Origin: Candidatus Multivoradales bacterium
Lineage (GTDB): Bacteria; Acidobacteriota; Thermoanaerobaculia; Multivoradales; Multivoraceae
Direction of reading: 5' to 3'
Assembly (NCBI GenBank): GCA_965223325.1
Contig: CBDCWI010000001.1
Coordinates: forward strand, 1,920,001-1,984,000
Length of the DNA stretch: 64,000 nt
Shown here: positions 1-64,000 of the stretch, one piece after another
Layout: each line of letters begins with the position of its first letter
Position numbering within the stretch: the first letter of the stretch is position 1
Translations under genes and position numbers: made by a program
The notes under the pieces: model-generated
Told to the model about the DNA's origin: nothing
Database searches by the model: none
Seen by the model: only the letters and a program-made list of their open reading frames with translations

Positions 1-74
1 TCTTCCATCTGTCGCATCCCTCAGCGGTCGCGCCGCCACCGTGCGCCCGCGCGAGAACTGACCCCAACACCCTC

Positions 75-1649
75 ATGGCCACATCACCCGACATCACCAC
101 CGCGGCCCTCGAGTCGCGCGCCTGGCCCTTCGCCGAAGCCCAGAAAGTCGTTGAACGCCTGGCGGGCACGACGCCTGAATACGCACTCTTCGAGACCGGC
201 TACGGGCCCTCCGGCTTGCCGCACCTGGGGACTTTCGGTGAGGTTGCCCGCACCACCATGGTGTTACGCGCCTTCGAACTGCTCAGCGACATCCCGGCGC
301 GCATGATCTGTTTCTCGGATGACATGGACGGCCTGCGCAAAGTCCCCGACAACATCCCCAACGCATTGGAGATGGCGCCGCACCTGGGCAAGCCGTTGAC
401 GGAGGTCCCCGACCCCTTTGGCACCCACGAGAGCTTCGGTGCGCACAACAACGCGCGCCTGCGTTCCTTCCTCGATCAGTTCGGTTTCGAGTACGAGTTC
501 TACTCGTCGACGGAGTGCTACAAGAGTGGCCGTTTTGACGACGCACTGCGCACCGTGCTCAGAAACTACGACCGCATCCTGAAGGTCATCCTGCCGACAC
601 TGGGTGAGGAGCGCCGCAAGACCTATTCGCCGTTTCTTCCTGTTTGCCCCAAGACGGGCATCGTGCTCCAGGTGCCGATGCTCGAGGTGGACGCTGATGC
701 CGCAACAGTCACCTTCGAGGACTCCGAAGGCGAGCGCCAGACGGTCTCGGTCACCGGGGGCAACGTCAAGTGCCAGTGGAAGGTCGACTGGGGGATGCGC
801 TGGCACGCCCTCGGTGTCGACTATGAAATGTCTGGCAAGGACCTGATGGAGTCGGTGAAGCTGTCGAGCACCATCTGTCGCATCCTCGGCAGCAAGCCGC
901 CAGAAGGCTTTACCTACGAACTGTTCCTCGACGAGAACGGCGAGAAGATCTCAAAGTCGAAGGGCAACGGCCTGACGATCGAAGAGTGGCTGCGCTACGG
1001 CACTCCCGAGAGCCTGTCGCTCTACATGTTCCAGAGCCCGCGCAAGGCCAAGAAGCTCTCCTTCGACGTTATCCCTCGCACGATGGACGACTATCGCACC
1101 TGGGTGCGCAAGTACCACGAGCAGGAGCAGGTCGACCGGTTCAAGAACCCGGCGTTTCATATCCACGGCGGCGATCCGTCGGCCGAGGACATGCCGATCG
1201 AGTTCTCGATTCTTCTCAATCTGGTAGCCGGAGCCCATGTCGAAGAAAAGGACGCGCTGTGGGGGTTCGTCTCCCGCTACCTGCCCGACGCATCGCCGGA
1301 AACGCACCCGACACTCGACCGAATGCTCGATCACGCGCTGCACTACTACCGCGACTTCATCCTGCCCAACCAACAGTTCCGCCCCGCCACCGACACCGAA
1401 GCCGAAGCGATGCGTGAGCTGGCAGTTGAGCTCGCGAAGATCCCGGAGGGTGTCGAGCCCGAGCAGTACCAGACCGTCGTCTATGAGGTCGGCAAGCGCT
1501 ATCCCTTCGATTCGCTGCGCGACTGGTTCTCCGCCCTCTACCAGGTGCTCCTCGGTCAGAAACAAGGTCCACGCATGGGCAGCTTCATCGCGGTTTATGG
1601 GCGCGACGAGACGATCGCGCTGATTGCAGAGAAGGTCGGCGAGGCCTAG
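75..1649 (+). CDS. lysS: Lysine--tRNA ligase, class I
   Basis: ETGYGPSGLPHLGTFGEV (HIGH-like) and KISKSKGN (KMSKS-like) motifs, GPRMGSF near the C-terminus, 524 aa. Confidence 0.95.
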   Translation: MATSPDITTAALESRAWPFAEAQKVVERLAGTTPEYALFETGYGPSGLPHLGTFGEVARTTMVLRAFELLSDIPARMICFSDDMDGLRKVPDNIPNALEMAPHLGKPLTEVPDPFGTHESFGAHNNARLRSFLDQFGFEYEFYSSTECYKSGRFDDALRTVLRNYDRILKVILPTLGEERRKTYSPFLPVCPKTGIVLQVPMLEVDADAATVTFEDSEGERQTVSVTGGNVKCQWKVDWGMRWHALGVDYEMSGKDLMESVKLSSTICRILGSKPPEGFTYELFLDENGEKISKSKGNGLTIEEWLRYGTPESLSLYMFQSPRKAKKLSFDVIPRTMDDYRTWVRKYHEQEQVDRFKNPAFHIHGGDPSAEDMPIEFSILLNLVAGAHVEEKDALWGFVSRYLPDASPETHPTLDRMLDHALHYYRDFILPNQQFRPATDTEAEAMRELAVELAKIPEGVEPEQYQTVVYEVGKRYPFDSLRDWFSALYQVLLGQKQGPRMGSFIAVYGRDETIALIAEKVGEA

Positions 1650-1748
1650 CGACCCGGGCATCCGACGCACCTTCGGCTCGCTCCGAGAAGGGCCACAGCC
1701 ACCCAACGCCCAACACCGTCGACCGAAGAGGCGCGGTATCGTCGGCGA

Positions 1749-2252
1749 ATGAGCGACTCAGCCGCCACACTCTGCCTCCGCCCCGCCGAAGCGTCTGACA
1801 CGGCCCTCGTCCTCCGGTTCATTCGCGAACTGGCGGAGTACGAAAAGCTGCTCGACGAGGTGGTGGCAACCGAGGAGATGATCCGTGAGGCGCTCTTCGG
1901 CGACCACCCGACCATTGAGGTGACGATCGCTCTATGGCAAGGCGAACCGGCGGGCTTCGCGCTCTACTTCCACAACTTCTCGACTGTCCTGGGCAGGCAC
2001 GGCATCTACCTGGAAGACCTCTTCGTTCGGCCAGCGTTTCGGGGCCGGGGAATCGGCAAGGCGCTACTGGCGCATCTGGCACGCCTGGCGGTCGAACGCG
2101 GCTGCGGACGCCTGGAATGGGCGGTGCTCGACTGGAACGAACCGGCGATTGGTTTCTATCAGTCGATTGGCGCCCGCACGGTCGACGAATGGACGGCCTT
2201 CCGCCTGAGCGGCAAGGCACTCTCCGAACTCGCCGCAGAGCACCTCGCATGA
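1749..2252 (+). CDS. GNAT N-acetyltransferase (SSAT/diamine acetyltransferase-like)
   Basis: IRELAEYEK, YLEDLFVRPAFRGRGIGKALL acetyl-CoA motif, LDWNEPAIGFY. Stop overlaps the next start (ATGA). Confidence 0.9.
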   Translation: MSDSAATLCLRPAEASDTALVLRFIRELAEYEKLLDEVVATEEMIREALFGDHPTIEVTIALWQGEPAGFALYFHNFSTVLGRHGIYLEDLFVRPAFRGRGIGKALLAHLARLAVERGCGRLEWAVLDWNEPAIGFYQSIGARTVDEWTAFRLSGKALSELAAEHLA

Positions 2253-3124
2253 GCGAAGCGCCCTACGTCCGCTACATGGAACGAACCCGCGATTGGTATC
2301 GCGCCCTCGGCTACCAGGTGGACTACCGCTGGGCCGAGCGGCACGCACCGGAACTCACACGGCTTGCCCAGCCGCTCGCCGACACCGTCGTCGCCCTCGT
2401 CACCACGGCCAGCCTCGCAGCGCCCGAAGGCTGGAGTGAGGGGCGCCCGAGCCTCGGGAAGCGGGTATGGTCGATTCCCCTCGACCGACTCCCCGAGAAC
2501 CTCTTTACCGACGACACCAGCTGGGCGAAAGAATCGACCCACACGGACGATCGCGAGTCGTACCTGCCGCTCGCCCACCTGGAGCGCGCCGCCCTCGAGA
2601 ACCGCATCGGTTCGCTCGCCCCGCGGGTCCATGGCCTCCCCACCGAATACTCACATCGCGCAACCGAAGAACGCGACGCCCCCGAACTCCTCCTTCGCCT
2701 GCGAAGAGACGGAGCACAAGCCGCCCTCTTCGTGCCACTGTGACCGGTTTGCCACCAGACCGTGAGTCTGGCCGCCAGGTACCTGGAAGAACGGGGCATC
2801 GCAACGGTAGTAGCGAGCTCTGCTCGAGACATCACGGAGCACTGTGGAGCGCCGCGGGTCCTGTTCACCAATCACCCGTTGGGTAACCCCATCGGCAGTC
2901 CCTGGGATCGGGCCACGCAGAGGGAAAACACCCAGCGTGCGCTCTCGCTGCTCGAGTCTGCGGTCTCCCCCGGGGAGACTGTGCTCTCGCCGACTGAATG
3001 GCAGGGGAAAGCCAGCTGGCAGCAGGCGTACATGAGCCTCGACGGCGAGGACCCAGAAGAACTGCTCGAGCGCGGACGAGCCCGGCGGCGTTTGCGAGAC
3101 GAGGCCAACGGCCGCACGCGATGA
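2249..3124 (+). CDS. Selenoprotein of the glycine/sarcosine/betaine/D-proline reductase selenoprotein B family (UGA read as Sec, codon 165)
   Basis: ATG 2249 is in frame with TGA 2741-2743 and with ORF 2762..3124. Read-through gives [30 protein letters not shown], the UxxC signature of the GrdB/PrdB family. SECIS-like hairpin just downstream; ATGA overlaps at both ends. Confidence 0.88.
2744..2775 (+). promoter_or_regulatory. Candidate bacterial SECIS element
   Basis: Stem CCAGAC (2755-2760) / GTCTGG (2766-2771) closing loop CGTGA. The loop begins 17 nt after the UGA and has G at position 2, matching bacterial SECIS geometry. Confidence 0.7.
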
Positions 3125-4284
3125 TCCCCGAGAGCCCAGCGATCCCCGTCAGAACGAAGCTGTCCGCTGCCGAAGTGGCCTGGTTCAGCGCCCTGTGCTC
3201 AGACGACTACGAGTTCCTCGGGGTCCCTGATGGCAGACTGCGTAGCTCCTTCGCGCATTGCGCAGCGATCGTGCGTTCCGCCGACCGGCTTGGTTACGAC
3301 AACATCCTCCTGCCGAGCAGCTATCAGGTCGGCCAGGACCCACTCGTTTTTGCAGGCGCAGTCGCTCCGATGACCGAGCAGCTCTCCCTTCTGGCGGCAG
3401 TTCGTTGTGGTGAGGTGCACCCGCCCATGCTGGCGCGCGCGATTTCCACGCTCGACCATCTCCTCGAGGGTCGGCTGACGCTCAACATCATCTCTTCCGA
3501 CCTTCCGGGGGAAACGCTCGCGTCCGAAGCACGCTATCGCCGCTCGGCCGAAGTGATCGAGATTCTCCACCAGGCCTGGACCGCCGGGGCGATCGAGTTC
3601 CACGGTGAGTTCTACGACCTCGAGTTACCGACGACTGCACCGGTCGCGCCCTTCCAGCAGAACGGCGGTCCGCTCCTCTACTTCGGTGGCTACTCTGAAG
3701 CGGCGCGGGCCCTCTGTGCAAAACACTGCGACGTCTACCTCATGTGGCCCGATACCGAAGGCGGACTGGGCGCAACCATGCAGGACCTGGCCGAGCGCGC
3801 AGCAAAGTACGATCGCCAGCTCGACTTCGGACTGCGAATTCACGTCATTGTGCGCGAGACCGACGAAGCAGCGCGCCGGGCGGCAGATCGGCTGGTGTCG
3901 CGACTGGACGCCGAAGAAGGGTTGGCGATCAAGCAGCGCGCGCAAGACGGTGCTTCTGCCGGGGTGCTCCGCCAAGACGAACTGCGCAAGAAGAGCGACG
4001 ACGATTGGATCGAGCCCGAAGTGTGGAGCGGCATCGGTCGTGCGCGATCCGGCTGTGCAAGTGCCATTGTCGGTGACCCCGACACCGTGGCGCGCAAGCT
4101 CGAGCGCTACCTCGACCTGGGCATCCGCGCCTTCATCTTCTCCGGCTACCCCCACCTCGAAGAGTGCGAACTGTTCGCGCGCTATGTCCTCCCGAGGATT
4201 CCGCGCCTACGCCTCTCTGAGGTTCAGGGAAGGCGGCCCTCGAGCCCTCCTGAGACGCCCCTTACAACCGCCACGAGGCGCTAG
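3121..4284 (+). CDS. smoC: Luciferase-like FMN-dependent monooxygenase, sulfoquinovose monooxygenase (SmoC) type
   Basis: [56 protein letters not shown] and [13 protein letters not shown] closely match recalled Agrobacterium SmoC. True start is ATG 3121 (ATGA overlap), not 2998. Confidence 0.82.
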
Positions 4285-4300
4285 CCTTCAGAAGGTACCA

Positions 4301-5242
4301 ATGAGAAGAATTGCTCTTCACCGTAGCCAGACCGACTCTGGCGCCGAGCTATCACTTCCCGCCGTGACCTACGGCTGCTGGCGCCTGGCCGACGACCCCG
4401 CCGGAACAGAACCGGCGATCGTGCAGAAGAAGGTCGAGACCTGCCTCGAGCACGGCATCAGCGCCTTCGACCACGCCGACATCTACGGCGACTACCGGTG
4501 CGAGGCACTCTTCGGAGACCTCCTCGCGCAGCAACCACAGCTCCGCGAACAGATCCAGTTGATCAGCAAGACCGACATCGCACTCGTCTCGGCGTCGCGC
4601 CCCGAACATCGGGTCAAGCACTACGACACCTCGGCGCGGCACATCGAAGAGTCGGTCGAGCGCTCGCTCAGAAACCTTCGAGCCGAAACCCTGGACCTCC
4701 TCCTGCTGCACCGGCCCGACCCCCTGATGGACGCCGACGAGACGGCCCATGCCCTGCAGGCACTCTTCGAGAGCGGCAAGGTCACCCACTTCGGGGTCTC
4801 CAACTTCCCCTCGTCACAGTTCGAGCTCCTTCAGGCCCGCCTGGACCTGCCGCTGGTCACGAACCAGATCGAGCTGTCACTCCTCGAACACGCAGCATGC
4901 ACGAACGGCACCCTCGACTTCCTGGCGCAACACCGCATTGCACCGATGGCCTGGTCCCCTCTTGGCGGTGGACGCTTGTTTACGGGCTCCAGCGACCGAA
5001 TACGCGGCGTACGTTCGGTGCTCGACGCCCTGGCAGTGGAACGCGAGCTCGAGGTCTCCGACCGCTCGCGCATGCAACTCGCCCTGGCGTGGATCCTGCG
5101 CCTTCCTTCGCAGCCGATCGTGGTCATTGGAACCAACAAATCGCAACGCATCGCCGCCTCGGCTGAGGCTTCCGAGATCGAACTCAGTCGCCAGGAGTGG
5201 TTCCGGCTCTACGAAGCTGCTCTAGGCCAGGAAGTTCCGTGA
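4301..5242 (+). CDS. smoB: Aldo/keto reductase, 6-oxo-glucose reductase (SmoB) type
   Basis: FDHADIYGDY, RVKHYDTS, LLLHRPDPLMDADET, GVSNF, NQIELS, PMAWSPLGGG. Directly follows the smoC-like gene. Start ATG 4301 lies inside the longer track ORF. Confidence 0.78.
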   Translation: MRRIALHRSQTDSGAELSLPAVTYGCWRLADDPAGTEPAIVQKKVETCLEHGISAFDHADIYGDYRCEALFGDLLAQQPQLREQIQLISKTDIALVSASRPEHRVKHYDTSARHIEESVERSLRNLRAETLDLLLLHRPDPLMDADETAHALQALFESGKVTHFGVSNFPSSQFELLQARLDLPLVTNQIELSLLEHAACTNGTLDFLAQHRIAPMAWSPLGGGRLFTGSSDRIRGVRSVLDALAVERELEVSDRSRMQLALAWILRLPSQPIVVIGTNKSQRIAASAEASEIELSRQEWFRLYEAALGQEVP

Positions 5243-5294
5243 CTGGCAGATGACGGTTCCAGGCACTTCCTTCCAACAACCGGAAGTGGGCTAG

Positions 5295-7097
5295 ATGCTT
5301 CAAACCCTCGATCTGGTCGTCTTCTTCGCCGCTCTCGCTGCGGTGATGGGGATCGGCCTGTGGGCGGCCCGCAACGAAGACACGAGTGAGGATTTTTTCC
5401 TCGCCGGCCGCACCATTCGTTGGTGGGGTGTGGCCGGTTCGGTCTTTGGCTCGAACGTCAGCGCCAACCACCTTGTGGGAATGCTCGGCATTGGCTTCTC
5501 GATCGGTTTCGCCCAAAGCCATTTCGAACTCGGCGCCATTGCCGCCTTGATGCTCCTGGCCTACGGCTTCCTACCGGTCTACCGCAAACTCGGGGTCTAC
5601 ACCCTGTCGAGCTACCTCGGCCAGCGCTACGACGGTCGAAGTCAAACGCTCTATGCGCTCATTCTCCTGGTGGTTGCAGTCGTTCAGCTGACGGCCGGCT
5701 TCTACATCGGCTCGCGCTCACTCGGGCTCCTGCTCTCGGGCACCGTGCTCGAGCTGAGCTACGCCGTCGGAGTCGTCGCGCTGGTCATCGTGACCGCGAC
5801 CTACACGGTCGTCGGCGGGCTCAAAGCTGTCATCTACACCGATGTCATGCAGTCGATTCTGCTCTTGTTTGCCGGGGTCGGGATTGCGATCCTGACCTTC
5901 CAACAGCCGGAAGTGGGTGGCTGGCTGGGCATGATGGCGCACGACGGTGCCCGCCAGGTCGCTGAGCAGAAGATGCACCTCTACCTGCCGAGCTCGCACC
6001 CCGACTTGCCGTGGTCGGGAACGCTCTCGGGGCTTCTGCTCTTGCACTGCTTCTACTGGTCGACCAACCAGACCATCGTGCAGCGCACCCTCGCTGCACA
6101 CTCGGACCGCGACGCGCGCCTGGGCATTATCGTCGCCGGCTTTCTGAAGCTGCTCATTCCGTTCTTTGCGATCGCCGGCGGTGTGGCGGCGGCGCAGCTT
6201 TTCGAGATCCGCTTTCCCGATCGTCTGATCGACCCCGACGCGGCGACCCCAGAGCTCATTCGAACGGTCGTCCCGGCCGGTTACGGATTGGTAGGCATCG
6301 TGATGGCAGGGCTGTTGGGTGCCATTCTGTCGTCGATCGACTCGCTGGTGAACTCGGCCTCGACGCTTTTCACCTTCGACATCTACAAACGCTTTGTGAA
6401 ACCCGAGGCGGACGACAAGGAGTGTCTCCTGGTGGGCAAAGTGGTGCTCACCGTTCTTCTGCTCGTGTCGGCGACCCTCGCGCTCCTGACCTATGACCCC
6501 ACCGGTGGCGGCAACTTCTTCCTGCGGGTTTCGAGTCAGGCCGGCCATTTCACCCCCGGCCTGGTAACCGCCTTCGCGCTCGGCATGTTCTGGCGCGGCG
6601 CCAAGGCAAGGGGGGCCGCGGTTTCGATTGTGCTCGCACCCGTCTTTTCCTGGGGCATCGTTGCCGCCCACCATGCCTGGTTCGGCACCGTGCCCTGGAT
6701 CGCCTCGTTGCTCGGTAGTGACCTGAACTTCCTGCACCGCGTCCTGGCCACGGTGCTCTTTGCTGCCCTGGTTCACATCCTGGTGAGTCGCCTTTCTCCG
6801 AGCAGCAGCGATAGCGCGGTTGGCGAACGGTTCACCTTCTTCGCTCTCTCGGGTGCCGACCCTGTCCAGTTCAGCCGGCTCCTGGGAGTCCTCGTTGGGC
6901 TCGCGATCGCCTGGCTGGTACTCGGCATCACCGTCGATCGCGGCATGGTCTCGAACAGTTTCGCTGCTCTGGTCGCTGCCGCCACCGCCTGGATACCTTT
7001 CGCGCCCTATCTCGTTGGCCGGTCCCTTCGCGACGACCGTTGGTGGGCGGCCACCCTCTGTAGCGCCACCATGGCCATCATGTTCTTCTTTTTCTAG
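5295..7097 (+). CDS. Sodium:solute symporter (SSS/SLC5), probable sulfoquinovose/SQ-glycoside importer
   Basis: EDFFLAGR, YTVVGGLKAVIYTDVMQ, YWSTNQTIVQRTLAA, SSIDSLVNSASTLFTFDIY; many TM helices. Substrate inferred from context. Confidence 0.9.
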   Translation: MLQTLDLVVFFAALAAVMGIGLWAARNEDTSEDFFLAGRTIRWWGVAGSVFGSNVSANHLVGMLGIGFSIGFAQSHFELGAIAALMLLAYGFLPVYRKLGVYTLSSYLGQRYDGRSQTLYALILLVVAVVQLTAGFYIGSRSLGLLLSGTVLELSYAVGVVALVIVTATYTVVGGLKAVIYTDVMQSILLLFAGVGIAILTFQQPEVGGWLGMMAHDGARQVAEQKMHLYLPSSHPDLPWSGTLSGLLLLHCFYWSTNQTIVQRTLAAHSDRDARLGIIVAGFLKLLIPFFAIAGGVAAAQLFEIRFPDRLIDPDAATPELIRTVVPAGYGLVGIVMAGLLGAILSSIDSLVNSASTLFTFDIYKRFVKPEADDKECLLVGKVVLTVLLLVSATLALLTYDPTGGGNFFLRVSSQAGHFTPGLVTAFALGMFWRGAKARGAAVSIVLAPVFSWGIVAAHHAWFGTVPWIASLLGSDLNFLHRVLATVLFAALVHILVSRLSPSSSDSAVGERFTFFALSGADPVQFSRLLGVLVGLAIAWLVLGITVDRGMVSNSFAALVAAATAWIPFAPYLVGRSLRDDRWWAATLCSATMAIMFFFF

Positions 7098-8235
7098 CGC
7101 TGCGGACTGCCGCGTCTTCGAGTAGCTCCGACATCTCGACCGGGCGACCCAACTCGATCGATCGATGGGCCGCGCAACCAATCGCCACCGCCTGCGTCCC
7201 GTCTGCAACGCCGACTTCGACCGGCCCGTCGCCTGCGATTGCCATGAGGAAAGCGCGGTGCTGCCAGTAGGTCGCACCATGGTGGTGACCGGCGGCGAGT
7301 AGCCGTTCGTCGATGTCGATCGTCTCGCTCGTCACCCGATCCGGCCGCATGCCAACGAACCCATGTTTGTCCGTCGCTTGCATCGCGAGATCACGCCGGC
7401 CAATACGAACCGTCGAATCCGGTAGCAGGCACTCGAGTTTGCCGGCATCTCCGGTGACCGAGATCTCCTGTTCGTGAAGTGAGGCTTCGGCGAACATACA
7501 GAGGTCGAGTGACGCGCGGATGCCTCCGTCGAAATCGACGACGACAAACGCGTTGTCGAGAATGTCGGGCACCTCGCCGTCGTAGCGCTCGTCGAGATGG
7601 TTGACATCTTGCGCACCACTGGCGTAGACCCGCTGAGGTGCCGCTCCCGTGATGCGAGCCATCAAATCGAAGAAGTGGCAGCATTTCTCCACCAGCGTTC
7701 CGCCGGTGTTGCGATTGAAGCGGTTCCAGTCACCGACTTTGGGAAGAAACGGAAAGCGGTGCTCACGGATCGCCACCATGCGCACTCGTCCTACCGTGCC
7801 GGCGTCGACTTCTTGGATGAGCCGCGCCACCGGTGGCATGTAGCGGTACTCCATACCGATCCACACCACCCCGTCATGGCTCGCTGCCTTTTCTTCGACC
7901 ACCCGACAATCAGCCAGGGTCGTACACATCGGCTTCTCTACCAGCAGATGGAGCCCACTCCCCCACAACCCGTCCAGAACCTCGGCATGGGTGTGGTTTG
8001 GCGAGGCGATCACCACAGCATCGACCAGACCGGAGCGCGCCAGCTCGAGGTGATCCTCGAAAGAAACGGGCTCGGCCGTTGGGTTGAGTGACAGGTGCAG
8101 GTCTTCCGCCCACTTCCGCGACCGTGGATGCGGGTCGCAAATCGCGGTGACCTCGGCGCCAGGGAGCAGCGCGATGTTGCGCATGTGCTCGAGGCCCATG
8201 AGACCCGTTCCAACGATGCCGTAGCGTGTAGTCAT
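7078..8235 (-). CDS. Gfo/Idh/MocA oxidoreductase, probable NAD+-dependent sulfoquinovosidase (GH188-like)
   Basis: GIVGTGLMG Rossmann motif, EKPM, REHRFPFLPKVGDWNRFNRNTGGTLVEKCCHFFDLM. Convergent with the smoCB-SSS operon with a 20 bp overlap. Family is secure; SQase function is inferred. Confidence 0.75.
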   Translation of the reverse strand: MTTRYGIVGTGLMGLEHMRNIALLPGAEVTAICDPHPRSRKWAEDLHLSLNPTAEPVSFEDHLELARSGLVDAVVIASPNHTHAEVLDGLWGSGLHLLVEKPMCTTLADCRVVEEKAASHDGVVWIGMEYRYMPPVARLIQEVDAGTVGRVRMVAIREHRFPFLPKVGDWNRFNRNTGGTLVEKCCHFFDLMARITGAAPQRVYASGAQDVNHLDERYDGEVPDILDNAFVVVDFDGGIRASLDLCMFAEASLHEQEISVTGDAGKLECLLPDSTVRIGRRDLAMQATDKHGFVGMRPDRVTSETIDIDERLLAAGHHHGATYWQHRAFLMAIAGDGPVEVGVADGTQAVAIGCAAHRSIELGRPVEMSELLEDAAVRSARKRRT

Positions 8236-8351
8236 TGCCAGTGAGGTGCCCCGGTCTGTCGGGTTGGTTGCGAGGATTCCGTCGGAAGGGTATCGCTCCT
8301 TCCGCGCCGAAAACCGATCTGGCTACCAAGGGCCGATCGACCTGCAAGTCC

Positions 8352-10349
8352 CTACAAACGCGACTCGACGTACTCGAGGCTCGCTTTCGCCCGCGGATCG
8401 TCGGGTGCAAGAGCAACCAGTTGGGTAAAAACCTCCTTGGCCTCACGCCAGCGCTCCTGACTCGCAAGCAGCACTCCGAGATCGGCGAGTGCAGGCAGGT
8501 AGCGGGCGTCGCGCGCGAGAACGCTGCGGAGCCCTTCTTCGGCGACGTCGAGATCGCGCCGCCCCATGTAGACGGTGGCGAGTTGGTAGAGGAGCTCGAT
8601 GTTGGCCTCGTCTCTCGCCAGGTTGTCGCGAGCGCTCTCGAGTGCCTCGTCCATTCTCTCGAGGGCCAGGTAGGTGCTGGTGCGAAGTGCCCGCATCGAC
8701 AGATCGCTCGGGTCAGCCTCGATGGCTAGCGGAACGAAGGTCGCCGCCTCGTCGAGGCGCCCGAGGTCAAACGACAGGCGTGCCAGGGCTCTCGTGTACA
8801 GGCCGGAGCCGCCGGAGATAGCGAACGCACGACGGTAGGCCTCGTAGGCTGGCTCGGGCTGGCCCGATTCTTCGTAGGCCACGGCGAGGAACTGCCAGGC
8901 GTCGAGCAGTCGCGGATGGCGGTTGACGGTTCGCGCCAGAAGTTGCACGGCGTCCTGCGCCCTTCCCAGCCGCAGACTGTCGATGCCTCGCTGCAGGGTC
9001 GCAAGTGACTCGATCTCCTGACGCGGGTCGGGCAGGTCGGTCGCTGGCAAAGTGGCTTCGCTGCTCAAGTAGCCGAGCGACAAGAGCGCCTCGCGATCTT
9101 CCTCTTCTGCGGCGCTGCTATCTCTAGCCTGGGGCGGCTCGATCGAGGCCTCCGCCAGGGCAGCTCGCAGAGGCTCTGCTCGCTGCCCACCGAGGTCGTT
9201 CTGCTCGCCCGGATCTACTGCGAGGTCGAAGAGCTCACCGTAGGCACCTTCGATCCAATGGAGGTCACCCTCGATTACCGAGGTCAGTCCATGCCATCCC
9301 AGGCGCAGCTGCGGATAGAACGTCTCGGCGAAGATCGGGCGCTGGGGATGTTCCGCGAGCTCGAGAAGAGTCGGCGCCGGGTTGCCGAGAGGGGCAGCAC
9401 CGCCAGGGGCCACGAGTGCGAGCAAGGTCCCAGGCACGTCGCTCAGTTGAGCAGGCTCGGTCACCGACTGGCCTCTGCGCTCGGCGCCCGGCAACTTGAC
9501 GATCAGCGGAACCTGAAGAGCCTCGCGGTGCAGCAGGATGCCGTGTTGGTCCTCGCCATGCTCGCCGAGACCTTCCCCGTGATCCGAGAGTAGAACGACG
9601 ATCGCCTCGTCGTAACGCTCGAGACGACGCAGCTCTGCCAAGAGCTCGCCCACCAGGGCATCGACCGCTGCGATCTCGCCGTCATAAGGGTGTGCGACCT
9701 GATCAAAAGGAGGAGGCGGCTCATACGGCGCGTGCGGCTCGTAGAAATGCACCATCAAAAAGAACGGCTCTTCGCCGAAACCGTTCAGTAACTCTCTGGC
9801 GCCCTCCAGCACCTCGCGACCATCGCGCTGGGTTTCAGCAGCGGTCGCACGCACGAGCTGCTCGATCTCGTCGTCGTAGAACTCGAAGCCCTGAGCGATT
9901 CCTGTCGCACGCCGCATGACGAAACTCGAAACCACCGCCGCCGTCCGGTAGCCCTCGGCCACCAGACGCTCAGCAAACGTCTCTATGTCTTCCGCCAGGC
10001 GAAAGCCCGAGTTGTCTCGCACCCCGTGTTGATGCGGCAGGAGGCCAGTCAAGAGCGACGCATGGGCCGGCAGAGTGAGTGGAATCGGGCTGTAGGCGCG
10101 CTCGAACAGCAGACTGTCGGCGCGCAATCGATCGATGGCCGGCGTGGCGACGCCATCGTAACCATAGACCGGCAGATGGTCGGAGCGCAGGGTATCGATT
10201 GAGATCAGGAGAATCGGCGGCTTTGTCCCAGCCACAGCCTCCGACCCGGGACTCTCCTGCGGCTCAGCTCCCTGACAGGTCAGTAGAAGGAAGCCGGCGC
10301 CGGCCGCCAGGAGAGCGTGTTGCCGTTTCGATGTCCACACGCTGTTCAT
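8352..10349 (-). CDS. Sulfatase-like (alkaline phosphatase superfamily) protein with C-terminal TPR repeats, probable lipoprotein
   Basis: LLISIDTLRSD, SPIPLTLPAHASLLTG, HFYEPHAPY, LSDHGEGLGEHGE, TPR-like helices, LLLTC lipobox-like signal. Start taken at ATG 10349. Confidence 0.85.
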   Translation of the reverse strand: MNSVWTSKRQHALLAAGAGFLLLTCQGAEPQESPGSEAVAGTKPPILLISIDTLRSDHLPVYGYDGVATPAIDRLRADSLLFERAYSPIPLTLPAHASLLTGLLPHQHGVRDNSGFRLAEDIETFAERLVAEGYRTAAVVSSFVMRRATGIAQGFEFYDDEIEQLVRATAAETQRDGREVLEGARELLNGFGEEPFFLMVHFYEPHAPYEPPPPFDQVAHPYDGEIAAVDALVGELLAELRRLERYDEAIVVLLSDHGEGLGEHGEDQHGILLHREALQVPLIVKLPGAERRGQSVTEPAQLSDVPGTLLALVAPGGAAPLGNPAPTLLELAEHPQRPIFAETFYPQLRLGWHGLTSVIEGDLHWIEGAYGELFDLAVDPGEQNDLGGQRAEPLRAALAEASIEPPQARDSSAAEEEDREALLSLGYLSSEATLPATDLPDPRQEIESLATLQRGIDSLRLGRAQDAVQLLARTVNRHPRLLDAWQFLAVAYEESGQPEPAYEAYRRAFAISGGSGLYTRALARLSFDLGRLDEAATFVPLAIEADPSDLSMRALRTSTYLALERMDEALESARDNLARDEANIELLYQLATVYMGRRDLDVAEEGLRSVLARDARYLPALADLGVLLASQERWREAKEVFTQLVALAPDDPRAKASLEYVESRL

Positions 10350-10513
10350 CAGCCTAAGTCTGCCGAAACGATCGAAACGAACGGCCCGACGGTACACGGC
10401 CCTGGGACGAGTCGCTGACTGCGATTGCACCGATCTCGAGCCCTTGATGTGAAACAAACGCCGTTTCGAGGCGTCCAGCACCTTGATCCCGTAAATCCGA
10501 GAGAGGAAGGTCC

Positions 10514-12949
10514 ATGAACGACCTCAAGTTCGCACTGCGTTCTCTGCGGCGTGCGCCCGGCGTCACGCTCATTCTGCTGCTCACCCTGGCCCTCGGCATC
10601 GGCGCCACCGGCGCCATCTGGAGCGTCATCGACGGCGTGATTCTCGAGCCGCTCCCCTATGAAGATCCCGAAGAGCTCGCGATGCTCTACTCCGAATTCC
10701 CCACTATGGACTTCGAGCGGTTCTGGATTTCACCGCCCGAGTTCATGGAATACGAAGAATGGACGCAGGCCTTCGAAGCCATTGCCGGCTACCGTGGTTT
10801 TGAGGTCTCTCTGGTCGGAAAAGATGAGCCGATGCGAGTGCGCGGGATGATGGCCACGGCCAGCCTCTTCGACGTCATCGGCACCAACCCGCAGATCGGG
10901 CGCCCGTTCAGTGCCGAAGAGGACAACCCCGACGGCGAACGAGTCGCGGTTATCGCCTACGAGCTCTGGCAACGCACCTTCGGAGGTGACGAAAGTGTGC
11001 TCGGCGAGGTCGTCGACATCGACGGCAATCCCACGACGATCATCGGCGTCATGCCCCGCGGGTTCGATCTCGACGACACCAAGCCGCAGGTATGGGTCCC
11101 GATGGGGCTCGATCGTTCGAACCGCTCGAACCGCGGTAGTCACTACCTGCGCGTTATCGGGCGTTTGAGCGATGGCACGAGTCTCGAAGCAGCGCGCACC
11201 GAAGCACAGTCGCTGGTCGAAGGCTGGGATGAACTCTCCCCGAACGACCATAACCCCGATCCTGAGTTTCACCCTTTTCGCATCGAACCACTCAAGCAGG
11301 AGATCGTGGGGGATACGCAGCCGGCGCTGATGGCGCTACTCGGCGCGGTGTCTTTCGTTCTCCTGATCGCCTGCGCCAATGTCGCCAATCTCCTGCTGGC
11401 CCGCTCCGAAGAGCGCCAACAGGAAATGGCAGTACGGGCCGCGATGGGCGCGTCGCGCTGGCGCCTGGTGCGCCAGGTGCTGACTGAGAGCGTGCTGTTA
11501 TCGGTAGTTGGTGGAGTGCTCGGTGTGGTGCTCGCCCACCAGGGTCTCAAGCTGCTCCTCGGAATCAGTCCGGAGGCGCTACCTCGCGCCAGCGCGGTGG
11601 AGCTCGACGGAACCGTCTTACTGTTCTCGGCCTTGGTCGCGGTCCTGGCGGGGGTTCTCTTTGGCATCGCACCGGCTCTCCAACTCAGCAGCCGACGGCT
11701 CGGAGCAGCTGTGCGTGAAGGTGGCAGACGTGCGACTGCCGGCGTTGCCGGGCGTGGTTTGCGTCGTGCGCTGGTCGTGGTCGAAATCGCGCTCGCCCTG
11801 GCACTCGTCGTCGGAGCCGGCTTGATGCTGCGCAGCTTCCAGTCTCTCTTGGAAGTGCACCCAGGCTTTGCGAGCTCTAACCTGATGTCCTTCGCCGTCG
11901 AGTTGCCCGACAGCCGCTACCCCGAGGCCGACGACCAGACGACCTTCATGACCCGATTGACCGAAACACTCGCTGGCACTCCTGGCATCACCGCGGTGGC
12001 AGCCAGCGACGAGATTCCGCCGGTCGCGACCCTGAACGCAAACGACACGGAGTTCGAAGGCATCGAACGTACACCGGACGGTCCGCCGCACAACACCGAC
12101 TACTGGTGGACGGTTACCCGCGGCTTCTTCGAGACCCTGGGGACGCGCATCGTCGACGGCCGCGTCTTCGGACCGGGAGACGGCCCGGGATCGAACCCGG
12201 TGGTGGTGATCAACGAAGCGACCGCCAAACGCTTCTACGGCGACACTCGTGCCGTCGGCCAACGCCTGCGGCCGCCCTTCGGTAGCGAGATCCCGTGGTT
12301 CACGATCATCGGGGTGGTCGAAGACATCAAACAGGCTGGCGTCGACGCCGAAGCCGGAACCCATCTCTTCTGGTCCTACGAGCAGCTGGCACAGCTCGGC
12401 TTCGCACCCAGCGAGATGTACTACGTCGTCGAGTCAACGCTCGAGGAAGACAGCCTCGCTGGAACCCTTCGGCAGGCGGTCTGGGCGATCGACCCGGCGC
12501 TGCCAGTCGCCGACATCCGCACCCTCGACACGGTGGTCGCCGACTCGCTCGCGCGGCCTCGACTCTTGACGGTGCTCCTCTCGCTCTTCGGCCTGGCGGC
12601 GTTGTTCCTCGCCGCCATCGGCATCTACGGTGTGCTGGCCCACAGCGTGGCGACCAGGGCGCAGGAGCTCGGGATCCGCATGGCGATGGGCGCCAACCAG
12701 AGGCGTATTCTCGGTCTGGTACTCGGTCAGGGCCTCAGCCTGGCCGCCGCTGGCCTCGCCCTCGGCATTCTTGCGTCGCTGGCACTACGCCGCGCACTCG
12801 ACTCGATGCTCTATGGCATCGGAGCGACTGACCCGATGAGCTGGGCGTTCGGCATTGGGTTCTTCGCTCTGGTTGCGGCGCTGGCCTGCCTGATTCCGGC
12901 CCTCCGCGCCACCCGCGTCGACCCGATCAGCGTGCTGCGCGCCGACTGA
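10514..12949 (+). CDS. MacB/FtsX-like duplicated ABC permease (ADOP family)
   Basis: MNDLKFALRSLRRAPG, LLIACANVANLLLAR, RAAMGASRWRLVRQVLTES, RATRVDPISVLRAD; 811 aa; GGAAGG RBS. Confidence 0.92.
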   Translation: MNDLKFALRSLRRAPGVTLILLLTLALGIGATGAIWSVIDGVILEPLPYEDPEELAMLYSEFPTMDFERFWISPPEFMEYEEWTQAFEAIAGYRGFEVSLVGKDEPMRVRGMMATASLFDVIGTNPQIGRPFSAEEDNPDGERVAVIAYELWQRTFGGDESVLGEVVDIDGNPTTIIGVMPRGFDLDDTKPQVWVPMGLDRSNRSNRGSHYLRVIGRLSDGTSLEAARTEAQSLVEGWDELSPNDHNPDPEFHPFRIEPLKQEIVGDTQPALMALLGAVSFVLLIACANVANLLLARSEERQQEMAVRAAMGASRWRLVRQVLTESVLLSVVGGVLGVVLAHQGLKLLLGISPEALPRASAVELDGTVLLFSALVAVLAGVLFGIAPALQLSSRRLGAAVREGGRRATAGVAGRGLRRALVVVEIALALALVVGAGLMLRSFQSLLEVHPGFASSNLMSFAVELPDSRYPEADDQTTFMTRLTETLAGTPGITAVAASDEIPPVATLNANDTEFEGIERTPDGPPHNTDYWWTVTRGFFETLGTRIVDGRVFGPGDGPGSNPVVVINEATAKRFYGDTRAVGQRLRPPFGSEIPWFTIIGVVEDIKQAGVDAEAGTHLFWSYEQLAQLGFAPSEMYYVVESTLEEDSLAGTLRQAVWAIDPALPVADIRTLDTVVADSLARPRLLTVLLSLFGLAALFLAAIGIYGVLAHSVATRAQELGIRMAMGANQRRILGLVLGQGLSLAAAGLALGILASLALRRALDSMLYGIGATDPMSWAFGIGFFALVAALACLIPALRATRVDPISVLRAD

Positions 12950-13033
12950 GCAGGCGGCGTCGGAACAGCCTGACCAGCGACCAGAACCCCCCTTATTGCT
13001 CCGCTCCGGGGCCTGCCGTAGGCTGGCCCGATC

Positions 13034-13939
13034 ATGAGCAACGCACTGGAACACCCTGGAAGACTCGGCGTCTGGACGTGGATCGACGCCTTCTCCTCTG
13101 AACAAGCCGCGGACTTTGCCAAGCAACTCGAAACGTGGGGCTACTCCACCCTTTGGATCCCCGAAGCCGTCGGGCGTGATCCCTTCGCCCTGATCGGCTA
13201 TCTGGCAGGCCAGACCGAAACTCTCAACTTCGCCACCGGCATCGCCAACATCTACGCCCGTGACCACGTCACGATGAAGGCGATTCATCAGACTCTTTCC
13301 GAGATGCTGCCAGGCCGTTTCATTCTCGGTCTGGGCGTCTCGCACCCACATCTGGTTTCGCGCCTGCGCGGGCACGAGTGGAAGAAACCAATTCCCAAGA
13401 TGCGTGGCTACCTGGAAGCGATGAAGGGTGCGATCTATCACGGGCCGAAGCCTGAGCTCGAAGCTCCCATCGTGATCGCAGCGTTACGTCCGCTGATGAT
13501 GGGGCTCGCGCGCGATCATGTGCGCGGTGCCCATCCCTACCTGGTGACTCCAGAACATACCCAGCGCGCGAGAGAAATCCTCGGTGACGGCCCGTGGTTG
13601 TGCCCGGAACAGAAGGTGATTCTCGAAACTGACGCCGAAACCGCACGAGGCGTTGCGCGCGGCCAACTGACGCCCTACCTGCGGGCGCCCAACTACCAGA
13701 ACAATCTTCGCGAGATCGGCTTCGAGGACAGCGACTGGCAAGACGGAAAGGCGAGCGATCGCCTGATCGACGCGCTCGTCGCCTGGGGCGATGTCGACAC
13801 TATTCGCGAACGCATCGAGGCGCACTGGAGTGCCGGCGCCGACCATGTTTCGATCCAGCCGTTCCGTCCCGACGGAGCTCCCGGGCCCGACATGAAAGCA
13901 CTCGAAGTGTTGGCACCGGCTACCGAGCGTGCGAGCTAG
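13034..13939 (+). CDS. LLM-class oxidoreductase, probable F420-dependent (TIGR03620/MSMEG_4141-like)
   Basis: GYSTLWIPEAVGRDPF, ATGIANIYARD, GRFILGLGVSH, GAHPYLVTPEHT, AGADHVSIQ. Confidence 0.8.
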   Translation: MSNALEHPGRLGVWTWIDAFSSEQAADFAKQLETWGYSTLWIPEAVGRDPFALIGYLAGQTETLNFATGIANIYARDHVTMKAIHQTLSEMLPGRFILGLGVSHPHLVSRLRGHEWKKPIPKMRGYLEAMKGAIYHGPKPELEAPIVIAALRPLMMGLARDHVRGAHPYLVTPEHTQRAREILGDGPWLCPEQKVILETDAETARGVARGQLTPYLRAPNYQNNLREIGFEDSDWQDGKASDRLIDALVAWGDVDTIRERIEAHWSAGADHVSIQPFRPDGAPGPDMKALEVLAPATERAS

Positions 13940-14211
13940 AGGCCTGCTGAAGAACTCCCGCGAGGCTGAGCGCGGGGATCTGGGCTCTCTGTTCGTGCCG
14001 ACGCGAGGAGGCGATGTCTGTGCATCGTTGACGAGTCGTCGGTGCGGACGGCGAGCCCAAACCCCCGCGCCCGCTGGGTTTGACGGCGTGGGCCTCGCTG
14101 CAGCACGGCGAACGCTCTACGATGGAGCACAGCATCGCATTCGCGCACGGCGCACCACATCGAGACCCACGGCGCTCAAACTCAGCCACACGAGAGTTCT
14201 TCAGCAAGCCC
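13940..14211. mobile_element. MITE-like non-autonomous element (272 bp) with terminal inverted repeats and CTAG flanks
   Basis: Left end AGGCCTGCTGAAGAACTC (13940-13957); right end reverse complement GGGCTTGCTGAAGAACTC (14194-14211). CTAG on both sides (13936-13939, 14212-14215). Two long internal imperfect hairpins; no transposase. Confidence 0.75.
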
Positions 14212-14216
14212 CTAGC

Positions 14217-15926
14217 TTGCTCACCGCGTTTGCGGTGATGCTCCTGACTCTGCCGCTGGCCGCGCAGGAACCACCAGCGCCGCAACCCGAGGCCGACCAG
14301 GACCGCGAAGCTCCGGGCGACCTGATCACCACCGAGACCTCGCTCGGAAAAGTCGTCGGTACCGAAACCTTCCTGGGCGGTTTGAGCTTCCGCGGTATTC
14401 CGTACGCCGAGCCCCCGGTTGGATCACTACGCTTCAGGGCGCCGAAGGCAAAGAGCCCCTGGCCTGGCATCTTGAACGCCAAGGAGTTCGGGCCAGCTTG
14501 CCCGCAGATCGCAGATCCACTCGAAGGGATCCCGGAAGAACTCGGTGCCCTCGACAACGAAGACTGTCTGTCGATCAACGTCTGGACCCCGGGTCTCGAC
14601 GAGGCCGCGCGCCCGGTCATGGTGTGGATTCACGGTGGTTCCAACGTCGCCGGCTCCAGCCGCTCACCGCTCTACGATGGCTCGGTGCTTTCTGCCCGTG
14701 GCGATGTGGTGGTGGTGTCGTTCAACTACCGCCTCGGCCTGTTGGGTTGGCTCGACGTCACTCAGTTCGGCGGCCAGAACTACGCCGGCGCTGCCAACAA
14801 CGGCATGCGCGACCAGATTCTGGCGCTACGCTGGGTGCAGGAGAACATCGGCGCTTTCGGCGGCAACCCCAACAACGTCACCGTCTTCGGAGAGTCGGCC
14901 GGGTCGATGGCGGTTTCAACCTTGCTCACCTTGGCGCGTCCCGAACGCTTGTTTCGCGCCGCGATCCTGCAAAGCGGCGTGACCTTCTCCACCGACCTCG
15001 AAAGCGCCAAGGCGATGGCTGCCGACTTCTTCGAGCGTGCCGCCATCACCGAGTCCAAACAGCTCAGAGAGATGGCGACTGCCGATCTTCTAGCGGCACA
15101 AAAGCGCGCTCTCGATACCTACCAGGGAACCGACGGTGACGTCATCTTCGTCACGCGGCCGATCGAAGAACCTCTGACCGCCACTCCCTTCGAGGCTGTG
15201 CGTGCCGGGAATGCCGCCCAGGTATCGCTGGTGCTCGGGACTACCGAGGACGAGATGCGCTACTGGTTGCACTACCTACCAGAGCTGCGCGATACCCATC
15301 CTGCCGACCTCGGCCTCGGCCTGTCTCCGGAGAACCTCGAGGCATTGCTGCTCCCCTACCGCGAGAACACCCAGTACAGCTCTGCCGGTGATCTGTCCCT
15401 GGCGCTCCTCAGCGACCTCTACTTCCGCATGCCGACTCTCCTACTCGCCGAGGCGCAGGCGGTTCATACGCCGAACGTCTGGCACTATCTCTTCGCCCGG
15501 GACATCCCGCGCTCTGATCTCGGCGCCGCTCATGCCGCCGAGCTACCTTTCGTCTTCGGAACCCTCGGCCTTCGCGTCGCCGCCCCGCTGACAGGCCTTC
15601 CGCTCGATCACCAGGAACGCTCACAGAACGCGAAACTCGCCACGGCAATGCAAGACCTGTGGCTCGGCCTCGCGATCTCGGGCGATCCCAACGCCAGCGC
15701 CAACGAGGCCCTGCCGCTGTGGTCACGCTACGACGCAGCCGAACGCGCGACCCTGCGAATCGAGGACGACTTCACCGTGGTTTCTGATCCCGGCGCTCCC
15801 ATGCGCGAAGCGTGGCTCGCGGGGTATGGCCGTGAACTCCTGCGCCAGGTCTTTGGGCCCGGTCTCTTCGCTGCGTCTCCTGGCGAGTCCTCCGAGCCCA
15901 GTGCGGGAGGTGACAACGTTCCGTAG
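14217..15926 (+). CDS. Type-B carboxylesterase (PnbA-like), secreted
   Basis: GIPYAEPPVGSLRF, EDCLSINVW, VMVWIHGG, GESAG nucleophile elbow, AAHAAEL; signal peptide ending LAAQE. Start uncertain because the MITE abuts it (TTG 14217 chosen). Confidence 0.85.
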   Translation: MLTAFAVMLLTLPLAAQEPPAPQPEADQDREAPGDLITTETSLGKVVGTETFLGGLSFRGIPYAEPPVGSLRFRAPKAKSPWPGILNAKEFGPACPQIADPLEGIPEELGALDNEDCLSINVWTPGLDEAARPVMVWIHGGSNVAGSSRSPLYDGSVLSARGDVVVVSFNYRLGLLGWLDVTQFGGQNYAGAANNGMRDQILALRWVQENIGAFGGNPNNVTVFGESAGSMAVSTLLTLARPERLFRAAILQSGVTFSTDLESAKAMAADFFERAAITESKQLREMATADLLAAQKRALDTYQGTDGDVIFVTRPIEEPLTATPFEAVRAGNAAQVSLVLGTTEDEMRYWLHYLPELRDTHPADLGLGLSPENLEALLLPYRENTQYSSAGDLSLALLSDLYFRMPTLLLAEAQAVHTPNVWHYLFARDIPRSDLGAAHAAELPFVFGTLGLRVAAPLTGLPLDHQERSQNAKLATAMQDLWLGLAISGDPNASANEALPLWSRYDAAERATLRIEDDFTVVSDPGAPMREAWLAGYGRELLRQVFGPGLFAASPGESSEPSAGGDNVP

Positions 15927-15967
15927 AGAGAATCGCTCCCGGCGGAGGCTAGCCGACCCTCGCGTGG

Positions 15968-18900
15968 TCAGGGCGCCGGTGGTCGTGGTGTCTCAGCCAT
16001 GGTCTCGTCGTCTTCATCTCGGAACACGAAGCGCTGATAAAGCAGCGAAACACCAATCAACGAAACGGCCAGGCCAACCAGCGACGCCACCCGGTAGAGG
16101 TCTTCCAGCTCGCCCAGGTCGTAGAGAGAAGTCTTGATCAGCGCCACCATCAGCAGACACAAGCTGGCCCAACGCGGGCCACGCTCCTTGCGCCACATGC
16201 CGTAGCCGAGAAGCAACATGGCGTAGATCGCCCAGGCCAGCGAAAGCGTCAAGTCGCGCTCAGCGAACTGACTGTGGGGCAACTGAATGACGCCGCCTTC
16301 GGAGAACAGCTCGAGAATGGTGAGGTTGACCCAGGCGAAACCCAAGAGAACGGCCGATCCTCCGAGCACTTGTGACTCGCTCTCCGCACCCTGGTGATCC
16401 CCCGAGCGAAGGATGCGAGCACTCATCACCAGGCTGACTGCCGGAACGAGGTAGGTGTACGCCAGCCAGTTGAGAATCGGCAGCACTTCGTCGCCCGCGT
16501 GGTAGCTGAGAAGGGAGGGGTTGAGGAGCAAACGCGCCAAGACCGCGCCGTGTAGTACGAGTCCGAAGAAACGCAACCCCCGATGGGAGAACCGTTGCCA
16601 CAAGACGAAGGCGGCCAGCGCTTCGAGTGACCAACCCATGGTGATCCACTCACGCTCGAGCTGCATTGGCACGGCGACCGCTGCAAAGACGAGGGCGACC
16701 GTGCTGTATGTAGCCACGTGCTCGCACGCGCTGTCTGAGTCTTCTCCCTTGACCTGCCATGCGGTCCAGGCAGCTGCCCCCGCAACGAGACCCAGGAGCA
16801 CCGGTAGGAGCCCAATCGCACTGTCGCCGAAACCTTGCAACCACAAGTAGCGCAGCGGGAAGAACCACAGCGGTCCCGCCAAAGCCGAGGTCATCCAGGC
16901 AGAACGAGAGGAGGCCCCAGTCATCGAACGGGCCTCGCGGAAGCCCAAGAACGGCCAAGCGGTGAAGACCACCACCGAGAGGAGCTGTGCGACCAGTGCT
17001 GTTGTCGCCCGTTCACCCTCGGCCAGTTGGAAGGTCCAGAGAAAGTGTACGCCCAGGAGAAGAAGCGCAGCCAGCGCGTACAGCCTGCCCGAAGCCCCAG
17101 CCGAGGCAGCCAGAACGATCAACATTGCCAGAGCACCGGCAAACGAATACATCACGAGAGCAGTGACATGCCCGGAGGTGATGGCCAGTGCCGCCAGGGA
17201 AACCACCGGCGAAATCGCTACCGCCTTCCAAGCCCACCCCGCCGGCACGCCAACAGTTCGCGCGCCGTCGGCGAGCAGACTCTGGCGGAAGTACGCCCAG
17301 CCCAAGAGGGCTGCTCCCACGATCACTGCCGATCCGAGCAGAACCTCGTAAGAGAGATTGGCGGCCGAGGGCCCGGCAAGAATCCAGCCACCCAGGCCGA
17401 GCGAGATTCCCGAGCTCGCCATGACGGCCAGCAGATTGCGCGCTCCGCTTCTTGCCCACTCCGCCGCGAGACCAGAGAGACGCAGGAGTCCCACAGTGGA
17501 AACAGAGGCGGCGAGAAGCCAGGGCCAGTACGTAAACGAACTCTCGAAGACCGCAAGCACCGCGTACCAGAGCAAGAGCCCGAACCACAGGAGGCCGCTG
17601 GGAAGGAGAGCGACGGAGAAGGCCCTCTCGCGATCGTCTCGGCTGGCCGTGTCCTGATCGCTGACCGGCGCCACGGCGTAGCGCTCCACGCTGAAATGAA
17701 AAAGCAGAGAGACCAGCAGACCGAAGGCGGTAACCGCCCAAGTTTCAACGCTCGTATTCATGTGCTGGCCCGACCACGCCACCATGAGAGCGAGGTCACA
17801 AGCCGCGAGCGCAACGGCAGCTCCCTGGAGGCGCAACGCGCCGGCGAGCCAGATCGCAACCAGGTTGAGCGCGAGAACAAAGAGCGCCAGGGGCAAGGCG
17901 TGCATCGCGAGCTCGGCGTGCACCGTGAGCCAGAACGTCAGCGCGAAAGGAGCGGCGATGCCAAGAACCTGTTGCAGAGCTCCCTCGCGCGCCTGGTCAC
18001 CGTCACTTTCGATCCGCCACTTCTGGCCGACGACGAGATAGGCCGCCGCAAAGACAGCCAGGATCAACAAGCCGATCCAGAAGCTGCTGGAGTCGAGTCG
18101 GGCCGCGATCCAACCGAACTGATAAAGAAACGTCAGCGCCTGGCCCAGGGTGGCGAGGCCCGTCCAATGGCGGTGGCGTCCCAATAGCCAGAGCCCGCCA
18201 TTGAGAATCAAGAGATACCCGAACAACCCGATGGGGTGATCCAGCGTGCCGGCGAGTAGAAGCGGCGTCACGAAGCCACCCAGCAGACCGATCATGGCGG
18301 TCACCGCCGAATCGTTTCGCCACGCCAGCACGCCGCACCCAACGGTGATCAGAAGCATGAGCGGATAGGCCACCAGCAGCGGGATGAAGCCGTATAAAGC
18401 GTGGGCGGCCCAGGTCGAAGCGTAGAGCGTCACGATTCCCGTACCCGCCAGGCCGTTCGACACCGGAAGAAAGCCACCCCCGCGCAGGCGCTCCGAACCG
18501 ATCAAGAGACCGAAGCCACTGGCGTATCCGAACAGGACTCGGGCCAGTGGACCGATCCAACCGGCTTCGATGGCATGACGGAAGAAAAGGATGGCCGCCA
18601 GTGCCAGAACGACAGCGCCGGCGATTGCAGCTCCTCGAACGCCGAGCCAGCGTTCCCAGTCGCTTTCGACCGAGGCGCTCGGCCGCTGGTCGTAGGGCAG
18701 CGGCTGCACGTTGACGGGTGGGCTGACCGGCGCTTCGACCCCGGTTGGCGGGGCCGGTCGGTCGAGCTGCTGCTCCGGGAGGACTTTGGTCTTCGGTGCT
18801 TCAGCCGTCGGCCTGGGCTCACTGGCCTGCTCCTCGATGACTCTCGTTCGCGCTGCGAGTGGCTCGCTTGGTTTCTGGGTCGAGGGCTGGCGCTCTAGCG

Positions 18901-19195
18901 CCGACCGAGCCGCCACGGCAACGTCGCCATCCCGTGGCGGCGGGGCGCCTCCGTCAGGCTGCGCGGCTGGCTCTTCCGGAGCGCGGTCTTCGGGAACAGG
19001 GTCTTCGGGAACAGAGTGCTCGAGTGCGGAGCGTACAAATGCCTTTGCCGCTTCGGTTTCACGATGCAGACGCAGCAACTCAGACTCCGCGGTATCAGCG
19101 CGACGGCGCAGCTCGCGGATCTGTGAAAGGGCACTCCTCGCCATGAAAAGGGCGACGGTCGACAGGGTCACGAAGATGAGAAGAAGCAAGGACAT
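15968..19195 (-). CDS. DUF2339-family large polytopic membrane protein
   Basis: N-terminal TM plus coiled coil, Pro-rich linker, WERWLGVRG, about 25 TM segments, C-terminal KTSLYDLGELEDLYRVASLVGL. Confidence 0.8.
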   Translation of the reverse strand: MSLLLLIFVTLSTVALFMARSALSQIRELRRRADTAESELLRLHRETEAAKAFVRSALEHSVPEDPVPEDRAPEEPAAQPDGGAPPPRDGDVAVAARSALERQPSTQKPSEPLAARTRVIEEQASEPRPTAEAPKTKVLPEQQLDRPAPPTGVEAPVSPPVNVQPLPYDQRPSASVESDWERWLGVRGAAIAGAVVLALAAILFFRHAIEAGWIGPLARVLFGYASGFGLLIGSERLRGGGFLPVSNGLAGTGIVTLYASTWAAHALYGFIPLLVAYPLMLLITVGCGVLAWRNDSAVTAMIGLLGGFVTPLLLAGTLDHPIGLFGYLLILNGGLWLLGRHRHWTGLATLGQALTFLYQFGWIAARLDSSSFWIGLLILAVFAAAYLVVGQKWRIESDGDQAREGALQQVLGIAAPFALTFWLTVHAELAMHALPLALFVLALNLVAIWLAGALRLQGAAVALAACDLALMVAWSGQHMNTSVETWAVTAFGLLVSLLFHFSVERYAVAPVSDQDTASRDDRERAFSVALLPSGLLWFGLLLWYAVLAVFESSFTYWPWLLAASVSTVGLLRLSGLAAEWARSGARNLLAVMASSGISLGLGGWILAGPSAANLSYEVLLGSAVIVGAALLGWAYFRQSLLADGARTVGVPAGWAWKAVAISPVVSLAALAITSGHVTALVMYSFAGALAMLIVLAASAGASGRLYALAALLLLGVHFLWTFQLAEGERATTALVAQLLSVVVFTAWPFLGFREARSMTGASSRSAWMTSALAGPLWFFPLRYLWLQGFGDSAIGLLPVLLGLVAGAAAWTAWQVKGEDSDSACEHVATYSTVALVFAAVAVPMQLEREWITMGWSLEALAAFVLWQRFSHRGLRFFGLVLHGAVLARLLLNPSLLSYHAGDEVLPILNWLAYTYLVPAVSLVMSARILRSGDHQGAESESQVLGGSAVLLGFAWVNLTILELFSEGGVIQLPHSQFAERDLTLSLAWAIYAMLLLGYGMWRKERGPRWASLCLLMVALIKTSLYDLGELEDLYRVASLVGLAVSLIGVSLLYQRFVFRDEDDETMAETPRPPAP
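18985..19014. repeat. 15-bp tandem duplication inside the DUF2339 linker
   Basis: GGTCTTCGGGAACAG x2, encoding VPEDP/VPEDR on the minus strand. Confidence 0.8.
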
Positions 19196-19582
19196 CGATG
19201 CCACCTGGCGGTCGGAGAGTGAACGGAGACCAGCCCGTCGAGAATTCAGGACTCAGGTCAAGCGAGATCGTCAAGCGGCCGAACCACTCGAGGAGCGCGC
19301 GGAGGCACGTGAGTGCCAAATCCCTGCCAAGCCTGAAGGCGCACGACCGCTGACCTTGCCGCCCGTAGGCCGGGCCCCGAGCGGACCAGCAGGTGACCAG
19401 CGAAGTACGGTGGATGTACCGACCGCCTCCACCAGGAAGGAATTCTAGTAAATCTTGGCTAGCGGTCCAAGAATCCTCGCCCCGAGCTCGAGAGGGCAAG
19501 ACCCAGCCGGGTGCCCGTCACACCAGAGCGGCGCCCTTTTCGCCCAAAGGCCGTGCCCGTGACGGATCGGGGCGCCGCTGGT

Positions 19583-19876
19583 TCACCCGGAGCGCACCAG
19601 GCGCACAAAGACCGCGTGCGCCTCCTGGTCTACCGGCCTGTGCACGATCCTGGTGCTTGCAGGGTGGTTACCGAGGAAGTTGCCGCCCCGCAGATCGGTG
19701 GCCGGCCGTACCGGGCGAGTCTGGAAGCCTCCCCCGCAGTTTGGGCAAACATCGAGTAGGACCTGCTCGACGCACGACGCACAAAAGGTGCACTCGTAGG
19801 AACAGATCCGCGCATCCCCCGCGTCGGGCAGCAGCTCTTTGTTGCAGTGTTCACAGGTCGGTCGCAGTTCGAGCAT
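19583..19876 (-). CDS. DUF1272 family Cys-rich small protein
   Basis: MLELRPTCEHC, ARICSYECTFCASC, CPNCGGGF..RP.RP. Confidence 0.88.
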   Translation of the reverse strand: MLELRPTCEHCNKELLPDAGDARICSYECTFCASCVEQVLLDVCPNCGGGFQTRPVRPATDLRGGNFLGNHPASTRIVHRPVDQEAHAVFVRLVRSG

Positions 19877-19908
19877 GGGTGTTCTTCCTTCGGTTGGCGC
19901 CTTCCTGG

Positions 19909-20736
19909 TCAGAACGGGCGCGCGCGCGGACGGAGCAGGCTCTCGGGTCTCGAGAGATCAGGGTGGGCCTTCTGCGCCTCGGCTCTCGCCAAGGCCAACC
20001 CTCCCCAGGCCACGACTCCAAGCGTGTCATAGCCAGAGGCCTCCGCCGCGTCGTCACCCCAGAGTGCTGCGACCTGAACCGGGCGCGCCGTCGAAGAGCG
20101 GTACGCCGCCAGGATGTTGGCTGTGTCATCGACAGCCGCTTCTGCCGCATCGGGGTAGCGAACATCGCCGAACCAGGCGGCACGCCCCTCCTGCCGCATC
20201 ATCTCGTCCAGACTCCGGGGGCCGCCATGTTCGAGAACATAGAAGGCGCGGTAGATCGCCGCGGCGGTCGCCGCGGCGAGCACGCCCGGTGAATACGGAT
20301 CTCCCGACCACAAAACCGTGGTGATCCAACCGTGCTCGATCTCATGATGGCGCCGGCCGGGCTCGAGAAAGCGATAGCTGAAGTCACTCAAGACGCGATC
20401 GGTCCAGCCACCCATCGCGTCGTCGACCACGACAACCGTGACCTTGAGATCGAGGCCGTGAACGGCTTCGACCACTCGCGGCGACATCCTCTCGGCAGCG
20501 CGCGCCGTCGCCTCGGCGGCGACCTCTTCCGCTCCACTGTCGATGAGCCGATCGAGCATCTCGGTAACGTGATCCTTGGCCATTGGGTTGACCAGCGTAA
20601 GCGGGAGCTTGACCGAGCCATCGGGCAGCCTGCCCATCACCTCGAGGTAGTTCAGGAAGCGTTCTCGCCCGATCGGAAGATCGAGCAAACGCCGCTGGCA
20701 CTCGAGGAGTGGCTCGAAGCGAATTGTTGCGGACAT
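19909..20736 (-). CDS. Conserved hypothetical protein
   Basis: 275 aa of normal composition (NPMAKDHV, VVDDAMGGWTDR), GGAAGG RBS, co-oriented with neighbours. Confidence 0.7.
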   Translation of the reverse strand: MSATIRFEPLLECQRRLLDLPIGRERFLNYLEVMGRLPDGSVKLPLTLVNPMAKDHVTEMLDRLIDSGAEEVAAEATARAAERMSPRVVEAVHGLDLKVTVVVVDDAMGGWTDRVLSDFSYRFLEPGRRHHEIEHGWITTVLWSGDPYSPGVLAAATAAAIYRAFYVLEHGGPRSLDEMMRQEGRAAWFGDVRYPDAAEAAVDDTANILAAYRSSTARPVQVAALWGDDAAEASGYDTLGVVAWGGLALARAEAQKAHPDLSRPESLLRPRARPF

Positions 20737-20756
20737 GGGTTCCTTCCTACCGGAAG

Positions 20757-22664
20757 TCAGGTCCGAGGGCGCGCTTGATCGTCGCGTTGCTCGGCCGAGT
20801 CTTGACGCTCCGCGTGCACCTTGAGTGCCTCGAGAAGGTTGCGGGTGACCCAGTACCCGGCCCGGCGCACACGACGCGAGGTCGGCCGGTCGGTTACGCG
20901 CACTGCGTACGCAAAGCGGGGAGCATCGGCCGGTGCGAAACCGATGTAGTTGACGTGGAACCCCTGCCCCGGTTCGCGCGCGGTACCGGTCTTCATCGCG
21001 GCCCGAAACCCCGGGGGAGAAACGTTGCGTGCCGTTCCGCGGTCAGTGACTGCCAACATGGCGGTCCTCATCTCGACCAGCGTGAGCACATCGGCAACCG
21101 GCACGTCACCCTCCATGTCCTCGGTCCGAACGAGTCTGTGGGGCGTCAAGCCGAGTCGTCCGTCGACCGCGGCCAGCCACTGTGGGTTGCGCACGATGCC
21201 GTCGCCAGCGAGAGCCGAGGCCATCAGTGCCGCATGAAGTGGCGTGATCTCTGATACGTCCAAACCAATCGAGAGATCGGCGAGGTGGCGATCCGTGACG
21301 ATGGCGTGGCGGATCCGGCCGAAGCCCGGGCGAGAAGGCTCCCCGGGGCCAGCAAAACCGAAACGCCGGTAGCTGTCGATCACCGCGTCGCGACCTTCAA
21401 GGAGACCGAGACGGGCGAAGCTCGTGTTGCAGCTCACCGCCAGGGCATGGGCAAAGCCCGTCAAGCGACCGGCAACCGCCGGACACCACAAGGGCCCTCC
21501 GGAGAGGGACACCGAGCCGTGACACGGTTGCGCTCGAATCGCCTCATCGAGATCCGTTCCCGCGTGCGCAGCGGCGGCTGCGGTGATCAGCTTGGCGATC
21601 GAAGCCGGTTCGAAGGCCTGGCGCGCGAAGGGCGGAACCGCGCCACCCGCCGTCTCGGTGGCGTCATCGCTCACCGCGGCCAGCACGTCTCCCGTACCGG
21701 CACCGACAACCACGATGGTGCCGCGCTCGCCACCCAGGACACTCTTCAGGGTCTCGGTCAACGAAAGATCGATGGTCGAACGCAAACCACCGGCATCTGC
21801 CGTTGGCACTCGCGAGCGCGAGTCCAGGAGAGTCTGTTCGAGCACCCAGGGCGAAAGACCGGTGGCGGCACCACGTGGGTCGAGCTCGACTCCCGGTCGA
21901 CTGCTTTCAGTTCGAGCGACTCTTCCCAGCAGACGGCCGTCGCGATCGAACACCGGAATGCTTCCCGACTGTGCGATCTCCAACAACTCGGCCAAGCGGC
22001 GCTCGAAGGGTGCGACGCGATGGTTGGCTGGCGTACCAGCGCTCTCGGTACCGATGAGAGTTGCAGCGGTCGCGGCGTCACTCTTCGTCTCGCTGGCGGA
22101 GGGGTGATTCTCATATGGAAGGCGAAGCGCCTGGCGATCGACGTCGCCGAGTTGCAGCCGTGCTGCGATTCCCCAGGTGCGGTAGCGCTTGCGCTCCTCC
22201 GACGACAGGCCCTCGAGAACCGACAACACATGGCCCGCCCGGCCGTCGAGCAGCTCACGCCGCAAGAGAAGCGCCAGGGGTAGCTGACCAGGCTCGAGAT
22301 GTTCGTCGGCCGCCCGTTCAGCGACCCAAGATTCGGTCGCGCCCGCCCGCAACGAGCGTAGCGTTTCCTGTTCCGCCGAATCCAGCAAGGGAAGCGGGGG
22401 CGATTCGAGCCGCCCTGCAACCAGCGAGTCATCCCAACCCACCTCGCCAGCAGCGACCAGGCTGGCGAGTTCGGCGGTCGCAGCTTCGGTGGCTTCGACC
22501 CGCGCCCAACCAAGCACGCCAAGCGATAAGAGGGCGCCCAGGAAAGCTCCGGCGGCCAGCAGGCTCGGCCAACGGCGAAGAGGGGGAAGTGGCGGCATGG
22601 AAGGTTCGGAAGGGTTCGTCGAGGACCGTGGCAGGAGCAGGGAGCGGTCGAAACGCGGCGCCAC
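20757..22664 (-). CDS. Penicillin-binding protein, transpeptidase domain (class B-like)
   Basis: N-terminal TM anchor, SIAK (SxxK), SCN (SxN), KTGTA. Start could be 22598. Confidence 0.85.
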   Translation of the reverse strand: MAPRFDRSLLLPRSSTNPSEPSMPPLPPLRRWPSLLAAGAFLGALLSLGVLGWARVEATEAATAELASLVAAGEVGWDDSLVAGRLESPPLPLLDSAEQETLRSLRAGATESWVAERAADEHLEPGQLPLALLLRRELLDGRAGHVLSVLEGLSSEERKRYRTWGIAARLQLGDVDRQALRLPYENHPSASETKSDAATAATLIGTESAGTPANHRVAPFERRLAELLEIAQSGSIPVFDRDGRLLGRVARTESSRPGVELDPRGAATGLSPWVLEQTLLDSRSRVPTADAGGLRSTIDLSLTETLKSVLGGERGTIVVVGAGTGDVLAAVSDDATETAGGAVPPFARQAFEPASIAKLITAAAAAHAGTDLDEAIRAQPCHGSVSLSGGPLWCPAVAGRLTGFAHALAVSCNTSFARLGLLEGRDAVIDSYRRFGFAGPGEPSRPGFGRIRHAIVTDRHLADLSIGLDVSEITPLHAALMASALAGDGIVRNPQWLAAVDGRLGLTPHRLVRTEDMEGDVPVADVLTLVEMRTAMLAVTDRGTARNVSPPGFRAAMKTGTAREPGQGFHVNYIGFAPADAPRFAYAVRVTDRPTSRRVRRAGYWVTRNLLEALKVHAERQDSAEQRDDQARPRT

Positions 22665-22747
22665 CGATCCTAGTCGATCCTCCGCAATCTGAGCCGCAAC
22701 TCCTTTGGTTTCAATACCTACGGTACTCTGCCCAAGACTCCCCGCAC

Positions 22748-23596
22748 CTAGGACTCTTTGCGGTAGCGCAGGACAAAGCGGTCGGTGCGGCGGCGGATCT
22801 CGTCGTTGAACACGTCGAGTTCGCGGGCGTCTACCGGGTTGCGTAGGATGTCGGCCTCGGCCTCGAGAGTGAAGCCGGCCTCAGCCATGTCGGCCTTGAC
22901 AACCGCTTCGTCGATGCGATGCAGCGTGGTCGCGACTTCGACCGTGTCTCCACCTGGAGTGGCAGAGTGGTCGATGACGGCCAGGATCCCGCCTGGTTTG
23001 AGCCCCTCGTGAAGCTCCGCCAGCAGCACCCGATGATCGATCATCGGCCAGCCGCTCTCGGGCTCGTAGTAGGTGTCGTGGTAGCCGAGACCAAAGAAGA
23101 TGGCATCGTAGGTCGCGGGCTCCAGGTCGAGCTCTTCGATCTCGGCGATCAAGCGGCGGGCGTTCGGCAATCGGTCGCCGGCGAACCGTTCCTCCCACTG
23201 CTCTCCCAGGAACTGCAGGTAAGGCTGATTGTTGTGGCAAGTAACGGATCCGTCGTCACCGACAATCCGCGACAGAATCTCGGTGTAGTAGCCGGCTCCA
23301 CACAAGAGGTCGAGTACGTGCATACCGGGTGTGATCTCGAAGAAGGCGACCACCTCGGCTGGCTTGCGGCCGGCGTCGTCTTCCCTGTCGCTCGCCGGAC
23401 GGTCCGAGCTGTAGACCGCAGCTTCGGCGAACGCTCGATAGTCGACAGCTTCCACTGGCGACGCTCTGACGGGTTCGGGCGCCGGTGCGGAAGCGCTTTC
23501 CACCGCTTCCTCGGGTGCACAGCCCGCGAGTGCTACCGCCAGCAAGAGAACTGATACTTGTTTGAAGGCTCGAACTCTCGAATCACTGCTCTTCAT
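22748..23596 (-). CDS. Class I SAM-dependent methyltransferase (COG4798-like), lipoprotein
   Basis: LAGC lipobox, RKPAEVVAFF, VLDLLCGAGYYT, LKPGGILAVIDH, TDRFVLRY. Confidence 0.85.
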   Translation of the reverse strand: MKSSDSRVRAFKQVSVLLLAVALAGCAPEEAVESASAPAPEPVRASPVEAVDYRAFAEAAVYSSDRPASDREDDAGRKPAEVVAFFEITPGMHVLDLLCGAGYYTEILSRIVGDDGSVTCHNNQPYLQFLGEQWEERFAGDRLPNARRLIAEIEELDLEPATYDAIFFGLGYHDTYYEPESGWPMIDHRVLLAELHEGLKPGGILAVIDHSATPGGDTVEVATTLHRIDEAVVKADMAEAGFTLEAEADILRNPVDARELDVFNDEIRRRTDRFVLRYRKES

Positions 23597-23764
23597 TCGA
23601 CGACTCCGGTTGGTGCGCCGCGACCTCGGCGGGCCAGCCGCTGGCTGCCGGCGAGGAGGCTTCTGCGGTTGGTATCTTGGAAGACTACCTGCCGGCCGGA
23701 GGTACCGAACCCTCCTGGGACGAAATGGTCGGCAGGATTCTCAACTCCTCTCAGGAGCCCCATC

Positions 23765-25171
23765 TTGAAACTCGCTCACGGTCTGTTCTCCATCGCCCTG
23801 TTCACGCTCGTCGCGCCTCCTCCCTCGCTTTCGGCACAGGAGACTTCACTCGACCAGATGATGGCCAACCGTCATGCCAAGAGGGTGTGCTCGGGCGTCT
23901 TCCTGTCGGAGCGCGATGCAGCCGTCATCATGCGCCAGGACCACGACGTCGATCCTCAGACCCACGAGATCGACATCGATCGCGCGACAGGGATCGTGAG
24001 TGTCACGACACCGCAGGGCTCAGAAGGCACCGCCGTCTGGCGGGCCGGCCTTGGTTGCACGATTGCCATCGATACGGAGCCTTCGAAGCTCCGGGCACTC
24101 GACTTCGGCCGACCCGTTCCCAGACCCCTCGACCCGCAGGTTGAGTGGCCCAACGGATCGCGCACGCCCGAAAAAATACCTCCTGGAGTCGATACGGCCG
24201 CCCTGACCAGGGCACTCGACGACGCTTTCAGCGAGCCCGATAAGGGTCGCCGCGGTACACGCGGGGTGGCAGTGATCCAGAACGGCCACCTGGTCGCCGA
24301 GCGCTACGCCGAGGGTTTTGCAGTCGATCGCCCGATCATCGCCTGGTCGATGACCAAGACGGTCACCGCCGCACTGGTCGGGATGGCCGTTGGCGAGGGA
24401 CTACTCGACATCGAGGCGCCGGCGCCGGTCGCCGAGTGGCAGAGCGACGATGATCCGCGCAAGAGCATCACCCTCGACCAGCTGCTCCGCATGTCGAGCG
24501 GTCTCGAGTTCTCGGAGGAGTACGTGGCCGGTGCAAGTGACGTCGTGGTCATGTTGTTCGCCGAGCCCGACATGGGAACCTATGCCGCCAACCAGGAGCT
24601 CGAGACCGAGCCCGACACCCGCTGGGCCTACTCGAGTGGCACCACGAACATCATTGCCGAAGTGCTGGTGAACGCTCTCGGCGGCCCCGAGAAGGCGCTG
24701 ACCTACGCCAGGCGCCAACTCTTCGACCGCATTGCGATGGCACACACCGTCCTCGAACCTGATGAGTCCGGCGTGCCTGTCGGATCGTCGTTCATGTACT
24801 CGACGCCACGCGACATGGCACGCTTCGGCCAGCTCTTGCTCAACGATGGTGTGTGGACGAGTGCTTCAGGCGAAGAGTCGAGGATCCTTCCTGAGGGTTG
24901 GGTCGACTACATGATCACCCCAACGCCGGCCAACCCGCGCGGTGAGTACGGCGCACAAACCTGGCTCAATCGCGGCGAACCAGGCAACCCCGAGAACCGT
25001 CGCTGGCCGTCTGTGCCAACCGATGCCTATGGTCTCTCGGGCTTCGAAGGCCAGAGCGTCACGGTCATCCCGTCACGGAACGCTGTGATCGTGCGCATGG
25101 GTCGGTCGGTGCCGCGTGGTGCCTTCAACCTCGACGCCTTCCTGGCTGCGGTCCTCGACGCACTCGAGTGA
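23765..25171 (+). CDS. Serine hydrolase, beta-lactamase class C/AmpC family, secreted
   Basis: WSMTKT (SxxK), LLRMSSGL, YSSG, TPRDMARFG. TTG start with AGGAG RBS and a signal peptide. Confidence 0.87.
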   Translation: MKLAHGLFSIALFTLVAPPPSLSAQETSLDQMMANRHAKRVCSGVFLSERDAAVIMRQDHDVDPQTHEIDIDRATGIVSVTTPQGSEGTAVWRAGLGCTIAIDTEPSKLRALDFGRPVPRPLDPQVEWPNGSRTPEKIPPGVDTAALTRALDDAFSEPDKGRRGTRGVAVIQNGHLVAERYAEGFAVDRPIIAWSMTKTVTAALVGMAVGEGLLDIEAPAPVAEWQSDDDPRKSITLDQLLRMSSGLEFSEEYVAGASDVVVMLFAEPDMGTYAANQELETEPDTRWAYSSGTTNIIAEVLVNALGGPEKALTYARRQLFDRIAMAHTVLEPDESGVPVGSSFMYSTPRDMARFGQLLLNDGVWTSASGEESRILPEGWVDYMITPTPANPRGEYGAQTWLNRGEPGNPENRRWPSVPTDAYGLSGFEGQSVTVIPSRNAVIVRMGRSVPRGAFNLDAFLAAVLDALE

Positions 25172-25182
25172 AACGCTCCTAA

Positions 25183-25340
25183 TACCCCGTACCATTGAAA
25201 CGCACAGCGTCTGCGCGGTCCTCGCGCTCGATCTCTGTGTTGTCACTCCTCGACAGATCACCAATATGCCTGCGTCGTGACGCCTTGATCTCGAGCACGA
25301 TCATCCGCTCAGCCACTATCCGTTTCAAGGGTACGGGGTA
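25183..25340. mobile_element. MITE-like element (158 bp), family B, complete copy
   Basis: 20-bp TIRs TACCCCGTACCATTGAAACG / CGTTTCAAGGGTACGGGGTA (1 mismatch), flanked by CTAA and CTAG. Interior matches 63164-63274 in inverted orientation. Confidence 0.78.
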
Positions 25341-25350
25341 CTAGAGCAGC

Positions 25351-27390
25351 TCAGCCGTCGACGTAACCCAGGGCCTCGAGGCGCTCGAGGGTTTCCTGGT
25401 CGTAGGCGGCGCCGGTGTTCTCCTCGATCTCGCGCAGGCTCTCCCACAGCGAGGCCAGGAGCGCACGGAACTCGCGGACCCTTCTCTTCTTGCGCAGGCG
25501 CAGGTTGTCGCGCTCCTTCGGATCCTGATCGAGGCGGTAGAGCTCGTCGTACGAAGGGCGCTTCGGGAAGTGGATCAGCTTCCACGGCGGCGCACGCAGA
25601 ACCCGCATTTCCGGCCCTGTCTGGTTGGCAGCCGAAAGCACCGGCGGCCGTGGCGGCTGGCGTTCACCGGCACGCTTGCGCGTCAGGTGAACTTCGAAGC
25701 TGCGCCCGGAGAGTTGGCCGGGTTCTATCGGCAGGTCGTAGCGTTCGGCCATCGTCGGAAAGATGTCGATGTGTGAAAGGAGCATCGCATCCTGGACCGT
25801 CTCCTCGGGAGCGCCTGCCCTTCCAGGGCGCGGTCGGACCAGGAGCGGAACGCGCAGGAGCTCCTCGTACATCGCATGTCCGTGTCCGTAGGTCTCTGGC
25901 TCTCGATCTCCGGTGGTTCGTGCACGATGCTCATCCGAAGGCATCATCTCGCCATGATCGGAGACGATCCAGATCTCGGTTTGCTCCGGCGGGAGGAACG
26001 ACGCTGTGTTCTCGAGCAGAGCGGCGAGCTCAGCAACGACGAAACGCGTTTCGTTCCAGTAGAGCTCCTCCTGCCCCGCCGCCCAGGGAGCCGGTGGTGG
26101 TTCAGCACGCGGGCGTTCATGCAGCGGAGCGTGCGGATCCATGAAGTGAACCCAGGCAAACAACGGTAGGCCACTCTTGGTCACTTCCGGCAGGCGACGT
26201 TCGAACAGCCGCCGCACACGCGGTGCAGGCGCATAGATTTCGCGCTCGATCCAACCAGCGCGCACGAACGGGGTGAGCGTTGGAAGCTTGCCGGTAGTGG
26301 CCTGGAGGACTTCGAAGCGATCGAAGCCGCGGGAGATGCCACTCGCTGGGTGGAGAAGCGGGTTGGTCACCAGCCCTTCGGTGGCGTAGCCCGCCGCCCG
26401 AAAGCTCTCGGCCAGGGTGCCGACTTCAGGCGAGAGGGCACCGATCGGGCGACCGATGTCCAGGCCACGGGTCAGTCCGAAGCCGTGCTCCTCTGGGTAG
26501 CGGCCGGTATGAATCGAGCCCATTGAGGGCGCCGTCCAGGGGGCCGCCGCGACCAGCTGGGAGAACTCGACGATCGGCCCGAGGGCCTTCTGGAGACGCG
26601 CGCCTTCGGCGGTCTCAGCCAGCACCTGGGTAAACACGTCGTGGCGTTGGGTGTCGATGACCAGCAACAACACGTGCGGCGCATCCGACGCGGCCTCGAC
26701 ACGCTCGGCCGGCGCGTCGAGCTGCCGGGATTCCGACGGCCAACGATCGGCGCGCACCAGGGCAGTGACCACGACAGCGGCCAGCAGCGCTCCGATCGCC
26801 AACCCTGCGACCAGCGCCCGAACAGAAAGGCGGCGCGCCGCGAAGATCAGCCCGAGCGCGGCGAAGGCAAGGAGAGCATCGAGTGCGAGGGCGAGCGGTT
26901 CGAAGGGTAGTCGCACCAGGTTGCGGTTGACCGCAAGCCCGAGGGCGATCGCCAAAGAAAAGACCCAAGCGCTCCAGAAACGTCGGGTGCGCTCGAGGCC
27001 ACCTGCCACCCCCACTGCCACCAGCGGAATGGCCGCAACCACGACGACAGTGACGAGAAGCGCCGCCACCATGCCCACCCGGCCTGCCAGCGCCTGTTGT
27101 ACCCGTTCGAAGACGGCCGGCAGCTGGATGGCGAGCATCGTCCAGGCGAGAAGCTCCGTCGAACGGAGAGGCGCAGGTGCAGTCCGCGCGGCGATCCGGG
27201 CGCCGAAACCAAGGAGCATCGCAACGACTGAGGCCGCAACCACTCCCAACAACAGGTAGAGCGGCAAGTGCTCGACTTGCGGCAACAACCACTCCCCCAG
27301 GGTGAGGTAGACGGACACCACATCGATGAGCACTGAACAGCAGCCGGCCAGGAGGCCAACCATGGGCACGCGCAAGAAAGAGTTGTTCAA
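25351..27390 (-). CDS. Membrane-anchored sulfatase-like protein (multi-TM N-terminus)
   Basis: About 7 TM helices, then LLLVIDTQRHD, AAPWTAPSMGSIHTG, HFMDPHAP, SDHGE, HGHAMYEELLRVPL, LEALGY. Confidence 0.83.
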   Translation of the reverse strand: MNNSFLRVPMVGLLAGCCSVLIDVVSVYLTLGEWLLPQVEHLPLYLLLGVVAASVVAMLLGFGARIAARTAPAPLRSTELLAWTMLAIQLPAVFERVQQALAGRVGMVAALLVTVVVVAAIPLVAVGVAGGLERTRRFWSAWVFSLAIALGLAVNRNLVRLPFEPLALALDALLAFAALGLIFAARRLSVRALVAGLAIGALLAAVVVTALVRADRWPSESRQLDAPAERVEAASDAPHVLLLVIDTQRHDVFTQVLAETAEGARLQKALGPIVEFSQLVAAAPWTAPSMGSIHTGRYPEEHGFGLTRGLDIGRPIGALSPEVGTLAESFRAAGYATEGLVTNPLLHPASGISRGFDRFEVLQATTGKLPTLTPFVRAGWIEREIYAPAPRVRRLFERRLPEVTKSGLPLFAWVHFMDPHAPLHERPRAEPPPAPWAAGQEELYWNETRFVVAELAALLENTASFLPPEQTEIWIVSDHGEMMPSDEHRARTTGDREPETYGHGHAMYEELLRVPLLVRPRPGRAGAPEETVQDAMLLSHIDIFPTMAERYDLPIEPGQLSGRSFEVHLTRKRAGERQPPRPPVLSAANQTGPEMRVLRAPPWKLIHFPKRPSYDELYRLDQDPKERDNLRLRKKRRVREFRALLASLWESLREIEENTGAAYDQETLERLEALGYVDG

Positions 27391-27512
27391 GGGATTCTCT
27401 GGACGGTCATGGGGCTCTCAGGCTACCGCTCGCCGTCTCGCCAGCACGAGCAATGCCTGCCGTGGTTGGAATCAACGGAAATCGCCCTCCCAGGCCGTAG
27501 ACTCTCCGCACC

Positions 27513-29381
27513 TTGCTCACTTCTCCGAACCTTCTCGTTGTTCTCATGGCAGCGTTTCTCGTCGCGGCGGTGGCCGTGATGATAGGCCACCGGCTGCTGC
27601 CACGAGGTGCCAGGCATGTTCCGGGGCCAGCGCGCTGGGCCCTCGCCCTGGCGATTGGCTACGCATCCCTCTCCGCCATGGCCTTCCTCCTCGCCACCCT
27701 GGGGTGGCTCACGGAGGCGACTGCGCGCTGGGCGCTCGCCATCGCTGCGGCCGTCGTGGTTCTGCCTGGCTGGAACAAGAAGGAAAACGACCAGGGGCAA
27801 GAGGAGCCAGAGGAGCAGGAGGAAGTAGGAACCCCACGGCCCGGCTTCGAGAAGTTCGCCCTGGCCGTCTTGCTCGTCGCAGCTGCCCTTCCGCTCGTCC
27901 TCGCCCTCTACCCCTCGGTGGGTTTCGACGCCAACACATACCACCTCGCCCAGGCTCATTCCTTTCTCATGGGCGGATCACTTCCGATCCTCGAGCGCCT
28001 GCGCTATCCGGTCTTTCCCCCTTTTCAAGAACTGCTCTACGCCCTCGTCCTGGCGTTCTCCCCAGGCGAACAGACCGCCAACTTCGCTTCCGCCCAACTG
28101 CTGCACGCCCTCGCTGGCCTTGCGACGGTTCCGCTGGTTGCACTGTGGGTGCGCGCACCGCGCGAGAGGTCTCCGCTAGTGGGTTGGATCGCCGCCGCGA
28201 TGTGGCTCGGAACACCGGTCGTGGTCTACATCTCTTCACTGGCCTACGTCGACCTCGCCCTCACCCTCGCCATCGCTGCAGCGGCAACCTGTGTACTGCA
28301 AGCCTCGACTCTCGGACACCGGGCACCGAGGGACGAGTTGAGTTGGCTCCTGTGTGCAGGACTGCTCCTGGGGGTCGCCATGGGGACCAAGTACCTGGCG
28401 CTCTTTTTCCTTCCTGCCTTTGCTATCGCGTTGGTTGTCCTCTCGCCCCGTCGACCACTCACAGAACGCCTGGGCAGAGCGGGCGTTCTGGTTGCCGTCG
28501 CATCGCTGGTGGCGCTACCGGTGTACCTGCGCCTTTGGACTGCGACCGGCAACCCGCTCTTTCCGTACTACGAGGGGTTCTTCGGTCAGAACGCCTGGAG
28601 CCAGGCGAGCACGCTTCCTCCCGGCGGCTTTGCGACGAAGCTCACGGACCTCGTGCTGGTGTCGATTCGAGGGGCGTTCGACCGCACCTGGCTCGGCGGT
28701 CGGCCGCCGCTCCATCCACTGGCGGCACTTCTGGTCGTGCTGGCCCTCGGATCACTCCCTGGTTCGCACCGCGCTCGGGCGGTTGCGGTTGGGGTGCTCG
28801 CCTACGCCATCCTGTGGACCACGACGGTGATGGACCTGCGCTTTCTGCTGCCGGTCACACCGTTCGTTCTCGCCGGCGCCGCCCTGACCCTGCGGCGCTT
28901 CGTCTCGGGATCGCCGTCGCCACCGGGTCGCAAGCCGGTCATCGCAGCAGCACTGATCGTTGTTCTCGCGACCCCGGGAATCGCCTACGGCGCACGCAAG
29001 CTCTGGCAGCGCGGTGCTCTCCCGGTCAGCGAGGCCCAGCGCACCGCATGGCTCGACGACAGAATCGATGGGTACGGCGCCCTCCGCGCCACCCTCGCTC
29101 GAGACCCGGGAGCGTGTCTCTATGCCGACCGCGCCGAGACGTTGCATGCCTTCGCACCTCGACATGTTCTCGGCGCCCAGTTCGGCCCTGACGCCTACGG
29201 TGAACGACCGGCCGGCGGCGAAGAGCTGGTTGCGTGGTTGCAAGCGCGCGGGGCGAGTCACCTCCTCATTCTCGGTGACGAACCGATCCCCGGTCTCGAG
29301 CGAGCGGCGCTGGTTCTCGCCCAGCAAGGTTCGACCGTCTATCGCATCGACCCAGCCAGCGGCGCCTTCGGCTGCTCGTAG
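27513..29381 (+). CDS. GT-C fold polytopic membrane glycosyltransferase-like protein (ArnT/PMT-like)
   Basis: FDANTYHL periplasmic loop, AYVDL, GTKY, TGNPLFPY, LRFLLP; more than 10 TM helices. Confidence 0.7.
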   Translation: MLTSPNLLVVLMAAFLVAAVAVMIGHRLLPRGARHVPGPARWALALAIGYASLSAMAFLLATLGWLTEATARWALAIAAAVVVLPGWNKKENDQGQEEPEEQEEVGTPRPGFEKFALAVLLVAAALPLVLALYPSVGFDANTYHLAQAHSFLMGGSLPILERLRYPVFPPFQELLYALVLAFSPGEQTANFASAQLLHALAGLATVPLVALWVRAPRERSPLVGWIAAAMWLGTPVVVYISSLAYVDLALTLAIAAAATCVLQASTLGHRAPRDELSWLLCAGLLLGVAMGTKYLALFFLPAFAIALVVLSPRRPLTERLGRAGVLVAVASLVALPVYLRLWTATGNPLFPYYEGFFGQNAWSQASTLPPGGFATKLTDLVLVSIRGAFDRTWLGGRPPLHPLAALLVVLALGSLPGSHRARAVAVGVLAYAILWTTTVMDLRFLLPVTPFVLAGAALTLRRFVSGSPSPPGRKPVIAAALIVVLATPGIAYGARKLWQRGALPVSEAQRTAWLDDRIDGYGALRATLARDPGACLYADRAETLHAFAPRHVLGAQFGPDAYGERPAGGEELVAWLQARGASHLLILGDEPIPGLERAALVLAQQGSTVYRIDPASGAFGCS

Positions 29382-29388
29382 ACCAGCC

Positions 29389-30423
29389 ATGGGACTGCTG
29401 CGCCGACTGATGACACACCGCCGGGTACCGCTGTGGGCGTTTCACCTGCCCACCGTGCTGGCGATCGCCTGGCACGCTGTCCGGCTACGCTCCTTGCTCT
29501 TCTTTACTGCCGCCAACCCGATGATGGCGCGTTACGGCTTCTCCGGCCTGGCCAAAGACGAAATCATGGAGGGGATCGACGCACGGTTCCTGCCGGCGAC
29601 CGAGGTCGTCTCAAAACGCAACCGAGAGCGGGCCGTCCGGCGCGTCGAGAAGAACCTTCCCGGTCCTCCCTGGGTGGTCAAACCGCGCCGCGGCATGCGC
29701 GGCCGGGGCATCACCCTCGTTCATTCCCTGGAGGAGCTCGAGGAACGGCTTTCGAGCACCACTCATGAGCTGCTCGTTCAGGAGTGGATCGGCCTCCCCC
29801 AGGAGTACGGCGTTCTCTATCGCCGTCTGCCTGGCGAGGCAGAGGGCAGAATTGTTTCGCTCGCCGAGAAGAAGCTCCCGGTGGTGGTCGGTGATGGCGA
29901 GCGTTCCCTGGCGGAGCTGATCGAGGCTCTTTCAGCTCGAGAGCGCGGTCGAGCGGCAAAGTTTCTGGCCGAGCGCCTGGAGGACGTTCCTGCCGCAGGC
30001 CAAGAGGTCGCGATCGAGTTCATCGCCCAACCCTTTCTCGGCACCAGCGTGTTGTCACGCCAAGACGACATCACACAAGCCATGGAACGCTGTTTCGACA
30101 TGGTCTGCGACCCTCTGGACGGTTTCCACTACGGCCGCTTCGATGCCAAGGCTTCGTCGTTGGAGGCGCTCGAACAAGACGGCTTAGAGAGCGGGGAGCG
30201 CTTGGTGTTGCTCGAACTCAACCTCACCGGCAGCATGCCGCTCCACATGTGGGACCCGGAAAACTCGCTTCTCGACATCTATCGCTGCCTTTGGAAGCAC
30301 TGGCGCGATATAGCCGAAGTCTCAAAGAGAACGATTGCGCGAGGCGAAGCGACGATGAAGATCCGCCAGGTCGCTAGTGTGCTCAAGAAGCTACGGCGCG
30401 AGAGCCACGAGCAGTCAAGTTAG
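29389..30423 (+). CDS. ATP-grasp domain protein (D-Ala-D-Ala-ligase-like family)
   Basis: FFTAANP, PWVVKPRRGMRGRGI, LVQEWI, YGRFDAK, LELN. Start ATG 29389. Confidence 0.78.
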   Translation: MGLLRRLMTHRRVPLWAFHLPTVLAIAWHAVRLRSLLFFTAANPMMARYGFSGLAKDEIMEGIDARFLPATEVVSKRNRERAVRRVEKNLPGPPWVVKPRRGMRGRGITLVHSLEELEERLSSTTHELLVQEWIGLPQEYGVLYRRLPGEAEGRIVSLAEKKLPVVVGDGERSLAELIEALSARERGRAAKFLAERLEDVPAAGQEVAIEFIAQPFLGTSVLSRQDDITQAMERCFDMVCDPLDGFHYGRFDAKASSLEALEQDGLESGERLVLLELNLTGSMPLHMWDPENSLLDIYRCLWKHWRDIAEVSKRTIARGEATMKIRQVASVLKKLRRESHEQSS

Positions 30424-32435
30424 CGAAGAGCGAGGCGCAAACCGACTCGTACGGCGCGCCCCGGCAACGGATAGCCGAGCTGAGACTCTGCATCGCGATC
30501 GAAGAGGTTCTCGAGCCGCAAGCGCAGGGTGACCCGGTCGGTTGCCTGGAAGGTCGCCGCCAGCGAAGCGGTGGCAAACGAGGGTAGCTGCCCTCTGCCG
30601 GTCGGTACCTGTTCATCGAAGCTCGCGCCGCGGTAATCCGCGCGTGCCGCCAGGTGCCAGCGAGCGCGTGACCAACCTACCAAGAGGGAACCGTACTCGT
30701 CGGGTCGCCGTAGAAGCGGCATGCCCGCTCCGCGGTCCTCGGCGTCTTGAACAGTCCCGGTGATACGCAGCTCGAAGTTCTCGCCGATGTCGAGGTCGAG
30801 CCAGCCTTCGACGCCTTCGGTACGGACGGCGCTCCGGTTCTGAAGCTGGAACGAGCTGAAGTCGAAGTCGATGAGATCGCGGTAGTCGGACCGGAAAAGA
30901 GCCAGGCCAGCCTGGATGCCGGGGCGCGCGATCTCGAAGCCAATGTCCATTCCGCGGTTGCTCTCAGGACGGAGCGCTGGGTTGCCGCCCAGTGTGCGTG
31001 GGCTTCCGAGGGCGTAGAAGCTCGGCAGCTTGAAGGCCTCACCCCAGGAGCCGCGCAGAACGTATGGACCGTCCTTCGGCCGCCAGGCCACTCCGACGCG
31101 CGGGCTCCACTCGTCGTCACTCGGCTCGGCGGCAGGTGCGGCGACGCCAGAGGGCGCATCCACGGAGTCGTAGCGCAGACCGGCCTCGAGGGTCAGCGAA
31201 CCGATTCTGGTCTCCGAGCGCTGCTCGACCGTCAGGAACGCGGCCTGCGTCTCGCGCTCCAGCCGATAGTCGCCCGCAAGAGGACCGCCGAGAAACGGCG
31301 GCAGGAACAGGGTGCTCACGTTGACCCCCCGTTCTTCTGCCCACTCGGTTCCGAGGGCCACCAGACCAGAGCGGGAGTCGCCGCCGAAGGTCGTCGAAAG
31401 GTCGTAGAACAACCGCAAACGATCAAAGTTCGTGTCTTCGAGGCCCGGCGGAACCAGCGGCGGGATCGCCGGGTTCAGGCGTTCGGTGCGGTGATCGAAG
31501 ACGCTCAAGTTGAGCGCATGACGGAGCGGAGTTCCGCCGAGGTGACCCCCTTCGCCTTCGCTCGAAACCGCCACCAGCACTTCGTCGTGTGACGAGTCAC
31601 GAACTTCGCCGGTACCACTCAGTGGGCCGCCGGAACCCTCGGCGAAGTCTGCGGTCTCCCACGACACCAGTCGCAGCCGCGTAGCGAGCGAGAAACGACC
31701 GCGGTGTTCGGCACGACCCGAGAAACCGTCCTGTTCGAAGCGATCGGGCACACGGCGCTCGGAAGTTGGCAACCCATCGGTCAGGCGACCGCGCTCGTTC
31801 TCGCTGTGCCCCTGTATGAAGCCGCTCCACTCTGAGTCGCTGCGGGTGAGATTCAGTAGACCCGCCACCCGCCAGCGGTCGAAGCTTCCGACCTCGGCGT
31901 CAAGAGAGAACAGAGAGCTGCCCTCTTCGACACCGGTCACCAGATGAATCACGCCCGCTAGCGCTGCCGAACCGTAGAACGACGACACCGGACCGCGCAG
32001 GACCTCGACCTTCTGCACACCGAAGAGGGCGAAGGACGACAGATCGAAGCTGCCGCCCAGGGTGTCGGTGGAGTCGTTGAGGGGAACGCCGTCGAGAACG
32101 AAGAGGGTGAGATTGGGATCACCGCCTCGCAGGTAGCTGGCTCCGCCGCCCCCGCGCGTTGAGGAAACCGAAAGTGCTCCCGGAACGAGTGTTAGGACCT
32201 CCGAGGCGTCAGTGAGAGCGAGCTCCCGCGTCAACTCCCGGTCGACAACCGATACCGACGACGACGCCTCCAAGAGCGGCCGTGCGGTCACAGTCGCCGT
32301 TTCGTAGACCACCGGCGCGCTCACCTCACGGTCAGCCGAGGGCTCATCGCCGTTGTCTGCTTGTTGCGCAACCAACGGCAGGCTCGGGGCAATGACAACC
32401 AGAAGCGCCAGGACTCGCCGGAAACGGCGCATCAC
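30420..32435 (-). CDS. TonB-dependent outer-membrane receptor
   Basis: Signal peptide, ETATVTA TonB box, LFVLDGVPLN, VEVLRGPVSSFYGSAALAGVIHLVT plug motif, LENLFD...PGRAVRVGL. Confidence 0.92.
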   Translation of the reverse strand: MMRRFRRVLALLVVIAPSLPLVAQQADNGDEPSADREVSAPVVYETATVTARPLLEASSSVSVVDRELTRELALTDASEVLTLVPGALSVSSTRGGGGASYLRGGDPNLTLFVLDGVPLNDSTDTLGGSFDLSSFALFGVQKVEVLRGPVSSFYGSAALAGVIHLVTGVEEGSSLFSLDAEVGSFDRWRVAGLLNLTRSDSEWSGFIQGHSENERGRLTDGLPTSERRVPDRFEQDGFSGRAEHRGRFSLATRLRLVSWETADFAEGSGGPLSGTGEVRDSSHDEVLVAVSSEGEGGHLGGTPLRHALNLSVFDHRTERLNPAIPPLVPPGLEDTNFDRLRLFYDLSTTFGGDSRSGLVALGTEWAEERGVNVSTLFLPPFLGGPLAGDYRLERETQAAFLTVEQRSETRIGSLTLEAGLRYDSVDAPSGVAAPAAEPSDDEWSPRVGVAWRPKDGPYVLRGSWGEAFKLPSFYALGSPRTLGGNPALRPESNRGMDIGFEIARPGIQAGLALFRSDYRDLIDFDFSSFQLQNRSAVRTEGVEGWLDLDIGENFELRITGTVQDAEDRGAGMPLLRRPDEYGSLLVGWSRARWHLAARADYRGASFDEQVPTGRGQLPSFATASLAATFQATDRVTLRLRLENLFDRDAESQLGYPLPGRAVRVGLRLALR

Positions 32436-34954
32436 GCGGAGTGCTCACGATCTGGCTGCGGCCGGCGGGCTTCGAGGCGCGCGAAGATCGCCGGCAGGAG
32501 AGTGAGCGCTGCGAAACAGGTGGTGGTCGCGCCGATCACCGCCGCAATCCCCATCGATCGCAAGCCAGGAAAGTGCGAAAAGCTCAAGCTGCCGAAGCCG
32601 AGAACGGTTGTGATTGCTGCCACTGCCACCGCGCGCGCCGTCTGCTCGAGCTCGCGGTGTAGGCCGCTTTCGCGGAAGCGATGCACGAGGTGGACTCCGT
32701 AGTCGACCGCAATACCGATCAACATCGCAAAGACAAAGAGGTTGAGGAAGTTCACGTCGACCCGCAGAGCGGCCATGACGCCAACCATCCACACCGCACC
32801 AACGGCGAGCGGTAGCAGTGCAAGCGCCCCGAAGAGCAGCGAGCGAAACGACAGGCTCAAGAGCACGAGGACCAGCAGAAGCCCCAAGGCACCAGCAAGC
32901 GCAGCGTCACGACGGACGACGCCCTTGAGTTCGCGAGTCACCATCACCGCACCGGTCAGCATCACGTCCGGATACTCGTCGGCGATCGCCTCGAGAGCCG
33001 GTGGTGGCGCGCCCCGCTCGGCCCCCGGGGCGGTGTAGGCGTAGAGCAAGGTCGCAACCTCGCCGCCCTGCTCTGACCAGTAGCGCCCGAGGACCGGAGC
33101 AAGCGAGCCGGTCGCCAGGGAACCGATGTCGAGGGGCTGGGTGAGCGTCACCGCGTGGGCGACATTGTCGATGCCCGGAGCGAAGGCTTCGGGCGCCAGG
33201 CCCGCCGCTTCGACCGCCCTGCTGAGATCGTGGCGAATCGCCTCACGGTCGAGCCCCCACGATGCCACCCTGGCGAGGGCCTCCCGCTGGCGGACCAGCG
33301 AGGGCAGAAAGTCGAGCGCCGACTCGACCCGCGCCAGACTCTTCCCACCAACCAGCTCACGAACCCTGGGTGTGACCTCTCGCACCCGCTCGAGCACCTT
33401 CTCCTGCGAGCTACCGTCGATGCGCACAAGGTAGGGAGTAAAGCGCAGGCCGAACGCGTCGGTGAGTCTTCGTTGAACCACCGCGGCGGGGTTGTCAGGC
33501 GAACGTACGACGGTCGTGTCTTCGCGGTACTCGAGGCGCGGTGCAAAACCAATCGCCGCCAGAGTAAGAAGCGCGGCGATGACGAAGACCGGCCGGGGCT
33601 GGCGGCGACTCCGCAACGCCAGGCGACCGAGACCAAAGGCGCGTAGCGTCCCGCGGCCACGCGACGGTCGATTGCCGTCGAGCACCATGAGAAGCGCCGG
33701 CAGGGTAACGAAGACCGTCATCGCGACGATCAGGATGCCAACACCGGTCAGAGCACCGAGCTCTGAAAGGCCGCGGAAGTCTGAAATCACCAGCGTCAGA
33801 AGCGTCGCCGCGGTGGTGGTGGCACCGACGACGACGCTGGGCGTCGTTTGCACCGCCAGCACCTCGAGCGACTCGGCAGCAGACCGCCCCCCGGCGCGCT
33901 CTTCGAGGTAGCGACCGTAGAGCACGATCACGAAGTCGACGCCGAGCCCGATCAACATGGCTGCGAAAGCCGACGTCGCGGCATTCAAGCGACCGTAGGC
34001 CAGCATGGCGAAAGCCGCGGTGATCGCCAGGCCGGCGAGAAGCGGCGTGAAGGCGAGTACCGCGGCACCGGGACTGCGAAAGGCAAAGGCGAACAAGATT
34101 CCCACCGCCAGAAGAGCCCCGAGCGCGCCAACGACCATATCCTGCTGAATGCGACCGCCGTCGGAGACCGCGATGGCGTGGCCACCGGCCCAGTGGATGG
34201 TTGGTGGAAGGCCTTCGTGGCCGAGCTCTCGCCACTCGCTGAGTGCCTCCTCCCTCTGCTTGTCGAGGTGGGCGATGAGATCGCGCGAAAACTGAATGTC
34301 ACCCGCCGGCTGAGACGGCTTGCCAACGATCAACAGCCATTGGTTCTCGGGGTCGAGCACGTAACCGGTCTCATCGAACCGCTCGCCAGCCTCGGACCCG
34401 ATTCCCGAAAGCGCCAGGGACGAAAGATCCAACGGGTCTTCGACCAGGAGCTCGCGCATTCCAAGGCTCATCGGAGAGCGCACGCGGGCCGCCAAACGCT
34501 CAGCAGCCAGCCGCATGCCTTCCGGAGTCAATCGGTTTCGCACCTCGTCGAGCTGGGCATCATCGAGAAACAGGGTCGCCTTGGGCAGGAGCTCGGCGAC
34601 CGCAGCCAGGAGATCTTCCTGCCGGTACTCGACCCAACGAAAGTGGTCACTGCTGCGCATCTTCCCAACCAGGAGGTCGGCGAGCTCAATGGTTGCCTCG
34701 ACCGGCTGGTCTCCCACCTCGATGCCGACCAGGAACACATCGGCCGATCCGAAGCGCTCGAGCGTCGACTGGAAGTTCTCCACCGCCTCGTTGTCACTCG
34801 GCATGAGCGAGAGAATGTCGAGCTCGGCGCGTAGACCGAGTGCCTGGACCATCGCAGCGATCACCAGCAACAGGACGCTGGTGAGCACCAGCCACGGGCG
34901 CCTGATTCCCAGGCGCACGAGCGGTGCGCCCCAGAGGAGAGGGTTCCAGTTCAT
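32432..34954 (-). CDS. MMPL/RND family lipid exporter (HpnN-like)
   Basis: Two repeats with IGLGVDFVI and IGIAVDYGVH motifs, 12 TM-type layout, 840 aa. Confidence 0.9.
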   Translation of the reverse strand: MNWNPLLWGAPLVRLGIRRPWLVLTSVLLLVIAAMVQALGLRAELDILSLMPSDNEAVENFQSTLERFGSADVFLVGIEVGDQPVEATIELADLLVGKMRSSDHFRWVEYRQEDLLAAVAELLPKATLFLDDAQLDEVRNRLTPEGMRLAAERLAARVRSPMSLGMRELLVEDPLDLSSLALSGIGSEAGERFDETGYVLDPENQWLLIVGKPSQPAGDIQFSRDLIAHLDKQREEALSEWRELGHEGLPPTIHWAGGHAIAVSDGGRIQQDMVVGALGALLAVGILFAFAFRSPGAAVLAFTPLLAGLAITAAFAMLAYGRLNAATSAFAAMLIGLGVDFVIVLYGRYLEERAGGRSAAESLEVLAVQTTPSVVVGATTTAATLLTLVISDFRGLSELGALTGVGILIVAMTVFVTLPALLMVLDGNRPSRGRGTLRAFGLGRLALRSRRQPRPVFVIAALLTLAAIGFAPRLEYREDTTVVRSPDNPAAVVQRRLTDAFGLRFTPYLVRIDGSSQEKVLERVREVTPRVRELVGGKSLARVESALDFLPSLVRQREALARVASWGLDREAIRHDLSRAVEAAGLAPEAFAPGIDNVAHAVTLTQPLDIGSLATGSLAPVLGRYWSEQGGEVATLLYAYTAPGAERGAPPPALEAIADEYPDVMLTGAVMVTRELKGVVRRDAALAGALGLLLVLVLLSLSFRSLLFGALALLPLAVGAVWMVGVMAALRVDVNFLNLFVFAMLIGIAVDYGVHLVHRFRESGLHRELEQTARAVAVAAITTVLGFGSLSFSHFPGLRSMGIAAVIGATTTCFAALTLLPAIFARLEARRPQPDREHSA

Positions 34955-35073
34955 CGACAGCCGATGCGGTCGTTCTGTTCGTCGTTCACAGAGATCTCTA
35001 TGGCTAGGCGCAAGCGAGACGAGCGTGAGCCTAACCGAGTCGAACGACAGAAGTAGCCAGAACTGGCCGCGAC

Positions 35074-35730
35074 TCAGGCGATCACACGCTCGAGCAGATC
35101 AGGATCCCAGTCCTCGGTCACGTAGCGGTAGATCCATGCATTCTTCGCCCGCAGACGGGCCAGGGCCTCAGGCAGATCGAGCAGCATGGTCAGGCGACGG
35201 CTCTCGGTATGGAGCTCGCCATGACGATGGGTCGCAACGGTGCGAAAGCCGAGCACGCGGCGATGGAAGTCGTAGGGGCTGTCGGGATCGTCCTCGAAGA
35301 CGTCAGTGACGTAGTGAGTGAAGCCACGCCCCACCGTTTCCGATGTCGTGCCGCGCATGAGAGCGGCCGCAATCAAGAAACTCGAACGCTGATCAGCCTT
35401 GACGGCGAAGCGACCGATCTCGGCGACCTTGTGGTGTCGCAGGAAGGCCTCGACATCGATATCGGCGTCGATGAGGTCAAAGCCGTACTCCTGGTAGAGC
35501 TCGACCGGAAGCTCATAGAGGACCCGGCAGATACCCGCTGGCTCTCCGTCGGCAAAGGCCAGATACCAGGAGATCGAGTCGTTCTCGAGATCCGACTCCG
35601 GAAACATCTGCTCCGGTGTATCGACCCAGCACTTCTCACGGCGATAGACGAGCTCCACGACGTCGAGTACCTGCTGGCGCTGTTCGGGCGTTTCCACGCG
35701 AACCGCGCGGAAGCGGTTACGAGTGCTCAT
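35074..35730 (-). CDS. GNAT-fold N-acyltransferase, FeeM / N-acyl amino acid synthase-like
   Basis: AGICRV and VAEIGRFAV motifs. Start ATG 35730 with AGGAGG RBS; overlaps the upstream PlsC gene. Confidence 0.7.
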   Translation of the reverse strand: MSTRNRFRAVRVETPEQRQQVLDVVELVYRREKCWVDTPEQMFPESDLENDSISWYLAFADGEPAGICRVLYELPVELYQEYGFDLIDADIDVEAFLRHHKVAEIGRFAVKADQRSSFLIAAALMRGTTSETVGRGFTHYVTDVFEDDPDSPYDFHRRVLGFRTVATHRHGELHTESRRLTMLLDLPEALARLRAKNAWIYRYVTEDWDPDLLERVIA

Positions 35731-36556
35731 ATCGTTTCCTCCTGGCCTCTTCTGACCACTCCTTGCCACTGAGCCGCGAGATCGCGGTCATGATGCGAGC
35801 GTGGTGCTCCCGGACTGCAGTGCGATCACCCTCGTCTGCCCCGGAGGGGGCCGGAATGGCCTCGCCGAGGCGGACACGGAAGCTGCCGTAATCTGAGATC
35901 TTCTCGCCCGTCTCGTTGAAGACGATGCCACCAGGCACCACGGGAACCCCCGCGCCGATCGCGAGTCGCGCGGCGCCGTGCTGGCCGCGCAACAATTCTC
36001 GCGGGTGGCGATTGATCGTGCCTTCCGGGAAGACTCCCAACGAGCGGCCTTCGTCTAGCAGCGCCCGTGCACGCTCCATCGAGGTTCCCGGTGGCGAGAA
36101 GAACGGTTTGAGGCGATTCAAGAAACGCGGCTTGATCTTCTTGCGCATCACCAGAACGACCTGGTTCTTGCGATAGCAGAGCGACACGAACGGAACGAGC
36201 AGGAAGTTCCAGTCCGCCATGAAGTGCACCAGGCGACCACGCCGCTCCAGAATCAGGCGAGTCGGCACCAGCACTGCCTCGGGACGCTGACTGTGGTTGA
36301 GGGCGAGAATGAACGGGTCGCGTTCAGGGGCGATGTTCTCGAGGCCCTCGACACCGCGCATCCAGGGCATCGACAGCGTTGAAACGGCGCGCAGAAGAAA
36401 CCGTGTCACCCCGTCGCCCTGCAAGGGGAGGCGGCGTGTCCAGAAGTCGCCGTGACCTGAGGCGGCTCGCATCGGCGGTGCGTCGGCCGAATCGGGAGCG
36501 CTCAGAGGGGCGGGTGGAAGAGAAGCGGCTGTCATGGTTGTCGCTGGCGAGATCAC
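35717..36556 (-). CDS. PlsC-family (lysophospholipid) acyltransferase
   Basis: GLENIA, ILALNHSQRPE, VFPEGT, GAARLAIGAGVPVVP. Start uncertain. Confidence 0.82.
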   Translation of the reverse strand: MISPATTMTAASLPPAPLSAPDSADAPPMRAASGHGDFWTRRLPLQGDGVTRFLLRAVSTLSMPWMRGVEGLENIAPERDPFILALNHSQRPEAVLVPTRLILERRGRLVHFMADWNFLLVPFVSLCYRKNQVVLVMRKKIKPRFLNRLKPFFSPPGTSMERARALLDEGRSLGVFPEGTINRHPRELLRGQHGAARLAIGAGVPVVPGGIVFNETGEKISDYGSFRVRLGEAIPAPSGADEGDRTAVREHHARIMTAISRLSGKEWSEEARRKRYEHS

Positions 36557-36811
36557 AATGAGAACGACGAAGTCCCGGCCTTCGAGGGGGACTCCTGGAC
36601 GTTCGTACGCCCCGCGCTCGCCGATGGTTCGTGTCGGAATGACTTTCTGGAATGGTTCTGCGTCGAATCGTACACTCAGACGGCAGCAACGACCCGCTTC
36701 CTACGAACTTCGATAGCGTCTTCCGCTGAGCCTCCATCTCCCCGAGAATCTAGCTTTCCGAGAAGCCCCACGACCATGATCGCCGTCGCCAGAGGAAGCC
36801 GCCCGGCGGCA

Positions 36812-38209
36812 ATGAAGATCGTTCCGGCGAGCCTGACCGCGCTCTTGCTGGCGGGCTGCGGTGGTCTCCCCGAGCCAGTGACCCGGCCCGATCTCGCCGT
36901 TCGCGAGAGAGTTCCCCTGGTGTTCGTCCCTGGCGTGTTGGGTAGCAAGCTCGAGGACCGCCACACCGGACGTTCAGCCTGGGGAAAAGGCATCGACGTG
37001 CTCCTGCCACGCGACAACGGCTACGACCTCGCCGTGCCACTCGACTGGCAAGCGAGCAAAGGGCTCCCGCGGTTGGCAGCCAACGGCGTCGTCGACCGCG
37101 TGCGTCTCTTGACGGTGCGTCGCGACATCTACATTCAGTTGCAATGGTTGTTCGAGGCCAACGGTTATCGGCTTGGCTCACAGGCTGAGCCGCGCGCACA
37201 GGACGACTTCTACATGTTCTCCTACGACTACCGGCGTTCCAACGTCGCGAGCGCGATCGAGCTCTTCCGGTTCCTCGACAGTCTTCGCCGGGTCCGCGGC
37301 GAAGAGGTCCTGACCGTTGACCTGATGTGCCAGAGCAACGGCTCTCTGATCTGCCGCTACCTGAGCAAGTTCGGCGGCGTGCCCCTGGACGTAGCAGCCG
37401 CGGGCCGCGCCTTGGCACCCACCTCGATCCGCATCCGGCGACTGGCCCTCGCCGGCACATCGAACGGTGGCAGCCTGCGCACCTTTCGGGAGATCGACCG
37501 TGGACGCCAGTACCTCGGCGGCCTGGGTCGCAAGGTCCGCCCCGAAGTCACCTTCAGCTTCCGTTCGCTGTACCAGGACCTTCCTCTCGATGACACAGGC
37601 CTGTTCCTCGACAGGACTGGAAAACCGCTGGGCATCGACCTCTACGACGCCCACACCTGGCAGCGCTACGGGTGGTCGGTGTGGAGGACCGACGCACAAG
37701 CACGACTCAGAAAACCGAGGGCGCGTCGGCTCTTCGGCGACGGAGTGGAGCAACTCGCTTTTCTCGAAGAGCAGCTCAGGGCGGCAAGGGTTTTTCAAGA
37801 GACCATCATGCGCGACCCCCCGGGCTATGACGTCGAAGCGATCCTCTCGATTCAAAACGTCACGAAGCCCACCGCGGCGCGTGCCGTCGTGCGCGAGCTC
37901 ACCCACCGCAAAGGGTCGCGCTTGTTGTTCGATAGCGACCCCGACGCGGCCCAGCTCAGCGCTTCGGTTCGCGAACAACTGACCGAGCCGGGCGACGGCC
38001 ACGCGACGGTCGCCAGCCAGTTGGCGTTATCACCTGCCGAAAGGGACCGGCTGGTGGGTCCGACGGTCGCCGTGGGCGGCGAACACCATGAGGTGGTCCT
38101 GCAGCGAGAAGCTCACCACCGAATGCTCGAGTTCTTCCTGGCGCCCAACCTCGAGGCCGCCGTCCGCGCTGCCCGGCCGGTCGACCGCGCCGGTCCCGAA
38201 GAGCGGTGA
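36812..38209 (+). CDS. Alpha/beta-hydrolase lipoprotein, LCAT/lipase-acyltransferase-like
   Basis: LLAGC lipobox, PLVFVPGVLGSKL, FSYDYRRSN, CQSNG elbow, PGDGHAT. Confidence 0.75.
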   Translation: MKIVPASLTALLLAGCGGLPEPVTRPDLAVRERVPLVFVPGVLGSKLEDRHTGRSAWGKGIDVLLPRDNGYDLAVPLDWQASKGLPRLAANGVVDRVRLLTVRRDIYIQLQWLFEANGYRLGSQAEPRAQDDFYMFSYDYRRSNVASAIELFRFLDSLRRVRGEEVLTVDLMCQSNGSLICRYLSKFGGVPLDVAAAGRALAPTSIRIRRLALAGTSNGGSLRTFREIDRGRQYLGGLGRKVRPEVTFSFRSLYQDLPLDDTGLFLDRTGKPLGIDLYDAHTWQRYGWSVWRTDAQARLRKPRARRLFGDGVEQLAFLEEQLRAARVFQETIMRDPPGYDVEAILSIQNVTKPTAARAVVRELTHRKGSRLLFDSDPDAAQLSASVREQLTEPGDGHATVASQLALSPAERDRLVGPTVAVGGEHHEVVLQREAHHRMLEFFLAPNLEAAVRAARPVDRAGPEER

Positions 38210-39372
38210 GCCCGCTCTCACTGCGACGCGTCGCGCTCGAGTGCCTCGGGCACCTGGGGAGCGCCACAGTCGGCGGAGCAGCCGCCTCGCTCGACCCCGA
38301 CCGACTACGCCGCGCGGCCCAAAGGCGCGCCGGTCTCGAGGACTGGGGTGACCCGTCCGTTCACCGCTTTCTCGAACGCAGCACCGAAGAGCTCCGCAAC
38401 AACGGCAACCTGACGACCTTCGGGCGCCTGGCTCTGGGAAGCAACCTCGAACATCACCTCACCAATCGCCTGCAGCTCCTCGCCTCGGCAGACCTCGCCG
38501 ACACCAGCAGAGCCCTACCCGGGGGCGACCCGGTTTTCATCACCGGTCTCTACCGTTCGGGCACCACCCTTCTCCACCGCCTCCTCGCCAGCCGACCCGA
38601 TCTCCAGTCCATCCCCTATTGGCGACTCCGACGACCGGTGGTCGCGAGCCCCAGGCAAGCGAAGAGCCATCGCAGATCCGCCGTCTTCGAGTTGCGAACC
38701 CATCGCTTGATCGAACCGCGCTTCGAGAGTGCGCACCCGATGAGGGCCGACGAACCCGAGGAGTGCCTCTTTCTGTTCGAGAACGCTTGCGCCGGTACCA
38801 TGCCGTTTGTCGCCAGCGAGGCCCACGGCTTTGCAGATTGGCTGCTGGATCAAGACCTACGACCCGCCTACCGCTTCTTTCGCCAGCAACTCGAGATGCT
38901 GGCGGTTCCCGGCCGGCGGCTGGTGGTCAAGTGGCCGTTTCATCTCTGGCACCTCGACGCCCTCTTCGACGTCTTCCCGACCGCCCAGGTGATCCTCTGC
39001 GATCGCGATCCAGCCGAGGCCGTCCCGTCGTCGGCCAGTCTCGCGGCCCTGGCGCGCGCCCCGATGGTGCGCAGTTCTGACCGCCACCACCTGGGTCGTT
39101 TCTGGCTCGAGTTGAGCGCCAGCGGTACGCGCCGGGCGCGTAGAACGCTCGCCCGAGCGGCTCACAGAGACCAGATCACCATCGTGCCCTATGAGGAGCT
39201 CGTGTCGGCCCCGCACGAGACGGCGCAGAGGATCGCGACCGCTTGCGGGCTGGACGTCCCACACGAAGCTGCACCCGAGAGCCCTCGTCAGACAGCTCGC
39301 CATCGCTACAGCGCCGCCGCATTTGGCCTCGACGTCGAGGTGGTGCGCACGCAGGTCGGTCGCCTGCATTGA
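38206..39372 (+). CDS. PAPS-dependent sulfotransferase (Sulfotransfer_3 family)
   Basis: PVFITGLYRSGTTLLHRLL, PEEC, VKWPFHL, RDPAEAVPS. GTGA overlap with the upstream gene. Confidence 0.87.
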   Translation: MSPLSLRRVALECLGHLGSATVGGAAASLDPDRLRRAAQRRAGLEDWGDPSVHRFLERSTEELRNNGNLTTFGRLALGSNLEHHLTNRLQLLASADLADTSRALPGGDPVFITGLYRSGTTLLHRLLASRPDLQSIPYWRLRRPVVASPRQAKSHRRSAVFELRTHRLIEPRFESAHPMRADEPEECLFLFENACAGTMPFVASEAHGFADWLLDQDLRPAYRFFRQQLEMLAVPGRRLVVKWPFHLWHLDALFDVFPTAQVILCDRDPAEAVPSSASLAALARAPMVRSSDRHHLGRFWLELSASGTRRARRTLARAAHRDQITIVPYEELVSAPHETAQRIATACGLDVPHEAAPESPRQTARHRYSAAAFGLDVEVVRTQVGRLH

Positions 39373-39416
39373 TAGCTGGAGCTCGCCCCGGGTGCCAGCG
39401 CCCTTATACTGCCTCC

Positions 39417-39662
39417 ATGACCGCCAGGAAGCGAAAGCGCCGAACAGAGCCGGCGCTCTATCCAGCGCTCGAGACCTCGTTGCCCAGCCACCTGCAGGCC
39501 CGCATTCAAGCCACCGCGCAGGTGCTCGGCCTGGAGCCCGCCGAAGTCGTTCGGCAAGCGCTCGATCGGCTGGTGGCGGGTTTGAGCGAAGAGCGCATCG
39601 AACTGATCGACCGGGTGGCTGCATCGCTGGTCAATGCCAGTGAGGTCGAACCGCCGGGCTGA
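39417..39662 (+). CDS. Small hypothetical protein, possible ribbon-helix-helix DNA-binding protein
   Basis: 81 aa, basic N-terminus, strand-helix-helix pattern (ETSLPSHLQARIQATAQVLGLEPAEVVRQAL). TATACT box 6 nt upstream of the ATG. Confidence 0.55.
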   Translation: MTARKRKRRTEPALYPALETSLPSHLQARIQATAQVLGLEPAEVVRQALDRLVAGLSEERIELIDRVAASLVNASEVEPPG

Positions 39663-39698
39663 GGCGCGCGAGTCTGGCCCTCGCGGTAGGCTGCCTCG

Positions 39699-40625
39699 AT
39701 GAGTCCTTCCACAGAAGATTCCGCTGAGCCTGCTTTTCCCTCCGTCGAGACCCTGCCCTTTGGCAACACCGGCCACGCCAGCACCCGCATCATCTTCGGG
39801 GCCGCGGCCCTCGGCGCCATGTCGGAGGAGCGCGCCGCCCGCACGATGGACCTCTTCATCGAGCGCGGCATCAACCACATCGACACCGCGGCAATCTACG
39901 GCGAGTCAGAAGTGCGTCTGGCACCGTTCTTGGCCCAACACAGGCAGGAGGTCTTCCTGGCGACGAAGACCGGCAACCGCGACAGGCAGAGTGCGTGGGA
40001 CTCGATCGAGCGTTCCCTCGAGCGTCTCGGCATCGACCAGATCGATCTCATTCAGCTCCACAACCTCGTCGACCTGAAGGAGTGGGAAGAAGCCATGGGG
40101 CCAGGCGGCGCGCTAGAAGCCTGCCTCGAGGCGCGCGACCGGGGGTTGGTGCGCTTCATCGGTGTCACCGGCCACGGCACCCGCGTCGCCGAACGGCACA
40201 TCCAGTCGCTCGAACGCTTTCCCTTCGACTCGGTGCTCCTGCCCTACAACTGGACGATGATGGAAGATCCGCAGTACGCCGCAGACTTCGAGCGCCTCTA
40301 TGGCATCTGCCGAGAACGTCGCGTCGCCATGCAAACGATCAAATCAATCGCCCGACGCCGGTGGCCGGATAGCGCTGGGGAGAAGCGTTTCAGTTGGTAC
40401 GAACCCATCCGCGACCCCGAGGTCATTGCCCAGGCGGTGCGTTGGGTCCTCCATCGCGAGGGTGTCTTTCTCAACACCTCGAGCGATGCGACGCTGCTCA
40501 CGGCGACCCTCGACGCTGCCGCGGCAGAAACGACGGTACCGAGCCGCGACGAGATCGCCACTCATATTGCCGAGCTCGAACTGCAGCCGCTGTTCGTTCG
40601 CGGGAAGCGCGAAGGCGTCGCCTGA
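39699..40625 (+). CDS. Aldo/keto reductase
   Basis: GINHIDTAAIYG, VFLATKT, SLERLGIDQIDLIQLH, RFIGVTGH. Confidence 0.9.
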   Translation: MSPSTEDSAEPAFPSVETLPFGNTGHASTRIIFGAAALGAMSEERAARTMDLFIERGINHIDTAAIYGESEVRLAPFLAQHRQEVFLATKTGNRDRQSAWDSIERSLERLGIDQIDLIQLHNLVDLKEWEEAMGPGGALEACLEARDRGLVRFIGVTGHGTRVAERHIQSLERFPFDSVLLPYNWTMMEDPQYAADFERLYGICRERRVAMQTIKSIARRRWPDSAGEKRFSWYEPIRDPEVIAQAVRWVLHREGVFLNTSSDATLLTATLDAAAAETTVPSRDEIATHIAELELQPLFVRGKREGVA

Positions 40626-40638
40626 CCCGCTCGCCGGT

Positions 40639-42675
40639 TCAACGCGTTGGCAGTGCCAGTGCCACCAGCTGCGGGGTCGTACCCTCTTGTTCCATCGCGT
40701 CGAGCATCTTGGCGACCTCGGGAGGAATGTCGGGCGCCTGACTCATTGCAGCGAAGAGCGGGCCGCCGCCGACAGCCACGACCACGTACTGACGTCCACC
40801 GTGCATGTACGACACCGGGTTGCCATGCGGCACGTCCGGCAGCTCGACATGACCGAGTAGTTCGCCGGACTGCTTGTCGAACACGTTCAGCCGCGGTGTG
40901 TTTCTCTCACCCAGACCGCGGGTCTGGGTCACGAACAAGAGGCTCTTGGTCAGCAACGGAGCGCCCAACCCGCCGCCCAACATCCCGGTCTCGATCTCGG
41001 CAAGGGCCGGATGATCTACCGGACCCCAACCGTTCGGCGTCATCCAGCGGATCTCGCCAGCGTTCAGATCGATCGCCGTGACCCTGCCCCAGGGCGGCTT
41101 GACCAACGGTAGACCGCGCGGACCGCCGGCCGCCGCCAGGAAACTCCCGGTGTAGGCGAGATCAGAACGCGCGGGATCTGGCTTCGACATCGGGTAGAAG
41201 CCGGGCATCGTTCGTGACGGGACGTAGAGCCAGCCAGTCTCGGGGTCGACCGCCGCGCCGTACCAGTTCGCCCCGCCGCCCGACCCGGGAGCGAACAGGG
41301 TGCCCTTCTTGGTCTCCGTTGGCAGCGTCGGCGGCGTAAAGAGTGGCCCGAGGACGTACTGCCCTGCGAGTTCCTTGGCCTCGGCGAGAAGCTCGGGCGA
41401 AAGGTCGATCAGATCGGCTTCGGTCAGGCCCTGCAGATCAAAGGCGGGAGGTTTGGTCGGGTGGGGTTGGGTTGGTGACGACTCTTCGCCTGGGATCGTC
41501 GACTGCGGCACGGGGCGTTCTTCGATTGGCCACACCGGCTCACCGGTCACGCGATCGAACACGTAGGTGAACGCCTGCTTGCTGACCTGAGCCAGCGCTT
41601 CGATTCTTCGGTCGCCCACCGTTATGTCCAAGAGATTGGGAGCAGTCGGAAAGTCGTAGTCCCAGAGCCCATGATGGACGGCTTGGAAGTGCCACACCCG
41701 CTCGCCGGTGTCAGCGTCGAGGCAGACGATGCTCTCGGCGAACAGATTGTCTCCCTTCCGATGCCCGCCGTAGAAGTCGTTGGTGGGCGTCGAGATCGGC
41801 AGGTAGACGTAGCCACGCTGCTCGTCGACCGCCATCATGCTCCACACGTTGGCAGCCCCGGTGTAGGCGTTCGAACCGTCCTTCCAGCTGTCAGCGCCGA
41901 ACTCGCCATCCTGAGGAATGGTGTGAAAGACCCATTTCAACGCCCCCGTCTGGGCGTCGAAGCCACGCACGTGACCGGGTGGCGCCTTCTGGCGAATCGC
42001 ACCGTCGTGCACGATCGAACCCACGACGATGGTGTTGCCGACAACTGCTGGAGGCGAGCTGTGCGTGAGGTGGCGCGGGTTGACACGCCGCCCGAAGTGC
42101 CGTTCGCCACCTTCGGGAAGCAGGTCGACCACGCCGTTCTCCCCGAAGCCCGCGACCGGCTCTCCAGTGACAACGTCGAGAGCATGCAGGGTTCGGTCGT
42201 GGGCCGCCAGATAGACCCGCGCTTCTTTCGGATCGCCAACGTTCTGCCAGTAGGCGAGGCCGCGGTGCTGCCAACCCAGGTTTGCCGGCCGCCCCTTCTC
42301 ATAGGCGCGAGAGTCATACCTCCAGCGGACCTCTCCATTACCCGCGTCGAGCGCTGCGACCTGCCCGACCTCCGTCGACACATAGACCACGCCGTCGATG
42401 ACCAGCGGAACGACCTTGAACTCTCCCGCCTTGATGCGCGGATTCTTGCCGGTGACCTCTTCGGAGATCGAGGTCCAACGCCAGGCGATCTCGAGCTCTT
42501 CGAAGTTCGAGGCGTTGATCTGATCGAGCGGCGTGTAACGCGTATTGGCGCGATCGTTGCCAAAGTTCGTCCAGTCGGTGTTCGTCCAGTCGGTGTTCGC
42601 TGCCTGGCCGTAGGCCGCCGTGGCCAGGGCCAGCATGCACGATGAGAAACCCATTGCTTTCAGACTTCGGCTCAT
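40639..42675 (-). CDS. PQQ-dependent dehydrogenase (quinoprotein glucose dehydrogenase-like), secreted
   Basis: RYTPLDQINASN, PPGHVRGFD, WHFQAVHHGLWDYD, GGANW, KPPWGRVTAIDL, GRQYVVV. Confidence 0.92.
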   Translation of the reverse strand: MSRSLKAMGFSSCMLALATAAYGQAANTDWTNTDWTNFGNDRANTRYTPLDQINASNFEELEIAWRWTSISEEVTGKNPRIKAGEFKVVPLVIDGVVYVSTEVGQVAALDAGNGEVRWRYDSRAYEKGRPANLGWQHRGLAYWQNVGDPKEARVYLAAHDRTLHALDVVTGEPVAGFGENGVVDLLPEGGERHFGRRVNPRHLTHSSPPAVVGNTIVVGSIVHDGAIRQKAPPGHVRGFDAQTGALKWVFHTIPQDGEFGADSWKDGSNAYTGAANVWSMMAVDEQRGYVYLPISTPTNDFYGGHRKGDNLFAESIVCLDADTGERVWHFQAVHHGLWDYDFPTAPNLLDITVGDRRIEALAQVSKQAFTYVFDRVTGEPVWPIEERPVPQSTIPGEESSPTQPHPTKPPAFDLQGLTEADLIDLSPELLAEAKELAGQYVLGPLFTPPTLPTETKKGTLFAPGSGGGANWYGAAVDPETGWLYVPSRTMPGFYPMSKPDPARSDLAYTGSFLAAAGGPRGLPLVKPPWGRVTAIDLNAGEIRWMTPNGWGPVDHPALAEIETGMLGGGLGAPLLTKSLLFVTQTRGLGERNTPRLNVFDKQSGELLGHVELPDVPHGNPVSYMHGGRQYVVVAVGGGPLFAAMSQAPDIPPEVAKMLDAMEQEGTTPQLVALALPTR
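42565..42599. repeat. 15-bp tandem duplication near the 5' end of the PQQ dehydrogenase
   Basis: GTTCGTCCAGTCGGT x2 plus GTTCG, giving NTDWT-NTDWT in the protein. Confidence 0.85.
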
Positions 42676-42827
42676 GACCTCTCCACCTCCTGGTCGCGAT
42701 CGCGAAGCGACCGGTCACGGCTGGTTGAAGACTCGACTTCTTCAGTAGGACTACGGCGATCATACGCCCCAGTTCCCGAGACGGGGCACCCCTGTAGGCT
42801 GGCGACATCACTGCAGGGAGAACAAGC

Positions 42828-45089
42828 ATGCCGTTTCGCGTTGCCTTCGCCACCATCTGCCTAGGGTTCCTGGCCATCTCACCGGGCGTCCTGGCGCAAT
42901 CCGAAGATGCCCCACCGATCCTCGGTTTCACCGCCGAGCGCGCAGCGGCTCAGATCGAGCGCGAGCAGGTCTTCGCCAGCGTCGATCCGGCCGAGACCAT
43001 CGAGTGGAGTCGCAAGATGACCCCTCGGCCTCATCACACCGGAACCGAGCAGGGCAGGCAGAACGCCGAGTTCATGCGTGACCTGTTTGCGTCCTGGGGC
43101 TTCGATGCCGAGATCGTGCGCTACGACGTGTTGATCCCTCACCCGGTGGTGCGCGAACTCACGCTGGTCTCACCCAACCGCTACGAAGCGCGTTTGATGG
43201 AAGAGGTGCTGGCAGGCGACTCGACCTCGAAACTCGCCGTTGAAACCGGCCTGCCGCCGTACAACGCCTACTCGGCCGACGGCAACGTCGAGGCCGAGCT
43301 GGTGTACGTCAACCAGGGCATTCCGCGCGACTACGAAGAGCTCGAACGGCGCGGCATCTCGGTCGAGGGCAAGATCGTGATCGCTCGCTACGGCGGTTCC
43401 TGGCGCGGCATCAAACCCAAGGTCGCCGCCGAACACGGCGCCGTTGGCTGCTTGATCTACAACGACCCGGCCGACGGCGGCTATGCCGCCGGTGAGACCT
43501 ACCCCGACGGCGCCTGGAAGCACGAGTGGGGTGTCCAGCGCGGCTCGGTGCTCGACCTTCCGCTGCGGCCTGGCGACCCCTTGACGCCGATGGTCGGCGC
43601 CACTGAGGACGCCGACCGCCTCGACCCAAAAGAGGCCGACAACATCATGACCATTCCGGTGCTGCCACTGGCATGGAAAGACGCCGAGCCACTCCTTCGA
43701 GCCCTCGAAGGCCCGGTGGCGCCACGCCCCTGGCGAGGCGGTCTGCCAATCACCTACCAGATGGGACCCGGGCCGGCGAAGGTCAAGCTACGCCTCGAGT
43801 TCGACTGGGGCCTGCGCCCGGCCTACAACGTCATCGCGCGGCTCGAAGGTGCCCAGTACCCCGACCAGTGGATCATGCGCGGCAACCATCACGACGCGTG
43901 GGTGATCGGGGGCCGTGACCCGATCAGCGGCATGATCGCCCTGCTCGCCGAGGCCAAGGCAGTCGGCAAGCTGGCAGCGGACGGCTGGCGACCGAAGCGC
44001 AGCATCCTCTACGCCGCCTGGGATGCCGAAGAGCCAGGCCTTCTGGGTTCGACCGAATGGGTCGAGCACCACCGCGACACGCTCGACCACACCGCAGCGG
44101 TGTACATCAACTCCGACTCCAACGGTCGCGGCTTCTGGAACGCCGGCGGCAGCCACGCACTGCAGACGATGGTCTTTCAGGCCGCCGACCAGGTCACCGA
44201 CCCGCAGACGTCGGTCTCGGTTGTCGATCGCCGGCGCTCGGCGAGCGCCGCCTACGGAAGCGCTGCCGAACAGAAGAGGCTTCTCGAAGGCGGTGGCCTG
44301 CGCCTGTCGGCTCTCGGCTCGGGCAGTGACTACTCGCCCTTCTTGCAGCATCTCGGAATCGCGTCGCTCAACGTTGGCTTTGGCGGCGAGAGTGGCGGCG
44401 GCGAGTACCACACCGCCTTCGACACGCACGACTTCTACAAACGCTTCGTCGATCCTGGCGGCGCCTACGGAAAGGCGCTGGCCGAGACTGCCGGTCGCTT
44501 GACCCTCCGGCTGGCCGACGCCGATCTCCTGCCCTTCGACTTCACCGCCACCGCCGCTACGATCGCGCGTTACATCGGTGAGGTGGAGAAACTGCTCGAG
44601 AGCGAACGGAGCGAAATCGAGGCCACCAACCGTTTGATCGAAGGCGGGCACTTCGAGGTTGCTGCCGACCCCACCGAGGAGTACTACCCACCCACAATCG
44701 AGGCGCGCGCCCCGTATCTCGACTGGTCGGCCCTCTTCGAGGCCCGGGATCGCCTCAACCGCGCTGCCAACGCCCACAAGAAGGCGCAAACCAGGGTCCT
44801 GGCGAGCGGCGACCTGCCTTCCGACATCGACCGCATCGATCGCTTGACCTACCAGAGCGAGCGGCTGCTCACCCGCGAACACGGCCTGCCGAAACGCCCC
44901 TGGTTCCGCCATCACGTCTACGCGCCAGGTTTCTACACCGGCTACGGCGTCAAGACCCTGCCGGGCGTACGCGAAGCCATCGAACAGCACGAATGGTCGG
45001 AGGCCCAGAAGCAGCTGGGCCTGCTTGCCGAGAGTCTGGACCTTTTTGCGGCACGCATCGAAGAAGTCACCGAAGGCCTTTTGAACTGA
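42828..45089 (+). CDS. M28 metallopeptidase, glutamate carboxypeptidase II-like (PA and TfR-dimer domains)
   Basis: GKIVIARYGGSWRG, GNHHDAW, DPISG, WDAEEPGLLGSTEW, LGSGSDY, WFRHHVYAPG. Confidence 0.93.
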   Translation: MPFRVAFATICLGFLAISPGVLAQSEDAPPILGFTAERAAAQIEREQVFASVDPAETIEWSRKMTPRPHHTGTEQGRQNAEFMRDLFASWGFDAEIVRYDVLIPHPVVRELTLVSPNRYEARLMEEVLAGDSTSKLAVETGLPPYNAYSADGNVEAELVYVNQGIPRDYEELERRGISVEGKIVIARYGGSWRGIKPKVAAEHGAVGCLIYNDPADGGYAAGETYPDGAWKHEWGVQRGSVLDLPLRPGDPLTPMVGATEDADRLDPKEADNIMTIPVLPLAWKDAEPLLRALEGPVAPRPWRGGLPITYQMGPGPAKVKLRLEFDWGLRPAYNVIARLEGAQYPDQWIMRGNHHDAWVIGGRDPISGMIALLAEAKAVGKLAADGWRPKRSILYAAWDAEEPGLLGSTEWVEHHRDTLDHTAAVYINSDSNGRGFWNAGGSHALQTMVFQAADQVTDPQTSVSVVDRRRSASAAYGSAAEQKRLLEGGGLRLSALGSGSDYSPFLQHLGIASLNVGFGGESGGGEYHTAFDTHDFYKRFVDPGGAYGKALAETAGRLTLRLADADLLPFDFTATAATIARYIGEVEKLLESERSEIEATNRLIEGGHFEVAADPTEEYYPPTIEARAPYLDWSALFEARDRLNRAANAHKKAQTRVLASGDLPSDIDRIDRLTYQSERLLTREHGLPKRPWFRHHVYAPGFYTGYGVKTLPGVREAIEQHEWSEAQKQLGLLAESLDLFAARIEEVTEGLLN

Positions 45090-45161
45090 CGCCTTTGACA
45101 TGAAGCGCTCGCCAGGGACGAACTGCGGAACCTGCAACCGTCTGCGACGTAGACTGTTCCT

Positions 45162-45614
45162 ATGAAGAAGACTGTCGAAAGAAGGCGCGAGATCCTGAGC
45201 GGCGACTTGTCGGATCAGCTTCTCGCCGAGCGCCGTGCAGAAGGTTGGACTCCAGTAGCGGTCGAATGGCAGCGTGCCCGGCCCCTCGCCGAAGGTGAAG
45301 AGCTGCTGGTCGAGGTGCCCTACGGCCTGCGGGTCGCCGAAGACGGGGTGCACCTGACCACCTGTCCCGATGAGCAGGCCGCCATGGCTTTGATGCTCGA
45401 CCTGATGGTCGAGGATCGCACCCTGAGCGAGGTCGCCGAAAGGCTGGCCGAGAAGGGCTTCACGTCGCGAGGGGGACTGCCCTTCACCCAGGTCGAGGTG
45501 TTCGAAATGCTGCCGAGGCTGGTCGAGGTGGCGCCAGAGGTCTTCGCTTCGGGCGAATGGCGTGAGCTGAGATCACTCGAGGGCGCCGGCAAGAAGCCAA
45601 CCGCTGCCAGATGA
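45162..45614 (+). CDS. Stand-alone recombinase-domain-like protein
   Basis: VPYGLRV...DEQAAMALMLDL...LSEVAERLAEKGFTSRGG resembles the DNA-binding Recombinase domain of large serine recombinases; no catalytic resolvase domain. Confidence 0.6.
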   Translation: MKKTVERRREILSGDLSDQLLAERRAEGWTPVAVEWQRARPLAEGEELLVEVPYGLRVAEDGVHLTTCPDEQAAMALMLDLMVEDRTLSEVAERLAEKGFTSRGGLPFTQVEVFEMLPRLVEVAPEVFASGEWRELRSLEGAGKKPTAAR

Positions 45615-45617
45615 GGT

Positions 45618-47192
45618 CTAGCGCCCGACGGTCTTGAGCCCCACGCCAGAAGGAGGCGCGGCAATCTCGACCCGGTCTTCGAGGAAGTACAGAAGCCGTG
45701 ACATCGAAACCGGAGGGTTGCCAATGCGGCGCACCTGCAGAGCGGCTGCCGCACTCGCTACGTACAAGGCAAGCGGCATCGATGCGCCACTGACCAGCAA
45801 CGGGCAGAGCGTCGCGAGAAACACGTCGCCGGCACCTACCTCGTCCTGGGTCTCCCGGAGCAACGCCGGCAGGTAGGTCGTTCTCAGCCGATCCTCACCT
45901 TCGACACGGGGTGCAAAGTAGAGCACCCCGCGCTCGTCGAGAGTCAGCACCAGGTGACGAGCACCCGAGCGATCGTAGTAGCGGCTGGCGAGGTTGGACA
46001 AGCCGCTCTCGTTGTCGGCGAGTGCCCAGCGCAGTTCTGCCTCGTTAGGGGTGACCAATTCGGGTCTCGGGAACTTGAGCACATTGGCCTGGCCACTCAC
46101 ATCGGCAAAGTAGGGCACCGACGCCTCCTCACAGATCGCGGCCAGGGCCTCGACCAGGCTGGGACCGAAGGTGCCGTACCCGAAGTCCGTCACCACGACC
46201 ACATCGTGAAGCGGTATTTGCTCCCGCAGCCGCTCGATCATGTGCTCGATCTCGGAGGACGACAGTTGGGTGGCGCGCCCTTCGTTGACCTTGAAGACCT
46301 TGCGGCGACGGACGAGGTAGCGCGTTTTCCGGAAGACCGGTCGCTTCTCTGCCTCCGCCGGAACGAAAAGCACTCCTAGACGATCCAGGTGTTCGGCGAG
46401 AAGGTGTTTGCCTTCTTCGTCACCGATCGGCGTGAGGAAGCTCGCGCTCCCACCGAGGGCGACGATCTGACCGGCGATCAATGCCGCACCGCCGAGAAAC
46501 TGCTCCTCAGCCAGCGGGGTTACGGAGAGGATGGGGCTCTCCGCCGCGACATTTGCCGCATCACAGGACACGTACACATCCATGATCGGGTCGCCAACGA
46601 CCAGGACCTTCTTCTCCGCTACACCTGCCAGGGCGTGTTCGATCGCAGATCGATCGATGCCATGGTTCTGGCAGAAGGCGGTGATCTTCTGACCGTCGAG
46701 CTGAAACCGCTCGCGAAACTGCCCGATGATCGAGGTCGACGAAAACACGACGTCGCCAGAGCTGTAGATCACGCTCCCGCCGTAGCCCTCGACGAGCTTC
46801 TTCTCTTTGAGGAAGCGCGGATCTTCGTTGGTCTCGTATTCGCGCCCCTTGACGTAGACATCCGGACGGACCACGTCGAGGATGGGCCCAGCCCAGGAAT
46901 GGTGGTCGAGAACGACGTAGTCGACCATCTCGAGAGCAGCGAGGTTCTCGAGCCGCAATTGCTCGGAGACGTAGGGCCCCGTGTCGTTCTTGCCCACCAC
47001 CCGGTCAGCGCTCACACTGACGATCAAGGCATCACCTTGAGCGCGCGCAAACGCGAGGTAGCGCAAGTGACCCGGGTGCACGATGTCGAAACAGCCGTGG
47101 CACTGAACAACGCGAATCCCATCGTTGCGCAGGCGTTCGCGAAGCGCCGGTATTTCGGCAACCCGCTTGATCTTGTCCTCTAGAGCCTTCAT
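45618..47192 (-). CDS. Bifunctional nucleotidyltransferase / PfkB sugar kinase (RfaE/HldE-like, transferase first)
   Basis: HGCFDIVHPGH and PDVYVKG at the N-terminus; DFGYG, TPNEAE and VGAGD in the PfkB domain. Confidence 0.87.
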   Translation of the reverse strand: MKALEDKIKRVAEIPALRERLRNDGIRVVQCHGCFDIVHPGHLRYLAFARAQGDALIVSVSADRVVGKNDTGPYVSEQLRLENLAALEMVDYVVLDHHSWAGPILDVVRPDVYVKGREYETNEDPRFLKEKKLVEGYGGSVIYSSGDVVFSSTSIIGQFRERFQLDGQKITAFCQNHGIDRSAIEHALAGVAEKKVLVVGDPIMDVYVSCDAANVAAESPILSVTPLAEEQFLGGAALIAGQIVALGGSASFLTPIGDEEGKHLLAEHLDRLGVLFVPAEAEKRPVFRKTRYLVRRRKVFKVNEGRATQLSSSEIEHMIERLREQIPLHDVVVVTDFGYGTFGPSLVEALAAICEEASVPYFADVSGQANVLKFPRPELVTPNEAELRWALADNESGLSNLASRYYDRSGARHLVLTLDERGVLYFAPRVEGEDRLRTTYLPALLRETQDEVGAGDVFLATLCPLLVSGASMPLALYVASAAAALQVRRIGNPPVSMSRLLYFLEDRVEIAAPPSGVGLKTVGR

Positions 47193-48298
47193 GCAATCTC
47201 CTCTACGGCGGCACGAACTGCTGCAATCACCTTGTCACGCCGACGGTCGTCGACGTGAAGGCCGATGGGCAGGCTCAGGATCTCGTCGACGACCTTCTCG
47301 GTGACCGGGAGGGGTCTGGTGTGAAGGTCTCTGAATGCGGGCTGCTGATGGATGCCGAAGGGATAGTGCACCTTGGCAGAAACTCCACGGCGTGCCAGCC
47401 CCTCGACCAGCTCATCGCGGGCCGGGTGACGAACGACAAAAGCGCAATAGGTCGTGACATCACCGGGGCCATCGTCGGGTTGAAGCCGCACCAGGCCCGC
47501 GAGGGCCTCGCGATAGGCACGAGCGAGTTCACGCCGTCGGGCGAGCGATGCCTCGAGGCGCGCGAACTGCGGTAGCAGCATCGCTGCGTGCAGGCAGTCG
47601 AGCCGAGAGTTCTCGCTGACTTCCCCACAGGACCCGCGTGCCACCAGACCGAGGTTGCGCATTCGACGGAGGGCCTCGAGCTCCTCCTCGTCGCGCGCGC
47701 AGACGAAGCCACCGTCGCCGTAGCCACCGAGAACCTTCAGCGGGTGGAGGGAAAAGCAGCCTATGCCGGTACTGCCAACGTGTCGTCCTCTGTCGTGCGT
47801 ACCGATGGCCTGCGCGCAGTCTTCGACCAGCGCCAGGTCGTGCTGTCGACAAAAGTCCAGGACAGCACCCAGCTCGCATGGCTGACCATTCAGATGCACC
47901 ACCATCACCGCTCGCGTTGCTGGGGTACGAGCCCTTTCCAGGTCTCCTGTGTCCATCAACATGGTGTGGTCATCGACGTCGACAAACACCGGGCGAGCCC
48001 CTTCGAGGACGATGGCGGACGCGGTCGCAGCAAACGAATGCGACACCGTGAGCACATCGTCGCCTTGGCCGATTCCGAGCTGGCGTAGTGCAAAGCGCAA
48101 CGCATCAGTTCCGTTGCCAACACCCACTACACCATGCACACCTACCAGGCTGGCGAGTTTGCCCTCGAGCTCCTCGACCTCGGGCCCGAGGATGAAGTGA
48201 CCGTGATCAAGCACCCGCGAGACGGCTGCGATCAGCTCTTCGCGCAGGGGAAGGTGGCTTGCCGCCAGGTCGAAGTACGGAACCTCGAAGTCGGTCAT
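47189..48298 (-). CDS. DegT/DnrJ/EryC1/StrS sugar aminotransferase
   Basis: ILGPEVEELE, NGTDAL, VEDCAQAIG, FSLHPLKVLGGYGDGG, NSRLD. Start ATG 48298. Confidence 0.92.
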   Translation of the reverse strand: MTDFEVPYFDLAASHLPLREELIAAVSRVLDHGHFILGPEVEELEGKLASLVGVHGVVGVGNGTDALRFALRQLGIGQGDDVLTVSHSFAATASAIVLEGARPVFVDVDDHTMLMDTGDLERARTPATRAVMVVHLNGQPCELGAVLDFCRQHDLALVEDCAQAIGTHDRGRHVGSTGIGCFSLHPLKVLGGYGDGGFVCARDEEELEALRRMRNLGLVARGSCGEVSENSRLDCLHAAMLLPQFARLEASLARRRELARAYREALAGLVRLQPDDGPGDVTTYCAFVVRHPARDELVEGLARRGVSAKVHYPFGIHQQPAFRDLHTRPLPVTEKVVDEILSLPIGLHVDDRRRDKVIAAVRAAVEEIA

Positions 48299-49338
48299 GC
48301 CGGACAGGGCGCGTCCAGGGACTGCCAATCCAGCCACTGGTCACGCCGGCGCTTCATGACCTCGACGTTGCGATACCGCGAGTCTGTGGGATCGGGTACA
48401 AGGCCTTCGCGGTACGCCTCGGCAAGACCCTCAACTGCGGCTTCGAGCGTGTGTTGGGGGGTAAAGCCCAGTTGGCGCTCGAGCTTGGCAGCCGACAGAC
48501 AGTAGGAACGGTGGTCGGGCGTGTCGACGATCTCAATCGGTAGATCAGGGTCGATGACCGAGGCCACCAGTTGCGCCAGTCCGAGGACCGAGCTGTTCTC
48601 GCGCGAAACGTTGAAGCGTTGGCCTGAGATCGCTTCTGCTGGCTCTCCGAGAAGCTGGCAGTAGAGGCTGGCGAGATCGTCGATATGAATATTGGGGCGC
48701 ATTTGTTCGCCACCGAAAACCCGGATCTTGCCTTCGGTCAAAGCGAAGTGGGTGAGGATATTGATCGTCAGGTCGAGGCGCAGCCGGGGCGAATACCCGC
48801 ACACCGTCGCCGAACGTACGCTGACACCGGTGAAGGTGTCGTCGATCAGGTCGTCGAGAATCTCCTCGCCTTCGGCCTTGTAACGGGCATAGAGGGTAAG
48901 GGGCTCGAGACTCATGTCTTCGGTGACTTCTTCGGTCCCTTTCAGGCCGTAGACGCTCGCCGAGGAAGCGTAGAGAAAGCGCTTCACGCCCCGCTTCTTA
49001 GCTGCTTGCATGAGCGCTCCGGTCGCCTCGAGATTGACCGATCGCGTCAACGCCTCGTCGAGCTCGCTGCAGGGGTCGTTCGAGATAGCCGCCAGGTGGA
49101 TCACAGAATCGAAGTCGCCCTGCTCGAGCAGCCGCGCAACCGCGGCGTGGTCGCGAATGTCTCCCTCGACAAGGTCAAAGCGCGGGTTTCCAGCGCAGCT
49201 CGCCAGCCCTTCGCCTCCGAAGAAGAGACCATCAAAGACAGTGACGCGATGACCGCGTTCGAGGAGTTTCGGGGTCAGGACCGATCCGATGTAGCCGGCT
49301 CCGCCGGTCAAGAGAACATTCTGGGTCGTCTCGCTCAT
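48295..49338 (-). CDS. NAD-dependent nucleotide-sugar epimerase/dehydratase
   Basis: TGGAGYIG, HLAAISND, ASSASVYG, YARYK (YxxxK), RPNIHIDD. Confidence 0.92.
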   Translation of the reverse strand: MSETTQNVLLTGGAGYIGSVLTPKLLERGHRVTVFDGLFFGGEGLASCAGNPRFDLVEGDIRDHAAVARLLEQGDFDSVIHLAAISNDPCSELDEALTRSVNLEATGALMQAAKKRGVKRFLYASSASVYGLKGTEEVTEDMSLEPLTLYARYKAEGEEILDDLIDDTFTGVSVRSATVCGYSPRLRLDLTINILTHFALTEGKIRVFGGEQMRPNIHIDDLASLYCQLLGEPAEAISGQRFNVSRENSSVLGLAQLVASVIDPDLPIEIVDTPDHRSYCLSAAKLERQLGFTPQHTLEAAVEGLAEAYREGLVPDPTDSRYRNVEVMKRRRDQWLDWQSLDAPCPA

Positions 49339-49427
49339 GGCCGAGATACTATCCTTTTTCTACGATTTCTAGTAGTCAGATCCTCGAGGTCTCCTACGGC
49401 CGAAGCGCCTCTTTTGCTGATCTTCTT

Positions 49428-50555
49428 GTGAAGAAATCCTATCTATGGAAGGATTCCGGGCCTCGGATCATCGCTGCCCTTTGGACCGCAAGGCGCACAT
49501 TGGACGCGCGAGGAGGGAGTCGGTCGCCTGTGAACATGCTGCGCTTCTTCCGAAGCGTCTACCACGACAACCAGCTACGCCGGCAGAAACGTCGGTCGCT
49601 GGCCCGCGACCTGGTGCTCTACGCGCGCAATCGCGCCCTCCGGCCCAACGAGGCACGGCTCGAGCGGACGCACTGTCGCCCCGACCTGGCAACCGGCTTC
49701 ATTGTCGCGCCACCGCGCTCGGGAACCAGTCTTCTCTTCCAGATGGCGGCGCGCTACCTCGACCTCGGCTACCCCACCAACTTCGTCGCCCGCTACTGGA
49801 GCTGCCCACTGACCGGGCAAAAGCGGTACATGACCCGGCACGGCATTGCGCCAAGTGAAGCACCGCGCCGGAACAAGGAGCGCGACGTACCGTTAGCCTC
49901 CAGCTACGGTGGCACCCTGGGGGTCCACTCTCCTCACGAGTTCAGCTGGTTCTGGCAGTTCTATACCGACTTCGGAGACGTCGACGAGCTCACGGAGGAG
50001 CAGCTCGACGCCATCGACTGGCAGCGAATACAAGCCAAGATCCATGGCCTCGCAGCAATCACAAAGAGCCCGTGGCTCTTCAAGAGCTTGAACTACACCG
50101 TCTACAACATTCCTCGCTTCGCCCGCGAGCTGCCAGAGAGTCGCTTCATCCAGATCCGGCGCGACCCCAGGTTCGTGGTGCAGAGCATCCTCAAATGCCG
50201 GCGCGAACGCTACGGTGACGAGGACCTGTGGTGGAGTCTGCGGCCGGCCGACGTCAAGGAGTGGCTCGGGCGGAGTGGCCTGAGCCAGGTTTGTCACCAG
50301 GTCAGATCGATTCTGCGAGCGATCGATTCGGCGTTTGATGGTCTTCCCGAGCACCGTAAGCTTCGTCTCGAGTACGAAGACCTGGTGGCCGATCCCATCC
50401 CGCAGCTCGAGCGCCTCGCCGATCTCCTCGACGTCGAACTTCGCGATACGGAGCACCTCGACATGTCCGAGCTCAGAAGCGGCAACGTAAGGCATGGAGA
50501 TCCAGTGCGCTTTAGCGCAATCGAAGAACACCTTGCGAACTGGGAAGGGTACTAA
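49428..50555 (+). CDS. PAPS-dependent sulfotransferase
   Basis: FIVAPPRSGTSLL (5'-PSB), PHEFSWFW, IRRDPRFVVQS, LEYEDLVADP. Start uncertain. Confidence 0.85.
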   Translation: MKKSYLWKDSGPRIIAALWTARRTLDARGGSRSPVNMLRFFRSVYHDNQLRRQKRRSLARDLVLYARNRALRPNEARLERTHCRPDLATGFIVAPPRSGTSLLFQMAARYLDLGYPTNFVARYWSCPLTGQKRYMTRHGIAPSEAPRRNKERDVPLASSYGGTLGVHSPHEFSWFWQFYTDFGDVDELTEEQLDAIDWQRIQAKIHGLAAITKSPWLFKSLNYTVYNIPRFARELPESRFIQIRRDPRFVVQSILKCRRERYGDEDLWWSLRPADVKEWLGRSGLSQVCHQVRSILRAIDSAFDGLPEHRKLRLEYEDLVADPIPQLERLADLLDVELRDTEHLDMSELRSGNVRHGDPVRFSAIEEHLANWEGY

Positions 50556-50557
50556 CG

Positions 50558-51778
50558 GTGTCCGAACTCCCCATCGACGAGCGGACTCTGGCGAAACTCG
50601 CCGCCCCCTTCTTCGTCGTCGACCTACCGCGTCTCGAGGCCAAGTACACACGTTTCAACAAGGCATTCTCGTCTCGCTTCCCCCGCTCTCGAGTCGCCCT
50701 CTCGTACAAAACCAATCACCTCGGGCCCATGCTGCAGCACCTCCACGGCATGGGGGCCTGGGCCGAAGTCGTCTCGGGTCCAGAGTACGAGTACGCTCTT
50801 GGACTCGGCGTACCGGCCGAAAGGGTCGTCTACAACGGCCCAGGAAAGAGCCCCGAAGAGCTCGCACGAGCGCTCGCCGACGGAGCGGTGATCAACCTCG
50901 ACTCCCTCGAAGAAGCTCATTACGTCGCCCACTGGCGCAAGAGCTCGGGCGGCACCGCTCGCGGCGTCGGAATCCGAATCAACCTCTTGCTCCCAGACCG
51001 AGAGCCCGGCACCCAGAGCCGCTTCGGCGTCGAACTCGACCAGCTCGAAGAGGTCGCGCAAACGCTTCGCGACGCATCGGTTTCCGTTGATGGCATTCAC
51101 GCCCACCTGACCAGCAGGCGGCGGCGCGTCGAGTACTACGAAGTGGTTGCCGATGCTGTTGCAGACGCGGTCGACATCGTGGGCAGATCCACCCTCACCT
51201 ATCTGGACCTGGGCGGGGGCTACGCCTACCTGCCCAGGGAGATGCGGCTCGATGTGACCTTCCCGACCTTCGAGGAGTACGCCGAGGTCATCGACGACAC
51301 CCTGCGGCCGCGGGTCGACGCGCTTGATGAGCTAACGCTTCTTACCGAGCCCGGGATCGCGCTTTCGGGCGACTGCCTGACCTACTACGCTCCCGTTCTG
51401 GCCACCAAGAAGATCGGCGGCCGGTCGCTCGCCATCATCGAGGCGAGCGTGCACTCACTCAAGCCCACCCGCCATCCTGCCCACCTTCCGACCCGGGTGC
51501 TCGACTCTCTTGGGGCGCAGAAGTCGGGGCCTACCGAGACCTACGACGTCGTCGGCTACACCTGCCTCGAAGACGACGTGATCGCAGAGGCACAGGAACT
51601 CCCGCAGCTGCTGGTCGGAGACCGTCTCGCGATCGGAAACGTCGGCGCCTATACCTTCGTCTTCAAGCCACCTTTCATCCGTCCTTTGCCGGCCTTCTAC
51701 CTCTGGAACGGTAGGAATGTTTCGTTGGCGCGGGACGCACAGACCCCCGAGGAGGCATTCGGACACCATGCCAGCTGA
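50558..51778 (+). CDS. PLP-dependent decarboxylase, LysA/ornithine-DAP-arginine family
   Basis: SYKTN (PLP lysine), EVVSGPE, YNGPGK, SRFG, LDLGGG, EPG, GYTCLEDD, NVGAY. Confidence 0.88.
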   Translation: MSELPIDERTLAKLAAPFFVVDLPRLEAKYTRFNKAFSSRFPRSRVALSYKTNHLGPMLQHLHGMGAWAEVVSGPEYEYALGLGVPAERVVYNGPGKSPEELARALADGAVINLDSLEEAHYVAHWRKSSGGTARGVGIRINLLLPDREPGTQSRFGVELDQLEEVAQTLRDASVSVDGIHAHLTSRRRRVEYYEVVADAVADAVDIVGRSTLTYLDLGGGYAYLPREMRLDVTFPTFEEYAEVIDDTLRPRVDALDELTLLTEPGIALSGDCLTYYAPVLATKKIGGRSLAIIEASVHSLKPTRHPAHLPTRVLDSLGAQKSGPTETYDVVGYTCLEDDVIAEAQELPQLLVGDRLAIGNVGAYTFVFKPPFIRPLPAFYLWNGRNVSLARDAQTPEEAFGHHAS

Positions 51779-53507
51779 CTCCTGCCGCCTGTTGATGACC
51801 TTTGCGGGGCGCAAGTCCTATGTCCTGCGGCCACTGATGGCGGCCGACCCCGATGCCTTGATCGTGGCGGCCGACGCCGACCCCGATGCGCCGGTCCGAG
51901 CGACCGCGAAACGTTTCGAGACGGTCCCACCGGTCGCTCGACCAGAGGCCTACATCGACGCTCTGCTCGAGATCTGCCGTCGCGACCAGATCGATGCCGT
52001 TCTGGTCACCAACGATAGGGACGTGGAACTCCTGACAGAAGCTCGGGTGCGCTTCGGTGAAGTCGGTACTCGCGTCCTCGGCGCACCCGCTGAGCTCACC
52101 AGAGCGATGTGCGACAAGTGGGCGGCGTTCCAATGGTTCGAGGCGCACGGCTACCCCACTGTCTCGACCTGGAAAGTCGACACTCTTCCCGAGGACATCT
52201 CCTTCCCGGTCATCGTCAAACCGAGACGAGGCCAGGGAAGCCGTGGTGTCAGGCGCTGCAACGAGCCCGACGACCTCATTGGGCTCGGCGATGACGTCAT
52301 CGTCCAGCCCTGGCTCGAAGGCGTGCATTACGACATCGACGTCCTTCGTGCCGCTGACGGTACGGTCTGTCACGTCATCCCGAAGGTCAAGCTCGAGATG
52401 GCCGACGGCACGGCCTCAAAGGTCAGGAGCATCGGCTCGGGCGAACTCACGGCGCTCGGCGAACGCCTGGCGAACGATCTCGACTTCGTCGGTGCCTTCG
52501 ACGTCGACATCATCGAGAGAGACGGCACGCCGATGGTGCTCGAAGTCAACCCCCGCCTCGGCGGCTGCTTTCCGTACTCCTGCCGTTTTGCGCCCGAGTT
52601 TCCCGGTGCCCTTCTCGAAGTCGCCCGCGGGGAGACTCCGTCGATTCGAACCGGCACGCATCGCGTTGGCGTCACCGTAGCGCGCGAGCTCGACTTCGTC
52701 GAGCTCGAGGCTTCGAGCGAATCCTCCGCTCCGGCCGTCCGAACCGCTACGAAGCCTCAGCCGAGCCAGCGAGACACCACCAGGGAACACTGGCGAATCG
52801 CCATCCAGTGCTACAACGAGGAGCACAGCCTCGAGGCGACAGTGGTCGACATCGACGCAATGGCTGATCTGGTGCCCGAGATGGAGGTGGAGATCGTCAT
52901 GATCGACGACGGCTCCACCGACGGCACGCGCGCCGTGATGCATCAGCTCGAGGAACGGTTCCCGCGCTGCGTGACCCGGGTCAACCCAAGGAACATGGGG
53001 CCTGGTGGAAGCGTCGTCGCTCTGTGGGCCGAGACCGACCCTGACTGGTGGTTCACGGCCCTCCCCGGCGACAACGAGATCGTCGCTCAATCGATGCTCA
53101 ACCACGCACGGGTGCGGCGCGACAACGACATCATCATCGGCTACCTCCAGAACCCGATCATTCGCCCGATGAGACGACGCATCGCGTCATTCGTTTTCAA
53201 CCAGTTCGTCCAGTGGACCTACGCCTTCCCGTTTCGCTACATGAACGGACCCAAGCTCTACCGAGTCCGCGCCTTCCAGGGCATCGAGGTGGTCGGCGGC
53301 GGTCACGCGTTCAACGCTGAGCTGATGGCCAAAGCTCTTCTGCGAAAGCCAGACCTACGTATCGAAGAGGTTCCGTTCGTAGCGCGCGGCCGGGCGGCTG
53401 GCTCTAGCAAGGCCTTCACACCGCGCAACATCCTGAAGGCGGCGCGCGAGTTCTACCAGGGCTACATGTCCGTGCGCGGTTACCGAGAGCGCGTCATCAA
53501 GGGGTAG
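51768..53507 (+). CDS. ATP-grasp ligase fused to a GT2 glycosyltransferase
   Basis: N-terminal CDKW, PVIVKPRRGQGSRGV, IVQPWLEG, LEVNPRLGG; C-terminal IQCYNEE, IDDGSTDGT, NPRNMGPG. Start ATG 51768. Confidence 0.85.
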   Translation: MPADSCRLLMTFAGRKSYVLRPLMAADPDALIVAADADPDAPVRATAKRFETVPPVARPEAYIDALLEICRRDQIDAVLVTNDRDVELLTEARVRFGEVGTRVLGAPAELTRAMCDKWAAFQWFEAHGYPTVSTWKVDTLPEDISFPVIVKPRRGQGSRGVRRCNEPDDLIGLGDDVIVQPWLEGVHYDIDVLRAADGTVCHVIPKVKLEMADGTASKVRSIGSGELTALGERLANDLDFVGAFDVDIIERDGTPMVLEVNPRLGGCFPYSCRFAPEFPGALLEVARGETPSIRTGTHRVGVTVARELDFVELEASSESSAPAVRTATKPQPSQRDTTREHWRIAIQCYNEEHSLEATVVDIDAMADLVPEMEVEIVMIDDGSTDGTRAVMHQLEERFPRCVTRVNPRNMGPGGSVVALWAETDPDWWFTALPGDNEIVAQSMLNHARVRRDNDIIIGYLQNPIIRPMRRRIASFVFNQFVQWTYAFPFRYMNGPKLYRVRAFQGIEVVGGGHAFNAELMAKALLRKPDLRIEEVPFVARGRAAGSSKAFTPRNILKAAREFYQGYMSVRGYRERVIKG

Positions 53508-54279
53508 CCGCCGCAAGGTCCTTCGAGTCAGGAATGTGTGTGCTTCCTGCGAGCTTGTTGATCGCCATCACCAGCGTCCACTTTCCCTGGAAAGCGAGCC
53601 AGTCGAGCTGCTTTTCCGGGTCGATCGGCGCGACACCGTGAACGACCTCGGAATGGGTGAAGGTCAGATCGCCAACCCTCAACGAATCATCGGCGAAGAA
53701 GTCCTCGCTTTCCTCTTCACTGCGCGCGAAGTAGGCGCCCCCCTCGTCATAGTCAGTCCCCTTGTCTGAGAGAGTCACGAGTACGGTCGTGAACTTGTGC
53801 GGGCCGGCGGCATCCTGGTGTCTCGAAATGTAGCCCGCACCCTGGGGATAGGCCTGAAACGTCAGGCGAGCGATGCATCCTTCTTCAGGCTCGAGGCCGA
53901 GGTACTTCTCGGGCCTCCAGCCGTTGAGGTGGTTGTTGAGCTCGTAGGCCGGCCGGACGAGGTCGAACAGGCCGAACACGTCCATGTTCCACGGAAAGAA
54001 GCTCCACTGATGGAAGCGCCCCTGAACGTAGGAGCGCGCGTCTCCGTAGACGCGATGGAAGTTCGGAGCCTTGGCAGTGATCGGCTCGTAGTTCGGTAGC
54101 GAGCTGCGCCCGATCTGGGTCAGGTAGCTGCGAATCTGGAGCATCAAGTCACGTGGGAAGGCGCCTCGGGCGACAAAAACATCACCTTGATGGAGACGTT
54201 GACGCATCGACTCGACCAGCTGGTCATCTTGAATGGCTTCCGCCGGATGGGGGATTTCAACGAGCTCGCGAAAGTACAT
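53497..54279 (-). CDS. 2-oxoglutarate/Fe(II)-dependent oxygenase-like protein
   Basis: YPQGAGYISRHQD (HxD), DYDEGG, VHGVAPI (distal His). Confidence 0.7.
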   Translation of the reverse strand: MYFRELVEIPHPAEAIQDDQLVESMRQRLHQGDVFVARGAFPRDLMLQIRSYLTQIGRSSLPNYEPITAKAPNFHRVYGDARSYVQGRFHQWSFFPWNMDVFGLFDLVRPAYELNNHLNGWRPEKYLGLEPEEGCIARLTFQAYPQGAGYISRHQDAAGPHKFTTVLVTLSDKGTDYDEGGAYFARSEEESEDFFADDSLRVGDLTFTHSEVVHGVAPIDPEKQLDWLAFQGKWTLVMAINKLAGSTHIPDSKDLAAATP

Positions 54280-54379
54280 CGTGGAACGCTCCAGTCTGGG
54301 GTTCTGACCCCTTGATCACCGCCCGAGTCTACAGCACAAACTTCTCTTCTTTCTAGTAAAACGCGGCGGAAACTCCAAC

Positions 54380-55429
54380 TCAGGTACTGGAACAGTCCTC
54401 GCTGGGCGGCGACCGTGAAAACAGCCCACGAAGGTCCCGGCCGAGCAGCAACAGCCCGATCACCGTCAGCGGCAAGATGGCCATGCCGTGGGCGACCAGG
54501 GCGAAGGCGCCGGCCCGGGTCTCGTCAACTCCAAGGAGGCTGACAGCCGAGAAGACGAGGAAGTGGTAAACGCCGATATGACCTGGCGTCGTCGGAACCG
54601 CGAGGCCGAAGGTCAGAAAAGCCATGACCACGACCGGTGCGAACCAGGGGAGGTCGAGGCCGGTCGCCACCATCCACAACCGGACCGAAATCGTCGAACC
54701 GACCCAGAACACAAGCGACATCAAGAGAACGACGACGCTCGTCCACAGCGATTCGAGGGCGCTGAACCCCTCGACAAACGAACCCACGCGCCGCTCGACG
54801 AACGTCCGCACTCGAGGACCGAAAGGTCGCGCAAAGGCGCTTGCGAGTGCACGGACCCTGCCCGGATGGCGACTGACCAGAAGGATCGCGGCCAACACAA
54901 CACTGAGGAGCGCGAAACTCGTGTAGATCCCCGTTCCAATCGGAAGGTCCACCGCAGCCACCGGCAGCACCGCCAGAAAGATGGCGAGCAGCGCCACCAT
55001 GTCGAAGACCCGCTCGGTTCCCACGACCGCGACGCAGGTGCTCACCGGAAGTCCACTGAACCGTGCCAGGTACCCGACCCGCGCCAGCTCACTGGCTCTG
55101 AAGGGCACCACGTTCTGAACCAGAAAGGCGACGACCAGCGACTTGAAGAGGCGGAAGGGACCGATGGGCGACAGAGGCGCGAACAGAATCCGAGCCCGAA
55201 ACGAAGCAACCGTCATGTTGAGCAACCGAAGGATCACTGCCGCACCCAGCCAGAGCAGGTTGACTTCTCTCAGGGCTTCCAGGACCTGACGCAGATCGAG
55301 CTGTGTGGCGCTCAAGTAGAGCACCACGGCCGCAATGACGATCCCGATTGCCGAAAGAAAGAGGCGCCGGCTCCCGGAAGACTGGCCCATCGAAGCGTTC
55401 TCCTCGAGGTCGCGTACGGAAAGCATCAC
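54380..55429 (-). CDS. Lysylphosphatidylglycerol-synthase-TM / flippase-like membrane protein (UPF0104)
   Basis: NVVPFRASELAR, ERVFD, PTTPGHIGVYH; about 8 TM helices. Confidence 0.85.
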   Translation of the reverse strand: MMLSVRDLEENASMGQSSGSRRLFLSAIGIVIAAVVLYLSATQLDLRQVLEALREVNLLWLGAAVILRLLNMTVASFRARILFAPLSPIGPFRLFKSLVVAFLVQNVVPFRASELARVGYLARFSGLPVSTCVAVVGTERVFDMVALLAIFLAVLPVAAVDLPIGTGIYTSFALLSVVLAAILLVSRHPGRVRALASAFARPFGPRVRTFVERRVGSFVEGFSALESLWTSVVVLLMSLVFWVGSTISVRLWMVATGLDLPWFAPVVVMAFLTFGLAVPTTPGHIGVYHFLVFSAVSLLGVDETRAGAFALVAHGMAILPLTVIGLLLLGRDLRGLFSRSPPSEDCSST

Positions 55430-57198
55430 TCGAACAGAACGTAGAGCCGGGTTGGCGCTGTCGGAGGTTGTGGAAGAGGCGGCACGGTCACCATCCTCAA
55501 GAATCCAGTGGCACCACCCTCGCCGCCGGTGAGTCGATGGACACCTTTCGAGAGAACACCAGCCGTGAAGGGCTGACCGTCGACCTCCAGGAGTCCCTCT
55601 CCACCAAACACAAACTCACGCTCGCTGAGCACCTCGAACTCGTGCGTCGAGCCCTCGGCCAGTGCGAAGCGCGTCCCATGGATGAAGACGTTGCGATCGA
55701 AATGAATGAAGTTGCGACGCAGAAACTCGTTCTCGGCGCCATTCAGCCAACGAATGCGGTACGAGAAGACGAAGGCCACCATCTCGCGCTCACGCCATTG
55801 CTCGATCATTCGCGGGTAGAGGCCAGCCATATAGCTCTTGAAGATGGGAGTCGTCATCAGCCATGGATTCGAGGCGATCGGCCGGAACGGAAGGCCCGCC
55901 ATGTCGAAGACCGCGTCGTCGGGTCGCGTCACCGCGTGTACCAACTGCTGCGACGCGAGAATCGCGTCCTGGTTGTGTTCAAGGACTACTAGTGCCCTGG
56001 TTGTGGCGGTGCCGAGACTCACCAGCAGGAGCACCAAGACGATCCACCAACGCAGCGCCGTCCAACGCCTGGTCGCGCCTCGCATCAGGATGGCTAGAAT
56101 CGCCGCCGCGAAGAGAGCGAGTACAGGCAATACGGTGACGTGCAGGTAGGGAAATGGGAACGGATTGGCCCACAGCGTGGCGACCAGGGCGAGTGCGAGA
56201 AGCCCAGTCACCAGGATCGGCCGCCGGCGAATCGAATCGGCCCAGCGAGGCAAGGCCCGTTCCTGTCTAAGCCTGGTAAACACCGTTGGGACCATGGCAA
56301 ACAAGGCACCGAAGGCGACCAGCACCGCGAGCGAAAACACCGGATTGCGCATCCCCTCCTTGATCAAGTGGGAGCCAGGAGTGAAGGTAGCGCGGTGAGC
56401 GGCGGTCCGCGAAACACTCGCGGCAGCGCGATAGACATTGGTGTCGAGATAGGCCTCGAGCGCGCCCAGCATCTGAAGGGCCAAGAGAAAGATGCCCACC
56501 GGCACGAGCCAGACGACAAACGGCAGAACCACGTTCTGCCAACGGCGCTCTCGATAGGCGCTCTTCAACCAGACGAGTCCGAAGAAGACGCAGACAAAGA
56601 CGATCTTCTTGCTGAACAAGAAGGCGATCGAGAGGATCAGACCCTGCAAAAGCGAGCGGCGAAGCCGATCGAATCGCGACAACTCGACGCCAAGCGCGGC
56701 GAGAGCGGCTAGACCAAGCCAGACATCGGGTCGCACCTCCATGCCGCGCTCGAGATAGGTGGTGTGCAGAATCAAGAAGCCCGCTGCCAGCACCGCCGCC
56801 TCCGCCCCCGCCAGTCGCCAGCCCAGCCAGGCGACCAGAACCAACGTTGCAAAGACCGCCAGGAGTGCGATCAAGCGACCCCGCCGGTAGCTTCCCGGCG
56901 CATCCTCGATGTCGATCCAGGGACGGAGCACCAAGTGCAGCATCGGGTTGTGCGGCTGATAGAAGTCGCGGTAGATCATCTGCCCCGCTCTGAGCTCGTA
57001 GGCGGCGTGCAGATGCTCCACCTCATCCGGCTGAAAGCCTCGTCCACTAGCGACCGCCACCGCGAGGACAACCCCAGCGATGAGAACGACGACCAAAGAC
57101 CCACTGGCGATGAGCAAACCGAAACGTTGCCCCGCTCCACCCGAGCCCTGTGGAGGGTCGTCGGGTGTTGAACCCTCGAGCACGGGTGATTCCGACAC
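55426..57198 (-). CDS. GT-C fold membrane glycosyltransferase-like protein (ArnT-like)
   Basis: DEVEHLHAA and YRDFYQPHNP after TM1, EVRPD; multiple TM helices. Confidence 0.72.
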   Translation of the reverse strand: MSESPVLEGSTPDDPPQGSGGAGQRFGLLIASGSLVVVLIAGVVLAVAVASGRGFQPDEVEHLHAAYELRAGQMIYRDFYQPHNPMLHLVLRPWIDIEDAPGSYRRGRLIALLAVFATLVLVAWLGWRLAGAEAAVLAAGFLILHTTYLERGMEVRPDVWLGLAALAALGVELSRFDRLRRSLLQGLILSIAFLFSKKIVFVCVFFGLVWLKSAYRERRWQNVVLPFVVWLVPVGIFLLALQMLGALEAYLDTNVYRAAASVSRTAAHRATFTPGSHLIKEGMRNPVFSLAVLVAFGALFAMVPTVFTRLRQERALPRWADSIRRRPILVTGLLALALVATLWANPFPFPYLHVTVLPVLALFAAAILAILMRGATRRWTALRWWIVLVLLLVSLGTATTRALVVLEHNQDAILASQQLVHAVTRPDDAVFDMAGLPFRPIASNPWLMTTPIFKSYMAGLYPRMIEQWREREMVAFVFSYRIRWLNGAENEFLRRNFIHFDRNVFIHGTRFALAEGSTHEFEVLSEREFVFGGEGLLEVDGQPFTAGVLSKGVHRLTGGEGGATGFLRMVTVPPLPQPPTAPTRLYVLFE

Positions 57199-57335
57199 GT
57201 TTCTCTCCCAATCCGCTTAAGGAGGACAGCCCCGATCTGAGCCGATCAAAGCATAGTGAAACTACGGAATTTAGCAAATCCGAACCCGCGGAGTCAGCCA
57301 CCAACCGACGCCGACGGCGGCCGTACCGGCGCGAG

Positions 57336-59690
57336 CTACCCGGCAATGGAGCGGCCGCGCTCGACGGCTTCTGCCGCCTCGGCCTGCCGACCCGAACGAT
57401 TGAGAATGTCGGAGAGCACATACCAACCGAGCTGAATGTCATCGCGTAGCTCGAGTCCCTTGCGGGCCGCCTCCTCGGCCCGCTCGAGCTCGCCGGCCTC
57501 CATCAGGGCCTTGCCGAGGAAGAAGTAACCGACGGCGAAGTCGGGCTTGGATGCGATCGCCTGCTCGAGCAGTGCCCGTTCGCGCGCTTTCTGGCCGAGA
57601 GCGCCCTCGAGTCGGGCGAGGTTGAACTGCGCCTGGTAGTGCTTCGGGGCGCGTGCGATCGCAGCTTCGTAGGCGCGCCGGGCACCCTCGGCATCCCCCG
57701 CCTCTTCGGCAAGCACGCCGAGGTTGAAATGCGGTTGGGAAAGCTCAGGCTTCGCCTCGAGGGCGCGCGCGAAGCTTCGTTTGGCAGCTTCGGGTCGCTC
57801 CGAGAGGGCTTGGACTTCGCCGAGTCGGTTCCAGATCGCCGCCGGGACTCCCTCGCGCGCCGCCGCGACGAGCGCCTCGCGGGCGACATCCAGGTTGCCG
57901 CGTTCGACCTCGAGATCGGCGATCGCCAGGCTGGCCTTCGAGTCCTGGCCCGCGATGTCGAGAATCCGCCGGAAACCCAGGAGAGCATCGTCGATGCGGC
58001 CCTGCGCCCGATGGCAGCTGGCCAGTCCGAACAGTGACGGCCGATGCCCACTGTCGAGCTCGAGGGCGCGCTGGTAGTGACGCATGGCGGCTTCTGGGTT
58101 CTCCTGGCGCAGGGCGACCTCGCCGAGCAGCTGATGGCCGTCGATCAGGGCCGGATCTTCGGCCAGGGCGCGTTCGAGGAGCGCGGTTGCCTCCTCGTCG
58201 CGGCCCTCACTCACCTTGCCCTGCGCGAGCATGATGCCGCGGTGCAAATGGACCTTGGTCTTGGGATCAGGCCGCGGAACAGAGGGGTCCCACGAGCTCG
58301 CCGCGACTTCCCCCGGCCCGGCGACATAGCCCAGCGCCTGTAGTTGTGCGAGCGCCTGCGGGTCGAGGTCGGCGGCCTCAGCGCCCACTGCACCCTGCTC
58401 GATCTCACTCGCGAGTGCCTCGAGTTCGACAAGCAGTGCCGCACCCTCGGGGCCGTCCTCGAAGAGGTTGCGCTTTTCCCCGGGATCTTCGTTGGGCCGG
58501 TAGAGCTCGGGCTCGGGAGCCGCAATGAGCTTCGCCGCCGCGCTGCGCAGCACGCGCAGCGGTGACCAGCCATAGTGCAGGAGCGGGTAGAACGACTCGG
58601 CGTAGACTGCGCGCTCGGCCATCGCCTCCTTGGCGCTGCCTCTGAGATCAGGCACAAGACTTCGACCCTGCATGGCTTCGCCGACCTCCTGGCCCGTCAG
58701 CTCGAGGAGAGTCGGTGCGATGTCGACGTGGCTCACCGGCAGGGCCGAGCGCAGAGCCTCCGGCGCGCGACCGCGCGGCAAGCGCACGATCAAGGGCACA
58801 TGGACCGTGCTCTCATAGACGAAGAGGCCATGGAAGAGCTCGCCGTGATCGCCGAGGCCCTCGCCATGATCCGAGGTCACCACGAGCGCCGTCTCGGCGA
58901 GCAGCCCCCGTTCTTGGAGATCGTCGATGAAACGACCGACCAGTGCATCGGTGTAGGCGATCTCCGCGTCGTAGGGGCGGCCCGGGTACTGCGAAGCGAA
59001 GGGCGCTGGCGGCGTGTAGGGATCGTGCGCATCAAACAGGTGCAGCCACACGAAGAATGGACGATCGGGGTCGCTCCGCTTGTCGAACCAGTCGAGAGCT
59101 GCGGCAATCGTGTCGGTTCCTGGCCGTTGCACCGAGCCGAGGTTCGGATTCTCGAAGGCACCGAGGTCGAAATCGTCGTAGTAGTGGCCGAAGCCGCGGG
59201 CGATGCCCCACCGCGCGTCGAGGACGAAGGCGCTGACGAACCCGGCCGTGTCATAGCCGGCCTCGCTGAAGGTCTCCGCCAGCGTGCGATTCTGGTCGGA
59301 AAGGTAATAGCCGACGTTCTCGCGCACCCCGTGGAATGGCGGATAGGTGCCGGTCATGATCGAGCTGTGGGCCGGAAAGGTGAACGGCACCGTCGTCTGA
59401 GCGTTGGTGAACAGAGTGCCTTCAGCAGCCAGGCGATCGAGGTTCGGAGTTCGGACGTCTCCTCCCAGGGCGCCAATGCGGTCGGCTCGAAAGGTATCGA
59501 GGGTGACGAGCACGACGTTGCGCACCGAAGCAATCGGCGGGCCGTCGGCCTCGGCAACCGTACTGACGGAGTCGACCGCCGTTTCGCGGCCGCAGGAGAT
59601 GGAAACAAGGGCGAGGGGCAGGGCAAGAAGAGCAGCGATCCACCGGAGCGTCGGCCGGCCCGCGGTGCAGTGACCATCGGAAGAGAGCAT
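57336..59690 (-). CDS. Sulfatase-like lipoprotein with C-terminal TPR repeats
   Basis: VSISC lipobox, VTLDTFRAD, TTVPFTFPAHSSIMTG, HLFDAHDPY, SDHGEGLGDHGE, many TPRs; paralogue of 8352..10349. Confidence 0.87.
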   Translation of the reverse strand: MLSSDGHCTAGRPTLRWIAALLALPLALVSISCGRETAVDSVSTVAEADGPPIASVRNVVLVTLDTFRADRIGALGGDVRTPNLDRLAAEGTLFTNAQTTVPFTFPAHSSIMTGTYPPFHGVRENVGYYLSDQNRTLAETFSEAGYDTAGFVSAFVLDARWGIARGFGHYYDDFDLGAFENPNLGSVQRPGTDTIAAALDWFDKRSDPDRPFFVWLHLFDAHDPYTPPAPFASQYPGRPYDAEIAYTDALVGRFIDDLQERGLLAETALVVTSDHGEGLGDHGELFHGLFVYESTVHVPLIVRLPRGRAPEALRSALPVSHVDIAPTLLELTGQEVGEAMQGRSLVPDLRGSAKEAMAERAVYAESFYPLLHYGWSPLRVLRSAAAKLIAAPEPELYRPNEDPGEKRNLFEDGPEGAALLVELEALASEIEQGAVGAEAADLDPQALAQLQALGYVAGPGEVAASSWDPSVPRPDPKTKVHLHRGIMLAQGKVSEGRDEEATALLERALAEDPALIDGHQLLGEVALRQENPEAAMRHYQRALELDSGHRPSLFGLASCHRAQGRIDDALLGFRRILDIAGQDSKASLAIADLEVERGNLDVAREALVAAAREGVPAAIWNRLGEVQALSERPEAAKRSFARALEAKPELSQPHFNLGVLAEEAGDAEGARRAYEAAIARAPKHYQAQFNLARLEGALGQKARERALLEQAIASKPDFAVGYFFLGKALMEAGELERAEEAARKGLELRDDIQLGWYVLSDILNRSGRQAEAAEAVERGRSIAG

Positions 59691-59809
59691 CGACGGACGC
59701 TACCTCACCGCCATTTCAGGCCTGAGGCGGCAAACGACGGCGCGTTCAAAACCGGGCGCGAGTGATCCACACTTCCAACCCGCCCTCTGTCCAGGTCGTC
59801 CCAAATGTC

Positions 59810-59838
59810 TTGCTCCCCCAGTTCACTGAACGTATAGT
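59810..59838 (+). promoter_or_regulatory. Sigma70-type promoter with overlapping BetI-like operator
   Basis: TTGCTC (59810-59815), 17-bp spacer, TATAGT (59833-59838). Imperfect palindrome ACTGAACGTATAGT (59825-59838) overlaps the -10. Confidence 0.6.
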
Positions 59839-59904
59839 CAGCGAAACCGAGCCTGCGCCGCACCGAAAAGACGTTCGAGGCCTCGGCCAGAAAGGAAGGC
59901 CCCC

Positions 59905-60324
59905 ATGACGACCCTCAAGGTCCCATTCGCCCTTCGCGTCGCCTTCGTGTCGATTCCGCTGCTGGCTCCGCTCGCCCCTGTGGCGGCCCAAACCACTGGC
60001 ACCCTCCGCGGCACGGTCGTCGACCAGGAGGGCACAGTGCTTCCGGGGGTCACGGTCACCGCCACCAGCGAAAGCCGCGGCACCCAACGCTCGGTGGCCT
60101 CAGGCGCCAACGGCGTATTCGTCGTAACGTCACCTCCGGTTGGCACGTACACCGTCAGCGCAACTCTCGACGGTTTCCATGACCGCATAATTCCAGGCGT
60201 ACGCATCGGCATGAGCTCGGCAGTTTCACTGCGGGTTGAGATGCCGCTGGCTTCGGTGGAAGAGACCATCACCGTTTCGGCCACGCCGGTGCTTGACGTC
60301 GTCGTCTTCGCGTCCCCTGGCTGA
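59905..60324 (+). pseudogene. 5' remnant of a TonB-dependent receptor (signal peptide plus carboxypeptidase-regulatory-like domain)
   Basis: AQTTGTLRGTVVDQEGTVLPGVTVTATS...GTYTVSATLDGF...EETITVSATPVLDV, then stop; plug and barrel domains are absent. Confidence 0.7.
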
Positions 60325-61928
60325 TGGCTGAAGGAACCTGCCGAGCGGAACAGAAGGCGCGCACACGCGAGCGCCTTCTCAGCGCAACCCACGTCGTGAT
60401 CGCACGCGAAGGTCTCTCCTCGACGACTGTCGCGCGAGTGGCCGAAGAAGCGGGCGTTTCGCAGGGGACGGTCGCATTCCACTTCGAAGGTAAACAGAAG
60501 CTGCTTCGCGAAGCGCTACGCCAACTCGTCGAGAGGTACAACGCCGATATCGAAGTGGCGCTAGCCCAGGCTCCTGCCCATCCGGCTGCACGGCTCCAGG
60601 CGCTGGTATCAGCCCTCTTGCGGCACGCCGAAGACGGCGACCATCTCACCACCTGGTACGCCTTCTGGGGCGATGCTTCGGCGCGTGCCATCTACCGTGA
60701 AGTTGGTGGGCCGGTAGATGCCAGAACGCTAGACATCATCGTTGACCTCGGCCGCAAACTGTTTCCCCATCATGCCGAGACCGATATCGCCGAACAGATG
60801 GCCGACACGCTGATGGCGCTGGTCAACGGCTTCTGGCTTTCCAAACTGATGCGCCCCAACGAAGTCGATCTCGCCAAAGCGGAACGTATCTGCATGAACA
60901 TTATCGACATGCTACGCGCCGAGGTCGGACCCTGGCCTCAGGACTTCGAGCGCTGGTTGCCGGCGCAGTCCTGGGTCTGCCAGCCGGTTGGTGAGCTGGC
61001 ACGCAAGTACGACACGGTCGAGACCCACGGCTGGTATCGCAACCTCGAGCCGACGGCCCTGGAATTGCGCCGCGAGCTCGAGCCCGGCTCGCTGTGGCTC
61101 GACTACTCGGGCGGCACCGGCATCCTTGTCGATCGGCTGCTGCATGACGAACCTGGGCTCGACTTCGGGGCACTACTCGTCGATGCGTCACCCAAGTTCT
61201 TGCGGCTGGCACTCGAGAAACTGTCTGCCGACCGTCGGACCGCCTTCCGTTGGATCCGCTATCTCAAGAACGAGAAACGCTTGCAGCGACTCGACGAAGT
61301 CTTGAGTCCCCTACTCCTCGAAAGAGGTTTCGACGCGCTCACGTCGACCAACGCGATCCACCTCTACTACGACATGGAAGAAACCCTGCGTTCGTGGTGG
61401 AAGGCCCTCCGTCCCGGTGGCCTCGCTCACGTGCAGTCCGGCAACATCGACAACCCGAACGCCGGTCCGGAGACCTGGATCATCGACCAGACCGTGGAAC
61501 GCCTGCAGCCGTTTGCCCACCGCCTGGTCCGCGAAGACCCGCGTTTCGAAGAGTTTCGCGCTGCAACCGAGGATGAGGCTCGAATGAAGCGCTACGACAA
61601 GCTGCGCGCCAAGTTCTTTCTGCCGGTGCGGCCGCTCGCCTTCTATGAGGAGCAGCTACAACAGGCCGGCTTTACCATCGAAGCGACCCATGCAGTTCCG
61701 ATCGAGGCGAGCGTAGAAGAGTGGGGAGACTTTCTGGCGGCATACCACGAAGGCGTGCTGGGCTGGGCCGGCGGATCGCCGCGGGTGGAAAAGGAGACCC
61801 GAGACAGCCCCTCCGAGGCAACCGTCGCGCTTCGCCGCGAGTTGCTGCAGGCCTCTCTCGAGGCCCTCTTCGAAGGGCGAGAGACCTTCGAGGCCAACTG
61901 GACCTACTTGACCTGTCGCCGCGCCTGA
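60324..61928 (+). CDS. BetI-like TetR regulator fused to a class I SAM-dependent methyltransferase
   Basis: HTH TVARVAEEAGVSQGTVAFHFEGKQKLL and BetI-like WYAFWG / ALVNGFWL, then WLDYSGGTGIL, LVDASPKFL, FDALTSTNAIH, ALRPGG in one continuous 534 aa frame. Confidence 0.82.
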   Translation: MAEGTCRAEQKARTRERLLSATHVVIAREGLSSTTVARVAEEAGVSQGTVAFHFEGKQKLLREALRQLVERYNADIEVALAQAPAHPAARLQALVSALLRHAEDGDHLTTWYAFWGDASARAIYREVGGPVDARTLDIIVDLGRKLFPHHAETDIAEQMADTLMALVNGFWLSKLMRPNEVDLAKAERICMNIIDMLRAEVGPWPQDFERWLPAQSWVCQPVGELARKYDTVETHGWYRNLEPTALELRRELEPGSLWLDYSGGTGILVDRLLHDEPGLDFGALLVDASPKFLRLALEKLSADRRTAFRWIRYLKNEKRLQRLDEVLSPLLLERGFDALTSTNAIHLYYDMEETLRSWWKALRPGGLAHVQSGNIDNPNAGPETWIIDQTVERLQPFAHRLVREDPRFEEFRAATEDEARMKRYDKLRAKFFLPVRPLAFYEEQLQQAGFTIEATHAVPIEASVEEWGDFLAAYHEGVLGWAGGSPRVEKETRDSPSEATVALRRELLQASLEALFEGRETFEANWTYLTCRRA

Positions 61929-62166
61929 TGCCCGAGAGCTCTAACAGCCCCACCCCACGACCAGTGGTCGACTGGCCGGCCCTTGTTCTCTCCGTAGCGA
62001 TCGTTCTGGGCGCCTGTTTGATCCTTGCGGTGGACGCAGCCTAGAGGCCCTGAAATCGGCCTCATTGATTGCGTCCGCAGCGCTTCTCATCATCTTCTTG
62101 CTTCCCATGGCCATCGCGCTCGGCCGCTCGCTCCGTCAGGCGGCGCGCGACCAGGGCCTGACCTGA
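61928..62166 (+). pseudogene. Internally deleted BCCT (betaine/carnitine/choline) transporter remnant
   Basis: Frame from 61928: MPESSNSPTPRPVVDWPALVLSVAIVLGACLILA (BCCT TM1-like). Shifted frame from about 62029: GGRSLEALKSASLIASAALLIIFLLPMAIALGRSLRQAA (BCCT last-TM-like), stop 62164-62166. Confidence 0.62.
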
Positions 62167-62185
62167 ACCCCAGGAGAACTCCCCG

Positions 62186-63163
62186 ATGCCTTCGACGCTG
62201 ATGGACCACATCAACGCTGGCCAGCACCTGTTGATCGACGGTGCGACCGGAACCGAACTCGAGCGCCGCGGCGTACCTATGCACGACAAGGCCTGGTGCG
62301 GCAGGACGCCGCTGACCCACGGCGAGGTGCTGCGAGAGGTTCATCTCGACTACATTCGCGCCGGCGCACAGGTGATCACCTCGGACACCTTCGGCTCGGC
62401 CAAGCACGTTCTCGAAGACTCGGGGCTGGGCGACGAGTTCGTCGCCATCAACCAGGCAGCGATCGAGATCGCCCGCCAGGCGGCCGACGAGGCGCCCGTC
62501 GACCACCCGCTCTGGGTTGGCGGATCGGTGTGCACCAGTTTCGTCGCCGGCAACGATATGGCCGCCCTCGACCCGGCCCGCGCCCGCCTCGGCTTCCGTG
62601 AGCAGATCGCGATTCTCGTCGATGGTGGTGCCGACCTCTTGATGCTCGAAATGGTGTTCGCCCATCTCGATCGGGTCGGAATCGAGATCACCGTCGATGC
62701 GGTGGAGGCGGCAGCGGCGACGGGGCTACCGGTGTGGATCGGGATGTCAACGAAACTCGCCAAAGAGGGCAACGACGTGCTGCTCTTCGGTTCGAGCGAT
62801 CCCTACGACCTGCGACCCGATGAGCCCGACACCACCGTGCCCTTCGACGAGCGCGTCCTGCCGGCCTTCCGGGCCGGAGCCGCCCTCGTCGGAATCATGC
62901 ATTCAGATGTCACGGCGTGTTCGCCTTCGCTCGAAATCCTGCGCACTCTCTGGGACGGCCCGATCGCGGCCTACCCACACAGCGGGCACTGGGAGAACCC
63001 CTACTGGAACTTTGCGTCCGTCATGCCGCCCGAGGCCTACCTGAAAGAGGCAAGGGGCTGGGTCGAGCGCGGCGCAACGGTGATCGGCGGTTGCTGCGGC
63101 ATCGGCCCCGCCCATATCGAAACGCTGCACCGGCAGCTCCTGGGCGGCGCCTACGTCGGCTAG
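62186..63163 (+). CDS. Homocysteine S-methyltransferase family protein (MmuM/BHMT-like)
   Basis: LIDGATGTELERRG, VHLDYIRAGAQVI, GADLLMLEM, IGGCCGIGPAHI; AGGAG RBS. Confidence 0.9.
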   Translation: MPSTLMDHINAGQHLLIDGATGTELERRGVPMHDKAWCGRTPLTHGEVLREVHLDYIRAGAQVITSDTFGSAKHVLEDSGLGDEFVAINQAAIEIARQAADEAPVDHPLWVGGSVCTSFVAGNDMAALDPARARLGFREQIAILVDGGADLLMLEMVFAHLDRVGIEITVDAVEAAAATGLPVWIGMSTKLAKEGNDVLLFGSSDPYDLRPDEPDTTVPFDERVLPAFRAGAALVGIMHSDVTACSPSLEILRTLWDGPIAAYPHSGHWENPYWNFASVMPPEAYLKEARGWVERGATVIGGCCGIGPAHIETLHRQLLGGAYVG

Positions 63164-63274
63164 TCCTCCGTACCAGTGAAACGGCTGTTGGCTGAGTGGA
63201 TGATCGCGCTCGAGATCAAGGCGTCACGACGCAGGCGTATTGGCGATCTGTCGAGGAGTGACAACACAGAGATC
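63164..63274. mobile_element. MITE-like family B, diverged/partial copy
   Basis: After CTAG (63160-63163): TCCTCCGTACCAGTGAAACG (degenerate TIR), then about 90 bp nearly identical to the reverse complement of 25230-25320. Second TIR not found. Confidence 0.72.
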
Positions 63275-63388
63275 TTGCCGGCCGGATCGAGTCCGAGATC
63301 GAGCCACTCCTGGTCAGCCAGCGTCCTCCAGAACCAAACAAGGTGATATACTAGTTATAACAGTTATATGATTCTCCCGGAGAACGCG

Positions 63389-64000
63389 TTGAAAAGAACA
63401 CTGTGCACGATCCTTAGTCTGCTTTCTTGTCCACTCGCGAGCGCCCAGGTGACGACCACCTTCAGCATTTCACCGGAAGACATCGGAGTGGGGTCGTCGA
63501 CGACGTTCACCTACACCATCACCAACAACACATCCGAAACGATCACGGACATGGCCCTGCACCACGCCCTTCCAGATGAGCTTCGGGCCGTGGTTGGGGG
63601 TTCCGAGTCAGACTGCGATGGCGATGCCTATGCCGGATGGATTCCAGAGAACAGCACCTGGCCTGAGGGAGCTGTGTTCCAGCCGCCCAACTACAACACC
63701 CTCAGTTGGGCCGACCTGGCACCAGGAGGAACTTGCCAACTCACCGCGGAGGTCCGCGCGGTCGCTCCCGGCGCCTACACTCTCCAGCCCGAGGACCTCA
63801 CGTGGAGAGTCGGTACCAACGAAGGCAACGAGGGCTTTTCGACGGCCCTTCTCGTTGTCGAAGCCGAACGACCCGGAATTAGCAGCTCCTTCGGACGGGA
63901 CTTCGCAATGCTCGGACAGGACTTTCCGTTCGAGATCGAGATCGACAACACCTTCGGCTCCGAGCCGCTCACCTTCCTCGACCTGCTCTACGAACTGCCG
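63389..64000 (+). CDS. Secreted DUF11/Ig-like repeat protein, truncated by window end
   Basis: Not in the ORF track. GGAG RBS, TTG start, MKRTLCTILSLLSCPLASAQ signal peptide, then GSSTTFTYTITN...LPDEL...LAPGGTCQLTAEV; frame open to 64000. Confidence 0.72.
   Translation, partial: MKRTLCTILSLLSCPLASAQVTTTFSISPEDIGVGSSTTFTYTITNNTSETITDMALHHALPDELRAVVGGSESDCDGDAYAGWIPENSTWPEGAVFQPPNYNTLSWADLAPGGTCQLTAEVRAVAPGAYTLQPEDLTWRVGTNEGNEGFSTALLVVEAERPGISSSFGRDFAMLGQDFPFEIEIDNTFGSEPLTFLDLLYELP

Follow-up and report, generated by a model that had tools for sequence, protein, structure and literature searches.

The closest described counterpart of the locus analyzed here is the smoABCDEFGHI cluster of Agrobacterium tumefaciens (Sharma et al. 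2022, PMC8795539), where the sulfoquinovose (SQ) monooxygenase, or sulfo-SMO, pathway is described as converting SQ into sulfite and 6-oxo-glucose and the latter into glucose. In a second type of cluster, described for example in the Roseobacter clade (Kaur et al. 2023, PMC10755693), a homolog of the GH188 sulfoquinovosidase SqgA lies beside smoC and there is no GH31 sulfoquinovosidase. Selenoproteins with a UxxC motif, annotated as “proline reductase PrdB,” have in turn been known from marine metagenomes since 2005, with selenocysteine (Sec) forms outnumbering Cys forms by 42 to 1 in the Sargasso data and by 235 to 110 in the GOS data (Zhang et al. 2005, PMC1088965; Zhang and Gladyshev 2008, PMC2398784). 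These marine proteins come from oxic environments, and the survey accounts of the family give neither a function nor a gene context. We analyzed a stretch of 64,000 nucleotides (the window) from the genome of Candidatus Multivoradales bacterium, an acidobacterium, in which a selenoprotein gene of GrdB/PrdB type and a sulfo-SMO cluster lie end to end.

The product of smoC (3121..4284, plus strand; 387 aa) scored 465.6 and 453.9 bits against PDB entries 7OLF and 7OH2, the SmoC proteins of A. tumefaciens and R. oryzae (PMC8795539). Its next best PDB match, the MsuD set 7JV3/7K14, reached 233.8 bits; the score against AtSmoC is about twice that against MsuD/SsuD. By a hand count on the alignment, the seven residues that were assigned to the FMN and sulfonate sites of RoSmoC are all kept, and the nearest named SmoC homolog is labeled Acidobacteriota. 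Judged by its sequence, this luciferase-like protein is an FMNH2-dependent monooxygenase of the SmoC type, with predicted specificity for SQ. Sixteen nucleotides separate the end of smoC at 4284 from the start of an aldo-keto reductase (AKR) gene (4301..5242, plus strand; 313 aa; Pfam Aldo_ket_red) that encodes a probable 6-oxo-glucose reductase. This protein matched SmoB (7BBY/7BBZ) with 275.5 bits, level with YdhF-type AKRs, so that the score alone cannot separate SmoB from YdhF; of 80 metagenomic smoC loci, 21 likewise have an AKR gene next to smoC. Next comes a gene for a sodium:solute symporter (SSF; 5295..7097, plus strand; 600 aa; Pfam SSF at 3.6e-63), a probable importer of SQ or SQ glycosides, whose orthologs (68 to 70% identity) adjoin smoC in three relatives.

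The GH188 sulfoquinovosidase gene (7078..8235, minus strand) was absent from the initial annotation and makes the cluster one of a known type; it converges with the transporter gene, which it overlaps by 20 nt. The SqgA-like product, predicted to be NAD+ dependent and to have the Gfo/Idh/MocA fold, scored 392.1 bits against 8QC3 and 376.6 bits against 8QC2, identified as ArSqgA and FlSqgA (PMC10755693), compared with 83.8 bits for the next unrelated member of the fold. Orthologs at 55 to 62% identity lie beside smoC in three relatives, and a GH31 enzyme of the SmoI type had no match anywhere in the genome. On gene content, smoC, smoB, the SSF transporter gene, and the GH188 gene together are a known type of sulfo-SMO cluster. 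In common with the A. tumefaciens cluster as described (PMC8795539), it has a SmoC ortholog followed by a SmoB-type AKR, and by gene identity the chemistry should be the same; it differs in lacking smoA within the cluster, in having an SSF symporter in place of the ABC transporter with SmoF, and in having GH188 in place of the GH31 enzyme SmoI. The counting rule given in that paper combines an SQ monooxygenase with a homolog of the GH31-type sulfoquinovosidase, and the cluster in the window would therefore not be counted. Compared with the Roseobacter GH188 clusters as described (PMC10755693), it shares the sqgA homolog beside smoC and the absence of a GH31 sulfoquinovosidase but differs in host lineage and in the convergent arrangement of sqgA and the transporter gene.

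The initial annotation stated that the window contains no flavin reductase, and a Pfam scan of the 44 window open reading frames (ORFs) indeed found none. Elsewhere in the genome, a single PF01613 flavin reductase gene lies on the other contig (C2:585019), beside an aminotransferase gene, and PF03358 (SsuE-type reductase) had no match in the genome. Less well founded was the further claim that a flavin reductase would be expected where the selenoprotein gene stands. No flavin reductase gene was found near smoC in any of five loci from relatives of the same bacterial family; among the 80 metagenomic loci, FMN_red occurs near smoC in four and PF01613 in none. With a linked reductase in so few loci, none is to be expected at this position. 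In the same vein, the rule stated in a 2026 survey calls a genome sulfo-SMO positive on SmoB and SmoC alone and does not demand a linked SmoA. The smoC clade represented in the window is thus rarely linked to a flavin reductase.

The gene upstream of smoC (2249..3124, plus strand) encodes a 291-aa protein if its single internal TGA (2741-2743) is read as Sec165, which yields the motif L-U-P-V-C-H-Q. In 20 homologs, an invariant Cys occupies the position of U165, and P-V-C-H-Q comes directly after it, the motif C/U-P-V-C-H-Q being unvarying across 21 aligned sequences. A true stop at this codon would leave a split or decayed gene, with an N-terminal ORF of 164 aa and a 120-aa ORF from the GTG at 2762, and no selenoprotein; the 164-aa fragment is all that gene callers predict (P0004), and the stability of the region after the TGA, folded as a single sequence, is about that of shuffled sequences (z 0.25). 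Against this stands the recurrence of the same codon across 80 homologous loci of several phyla (TGA in 62, TGC in 12, and TGT in 5), with in-frame conservation running on past it, as well as the presence of exactly one TGA in 50 of 54 family matches from related genomes. A SECIS-like hairpin (2755..2771, plus strand; 6-bp stem CCAGAC/GUCUGG, loop CGUGA) begins 11 nt past the UGA and is seen in the centroid fold. Over 41 Sec-form loci, the corresponding helix of seven pairs is 98.6% paired, and 10 cells, at two of the seven pairs, have compensatory changes on both sides, so that the helix covaries; when partners are shifted by 1 to 3 columns, no more than 33% of cells pair. The 3′ arm of the helix is altered in most of 17 Cys forms. 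Support for the hairpin, therefore, is drawn from sequence comparison and not from folding energy. The genome also carries the complete Sec machinery, with SelA, SelB, and SelD each above the curated cutoff and a tRNA-Sec scoring 71.9 bits, which ARAGORN called as tRNA-SeC with anticodon tca. We regard a true stop as extremely improbable; the TGA is, on this strongly supporting comparative evidence, a genuine Sec codon.

The selenoprotein matched the NCBIfam model TIGR04483 (PrdB) over positions 19-235 of 238 at 3.8e-16, with 59.3 bits against a cutoff of 300, and TIGR01918 with 16.2 bits against a cutoff of 65.45. A Pfam scan assigned it to no family at E ≤ 0.01, GRDB included, and neither Pfam nor NCBIfam matched it to a flavin- or NAD(P)H-binding family. 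Its homologs are full-length, at 43 to 54% identity; for one natural Cys homolog (P0026), the clusters given by the protein atlas are all of GRDB type (“glycine reductase family”). No relative emerged from the PDB by sequence or by profile, and a Foldseek search of the PDB with the AlphaFold model (pLDDT 84) returned nothing at E ≤ 0.001. A wide fold search retrieved just generic alpha/beta folds, of the LacI/periplasmic-binding and SDR types, with a best Z of 9.4, which falls within the usual background and points to no function. The protein shares with clostridial D-proline reductase PrdB and with GrdB/GrdF/GrdH a distant homology and the Sec in a U-x-x-C motif (U165-P-V-C168), where the Sec is likely to act as a selenol nucleophile and the Cys to resolve it; it differs from the clostridial proteins in the low model score, in the missing Pfam GRDB match, and in neighbors that are not Stickland genes. 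It also stands alone, with a gene for a GNAT-family N-acetyltransferase and smoC as its neighbors and no partner of PrdA/GrdA type. PF09338 (PrdA/GrdE type) and PF04723 (GrdA) had no match in the genome, a result for which there is no positive control, as 14 control genomes were equally silent. A PrdB-like “fusion” at one locus (L102) was set aside, since its long open frame looked like a read-through of a GC-rich frame. The family appears to be the PrdB UxxC family of the marine surveys as those papers describe it (PMC1088965; PMC2398784), matched by description rather than by sequence; the likeness lies in the UxxC motif, the PrdB/GRDB-type homology, and the excess of Sec over Cys forms, here 62 TGA to 17 Cys.

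The initial annotation had described the GNAT gene (1749..2252, plus strand; 167 aa; Pfam Acetyltransf_1 at 8e-22), the selenoprotein gene, and smoC as chained by ATGA overlaps, with smoB following after 16 nt, and the sequence bears this out. At 2249-2252, the GNAT stop TGA (2250-2252) overlaps the selenoprotein ATG (2249-2251), and at 3121-3124, the selenoprotein stop TGA (3122-3124) overlaps the smoC ATG (3121-3123). A scan of positions 1-8600 found 0 promoter-like and 7 terminator-like sites, against 5.5 of the latter expected. Read contigs from four sequencing runs gave only short fragments over positions 1-8400. The longer fragments match the window exactly, and some divergence is seen in a few short ones; a single piece, of 151 nt, spans the GNAT/selenoprotein junction, and none of the pieces listed spans 3121-3124. 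The two ATGA overlaps leave no space for a promoter or terminator between the genes, which probably ties selenoprotein expression to that of smoC, and such tying could have been selected. Likewise, from the head-to-tail placement with 4-nt overlaps, the smo module is probably cotranscribed and translationally coupled with the GNAT and selenoprotein genes.

To what extent does the pairing recur? Our neighborhood surveys used crude GC3-weighted ORF calls on flanks of 1.5 to 10 kb and covered smoC relatives other than the closest ones (about 75% identity, in ENA contigs); a wider search counted at least 7,980 SmoC homologs at E ≤ 1e-100. No smoC gene accompanied the selenoprotein family in 80 loci from other, species-representative genomes or at 29 other PrdB-like loci across 41 related genomes. 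Conversely, no selenoprotein gene accompanied smoC in the five smoC loci of the same bacterial family, in two further ones of the phylum sample, or in the 80 metagenomic loci (57 to 70% identity). The co-occurrence of smoC with the GrdB-like family, which the initial annotation had proposed as a check, is missing from all 196 other loci examined, and within these sets the linkage was seen only in this genome, the first of the outcomes named beforehand as speaking against a shared function. The GNAT gene does not travel with the selenoprotein family either, as tblastn found no homolog of it beside the family in the 80 family loci and 29 paralog loci.

Each partner has a context of its own. The module that recurs in the relatives is smoC with the SSF and GH188 genes, in three of five loci, with the AKR in two of five; upstream of it lies a fatty-acid desaturase gene in one relative (G010) and sqgA in another (G003). 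The selenoprotein family has no conserved neighbor, the largest neighbor cluster covering 13 of the 80 loci; a scan of 33 nearby genes on the same strand gave a mixed set, unrelated to sulfonate metabolism. Of the 24 genomes of the bacterial family, 23 have PrdB-like genes and 5 have smoC, which gives no phyletic link between them. As for synteny around lysS, three of the five relatives had no match to class I LysRS at E ≤ 1e-100, and in the other two (G010 and G007), none of the window's genes follow lysS.

Of the initial annotation, then, the identification of a UxxC selenoprotein of GrdB/PrdB type and of smoC and smoB stands, and the functional link to SQ catabolism is not supported, given that the pairing is absent from the other loci examined. 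The roles suggested for the selenoprotein, as a redox partner, as a stand-in for SmoA, or as part of a selenium-dependent variant of sulfosugar catabolism, have no comparative support. We think it probable that the locus consists of two unrelated known things placed end to end, a GH188-type sulfo-SMO cluster and a stand-alone selenoprotein of the GrdB/PrdB superfamily, with no dedicated role of the latter in SQ oxidation and no replacement of SmoA. With the pairing missing from the other genomes and metagenomes that were examined, it looks like an accident rather than a new selenium-dependent pathway, and chance juxtaposition, a local accident of gene order, is the most likely explanation.

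Selenoprotein recruitment specific to this lineage would be the main competing scenario. The selenoprotein, perhaps together with the GNAT, would be an accessory of SQ oxidation that deals, through its selenol/thiol pair, with H2O2 from uncoupled FMNH2 oxidation, with sulfite, or with a reactive 6-oxo-glucose adduct. Translational coupling to smoC through the ATGA overlap and the invariance of the UxxC redox motif in the family fit this idea, and the 49 to 52% identity between the window's protein and the best copy in any relative means that it could be a specialized paralog. Moreover, among the 80 metagenomic loci, an AhpC/TSA peroxiredoxin gene lies just after smoB in two (L170 and L188) and a rhodanese gene beside smoC/smoB in one (L209), so a peroxide or sulfite helper is not absurd; other GNAT genes adjoin smoC/smoB in L140/L141, L175, and L212. 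The 196 unpaired loci, the unrelated neighbors of the family, and the relatives in which the smo module is retained but the selenoprotein is not beside it all weigh against recruitment, which we consider unlikely. A broader version, in which the selenoprotein is made in step with SmoC and handles a by-product (peroxide, sulfite, or 6-oxo-sugar) or even feeds electrons to the flavin, strikes us as quite improbable. Replacement of SmoA proper, with the selenoprotein giving reduced flavin to SmoC as half of a selenium-dependent two-component monooxygenase, could be read from its position directly upstream of smoC, in a window without a flavin reductase and a genome without an SsuE-type gene. Yet most smoC loci of the clade have neither a linked reductase nor a selenoprotein, the genome does have a PF01613 reductase, and the selenoprotein has no Pfam or NCBIfam match among families that bind flavin or NAD(P)H. 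Two-component FMN monooxygenases, besides, take free FMNH2 from unrelated reductases. We therefore hold such a replacement to be very improbable.

With two unrelated units as the preferred explanation, SQ or its glycosides would enter through the SSF transporter, and SqgA would free SQ. SmoC would then cut the C-S bond with FMNH2 and O2, giving sulfite and 6-oxo-glucose, which SmoB would reduce to glucose; FMNH2 would diffuse to SmoC from a general flavin reductase encoded elsewhere, for which the one PF01613 gene is a candidate. In the selenoprotein, Sec165 would act as the nucleophile and Cys168 as the resolving residue, and the resulting selenenyl-sulfide would be re-reduced by a thioredoxin-type system. 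The selenoprotein gene is paired here with the GNAT gene, and this pair and the smo module have probably come together in this one lineage.

As the evidence stands, the locus provides a Sec gene with good support, which automatic annotation has cut to 164 aa. The window also holds a clean case of a sulfo-SMO cluster that has GH188 and no smoA, in an acidobacterial genome, from a host outside the groups named for this pathway in the literature consulted (Rhizobiales, the Roseobacter clade, Actinomycetota, and Spirochaetota). The rarity of flavin reductase linkage in this smoC clade matters for pathway-calling rules that demand SmoA. Recruitment of the selenoprotein, if true, would bring a selenium-dependent step into sulfosugar catabolism for the first time. 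A functional linkage, if real, would join selenium to the sulfoquinovose cycle and would offer a first handle on the role of a large, very common, and uncharacterized selenoprotein family that has more Sec than Cys forms.

The selenoprotein gene beside smoC could be a working part of sulfoquinovose (SQ) catabolism, or the two could have come together by chance. On the forward strand, a class I lysyl-tRNA synthetase gene (75-1649) is followed by genes for a GNAT acetyltransferase (1749-2252), a 291-codon frame with a single internal TGA (2249-3124), a luciferase-like monooxygenase (smoC; 3121-4284), a smoB-like aldo-keto reductase (AKR; 4301-5242), and a sodium:solute symporter (SSF; 5295-7097). 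Both ATGA overlaps (2249-2252, 3121-3124) and the 16 nt that separate smoC from the reductase gene match the initial annotation exactly, and homology scores bear out its names for the selenoprotein, smoC, and smoB. Convergent to the transporter gene lies a reverse-strand gene of Gfo/Idh/MocA type (7078-8235), missing from that annotation; the 3' ends of the two overlap by 20 nt (7078-7097).

The monooxygenase scored 465.6 bits against PDB entry 7OLF and 453.9 against 7OH2, described as SmoC of A. tumefaciens and R. oryzae (Sharma et al. 2022, PMC8795539); scores were 233.8 bits to MsuD entries and about 195 to SsuD. It keeps all seven FMN-/sulfonate-site residues named for RoSmoC in that paper (Tyr136, Ser189, Trp206, Arg236, His238, Tyr341, and His343), located in the alignment by counting along the printed chain, with the chain numbering taken as equal to the paper's; because these residues are common to MsuD too, they are no proof of SQ specificity. 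The aldo-keto reductase reached 275.5 bits to SmoB (7BBY/7BBZ), on a level with YdhF-type enzymes. The reverse-strand gene scored 392.1 bits to 8QC3 and 376.6 to 8QC2, described as the GH188 NAD+-dependent sulfoquinovosidases ArSqgA and FlSqgA (Kaur et al. 2023, PMC10755693). The same paper reports GH188 genes in sulfo-SMO clusters that have no GH31 enzyme, and the window is alike: an SqgA homologue lies by smoC, and a whole-genome domain search found no GH31 domain. Since homologues of the transporter, SqgA, SmoC, and SmoB are all present, this is, as judged from homology, a complete sulfo-SMO cluster of an already described type.

Two sulfatase-TPR fusions and a third sulfatase (8352-10481, 25351-27390, and 57336-59690, all on the reverse strand) and two forward-strand sulfotransferase-family genes (38206-39372 and 49428-50555) give the window, beyond its sulfonate cluster, a wealth of genes for sulfate-ester metabolism. 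A further gene of the luciferase-like monooxygenase type, shorter at 301 aa (13034-13939), extends 11 nt past the start listed for a gene of the carboxylesterase family (13929-15926). Sequencing runs from four other studies (X5-X8) contain short contig fragments, at low depth, identical to parts of window positions 1-8400; thus, this organism, or a strain very close to it, occurs in several samples.

Gene callers yield only a 164-aa N-terminal fragment of the selenoprotein. Read with the TGA (2741-2743) as selenocysteine, the frame contains the motif U165-P-V-C-H-Q; C/U-P-V-C-H-Q is invariant in an alignment of 21 sequences, and conservation reaches the C terminus. Scanning species-representative genomes gave at least 555 family loci, and the best 80, which were analyzed, have TGA (62), TGC (12), or TGT (5) as the Sec-position codon, while one lacks the motif. 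Sec forms share the hairpin ACCAGAC-CGUGA-GUCUGGU, 11-12 nt 3' of the TGA; it is 98.6% paired across 41 Sec loci, with two-sided changes in ten cells, at 2/7 pairs, and shifting the 3' partner by 1-3 columns left pairing of only 15-33%. The 3' arm is altered in most of 17 Cys forms (e.g., AGC-CUG instead of AGU-CUG). In the window the stem measures 6 bp (2755-2771), and the genome encodes SelB, SelA, and SelD, each above its curated cut-off, and tRNA-Sec. That the TGA is a true stop is highly improbable given its prevalence at this position, the paired hairpin, and the Sec machinery; on this sequence evidence, the TGA is taken as a genuine Sec codon and the selenoprotein as real.

The protein matched TIGR04483 (PrdB) at 3.8e-16, but its 59 bits fall far short of the 300-bit cut-off, and it had no Pfam match; it thus appears to be a distant PrdB/GrdB relative. 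No PrdA/GrdE-type or GrdA gene was found in the genome, and control genomes gave none either. A confident AlphaFold model (pLDDT 84) places Sec at the start of a predicted helix (166-181), right after a strand (158-162); PDB sequence, profile, and fold searches found no solved structural relative. By homology, the nucleophile would be Sec165, the resolving role would fall to Cys168, and the pair would be re-reduced by a thioredoxin-type system. Marine selenoproteome surveys list a UxxC "proline reductase PrdB" among their most abundant selenoprotein families (PMC1088965, PMC2398784), with Sec versus Cys counts of 42 versus 1 in the Sargasso Sea (PMC1088965) and 235 versus 110 in GOS (PMC2398784). 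Equal motif, homology, and Sec-form excess make this likely the same family, matched by description rather than by sequence. In the portions of the literature consulted, reviews included, we found no established function for it.

The initial annotation suggested surveying smoC homologues for co-occurrence with this family. No second pairing was found: 0/80 for family loci from other genomes, namely the best 80 of at least 555, with flanks of up to 10 kb; 0/29 for additional PrdB-like loci from 41 related genomes, with 1.5-kb flanks; 0/5 for smoC loci of the same bacterial family; 0/2 for two more smoC loci from 401 sampled genomes of the phylum; and 0/80 for metagenomic smoC loci (57-70% identity). 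The pairing is thus confined to the window's genome in every set examined. No SmoC, SmoB, GNAT, or SSF homologue lies beside the best 80 family loci, one of which has a weak luciferase-like match (46 bits), nor do these 80 show any conserved neighbor. Their largest neighbor cluster, AMP-binding enzymes, covers 13 loci; close same-strand neighbors, 33/34 of those listed being domain-scanned, include alcohol and acyl-CoA dehydrogenases, four HpcH/HpaI aldolases, three PilZ, two DinB, one helicase, one peptidase, and one luciferase-like monooxygenase.

Orthologues of smoC (55-74% identity) occur in 5/24 genomes of the bacterial family. The SSF transporter and GH188 genes recur at 3/5 of these loci and an AKR at two; upstream genes vary, and none of the five has a PrdB-like or GNAT gene. 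PrdB-like genes are nearly universal (23/24 genomes) whereas smoC is patchy, so there is no phyletic association. In one relative (G010, L130, contig C4), a fatty-acid desaturase gene (6627-7904) ends about 9 nt before smoC (7913-9043), another case of the module abutting an unrelated upstream gene. At a threshold of E <= 1e-100, the lysyl-tRNA synthetase has no match in G001, which belongs to the same genus, or in G003 and G006; G010 and G007 have it, but with other genes after it. Synteny is not kept among relatives in this chromosomal region. Of the 80 metagenomic smoC loci, 21 carry a SmoB-like gene, 22 an SSF gene, and 17 a Gfo-type gene; none has a homologue of the PrdB-like or the GNAT gene. 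Unrelated GNAT genes adjoin smoC/smoB at four (L140:6973-7827 and L141:7044-7898, which are near-identical; L175:10064-10531; L212:11528-12076), an AhpC/TSA peroxiredoxin gene lies just past smoB at two (L170:10403-11059, L188:2466-3092), and a rhodanese gene lies near smoB/smoC at one (L209:6268-6729).

The expectation of a flavin reductase beside smoC did not hold. None was found among 18 ORFs scanned in the neighborhoods of the relatives' smoC genes; in a crude screen of 143 ORFs (130-330 aa) no more than 4 kb from smoC at the 80 metagenomic loci, 16 of which have <2 kb on both sides, FMN_red appeared at 4/80 (L162, L168, L169, and L201) and PF01613 at none. Two-component flavin monooxygenases can use free FMNH2 whichever reductase supplies it. 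The Agrobacterium pathway needs SmoA. The window's genome has one PF01613 flavin reductase, which is unlinked and adjoins a gene for an aminotransferase on the other contig; it has no SsuE-type gene. Absence of a linked reductase is the rule in the window's smoC clade, and a 2026 survey scores genomes as sulfo-SMO positive by SmoB and SmoC alone.

A functional tie between the selenoprotein and SQ catabolism, as initially suggested, is therefore unsupported: the pairing is private to one genome in the sets examined, module and family each travel without the other, and the missing reductase is ordinary for the clade. We consider chance juxtaposition, with co-transcription, the probable explanation. 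That the selenoprotein is a lineage-specific accessory of the module is unlikely, though the 4-nt overlaps probably couple its expression to smoC, the window copy is divergent (at most 52% identity to any relative's copy), and peroxiredoxin or rhodanese genes now and then lie beside smoB/smoC elsewhere. Replacement of SmoA by the selenoprotein is far less probable still.

Full-length homologues of about 291 aa (43-54% identity) are plentiful. The family is present in 28/41 related genomes, frequently multicopy, and 50/54 matches have exactly one TGA. It is expanded in the host's bacterial family, with up to six matches per genome (G010) and five each in G007 and G009; a second copy lies in the window's own genome (L121; G000:C2:1756960-1757745). 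Codon choice across a conserved His-Gln-Thr-Val-Ser-Leu stretch (window 2741-2772; L001-L043) is fixed by the SECIS in Sec forms and includes a GC-poor AGU for Ser despite GC-rich genomes, whereas most Cys forms have moved to AGC or another codon, which provides a simple DNA signature for Sec members. Standard gene calling would cut short many selenoprotein genes in the related genomes (G001-G040).

Follow-up and report, generated by a model that had tools for sequence, protein, structure and literature searches.

A probable sulfo-SMO sulfoquinovose catabolic cluster with an SGLT-like symporter in a probably acidobacterial genome

Sulfoquinovose (SQ) is a plant and algal sulfosugar, and the organisms that degrade it, and the ways in which it enters their cells, are still being mapped. 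In the sulfo-SMO route encoded by smoA-I of Agrobacterium tumefaciens C58, as given in the excerpted text of Sharma et al. 2022 (PMC8795539), SQ is converted to sulfite and 6-oxo-glucose, and 6-oxo-glucose to glucose. The 64,000 nucleotide stretch of DNA analysed here (the window) includes four genes, at 3121–8235, that raise the question of whether they encode such a route and, if so, how its substrate is brought into the cell.

All four genes listed for this region in a first-pass annotation were confirmed, together with their positions. Three of them, encoding an LLM monooxygenase, an aldo-keto reductase (AKR) and a sodium:solute symporter (SSS), are on the forward strand, and the fourth, encoding a Gfo/Idh/MocA protein, is convergent with them. 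The region extends from the ATG of the LLM gene at 3121 to the first base of the start codon of the minus-strand Gfo/Idh/MocA gene at 8235, and the 3′ ends of the SSS and Gfo/Idh/MocA genes overlap by 20 bp. A promoter scan of the locus returned no promoter-like sites. Ten terminator-like sites were found where 5.4 were expected, and none was situated at a gene boundary so as to define an operon. A search of sequencing runs for this DNA listed 12 runs, none of them of RNA; four, all from a single study, contained at least half of its sequence words and may be its source.

We consider it highly probable, on the basis of the sequences, that the four genes, in a genome that is probably acidobacterial, form a sulfo-SMO catabolic cluster for SQ import, desulfonation and the formation of glucose. 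Sulfoquinovosyl glycerol (SQGro), and perhaps free SQ, would enter via the putatively Na+-coupled SGLT-like symporter. The Gfo/Idh/MocA protein, a cytoplasmic GH188 sulfoquinovosidase (SqgA) judging from orthology and conserved residues, would then remove the aglycone by NAD+-dependent oxidation, elimination, hydration and reduction. Orthology indicates that the LLM, SmoC, would use FMNH2 and O2 to cut the C–S bond, releasing sulfite and 6-oxo-glucose. From its homology and context, the SmoB-like AKR would reduce 6-oxo-glucose to glucose with NADPH, and a glucokinase would pass the glucose into central metabolism.

The smoC, SSS and sqgA genes were adjacent in all three relatives from the same family whose contigs were long enough (G003, G006 and G010). 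Their order is sqgA-smoC-smoB-SSS in G003, smoC-SSS followed by convergent sqgA-AKR in G006, and smoC-SSS followed by convergent sqgA in G010. In the metagenome contig L102, smoC, SSS and sqgA are also adjacent and are in the same order as in the window. This grouping is not due to chance. However, SmoC is absent from the same-genus genome G001 and from 19 of 24 genomes of the family, and the trait is therefore patchy. The window and G001 share only short patches of approximately 65–76% DNA identity, with no collinear region. Beyond the family, SmoC orthologues were found in Chloroflexota, Bacteroidota and Armatimonadota genomes.

The SSS gene (5295–7097, forward strand) encodes a 600 aa protein that scored 214.3 bits against PF00474 (cut-off 22.8) and 277.7 bits against TIGR00813 (cut-off 184). 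In comparisons with PDB chains, for which HMMER (phmmer) bit scores and printed alignments were used throughout, its nearest solved relatives were sugar carriers, with vSGLT (2XQ2) scoring 221.9 bits and human SGLT1 scoring 204 bits. G52, V55, A343, S346 and S347 align with A62, I65, A361, S364 and S365 of vSGLT, which we take to be the Na2 site, with the first two binding via backbone atoms. The equivalent of vSGLT K294 is also kept. vSGLT (2XQ2/3DH4) and human SGLT1/2 belong to the sugar-carrying branch of the SSS family, as the window SSS does, and the Na2 Ala/Ser/Ser is shared; the sugar pocket differs. At what are presumably the sugar-pocket positions Q69, N260, Y426 and Q428 of vSGLT, the window SSS has H59, H251, R411 and S413, respectively. 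R411 and S413 are present in all five close SMO-linked orthologues, and none of 11 other relatives has the Arg. His59 and His251 were also considered as SQ-specific residues and were set aside, as both are present in relatives that have no link to SQ genes.

SSS orthologues that are 66–70% identical to that in the window adjoin smoC and sqgA in all four loci described above (G003, G006, G010 and L102), which bears out the earlier view of the SSS as a member of the cluster. From this conserved adjacency, the SGLT-like SSS is likely to be an importer of SQ or SQGro. SqgA has no signal peptide and its N-terminus is a Rossmann GxGxxG motif, and a cytoplasmic SqgA requires that the glycoside be brought in. 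That the enzymes act as described but the symporter carries another sugar, such as glucose or galactose, with SQ entering otherwise, appears unlikely. Such a role would fit the position of the SSS in the general SGLT/vSGLT sugar branch, the unrelated contexts of relatives at 40–54% identity (0/27 such metagenome loci are next to SQ genes) and the presence of any SSS in only 3 of 80 SmoC loci from other phyla, but the 66–70% identical orthologues have stayed beside smoC and sqgA through differing gene orders, in loci of relatives where no other transporter is conserved. In addition, two Bacteroidota loci (L041 and L067) include a different SSS, with 31–33% identity, that directly adjoins SmoC, and this suggests that symporters have been recruited to SmoC repeatedly.

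The minus-strand gene at 7078–8235 encodes a 385 aa protein with matches to PF01408 and PF02894. Its best PDB matches were the GH188 enzymes ArSqgA (8QC3; 392.1 bits, E 2.6e-116), FlSqgA (8QC2; 376.6 bits) and RdSqgA (8ZN9; 339.5 bits). The next relative with the same fold, 3EZY, scored 83.8 bits, and inositol dehydrogenases scored 55 bits or less. All eight of the named residues are kept. These are the catalytic K101, Y130, E183, H187 and H318, equivalent to Lys107, Tyr136, Glu189, His193 and His321 of ArSqgA, and the sulfonate triad R160, L164 and K166, equivalent to ArSqgA Arg166, Leu170 and Lys172. The protein is supported as a GH188 sulfoquinovosidase orthologue, as had been suggested earlier, and NAD+-dependent cleavage is predicted. 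ArSqgA (8QC3/5/6) and FlSqgA (8QC2/8), the founding members of GH188, are the closest solved proteins and have in common with the window SqgA a Rossmann-plus-alpha/beta fold along with the catalytic and sulfonate residues. However, they are from sulfo-EMP organisms (Arthrobacter) or Flavobacterium. The sqgA gene is present in a single copy, and no match to GH31 (PF01055) was found in the genome, which is 98.2% complete.

The LLM gene (3121–4284, forward strand) encodes 387 aa, of which residues 43–336 match Bac_luciferase (PF00296; 186 bits). The protein scored 465.6 bits (E 1.8e-138) and 453.9 bits against the solved SmoC chains 7OLF and 7OH2, respectively, compared with 233.8 bits for MsuD (7JV3), 195 bits for SsuD (1M41) and 98.8 bits for SfnG. 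These scores agree with the SmoC-type assignment made in the first pass. In a quick tree of 89 rows, the window SmoC and those of four family relatives form a clade (SH-aLRT 100) inside the SmoC family, which is itself a tight clade with 55–75% identity across phyla, and the SsuD-like rows are an outgroup on a long branch. Y139, S192, W209, R239, H241, Y343 and H345 correspond to RoSmoC Tyr136 and Ser189, which form the FMN-phosphate gate, and Trp206, Arg236, His238, Tyr341 and His343, which form the sulfonate site. However, SsuD and MsuD share the LLM fold, the two-component FMNH2 mechanism and these residues with SmoC, and the residues are therefore no proof of SQ specificity. The window LLM is supported as a SmoC orthologue, and release of sulfite from SQ is predicted.

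Characterised SmoC enzymes were strictly SQ-specific, but the published structural work yielded no SQ complex from which the residues that set this specificity could be read. The assignment of SQ as the substrate hence rests on orthology and context. A related sulfonated sugar or glycoside, for instance sulfofucose or another 6-sulfo-hexoside, could take the place of SQ, given that the window SmoC and SqgA are only approximately 60% identical to characterised enzymes and that other sulfosugar pathways exist (PMC12421959). We regard this as improbable, as the window SqgA retains all the residues through which ArSqgA, in its complex with SQ, contacts the hydroxyls and the sulfonate of the sugar, and SmoC falls in a tight clade whose characterised members were strictly SQ-specific. 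A reading of the genes as an ordinary sulfur-scavenging SsuD, an inositol dehydrogenase and an unrelated AKR and transporter is very improbable indeed because, although SsuD (256.8 bits) and IolG (124.2 bits) are the best-named NCBIfam models, neither score comes near its equivalog cut-off (518 and 355, respectively), PDB bit scores favour SmoC and SqgA by approximately two- to fivefold, a more SsuD-like LLM (315 bits) is located elsewhere in the genome, and synteny with SQ genes is conserved.

With SQ retained as the favoured substrate, the product of its desulfonation would be reduced by the AKR. The AKR gene (4301–5242, forward strand) encodes 313 aa (PF00248; 171 bits). The protein scored 275.5 bits against SmoB (7BBY/7BBZ), and YdhF-type and other AKRs scored the same (4R9O, 278.6; 7TWZ, 272.8; YdhF 1OG6, 270.9). 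The catalytic tetrad D57/Y62/K90/H137 is kept. R138 and K106 correspond to the SmoB glucose ligands Arg152 and Lys120, and T278, N279 and R283 to the ligands of the NADPH 2′-phosphate, Thr284, Asn285 and Arg289. W218 and F227 likewise match named NADPH ligands of SmoB. When aligned by eye, 4R9O differs from the window AKR at K106 (Lys120) and at the T278/N279 positions. A SmoB-like AKR adjoins SmoC in G003 (53% identity), in L102 (51%) and in 33 of 80 SmoC loci from other phyla, and none was found within 10 kb of the smoC locus in G010. From homology and context, the window AKR is a probable 6-oxo-glucose reductase. The earlier naming of it as SmoB holds for the glucose and NADPH residues, but the bit score does not separate it from YdhF-type AKRs.

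No flavin reductase or regulator was found in the window cluster or in any of five relatives' loci. FMNH2 must therefore be supplied in trans, and the sole candidate found is an HpaC-type flavin reductase (PF01613), the only one in the genome, which is encoded on the other contig (C2) and is 32–42% identical to the reductases that accompany SmoC at 15 of the 80 loci in other phyla. Within the flanking DNA available, an HpaC-type reductase was not seen in the remaining 65 of these loci. The genome includes no PF03358 reductase.

The window cluster can be compared with two published arrangements. According to the excerpted text of PMC8795539, A. tumefaciens C58 shares SmoC, the SmoB AKR and their chemistry with the window, but has an ABC importer with the binding protein SmoF, the GH31 SQase SmoI and the in-cluster flavin reductase SmoA. 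The window has an SSS, as the likely importer, and a GH188 SQase in their place and no reductase in the cluster. Roseobacter-clade clusters (Kaur et al. 2023, PMC10755693; Nat Commun 2025, PMC12780224) combine SmoC, SmoB and the GH188 SqgA without GH31, as the window does. However, R. denitrificans relies on a TRAP transporter, whose binding protein is of the DctP type, where the window has an SSS, and the Paracoccaceae loci examined include an HpaC-type reductase.

The enzymology itself is already known. The first-pass annotation had presented the locus as a variant sulfo-SMO cluster, distinguished by its importer, by a GH188-like SQase and by its presence outside Proteobacteria. As GH188 in sulfo-SMO clusters has been published (Kaur et al. 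2023, PMC10755693, in the part available) and SMO clusters outside Proteobacteria are also in print, the novelty is smaller than was claimed. What is new is the SGLT-like SSS as the likely importer, the probably acidobacterial host and the lack of a flavin reductase in the cluster. In the text of the papers searched, there was no report of an SSS for a sulfosugar. The locus points to a third type of importer, SSS, beside ABC in Agrobacterium and TRAP in Roseobacter, and extends the sulfo-SMO route of complete mineralisation to a lineage that is probably acidobacterial.

A more specific proposal can be made, to which we give roughly even weight. The symporter would be the first Na+-coupled importer of a sulfonated sugar (SQGro or SQ) in the SSS family, with R411, together with S413, in place of the vSGLT Tyr and Gln, reading the sulfonate. 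In one acidobacterial family, sulfo-SMO would then take the shape of the compact smoC-(smoB)-SSS-sqgA module, which needs neither a binding protein nor a flavin reductase of its own, and the proteins of the module would be under the identity cut-offs of ocean surveys. The published cut-offs to Roseobacter proteins are 60% for SmoC and 54% for SqgA. As the window SmoC and SqgA are 57–59% and 46–51% identical, respectively, to Paracoccaceae proteins, such surveys would probably miss the window cluster. If the compact-module reading is true, degraders of this kind would go uncounted in ocean surveys.

Genes on either side of the cluster were considered as further components. A GNAT gene (1749–2252), a PrdB-like gene (2249–3124) and smoC are joined by consecutive ATGA stop/start overlaps, but the first two are absent beside SmoC in relatives, in the 80 loci from other phyla and in metagenome loci, and were rejected as conserved parts of the module. 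A sulfatase-TPR gene upstream of sqgA and a nearby carboxylesterase gene were rejected as sulfolipid-processing partners, because their adjacency to the cluster is not conserved; the sole trace is a 34% partial match in L011.

Elsewhere in the genome there is one glucokinase, and there are two sulfite-oxidase-type molybdoenzyme domains. The genome also encodes 36 ADOP-family permease paralogues that score over the curated cut-off, compared with none in any of 14 control genomes. On the basis of this count, the host is probably an acidobacterium, as had been proposed for it previously.

The four genes reported here by the first-pass annotation were all located where it had placed them. A luciferase-like monooxygenase (LLM) gene, smoC (gene call at 3121–4284, + strand), is followed after 16 bp by a smoB-like aldo-keto reductase (AKR) gene (4301–5242, +) with an AGAAGG ribosome-binding site upstream, and after a further 52 bp by a sodium:solute symporter (SSS) gene (gene call at 5295–7097, +). 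The Gfo/Idh/MocA gene, sqgA (8235–7078, −), overlaps the SSS gene 3′ end to 3′ end by 20 bp. The G+C content is 62–65% all along the cluster, similar to the genome value of 64%. Upstream, the stop of a GNAT acetyltransferase gene (1749–2252, +; PF00583, 78 bits) overlaps the start of a PrdB-like gene, the stop of which overlaps the smoC start, both as ATGA, and thus these two genes, smoC, smoB and the SSS gene form one tightly packed co-directional string. On sequence grounds, the locus is a real, well-supported cluster for the sulfoquinovose (SQ) monooxygenase (sulfo-SMO) pathway described by Sharma 2022 (PMC8795539), with which it shares the chemistry and all but one of its four proteins.

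When all PDB sequences were searched, the top two matches to the LLM were 7OLF (465.6 bits, E 1.8e-138) and 7OH2 (453.9 bits), given as the solved SQ monooxygenases of Sharma et al. 2022 (PMC8795539). Other sulfonate monooxygenases scored lower (MsuD 7JV3, 233.8 bits; Escherichia coli SsuD, 195; SfnG, 98.8), and the LLM is below the cut-off of the NCBIfam SsuD equivalog (256.8 against 518 bits). The residues named in RoSmoC for FMN phosphate (Tyr136, Ser189) and sulfonate (Trp206, Arg236, His238, Tyr341, His343) are all kept in the PDB alignment, as Y139, S192, W209, R239, H241, Y343 and H345. As all seven are common to MsuD and SsuD too, they would indicate a working sulfonate monooxygenase, not SQ specificity. 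A quick maximum-likelihood tree was built from 89 rows (the window, five family relatives, 80 other-species loci and three SsuD-like outgroups), leaving out rows with <330 aligned residues. The window SmoC clusters with those of G003, G006, G010 and G015, all same-family genomes (SH-aLRT 100), in a clade beside or inside the Chloroflexota sequences; its neighbour is a Pseudomonadota SmoC clade (97), and a very long branch leads to the outgroup rows. The PDB scores and this position inside the SmoC family uphold the identification as SmoC. The SmoC of a further relative, G013 (locus L013, on the 5.9 kb contig C1048), is 55% identical and falls inside a Pseudomonadota (Paracoccaceae and similar) clade, not that of its own family, which may reflect bin contamination or a separate transfer. 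A second LLM in the window (13034–13939, +) is an F420-dependent TIGR03620-family oxidoreductase (289.7 bits, cut-off 219.8) and, by family assignment, is unrelated to SmoC.

The best PDB matches to the Gfo/Idh/MocA protein were 8QC3 (392.1 bits, E 2.6e-116), 8QC2 (376.6) and 8ZN9 (339.5), followed by 3EZY with 83.8 bits and inositol dehydrogenases with ≤55. Entries 8QC3/5/6 are ArSqgA and 8QC2/8 FlSqgA, the founding GH188 NAD+-dependent sulfoquinovosidases as reported by Kaur et al. 2023 (PMC10755693), and the RdSqgA structure paper has 8ZN9 as its sole PDB deposition. The ArSqgA residues for SQ contact and NAD+ chemistry (Lys107, Tyr136, Glu189, His193, His321) and the sulfonate triad (Arg166, Leu170, Lys172) correspond to K101, Y130, E183, H187 and H318, and to R160, L164 and K166, with 8/8 kept in the PDB alignment. 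These scores and residues bear out the earlier GH188 assignment. As the N-terminus is a Rossmann GxGxxG motif from the start, there is no predicted signal peptide and SqgA should be cytoplasmic. The gene is single copy in the genome, which contains no GH31. Directly upstream of sqgA, after a 116 bp gap, is a gene for a sulfatase-fold protein with fused C-terminal TPR repeats (8352–10481, −); this gene does not accompany the cluster in the relatives' loci.

The identity of the AKR is less firm. In the PDB search its match to SmoB (7BBY/7BBZ, 275.5 bits) was equalled by functionally uncharacterised YdhF-type AKRs (4R9O, 278.6 bits; 1OG6, 270.9), and it therefore cannot be assigned by score alone. 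D57, Y62, K90 and H137 of the catalytic tetrad are kept, as are the SmoB ligand residues for glucose (R138, K106) and NADPH (W218, F227, T278, N279, R283), and 4R9O is unlike SmoB at the Lys120 and Thr284/Asn285 positions (PDB alignment, read by eye).

The symporter is a bona fide SSS (TIGR00813, 277.7 bits, cut-off 184), and its closest solved relatives are the sugar carriers vSGLT (221.9 bits) and human SGLT1 (204), against 97 for SiaT and ≤63 for iodide, choline and vitamin carriers. A343, S346, S347 and K285 are kept at the aligned positions of the Na2 site and K294 of vSGLT, the numbering agreeing with the alignment. R411 and S413, at the positions of vSGLT Tyr426 and Gln428, are present in 5/5 SMO-linked SSS orthologues. 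None of the 11 other SSS rows with a residue at the R411 position has Arg (two have Lys; two further rows are unaligned there), and R411 is a candidate sulfonate ligand, for the SMO-linked subclade only. In two Bacteroidota bins (loci L041 and L067) a different SSS, 31–33% identical, directly adjoins SmoC, with Tyr/Gln at these positions in L067, which suggests that SSS carriers were recruited independently into SMO clusters.

SQ importers described so far, in the sources consulted, are of ABC (Agrobacterium), TRAP (R. denitrificans) and MFS/GPH types, whereas the window cluster has an SSS as its putative importer. A full-text literature search found no SQ catabolism tied to a sodium:solute symporter; PF00474 and 'symporter' were not found in the supplements of Kaur 2023 (PMC10755693), and Sharma 2022 (PMC8795539) mentions unspecified 'other (non-ABC) transporter systems'. 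With an SSS adjoining the sulfo-SMO genes and GH188 instead of GH31, the locus is a variant cluster, as first proposed. GH188 in place of GH31 is reported as near-universal in sulfo-SMO clusters of the Roseobacter clade (Kaur 2023, PMC10755693). Judged from its genes, what is new relative to the known pathway is the presumed SSS importer, the lack of an in-cluster reductase and the host lineage.

SmoC orthologues (55–74% identity) were found in 5/24 other same-family genomes (G006, G010, G015, G003, G013), but not in the same-genus G001 or 16 same-order genomes (best match 32%). An even sample of 400 further genomes from the phylum yielded just two with an orthologue, G138 and G403 of a single genus, with no SSS or SqgA orthologues alongside. 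In G003 the order is sqgA-smoC-smoB-SSS, all co-directional; G010 has smoC-SSS then convergent sqgA, and lacks a SmoB-like AKR within 10 kb; and G006 has smoC-SSS, then convergent sqgA and another AKR. Directly after this sqgA-AKR pair (L010, 14392–16806) is a TonB-dependent receptor gene that may provide the outer-membrane uptake step for SQ glycosides. The G015 contig ends at smoC and the G013 contig is short. The relatives' loci share no conserved regulator gene near the module. When the window SSS was used to query metagenomes, 32 loci were returned. The closest, L102 (66–67%), matches the window in gene order (smoC-smoB-SSS, with sqgA convergent), and the 27 others in which an SSS was matched (26–54% identity) have no SQ genes in the scanned DNA. 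As linkage of the SSS subclade (at least 66% identity) to smoC and sqgA survives rearrangement, it argues for function, not inherited order alone. In L103, L116 and L121, SSS homologues 40–46% identical to the window symporter lie beside sulfatase genes; L103 additionally encodes an AKR and dehydratases of the enolase superfamily. The wider SSS subfamily may function in importing sugars set free from sulfated glycans.

No flavin reductase gene is present in the window cluster, and no SsuE-type (PF03358) reductase in the 98.2%-complete genome. The single HpaC-type (PF01613) reductase is encoded on the other contig, C2, where its neighbours are an aminotransferase gene and a transposase-like one. 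Homologues of it (32–42% identity) adjoin SmoC in 15/80 other-phyla loci, all Chloroflexota or Pseudomonadota, and in none of the five relatives' loci. Supply of FMNH2 in trans is therefore plausible, and absence of the reductase from the cluster is common. With one glucokinase and two sulfite-oxidase-type molybdoenzyme domains also encoded, the SQ pathway can, on paper, be completed from the genome's genes.

The cluster had been placed outside Proteobacteria, in a probable acidobacterium. An ADOP-family permease (10514–12949, +; 909.5 bits, cut-off 622) is one of 36 frames over the curated cut-off, spread over both contigs, and 0/14 control genomes reach it; as this family was defined on Acidobacteria, we accept the host as a probable acidobacterium. 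The placement outside Proteobacteria is true but not new, as SmoC orthologues (55–64% identity) occur in bins labelled Chloroflexota (12 tree rows), Bacteroidota (56) and Armatimonadota/Abditibacteriota (2), besides Pseudomonadota (8). A 2026 survey lists sulfo-SMO clusters in Actinomycetota and Spirochaetota, with Bacteroidota in its supplement, where a term search for Acidobacteri* found nothing. The supplementary GH188 list of Kaur 2023 (PMC10755693) includes entries labelled Acidobacteria, and no acidobacterial SQ pathway was the subject of the papers listed for sulfoquinovose and Acidobacteri*.

The PrdB-like gene (D-proline reductase selenoprotein B family; 2249–3124, +; TIGR04483, 59 bits, below cut-off) was not found beside SmoC at the other loci compared. 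It has an in-frame TGA at 2741–2743 (VPL-U-PVCHQT), and its G001 homologue (49% identity over 275 aa) shares this TGA codon, with sequence conserved on either side. A downstream hairpin, CCAGAC-CGTGA-GTCTGG, is identical in the two, its energy not unusual (z −0.22). Both tRNA-Sec and a SelB domain are encoded in the genome, and the gene probably specifies a selenoprotein, which ordinary gene calling would divide in two. The contig that holds the window (C1, 2.14 Mb) carries a class I lysyl-tRNA synthetase gene and only three tRNA genes, against 48 on C2 (4.55 Mb). C1 could represent a chromid or second chromosome, or its separation from C2 may stem from the assembly.
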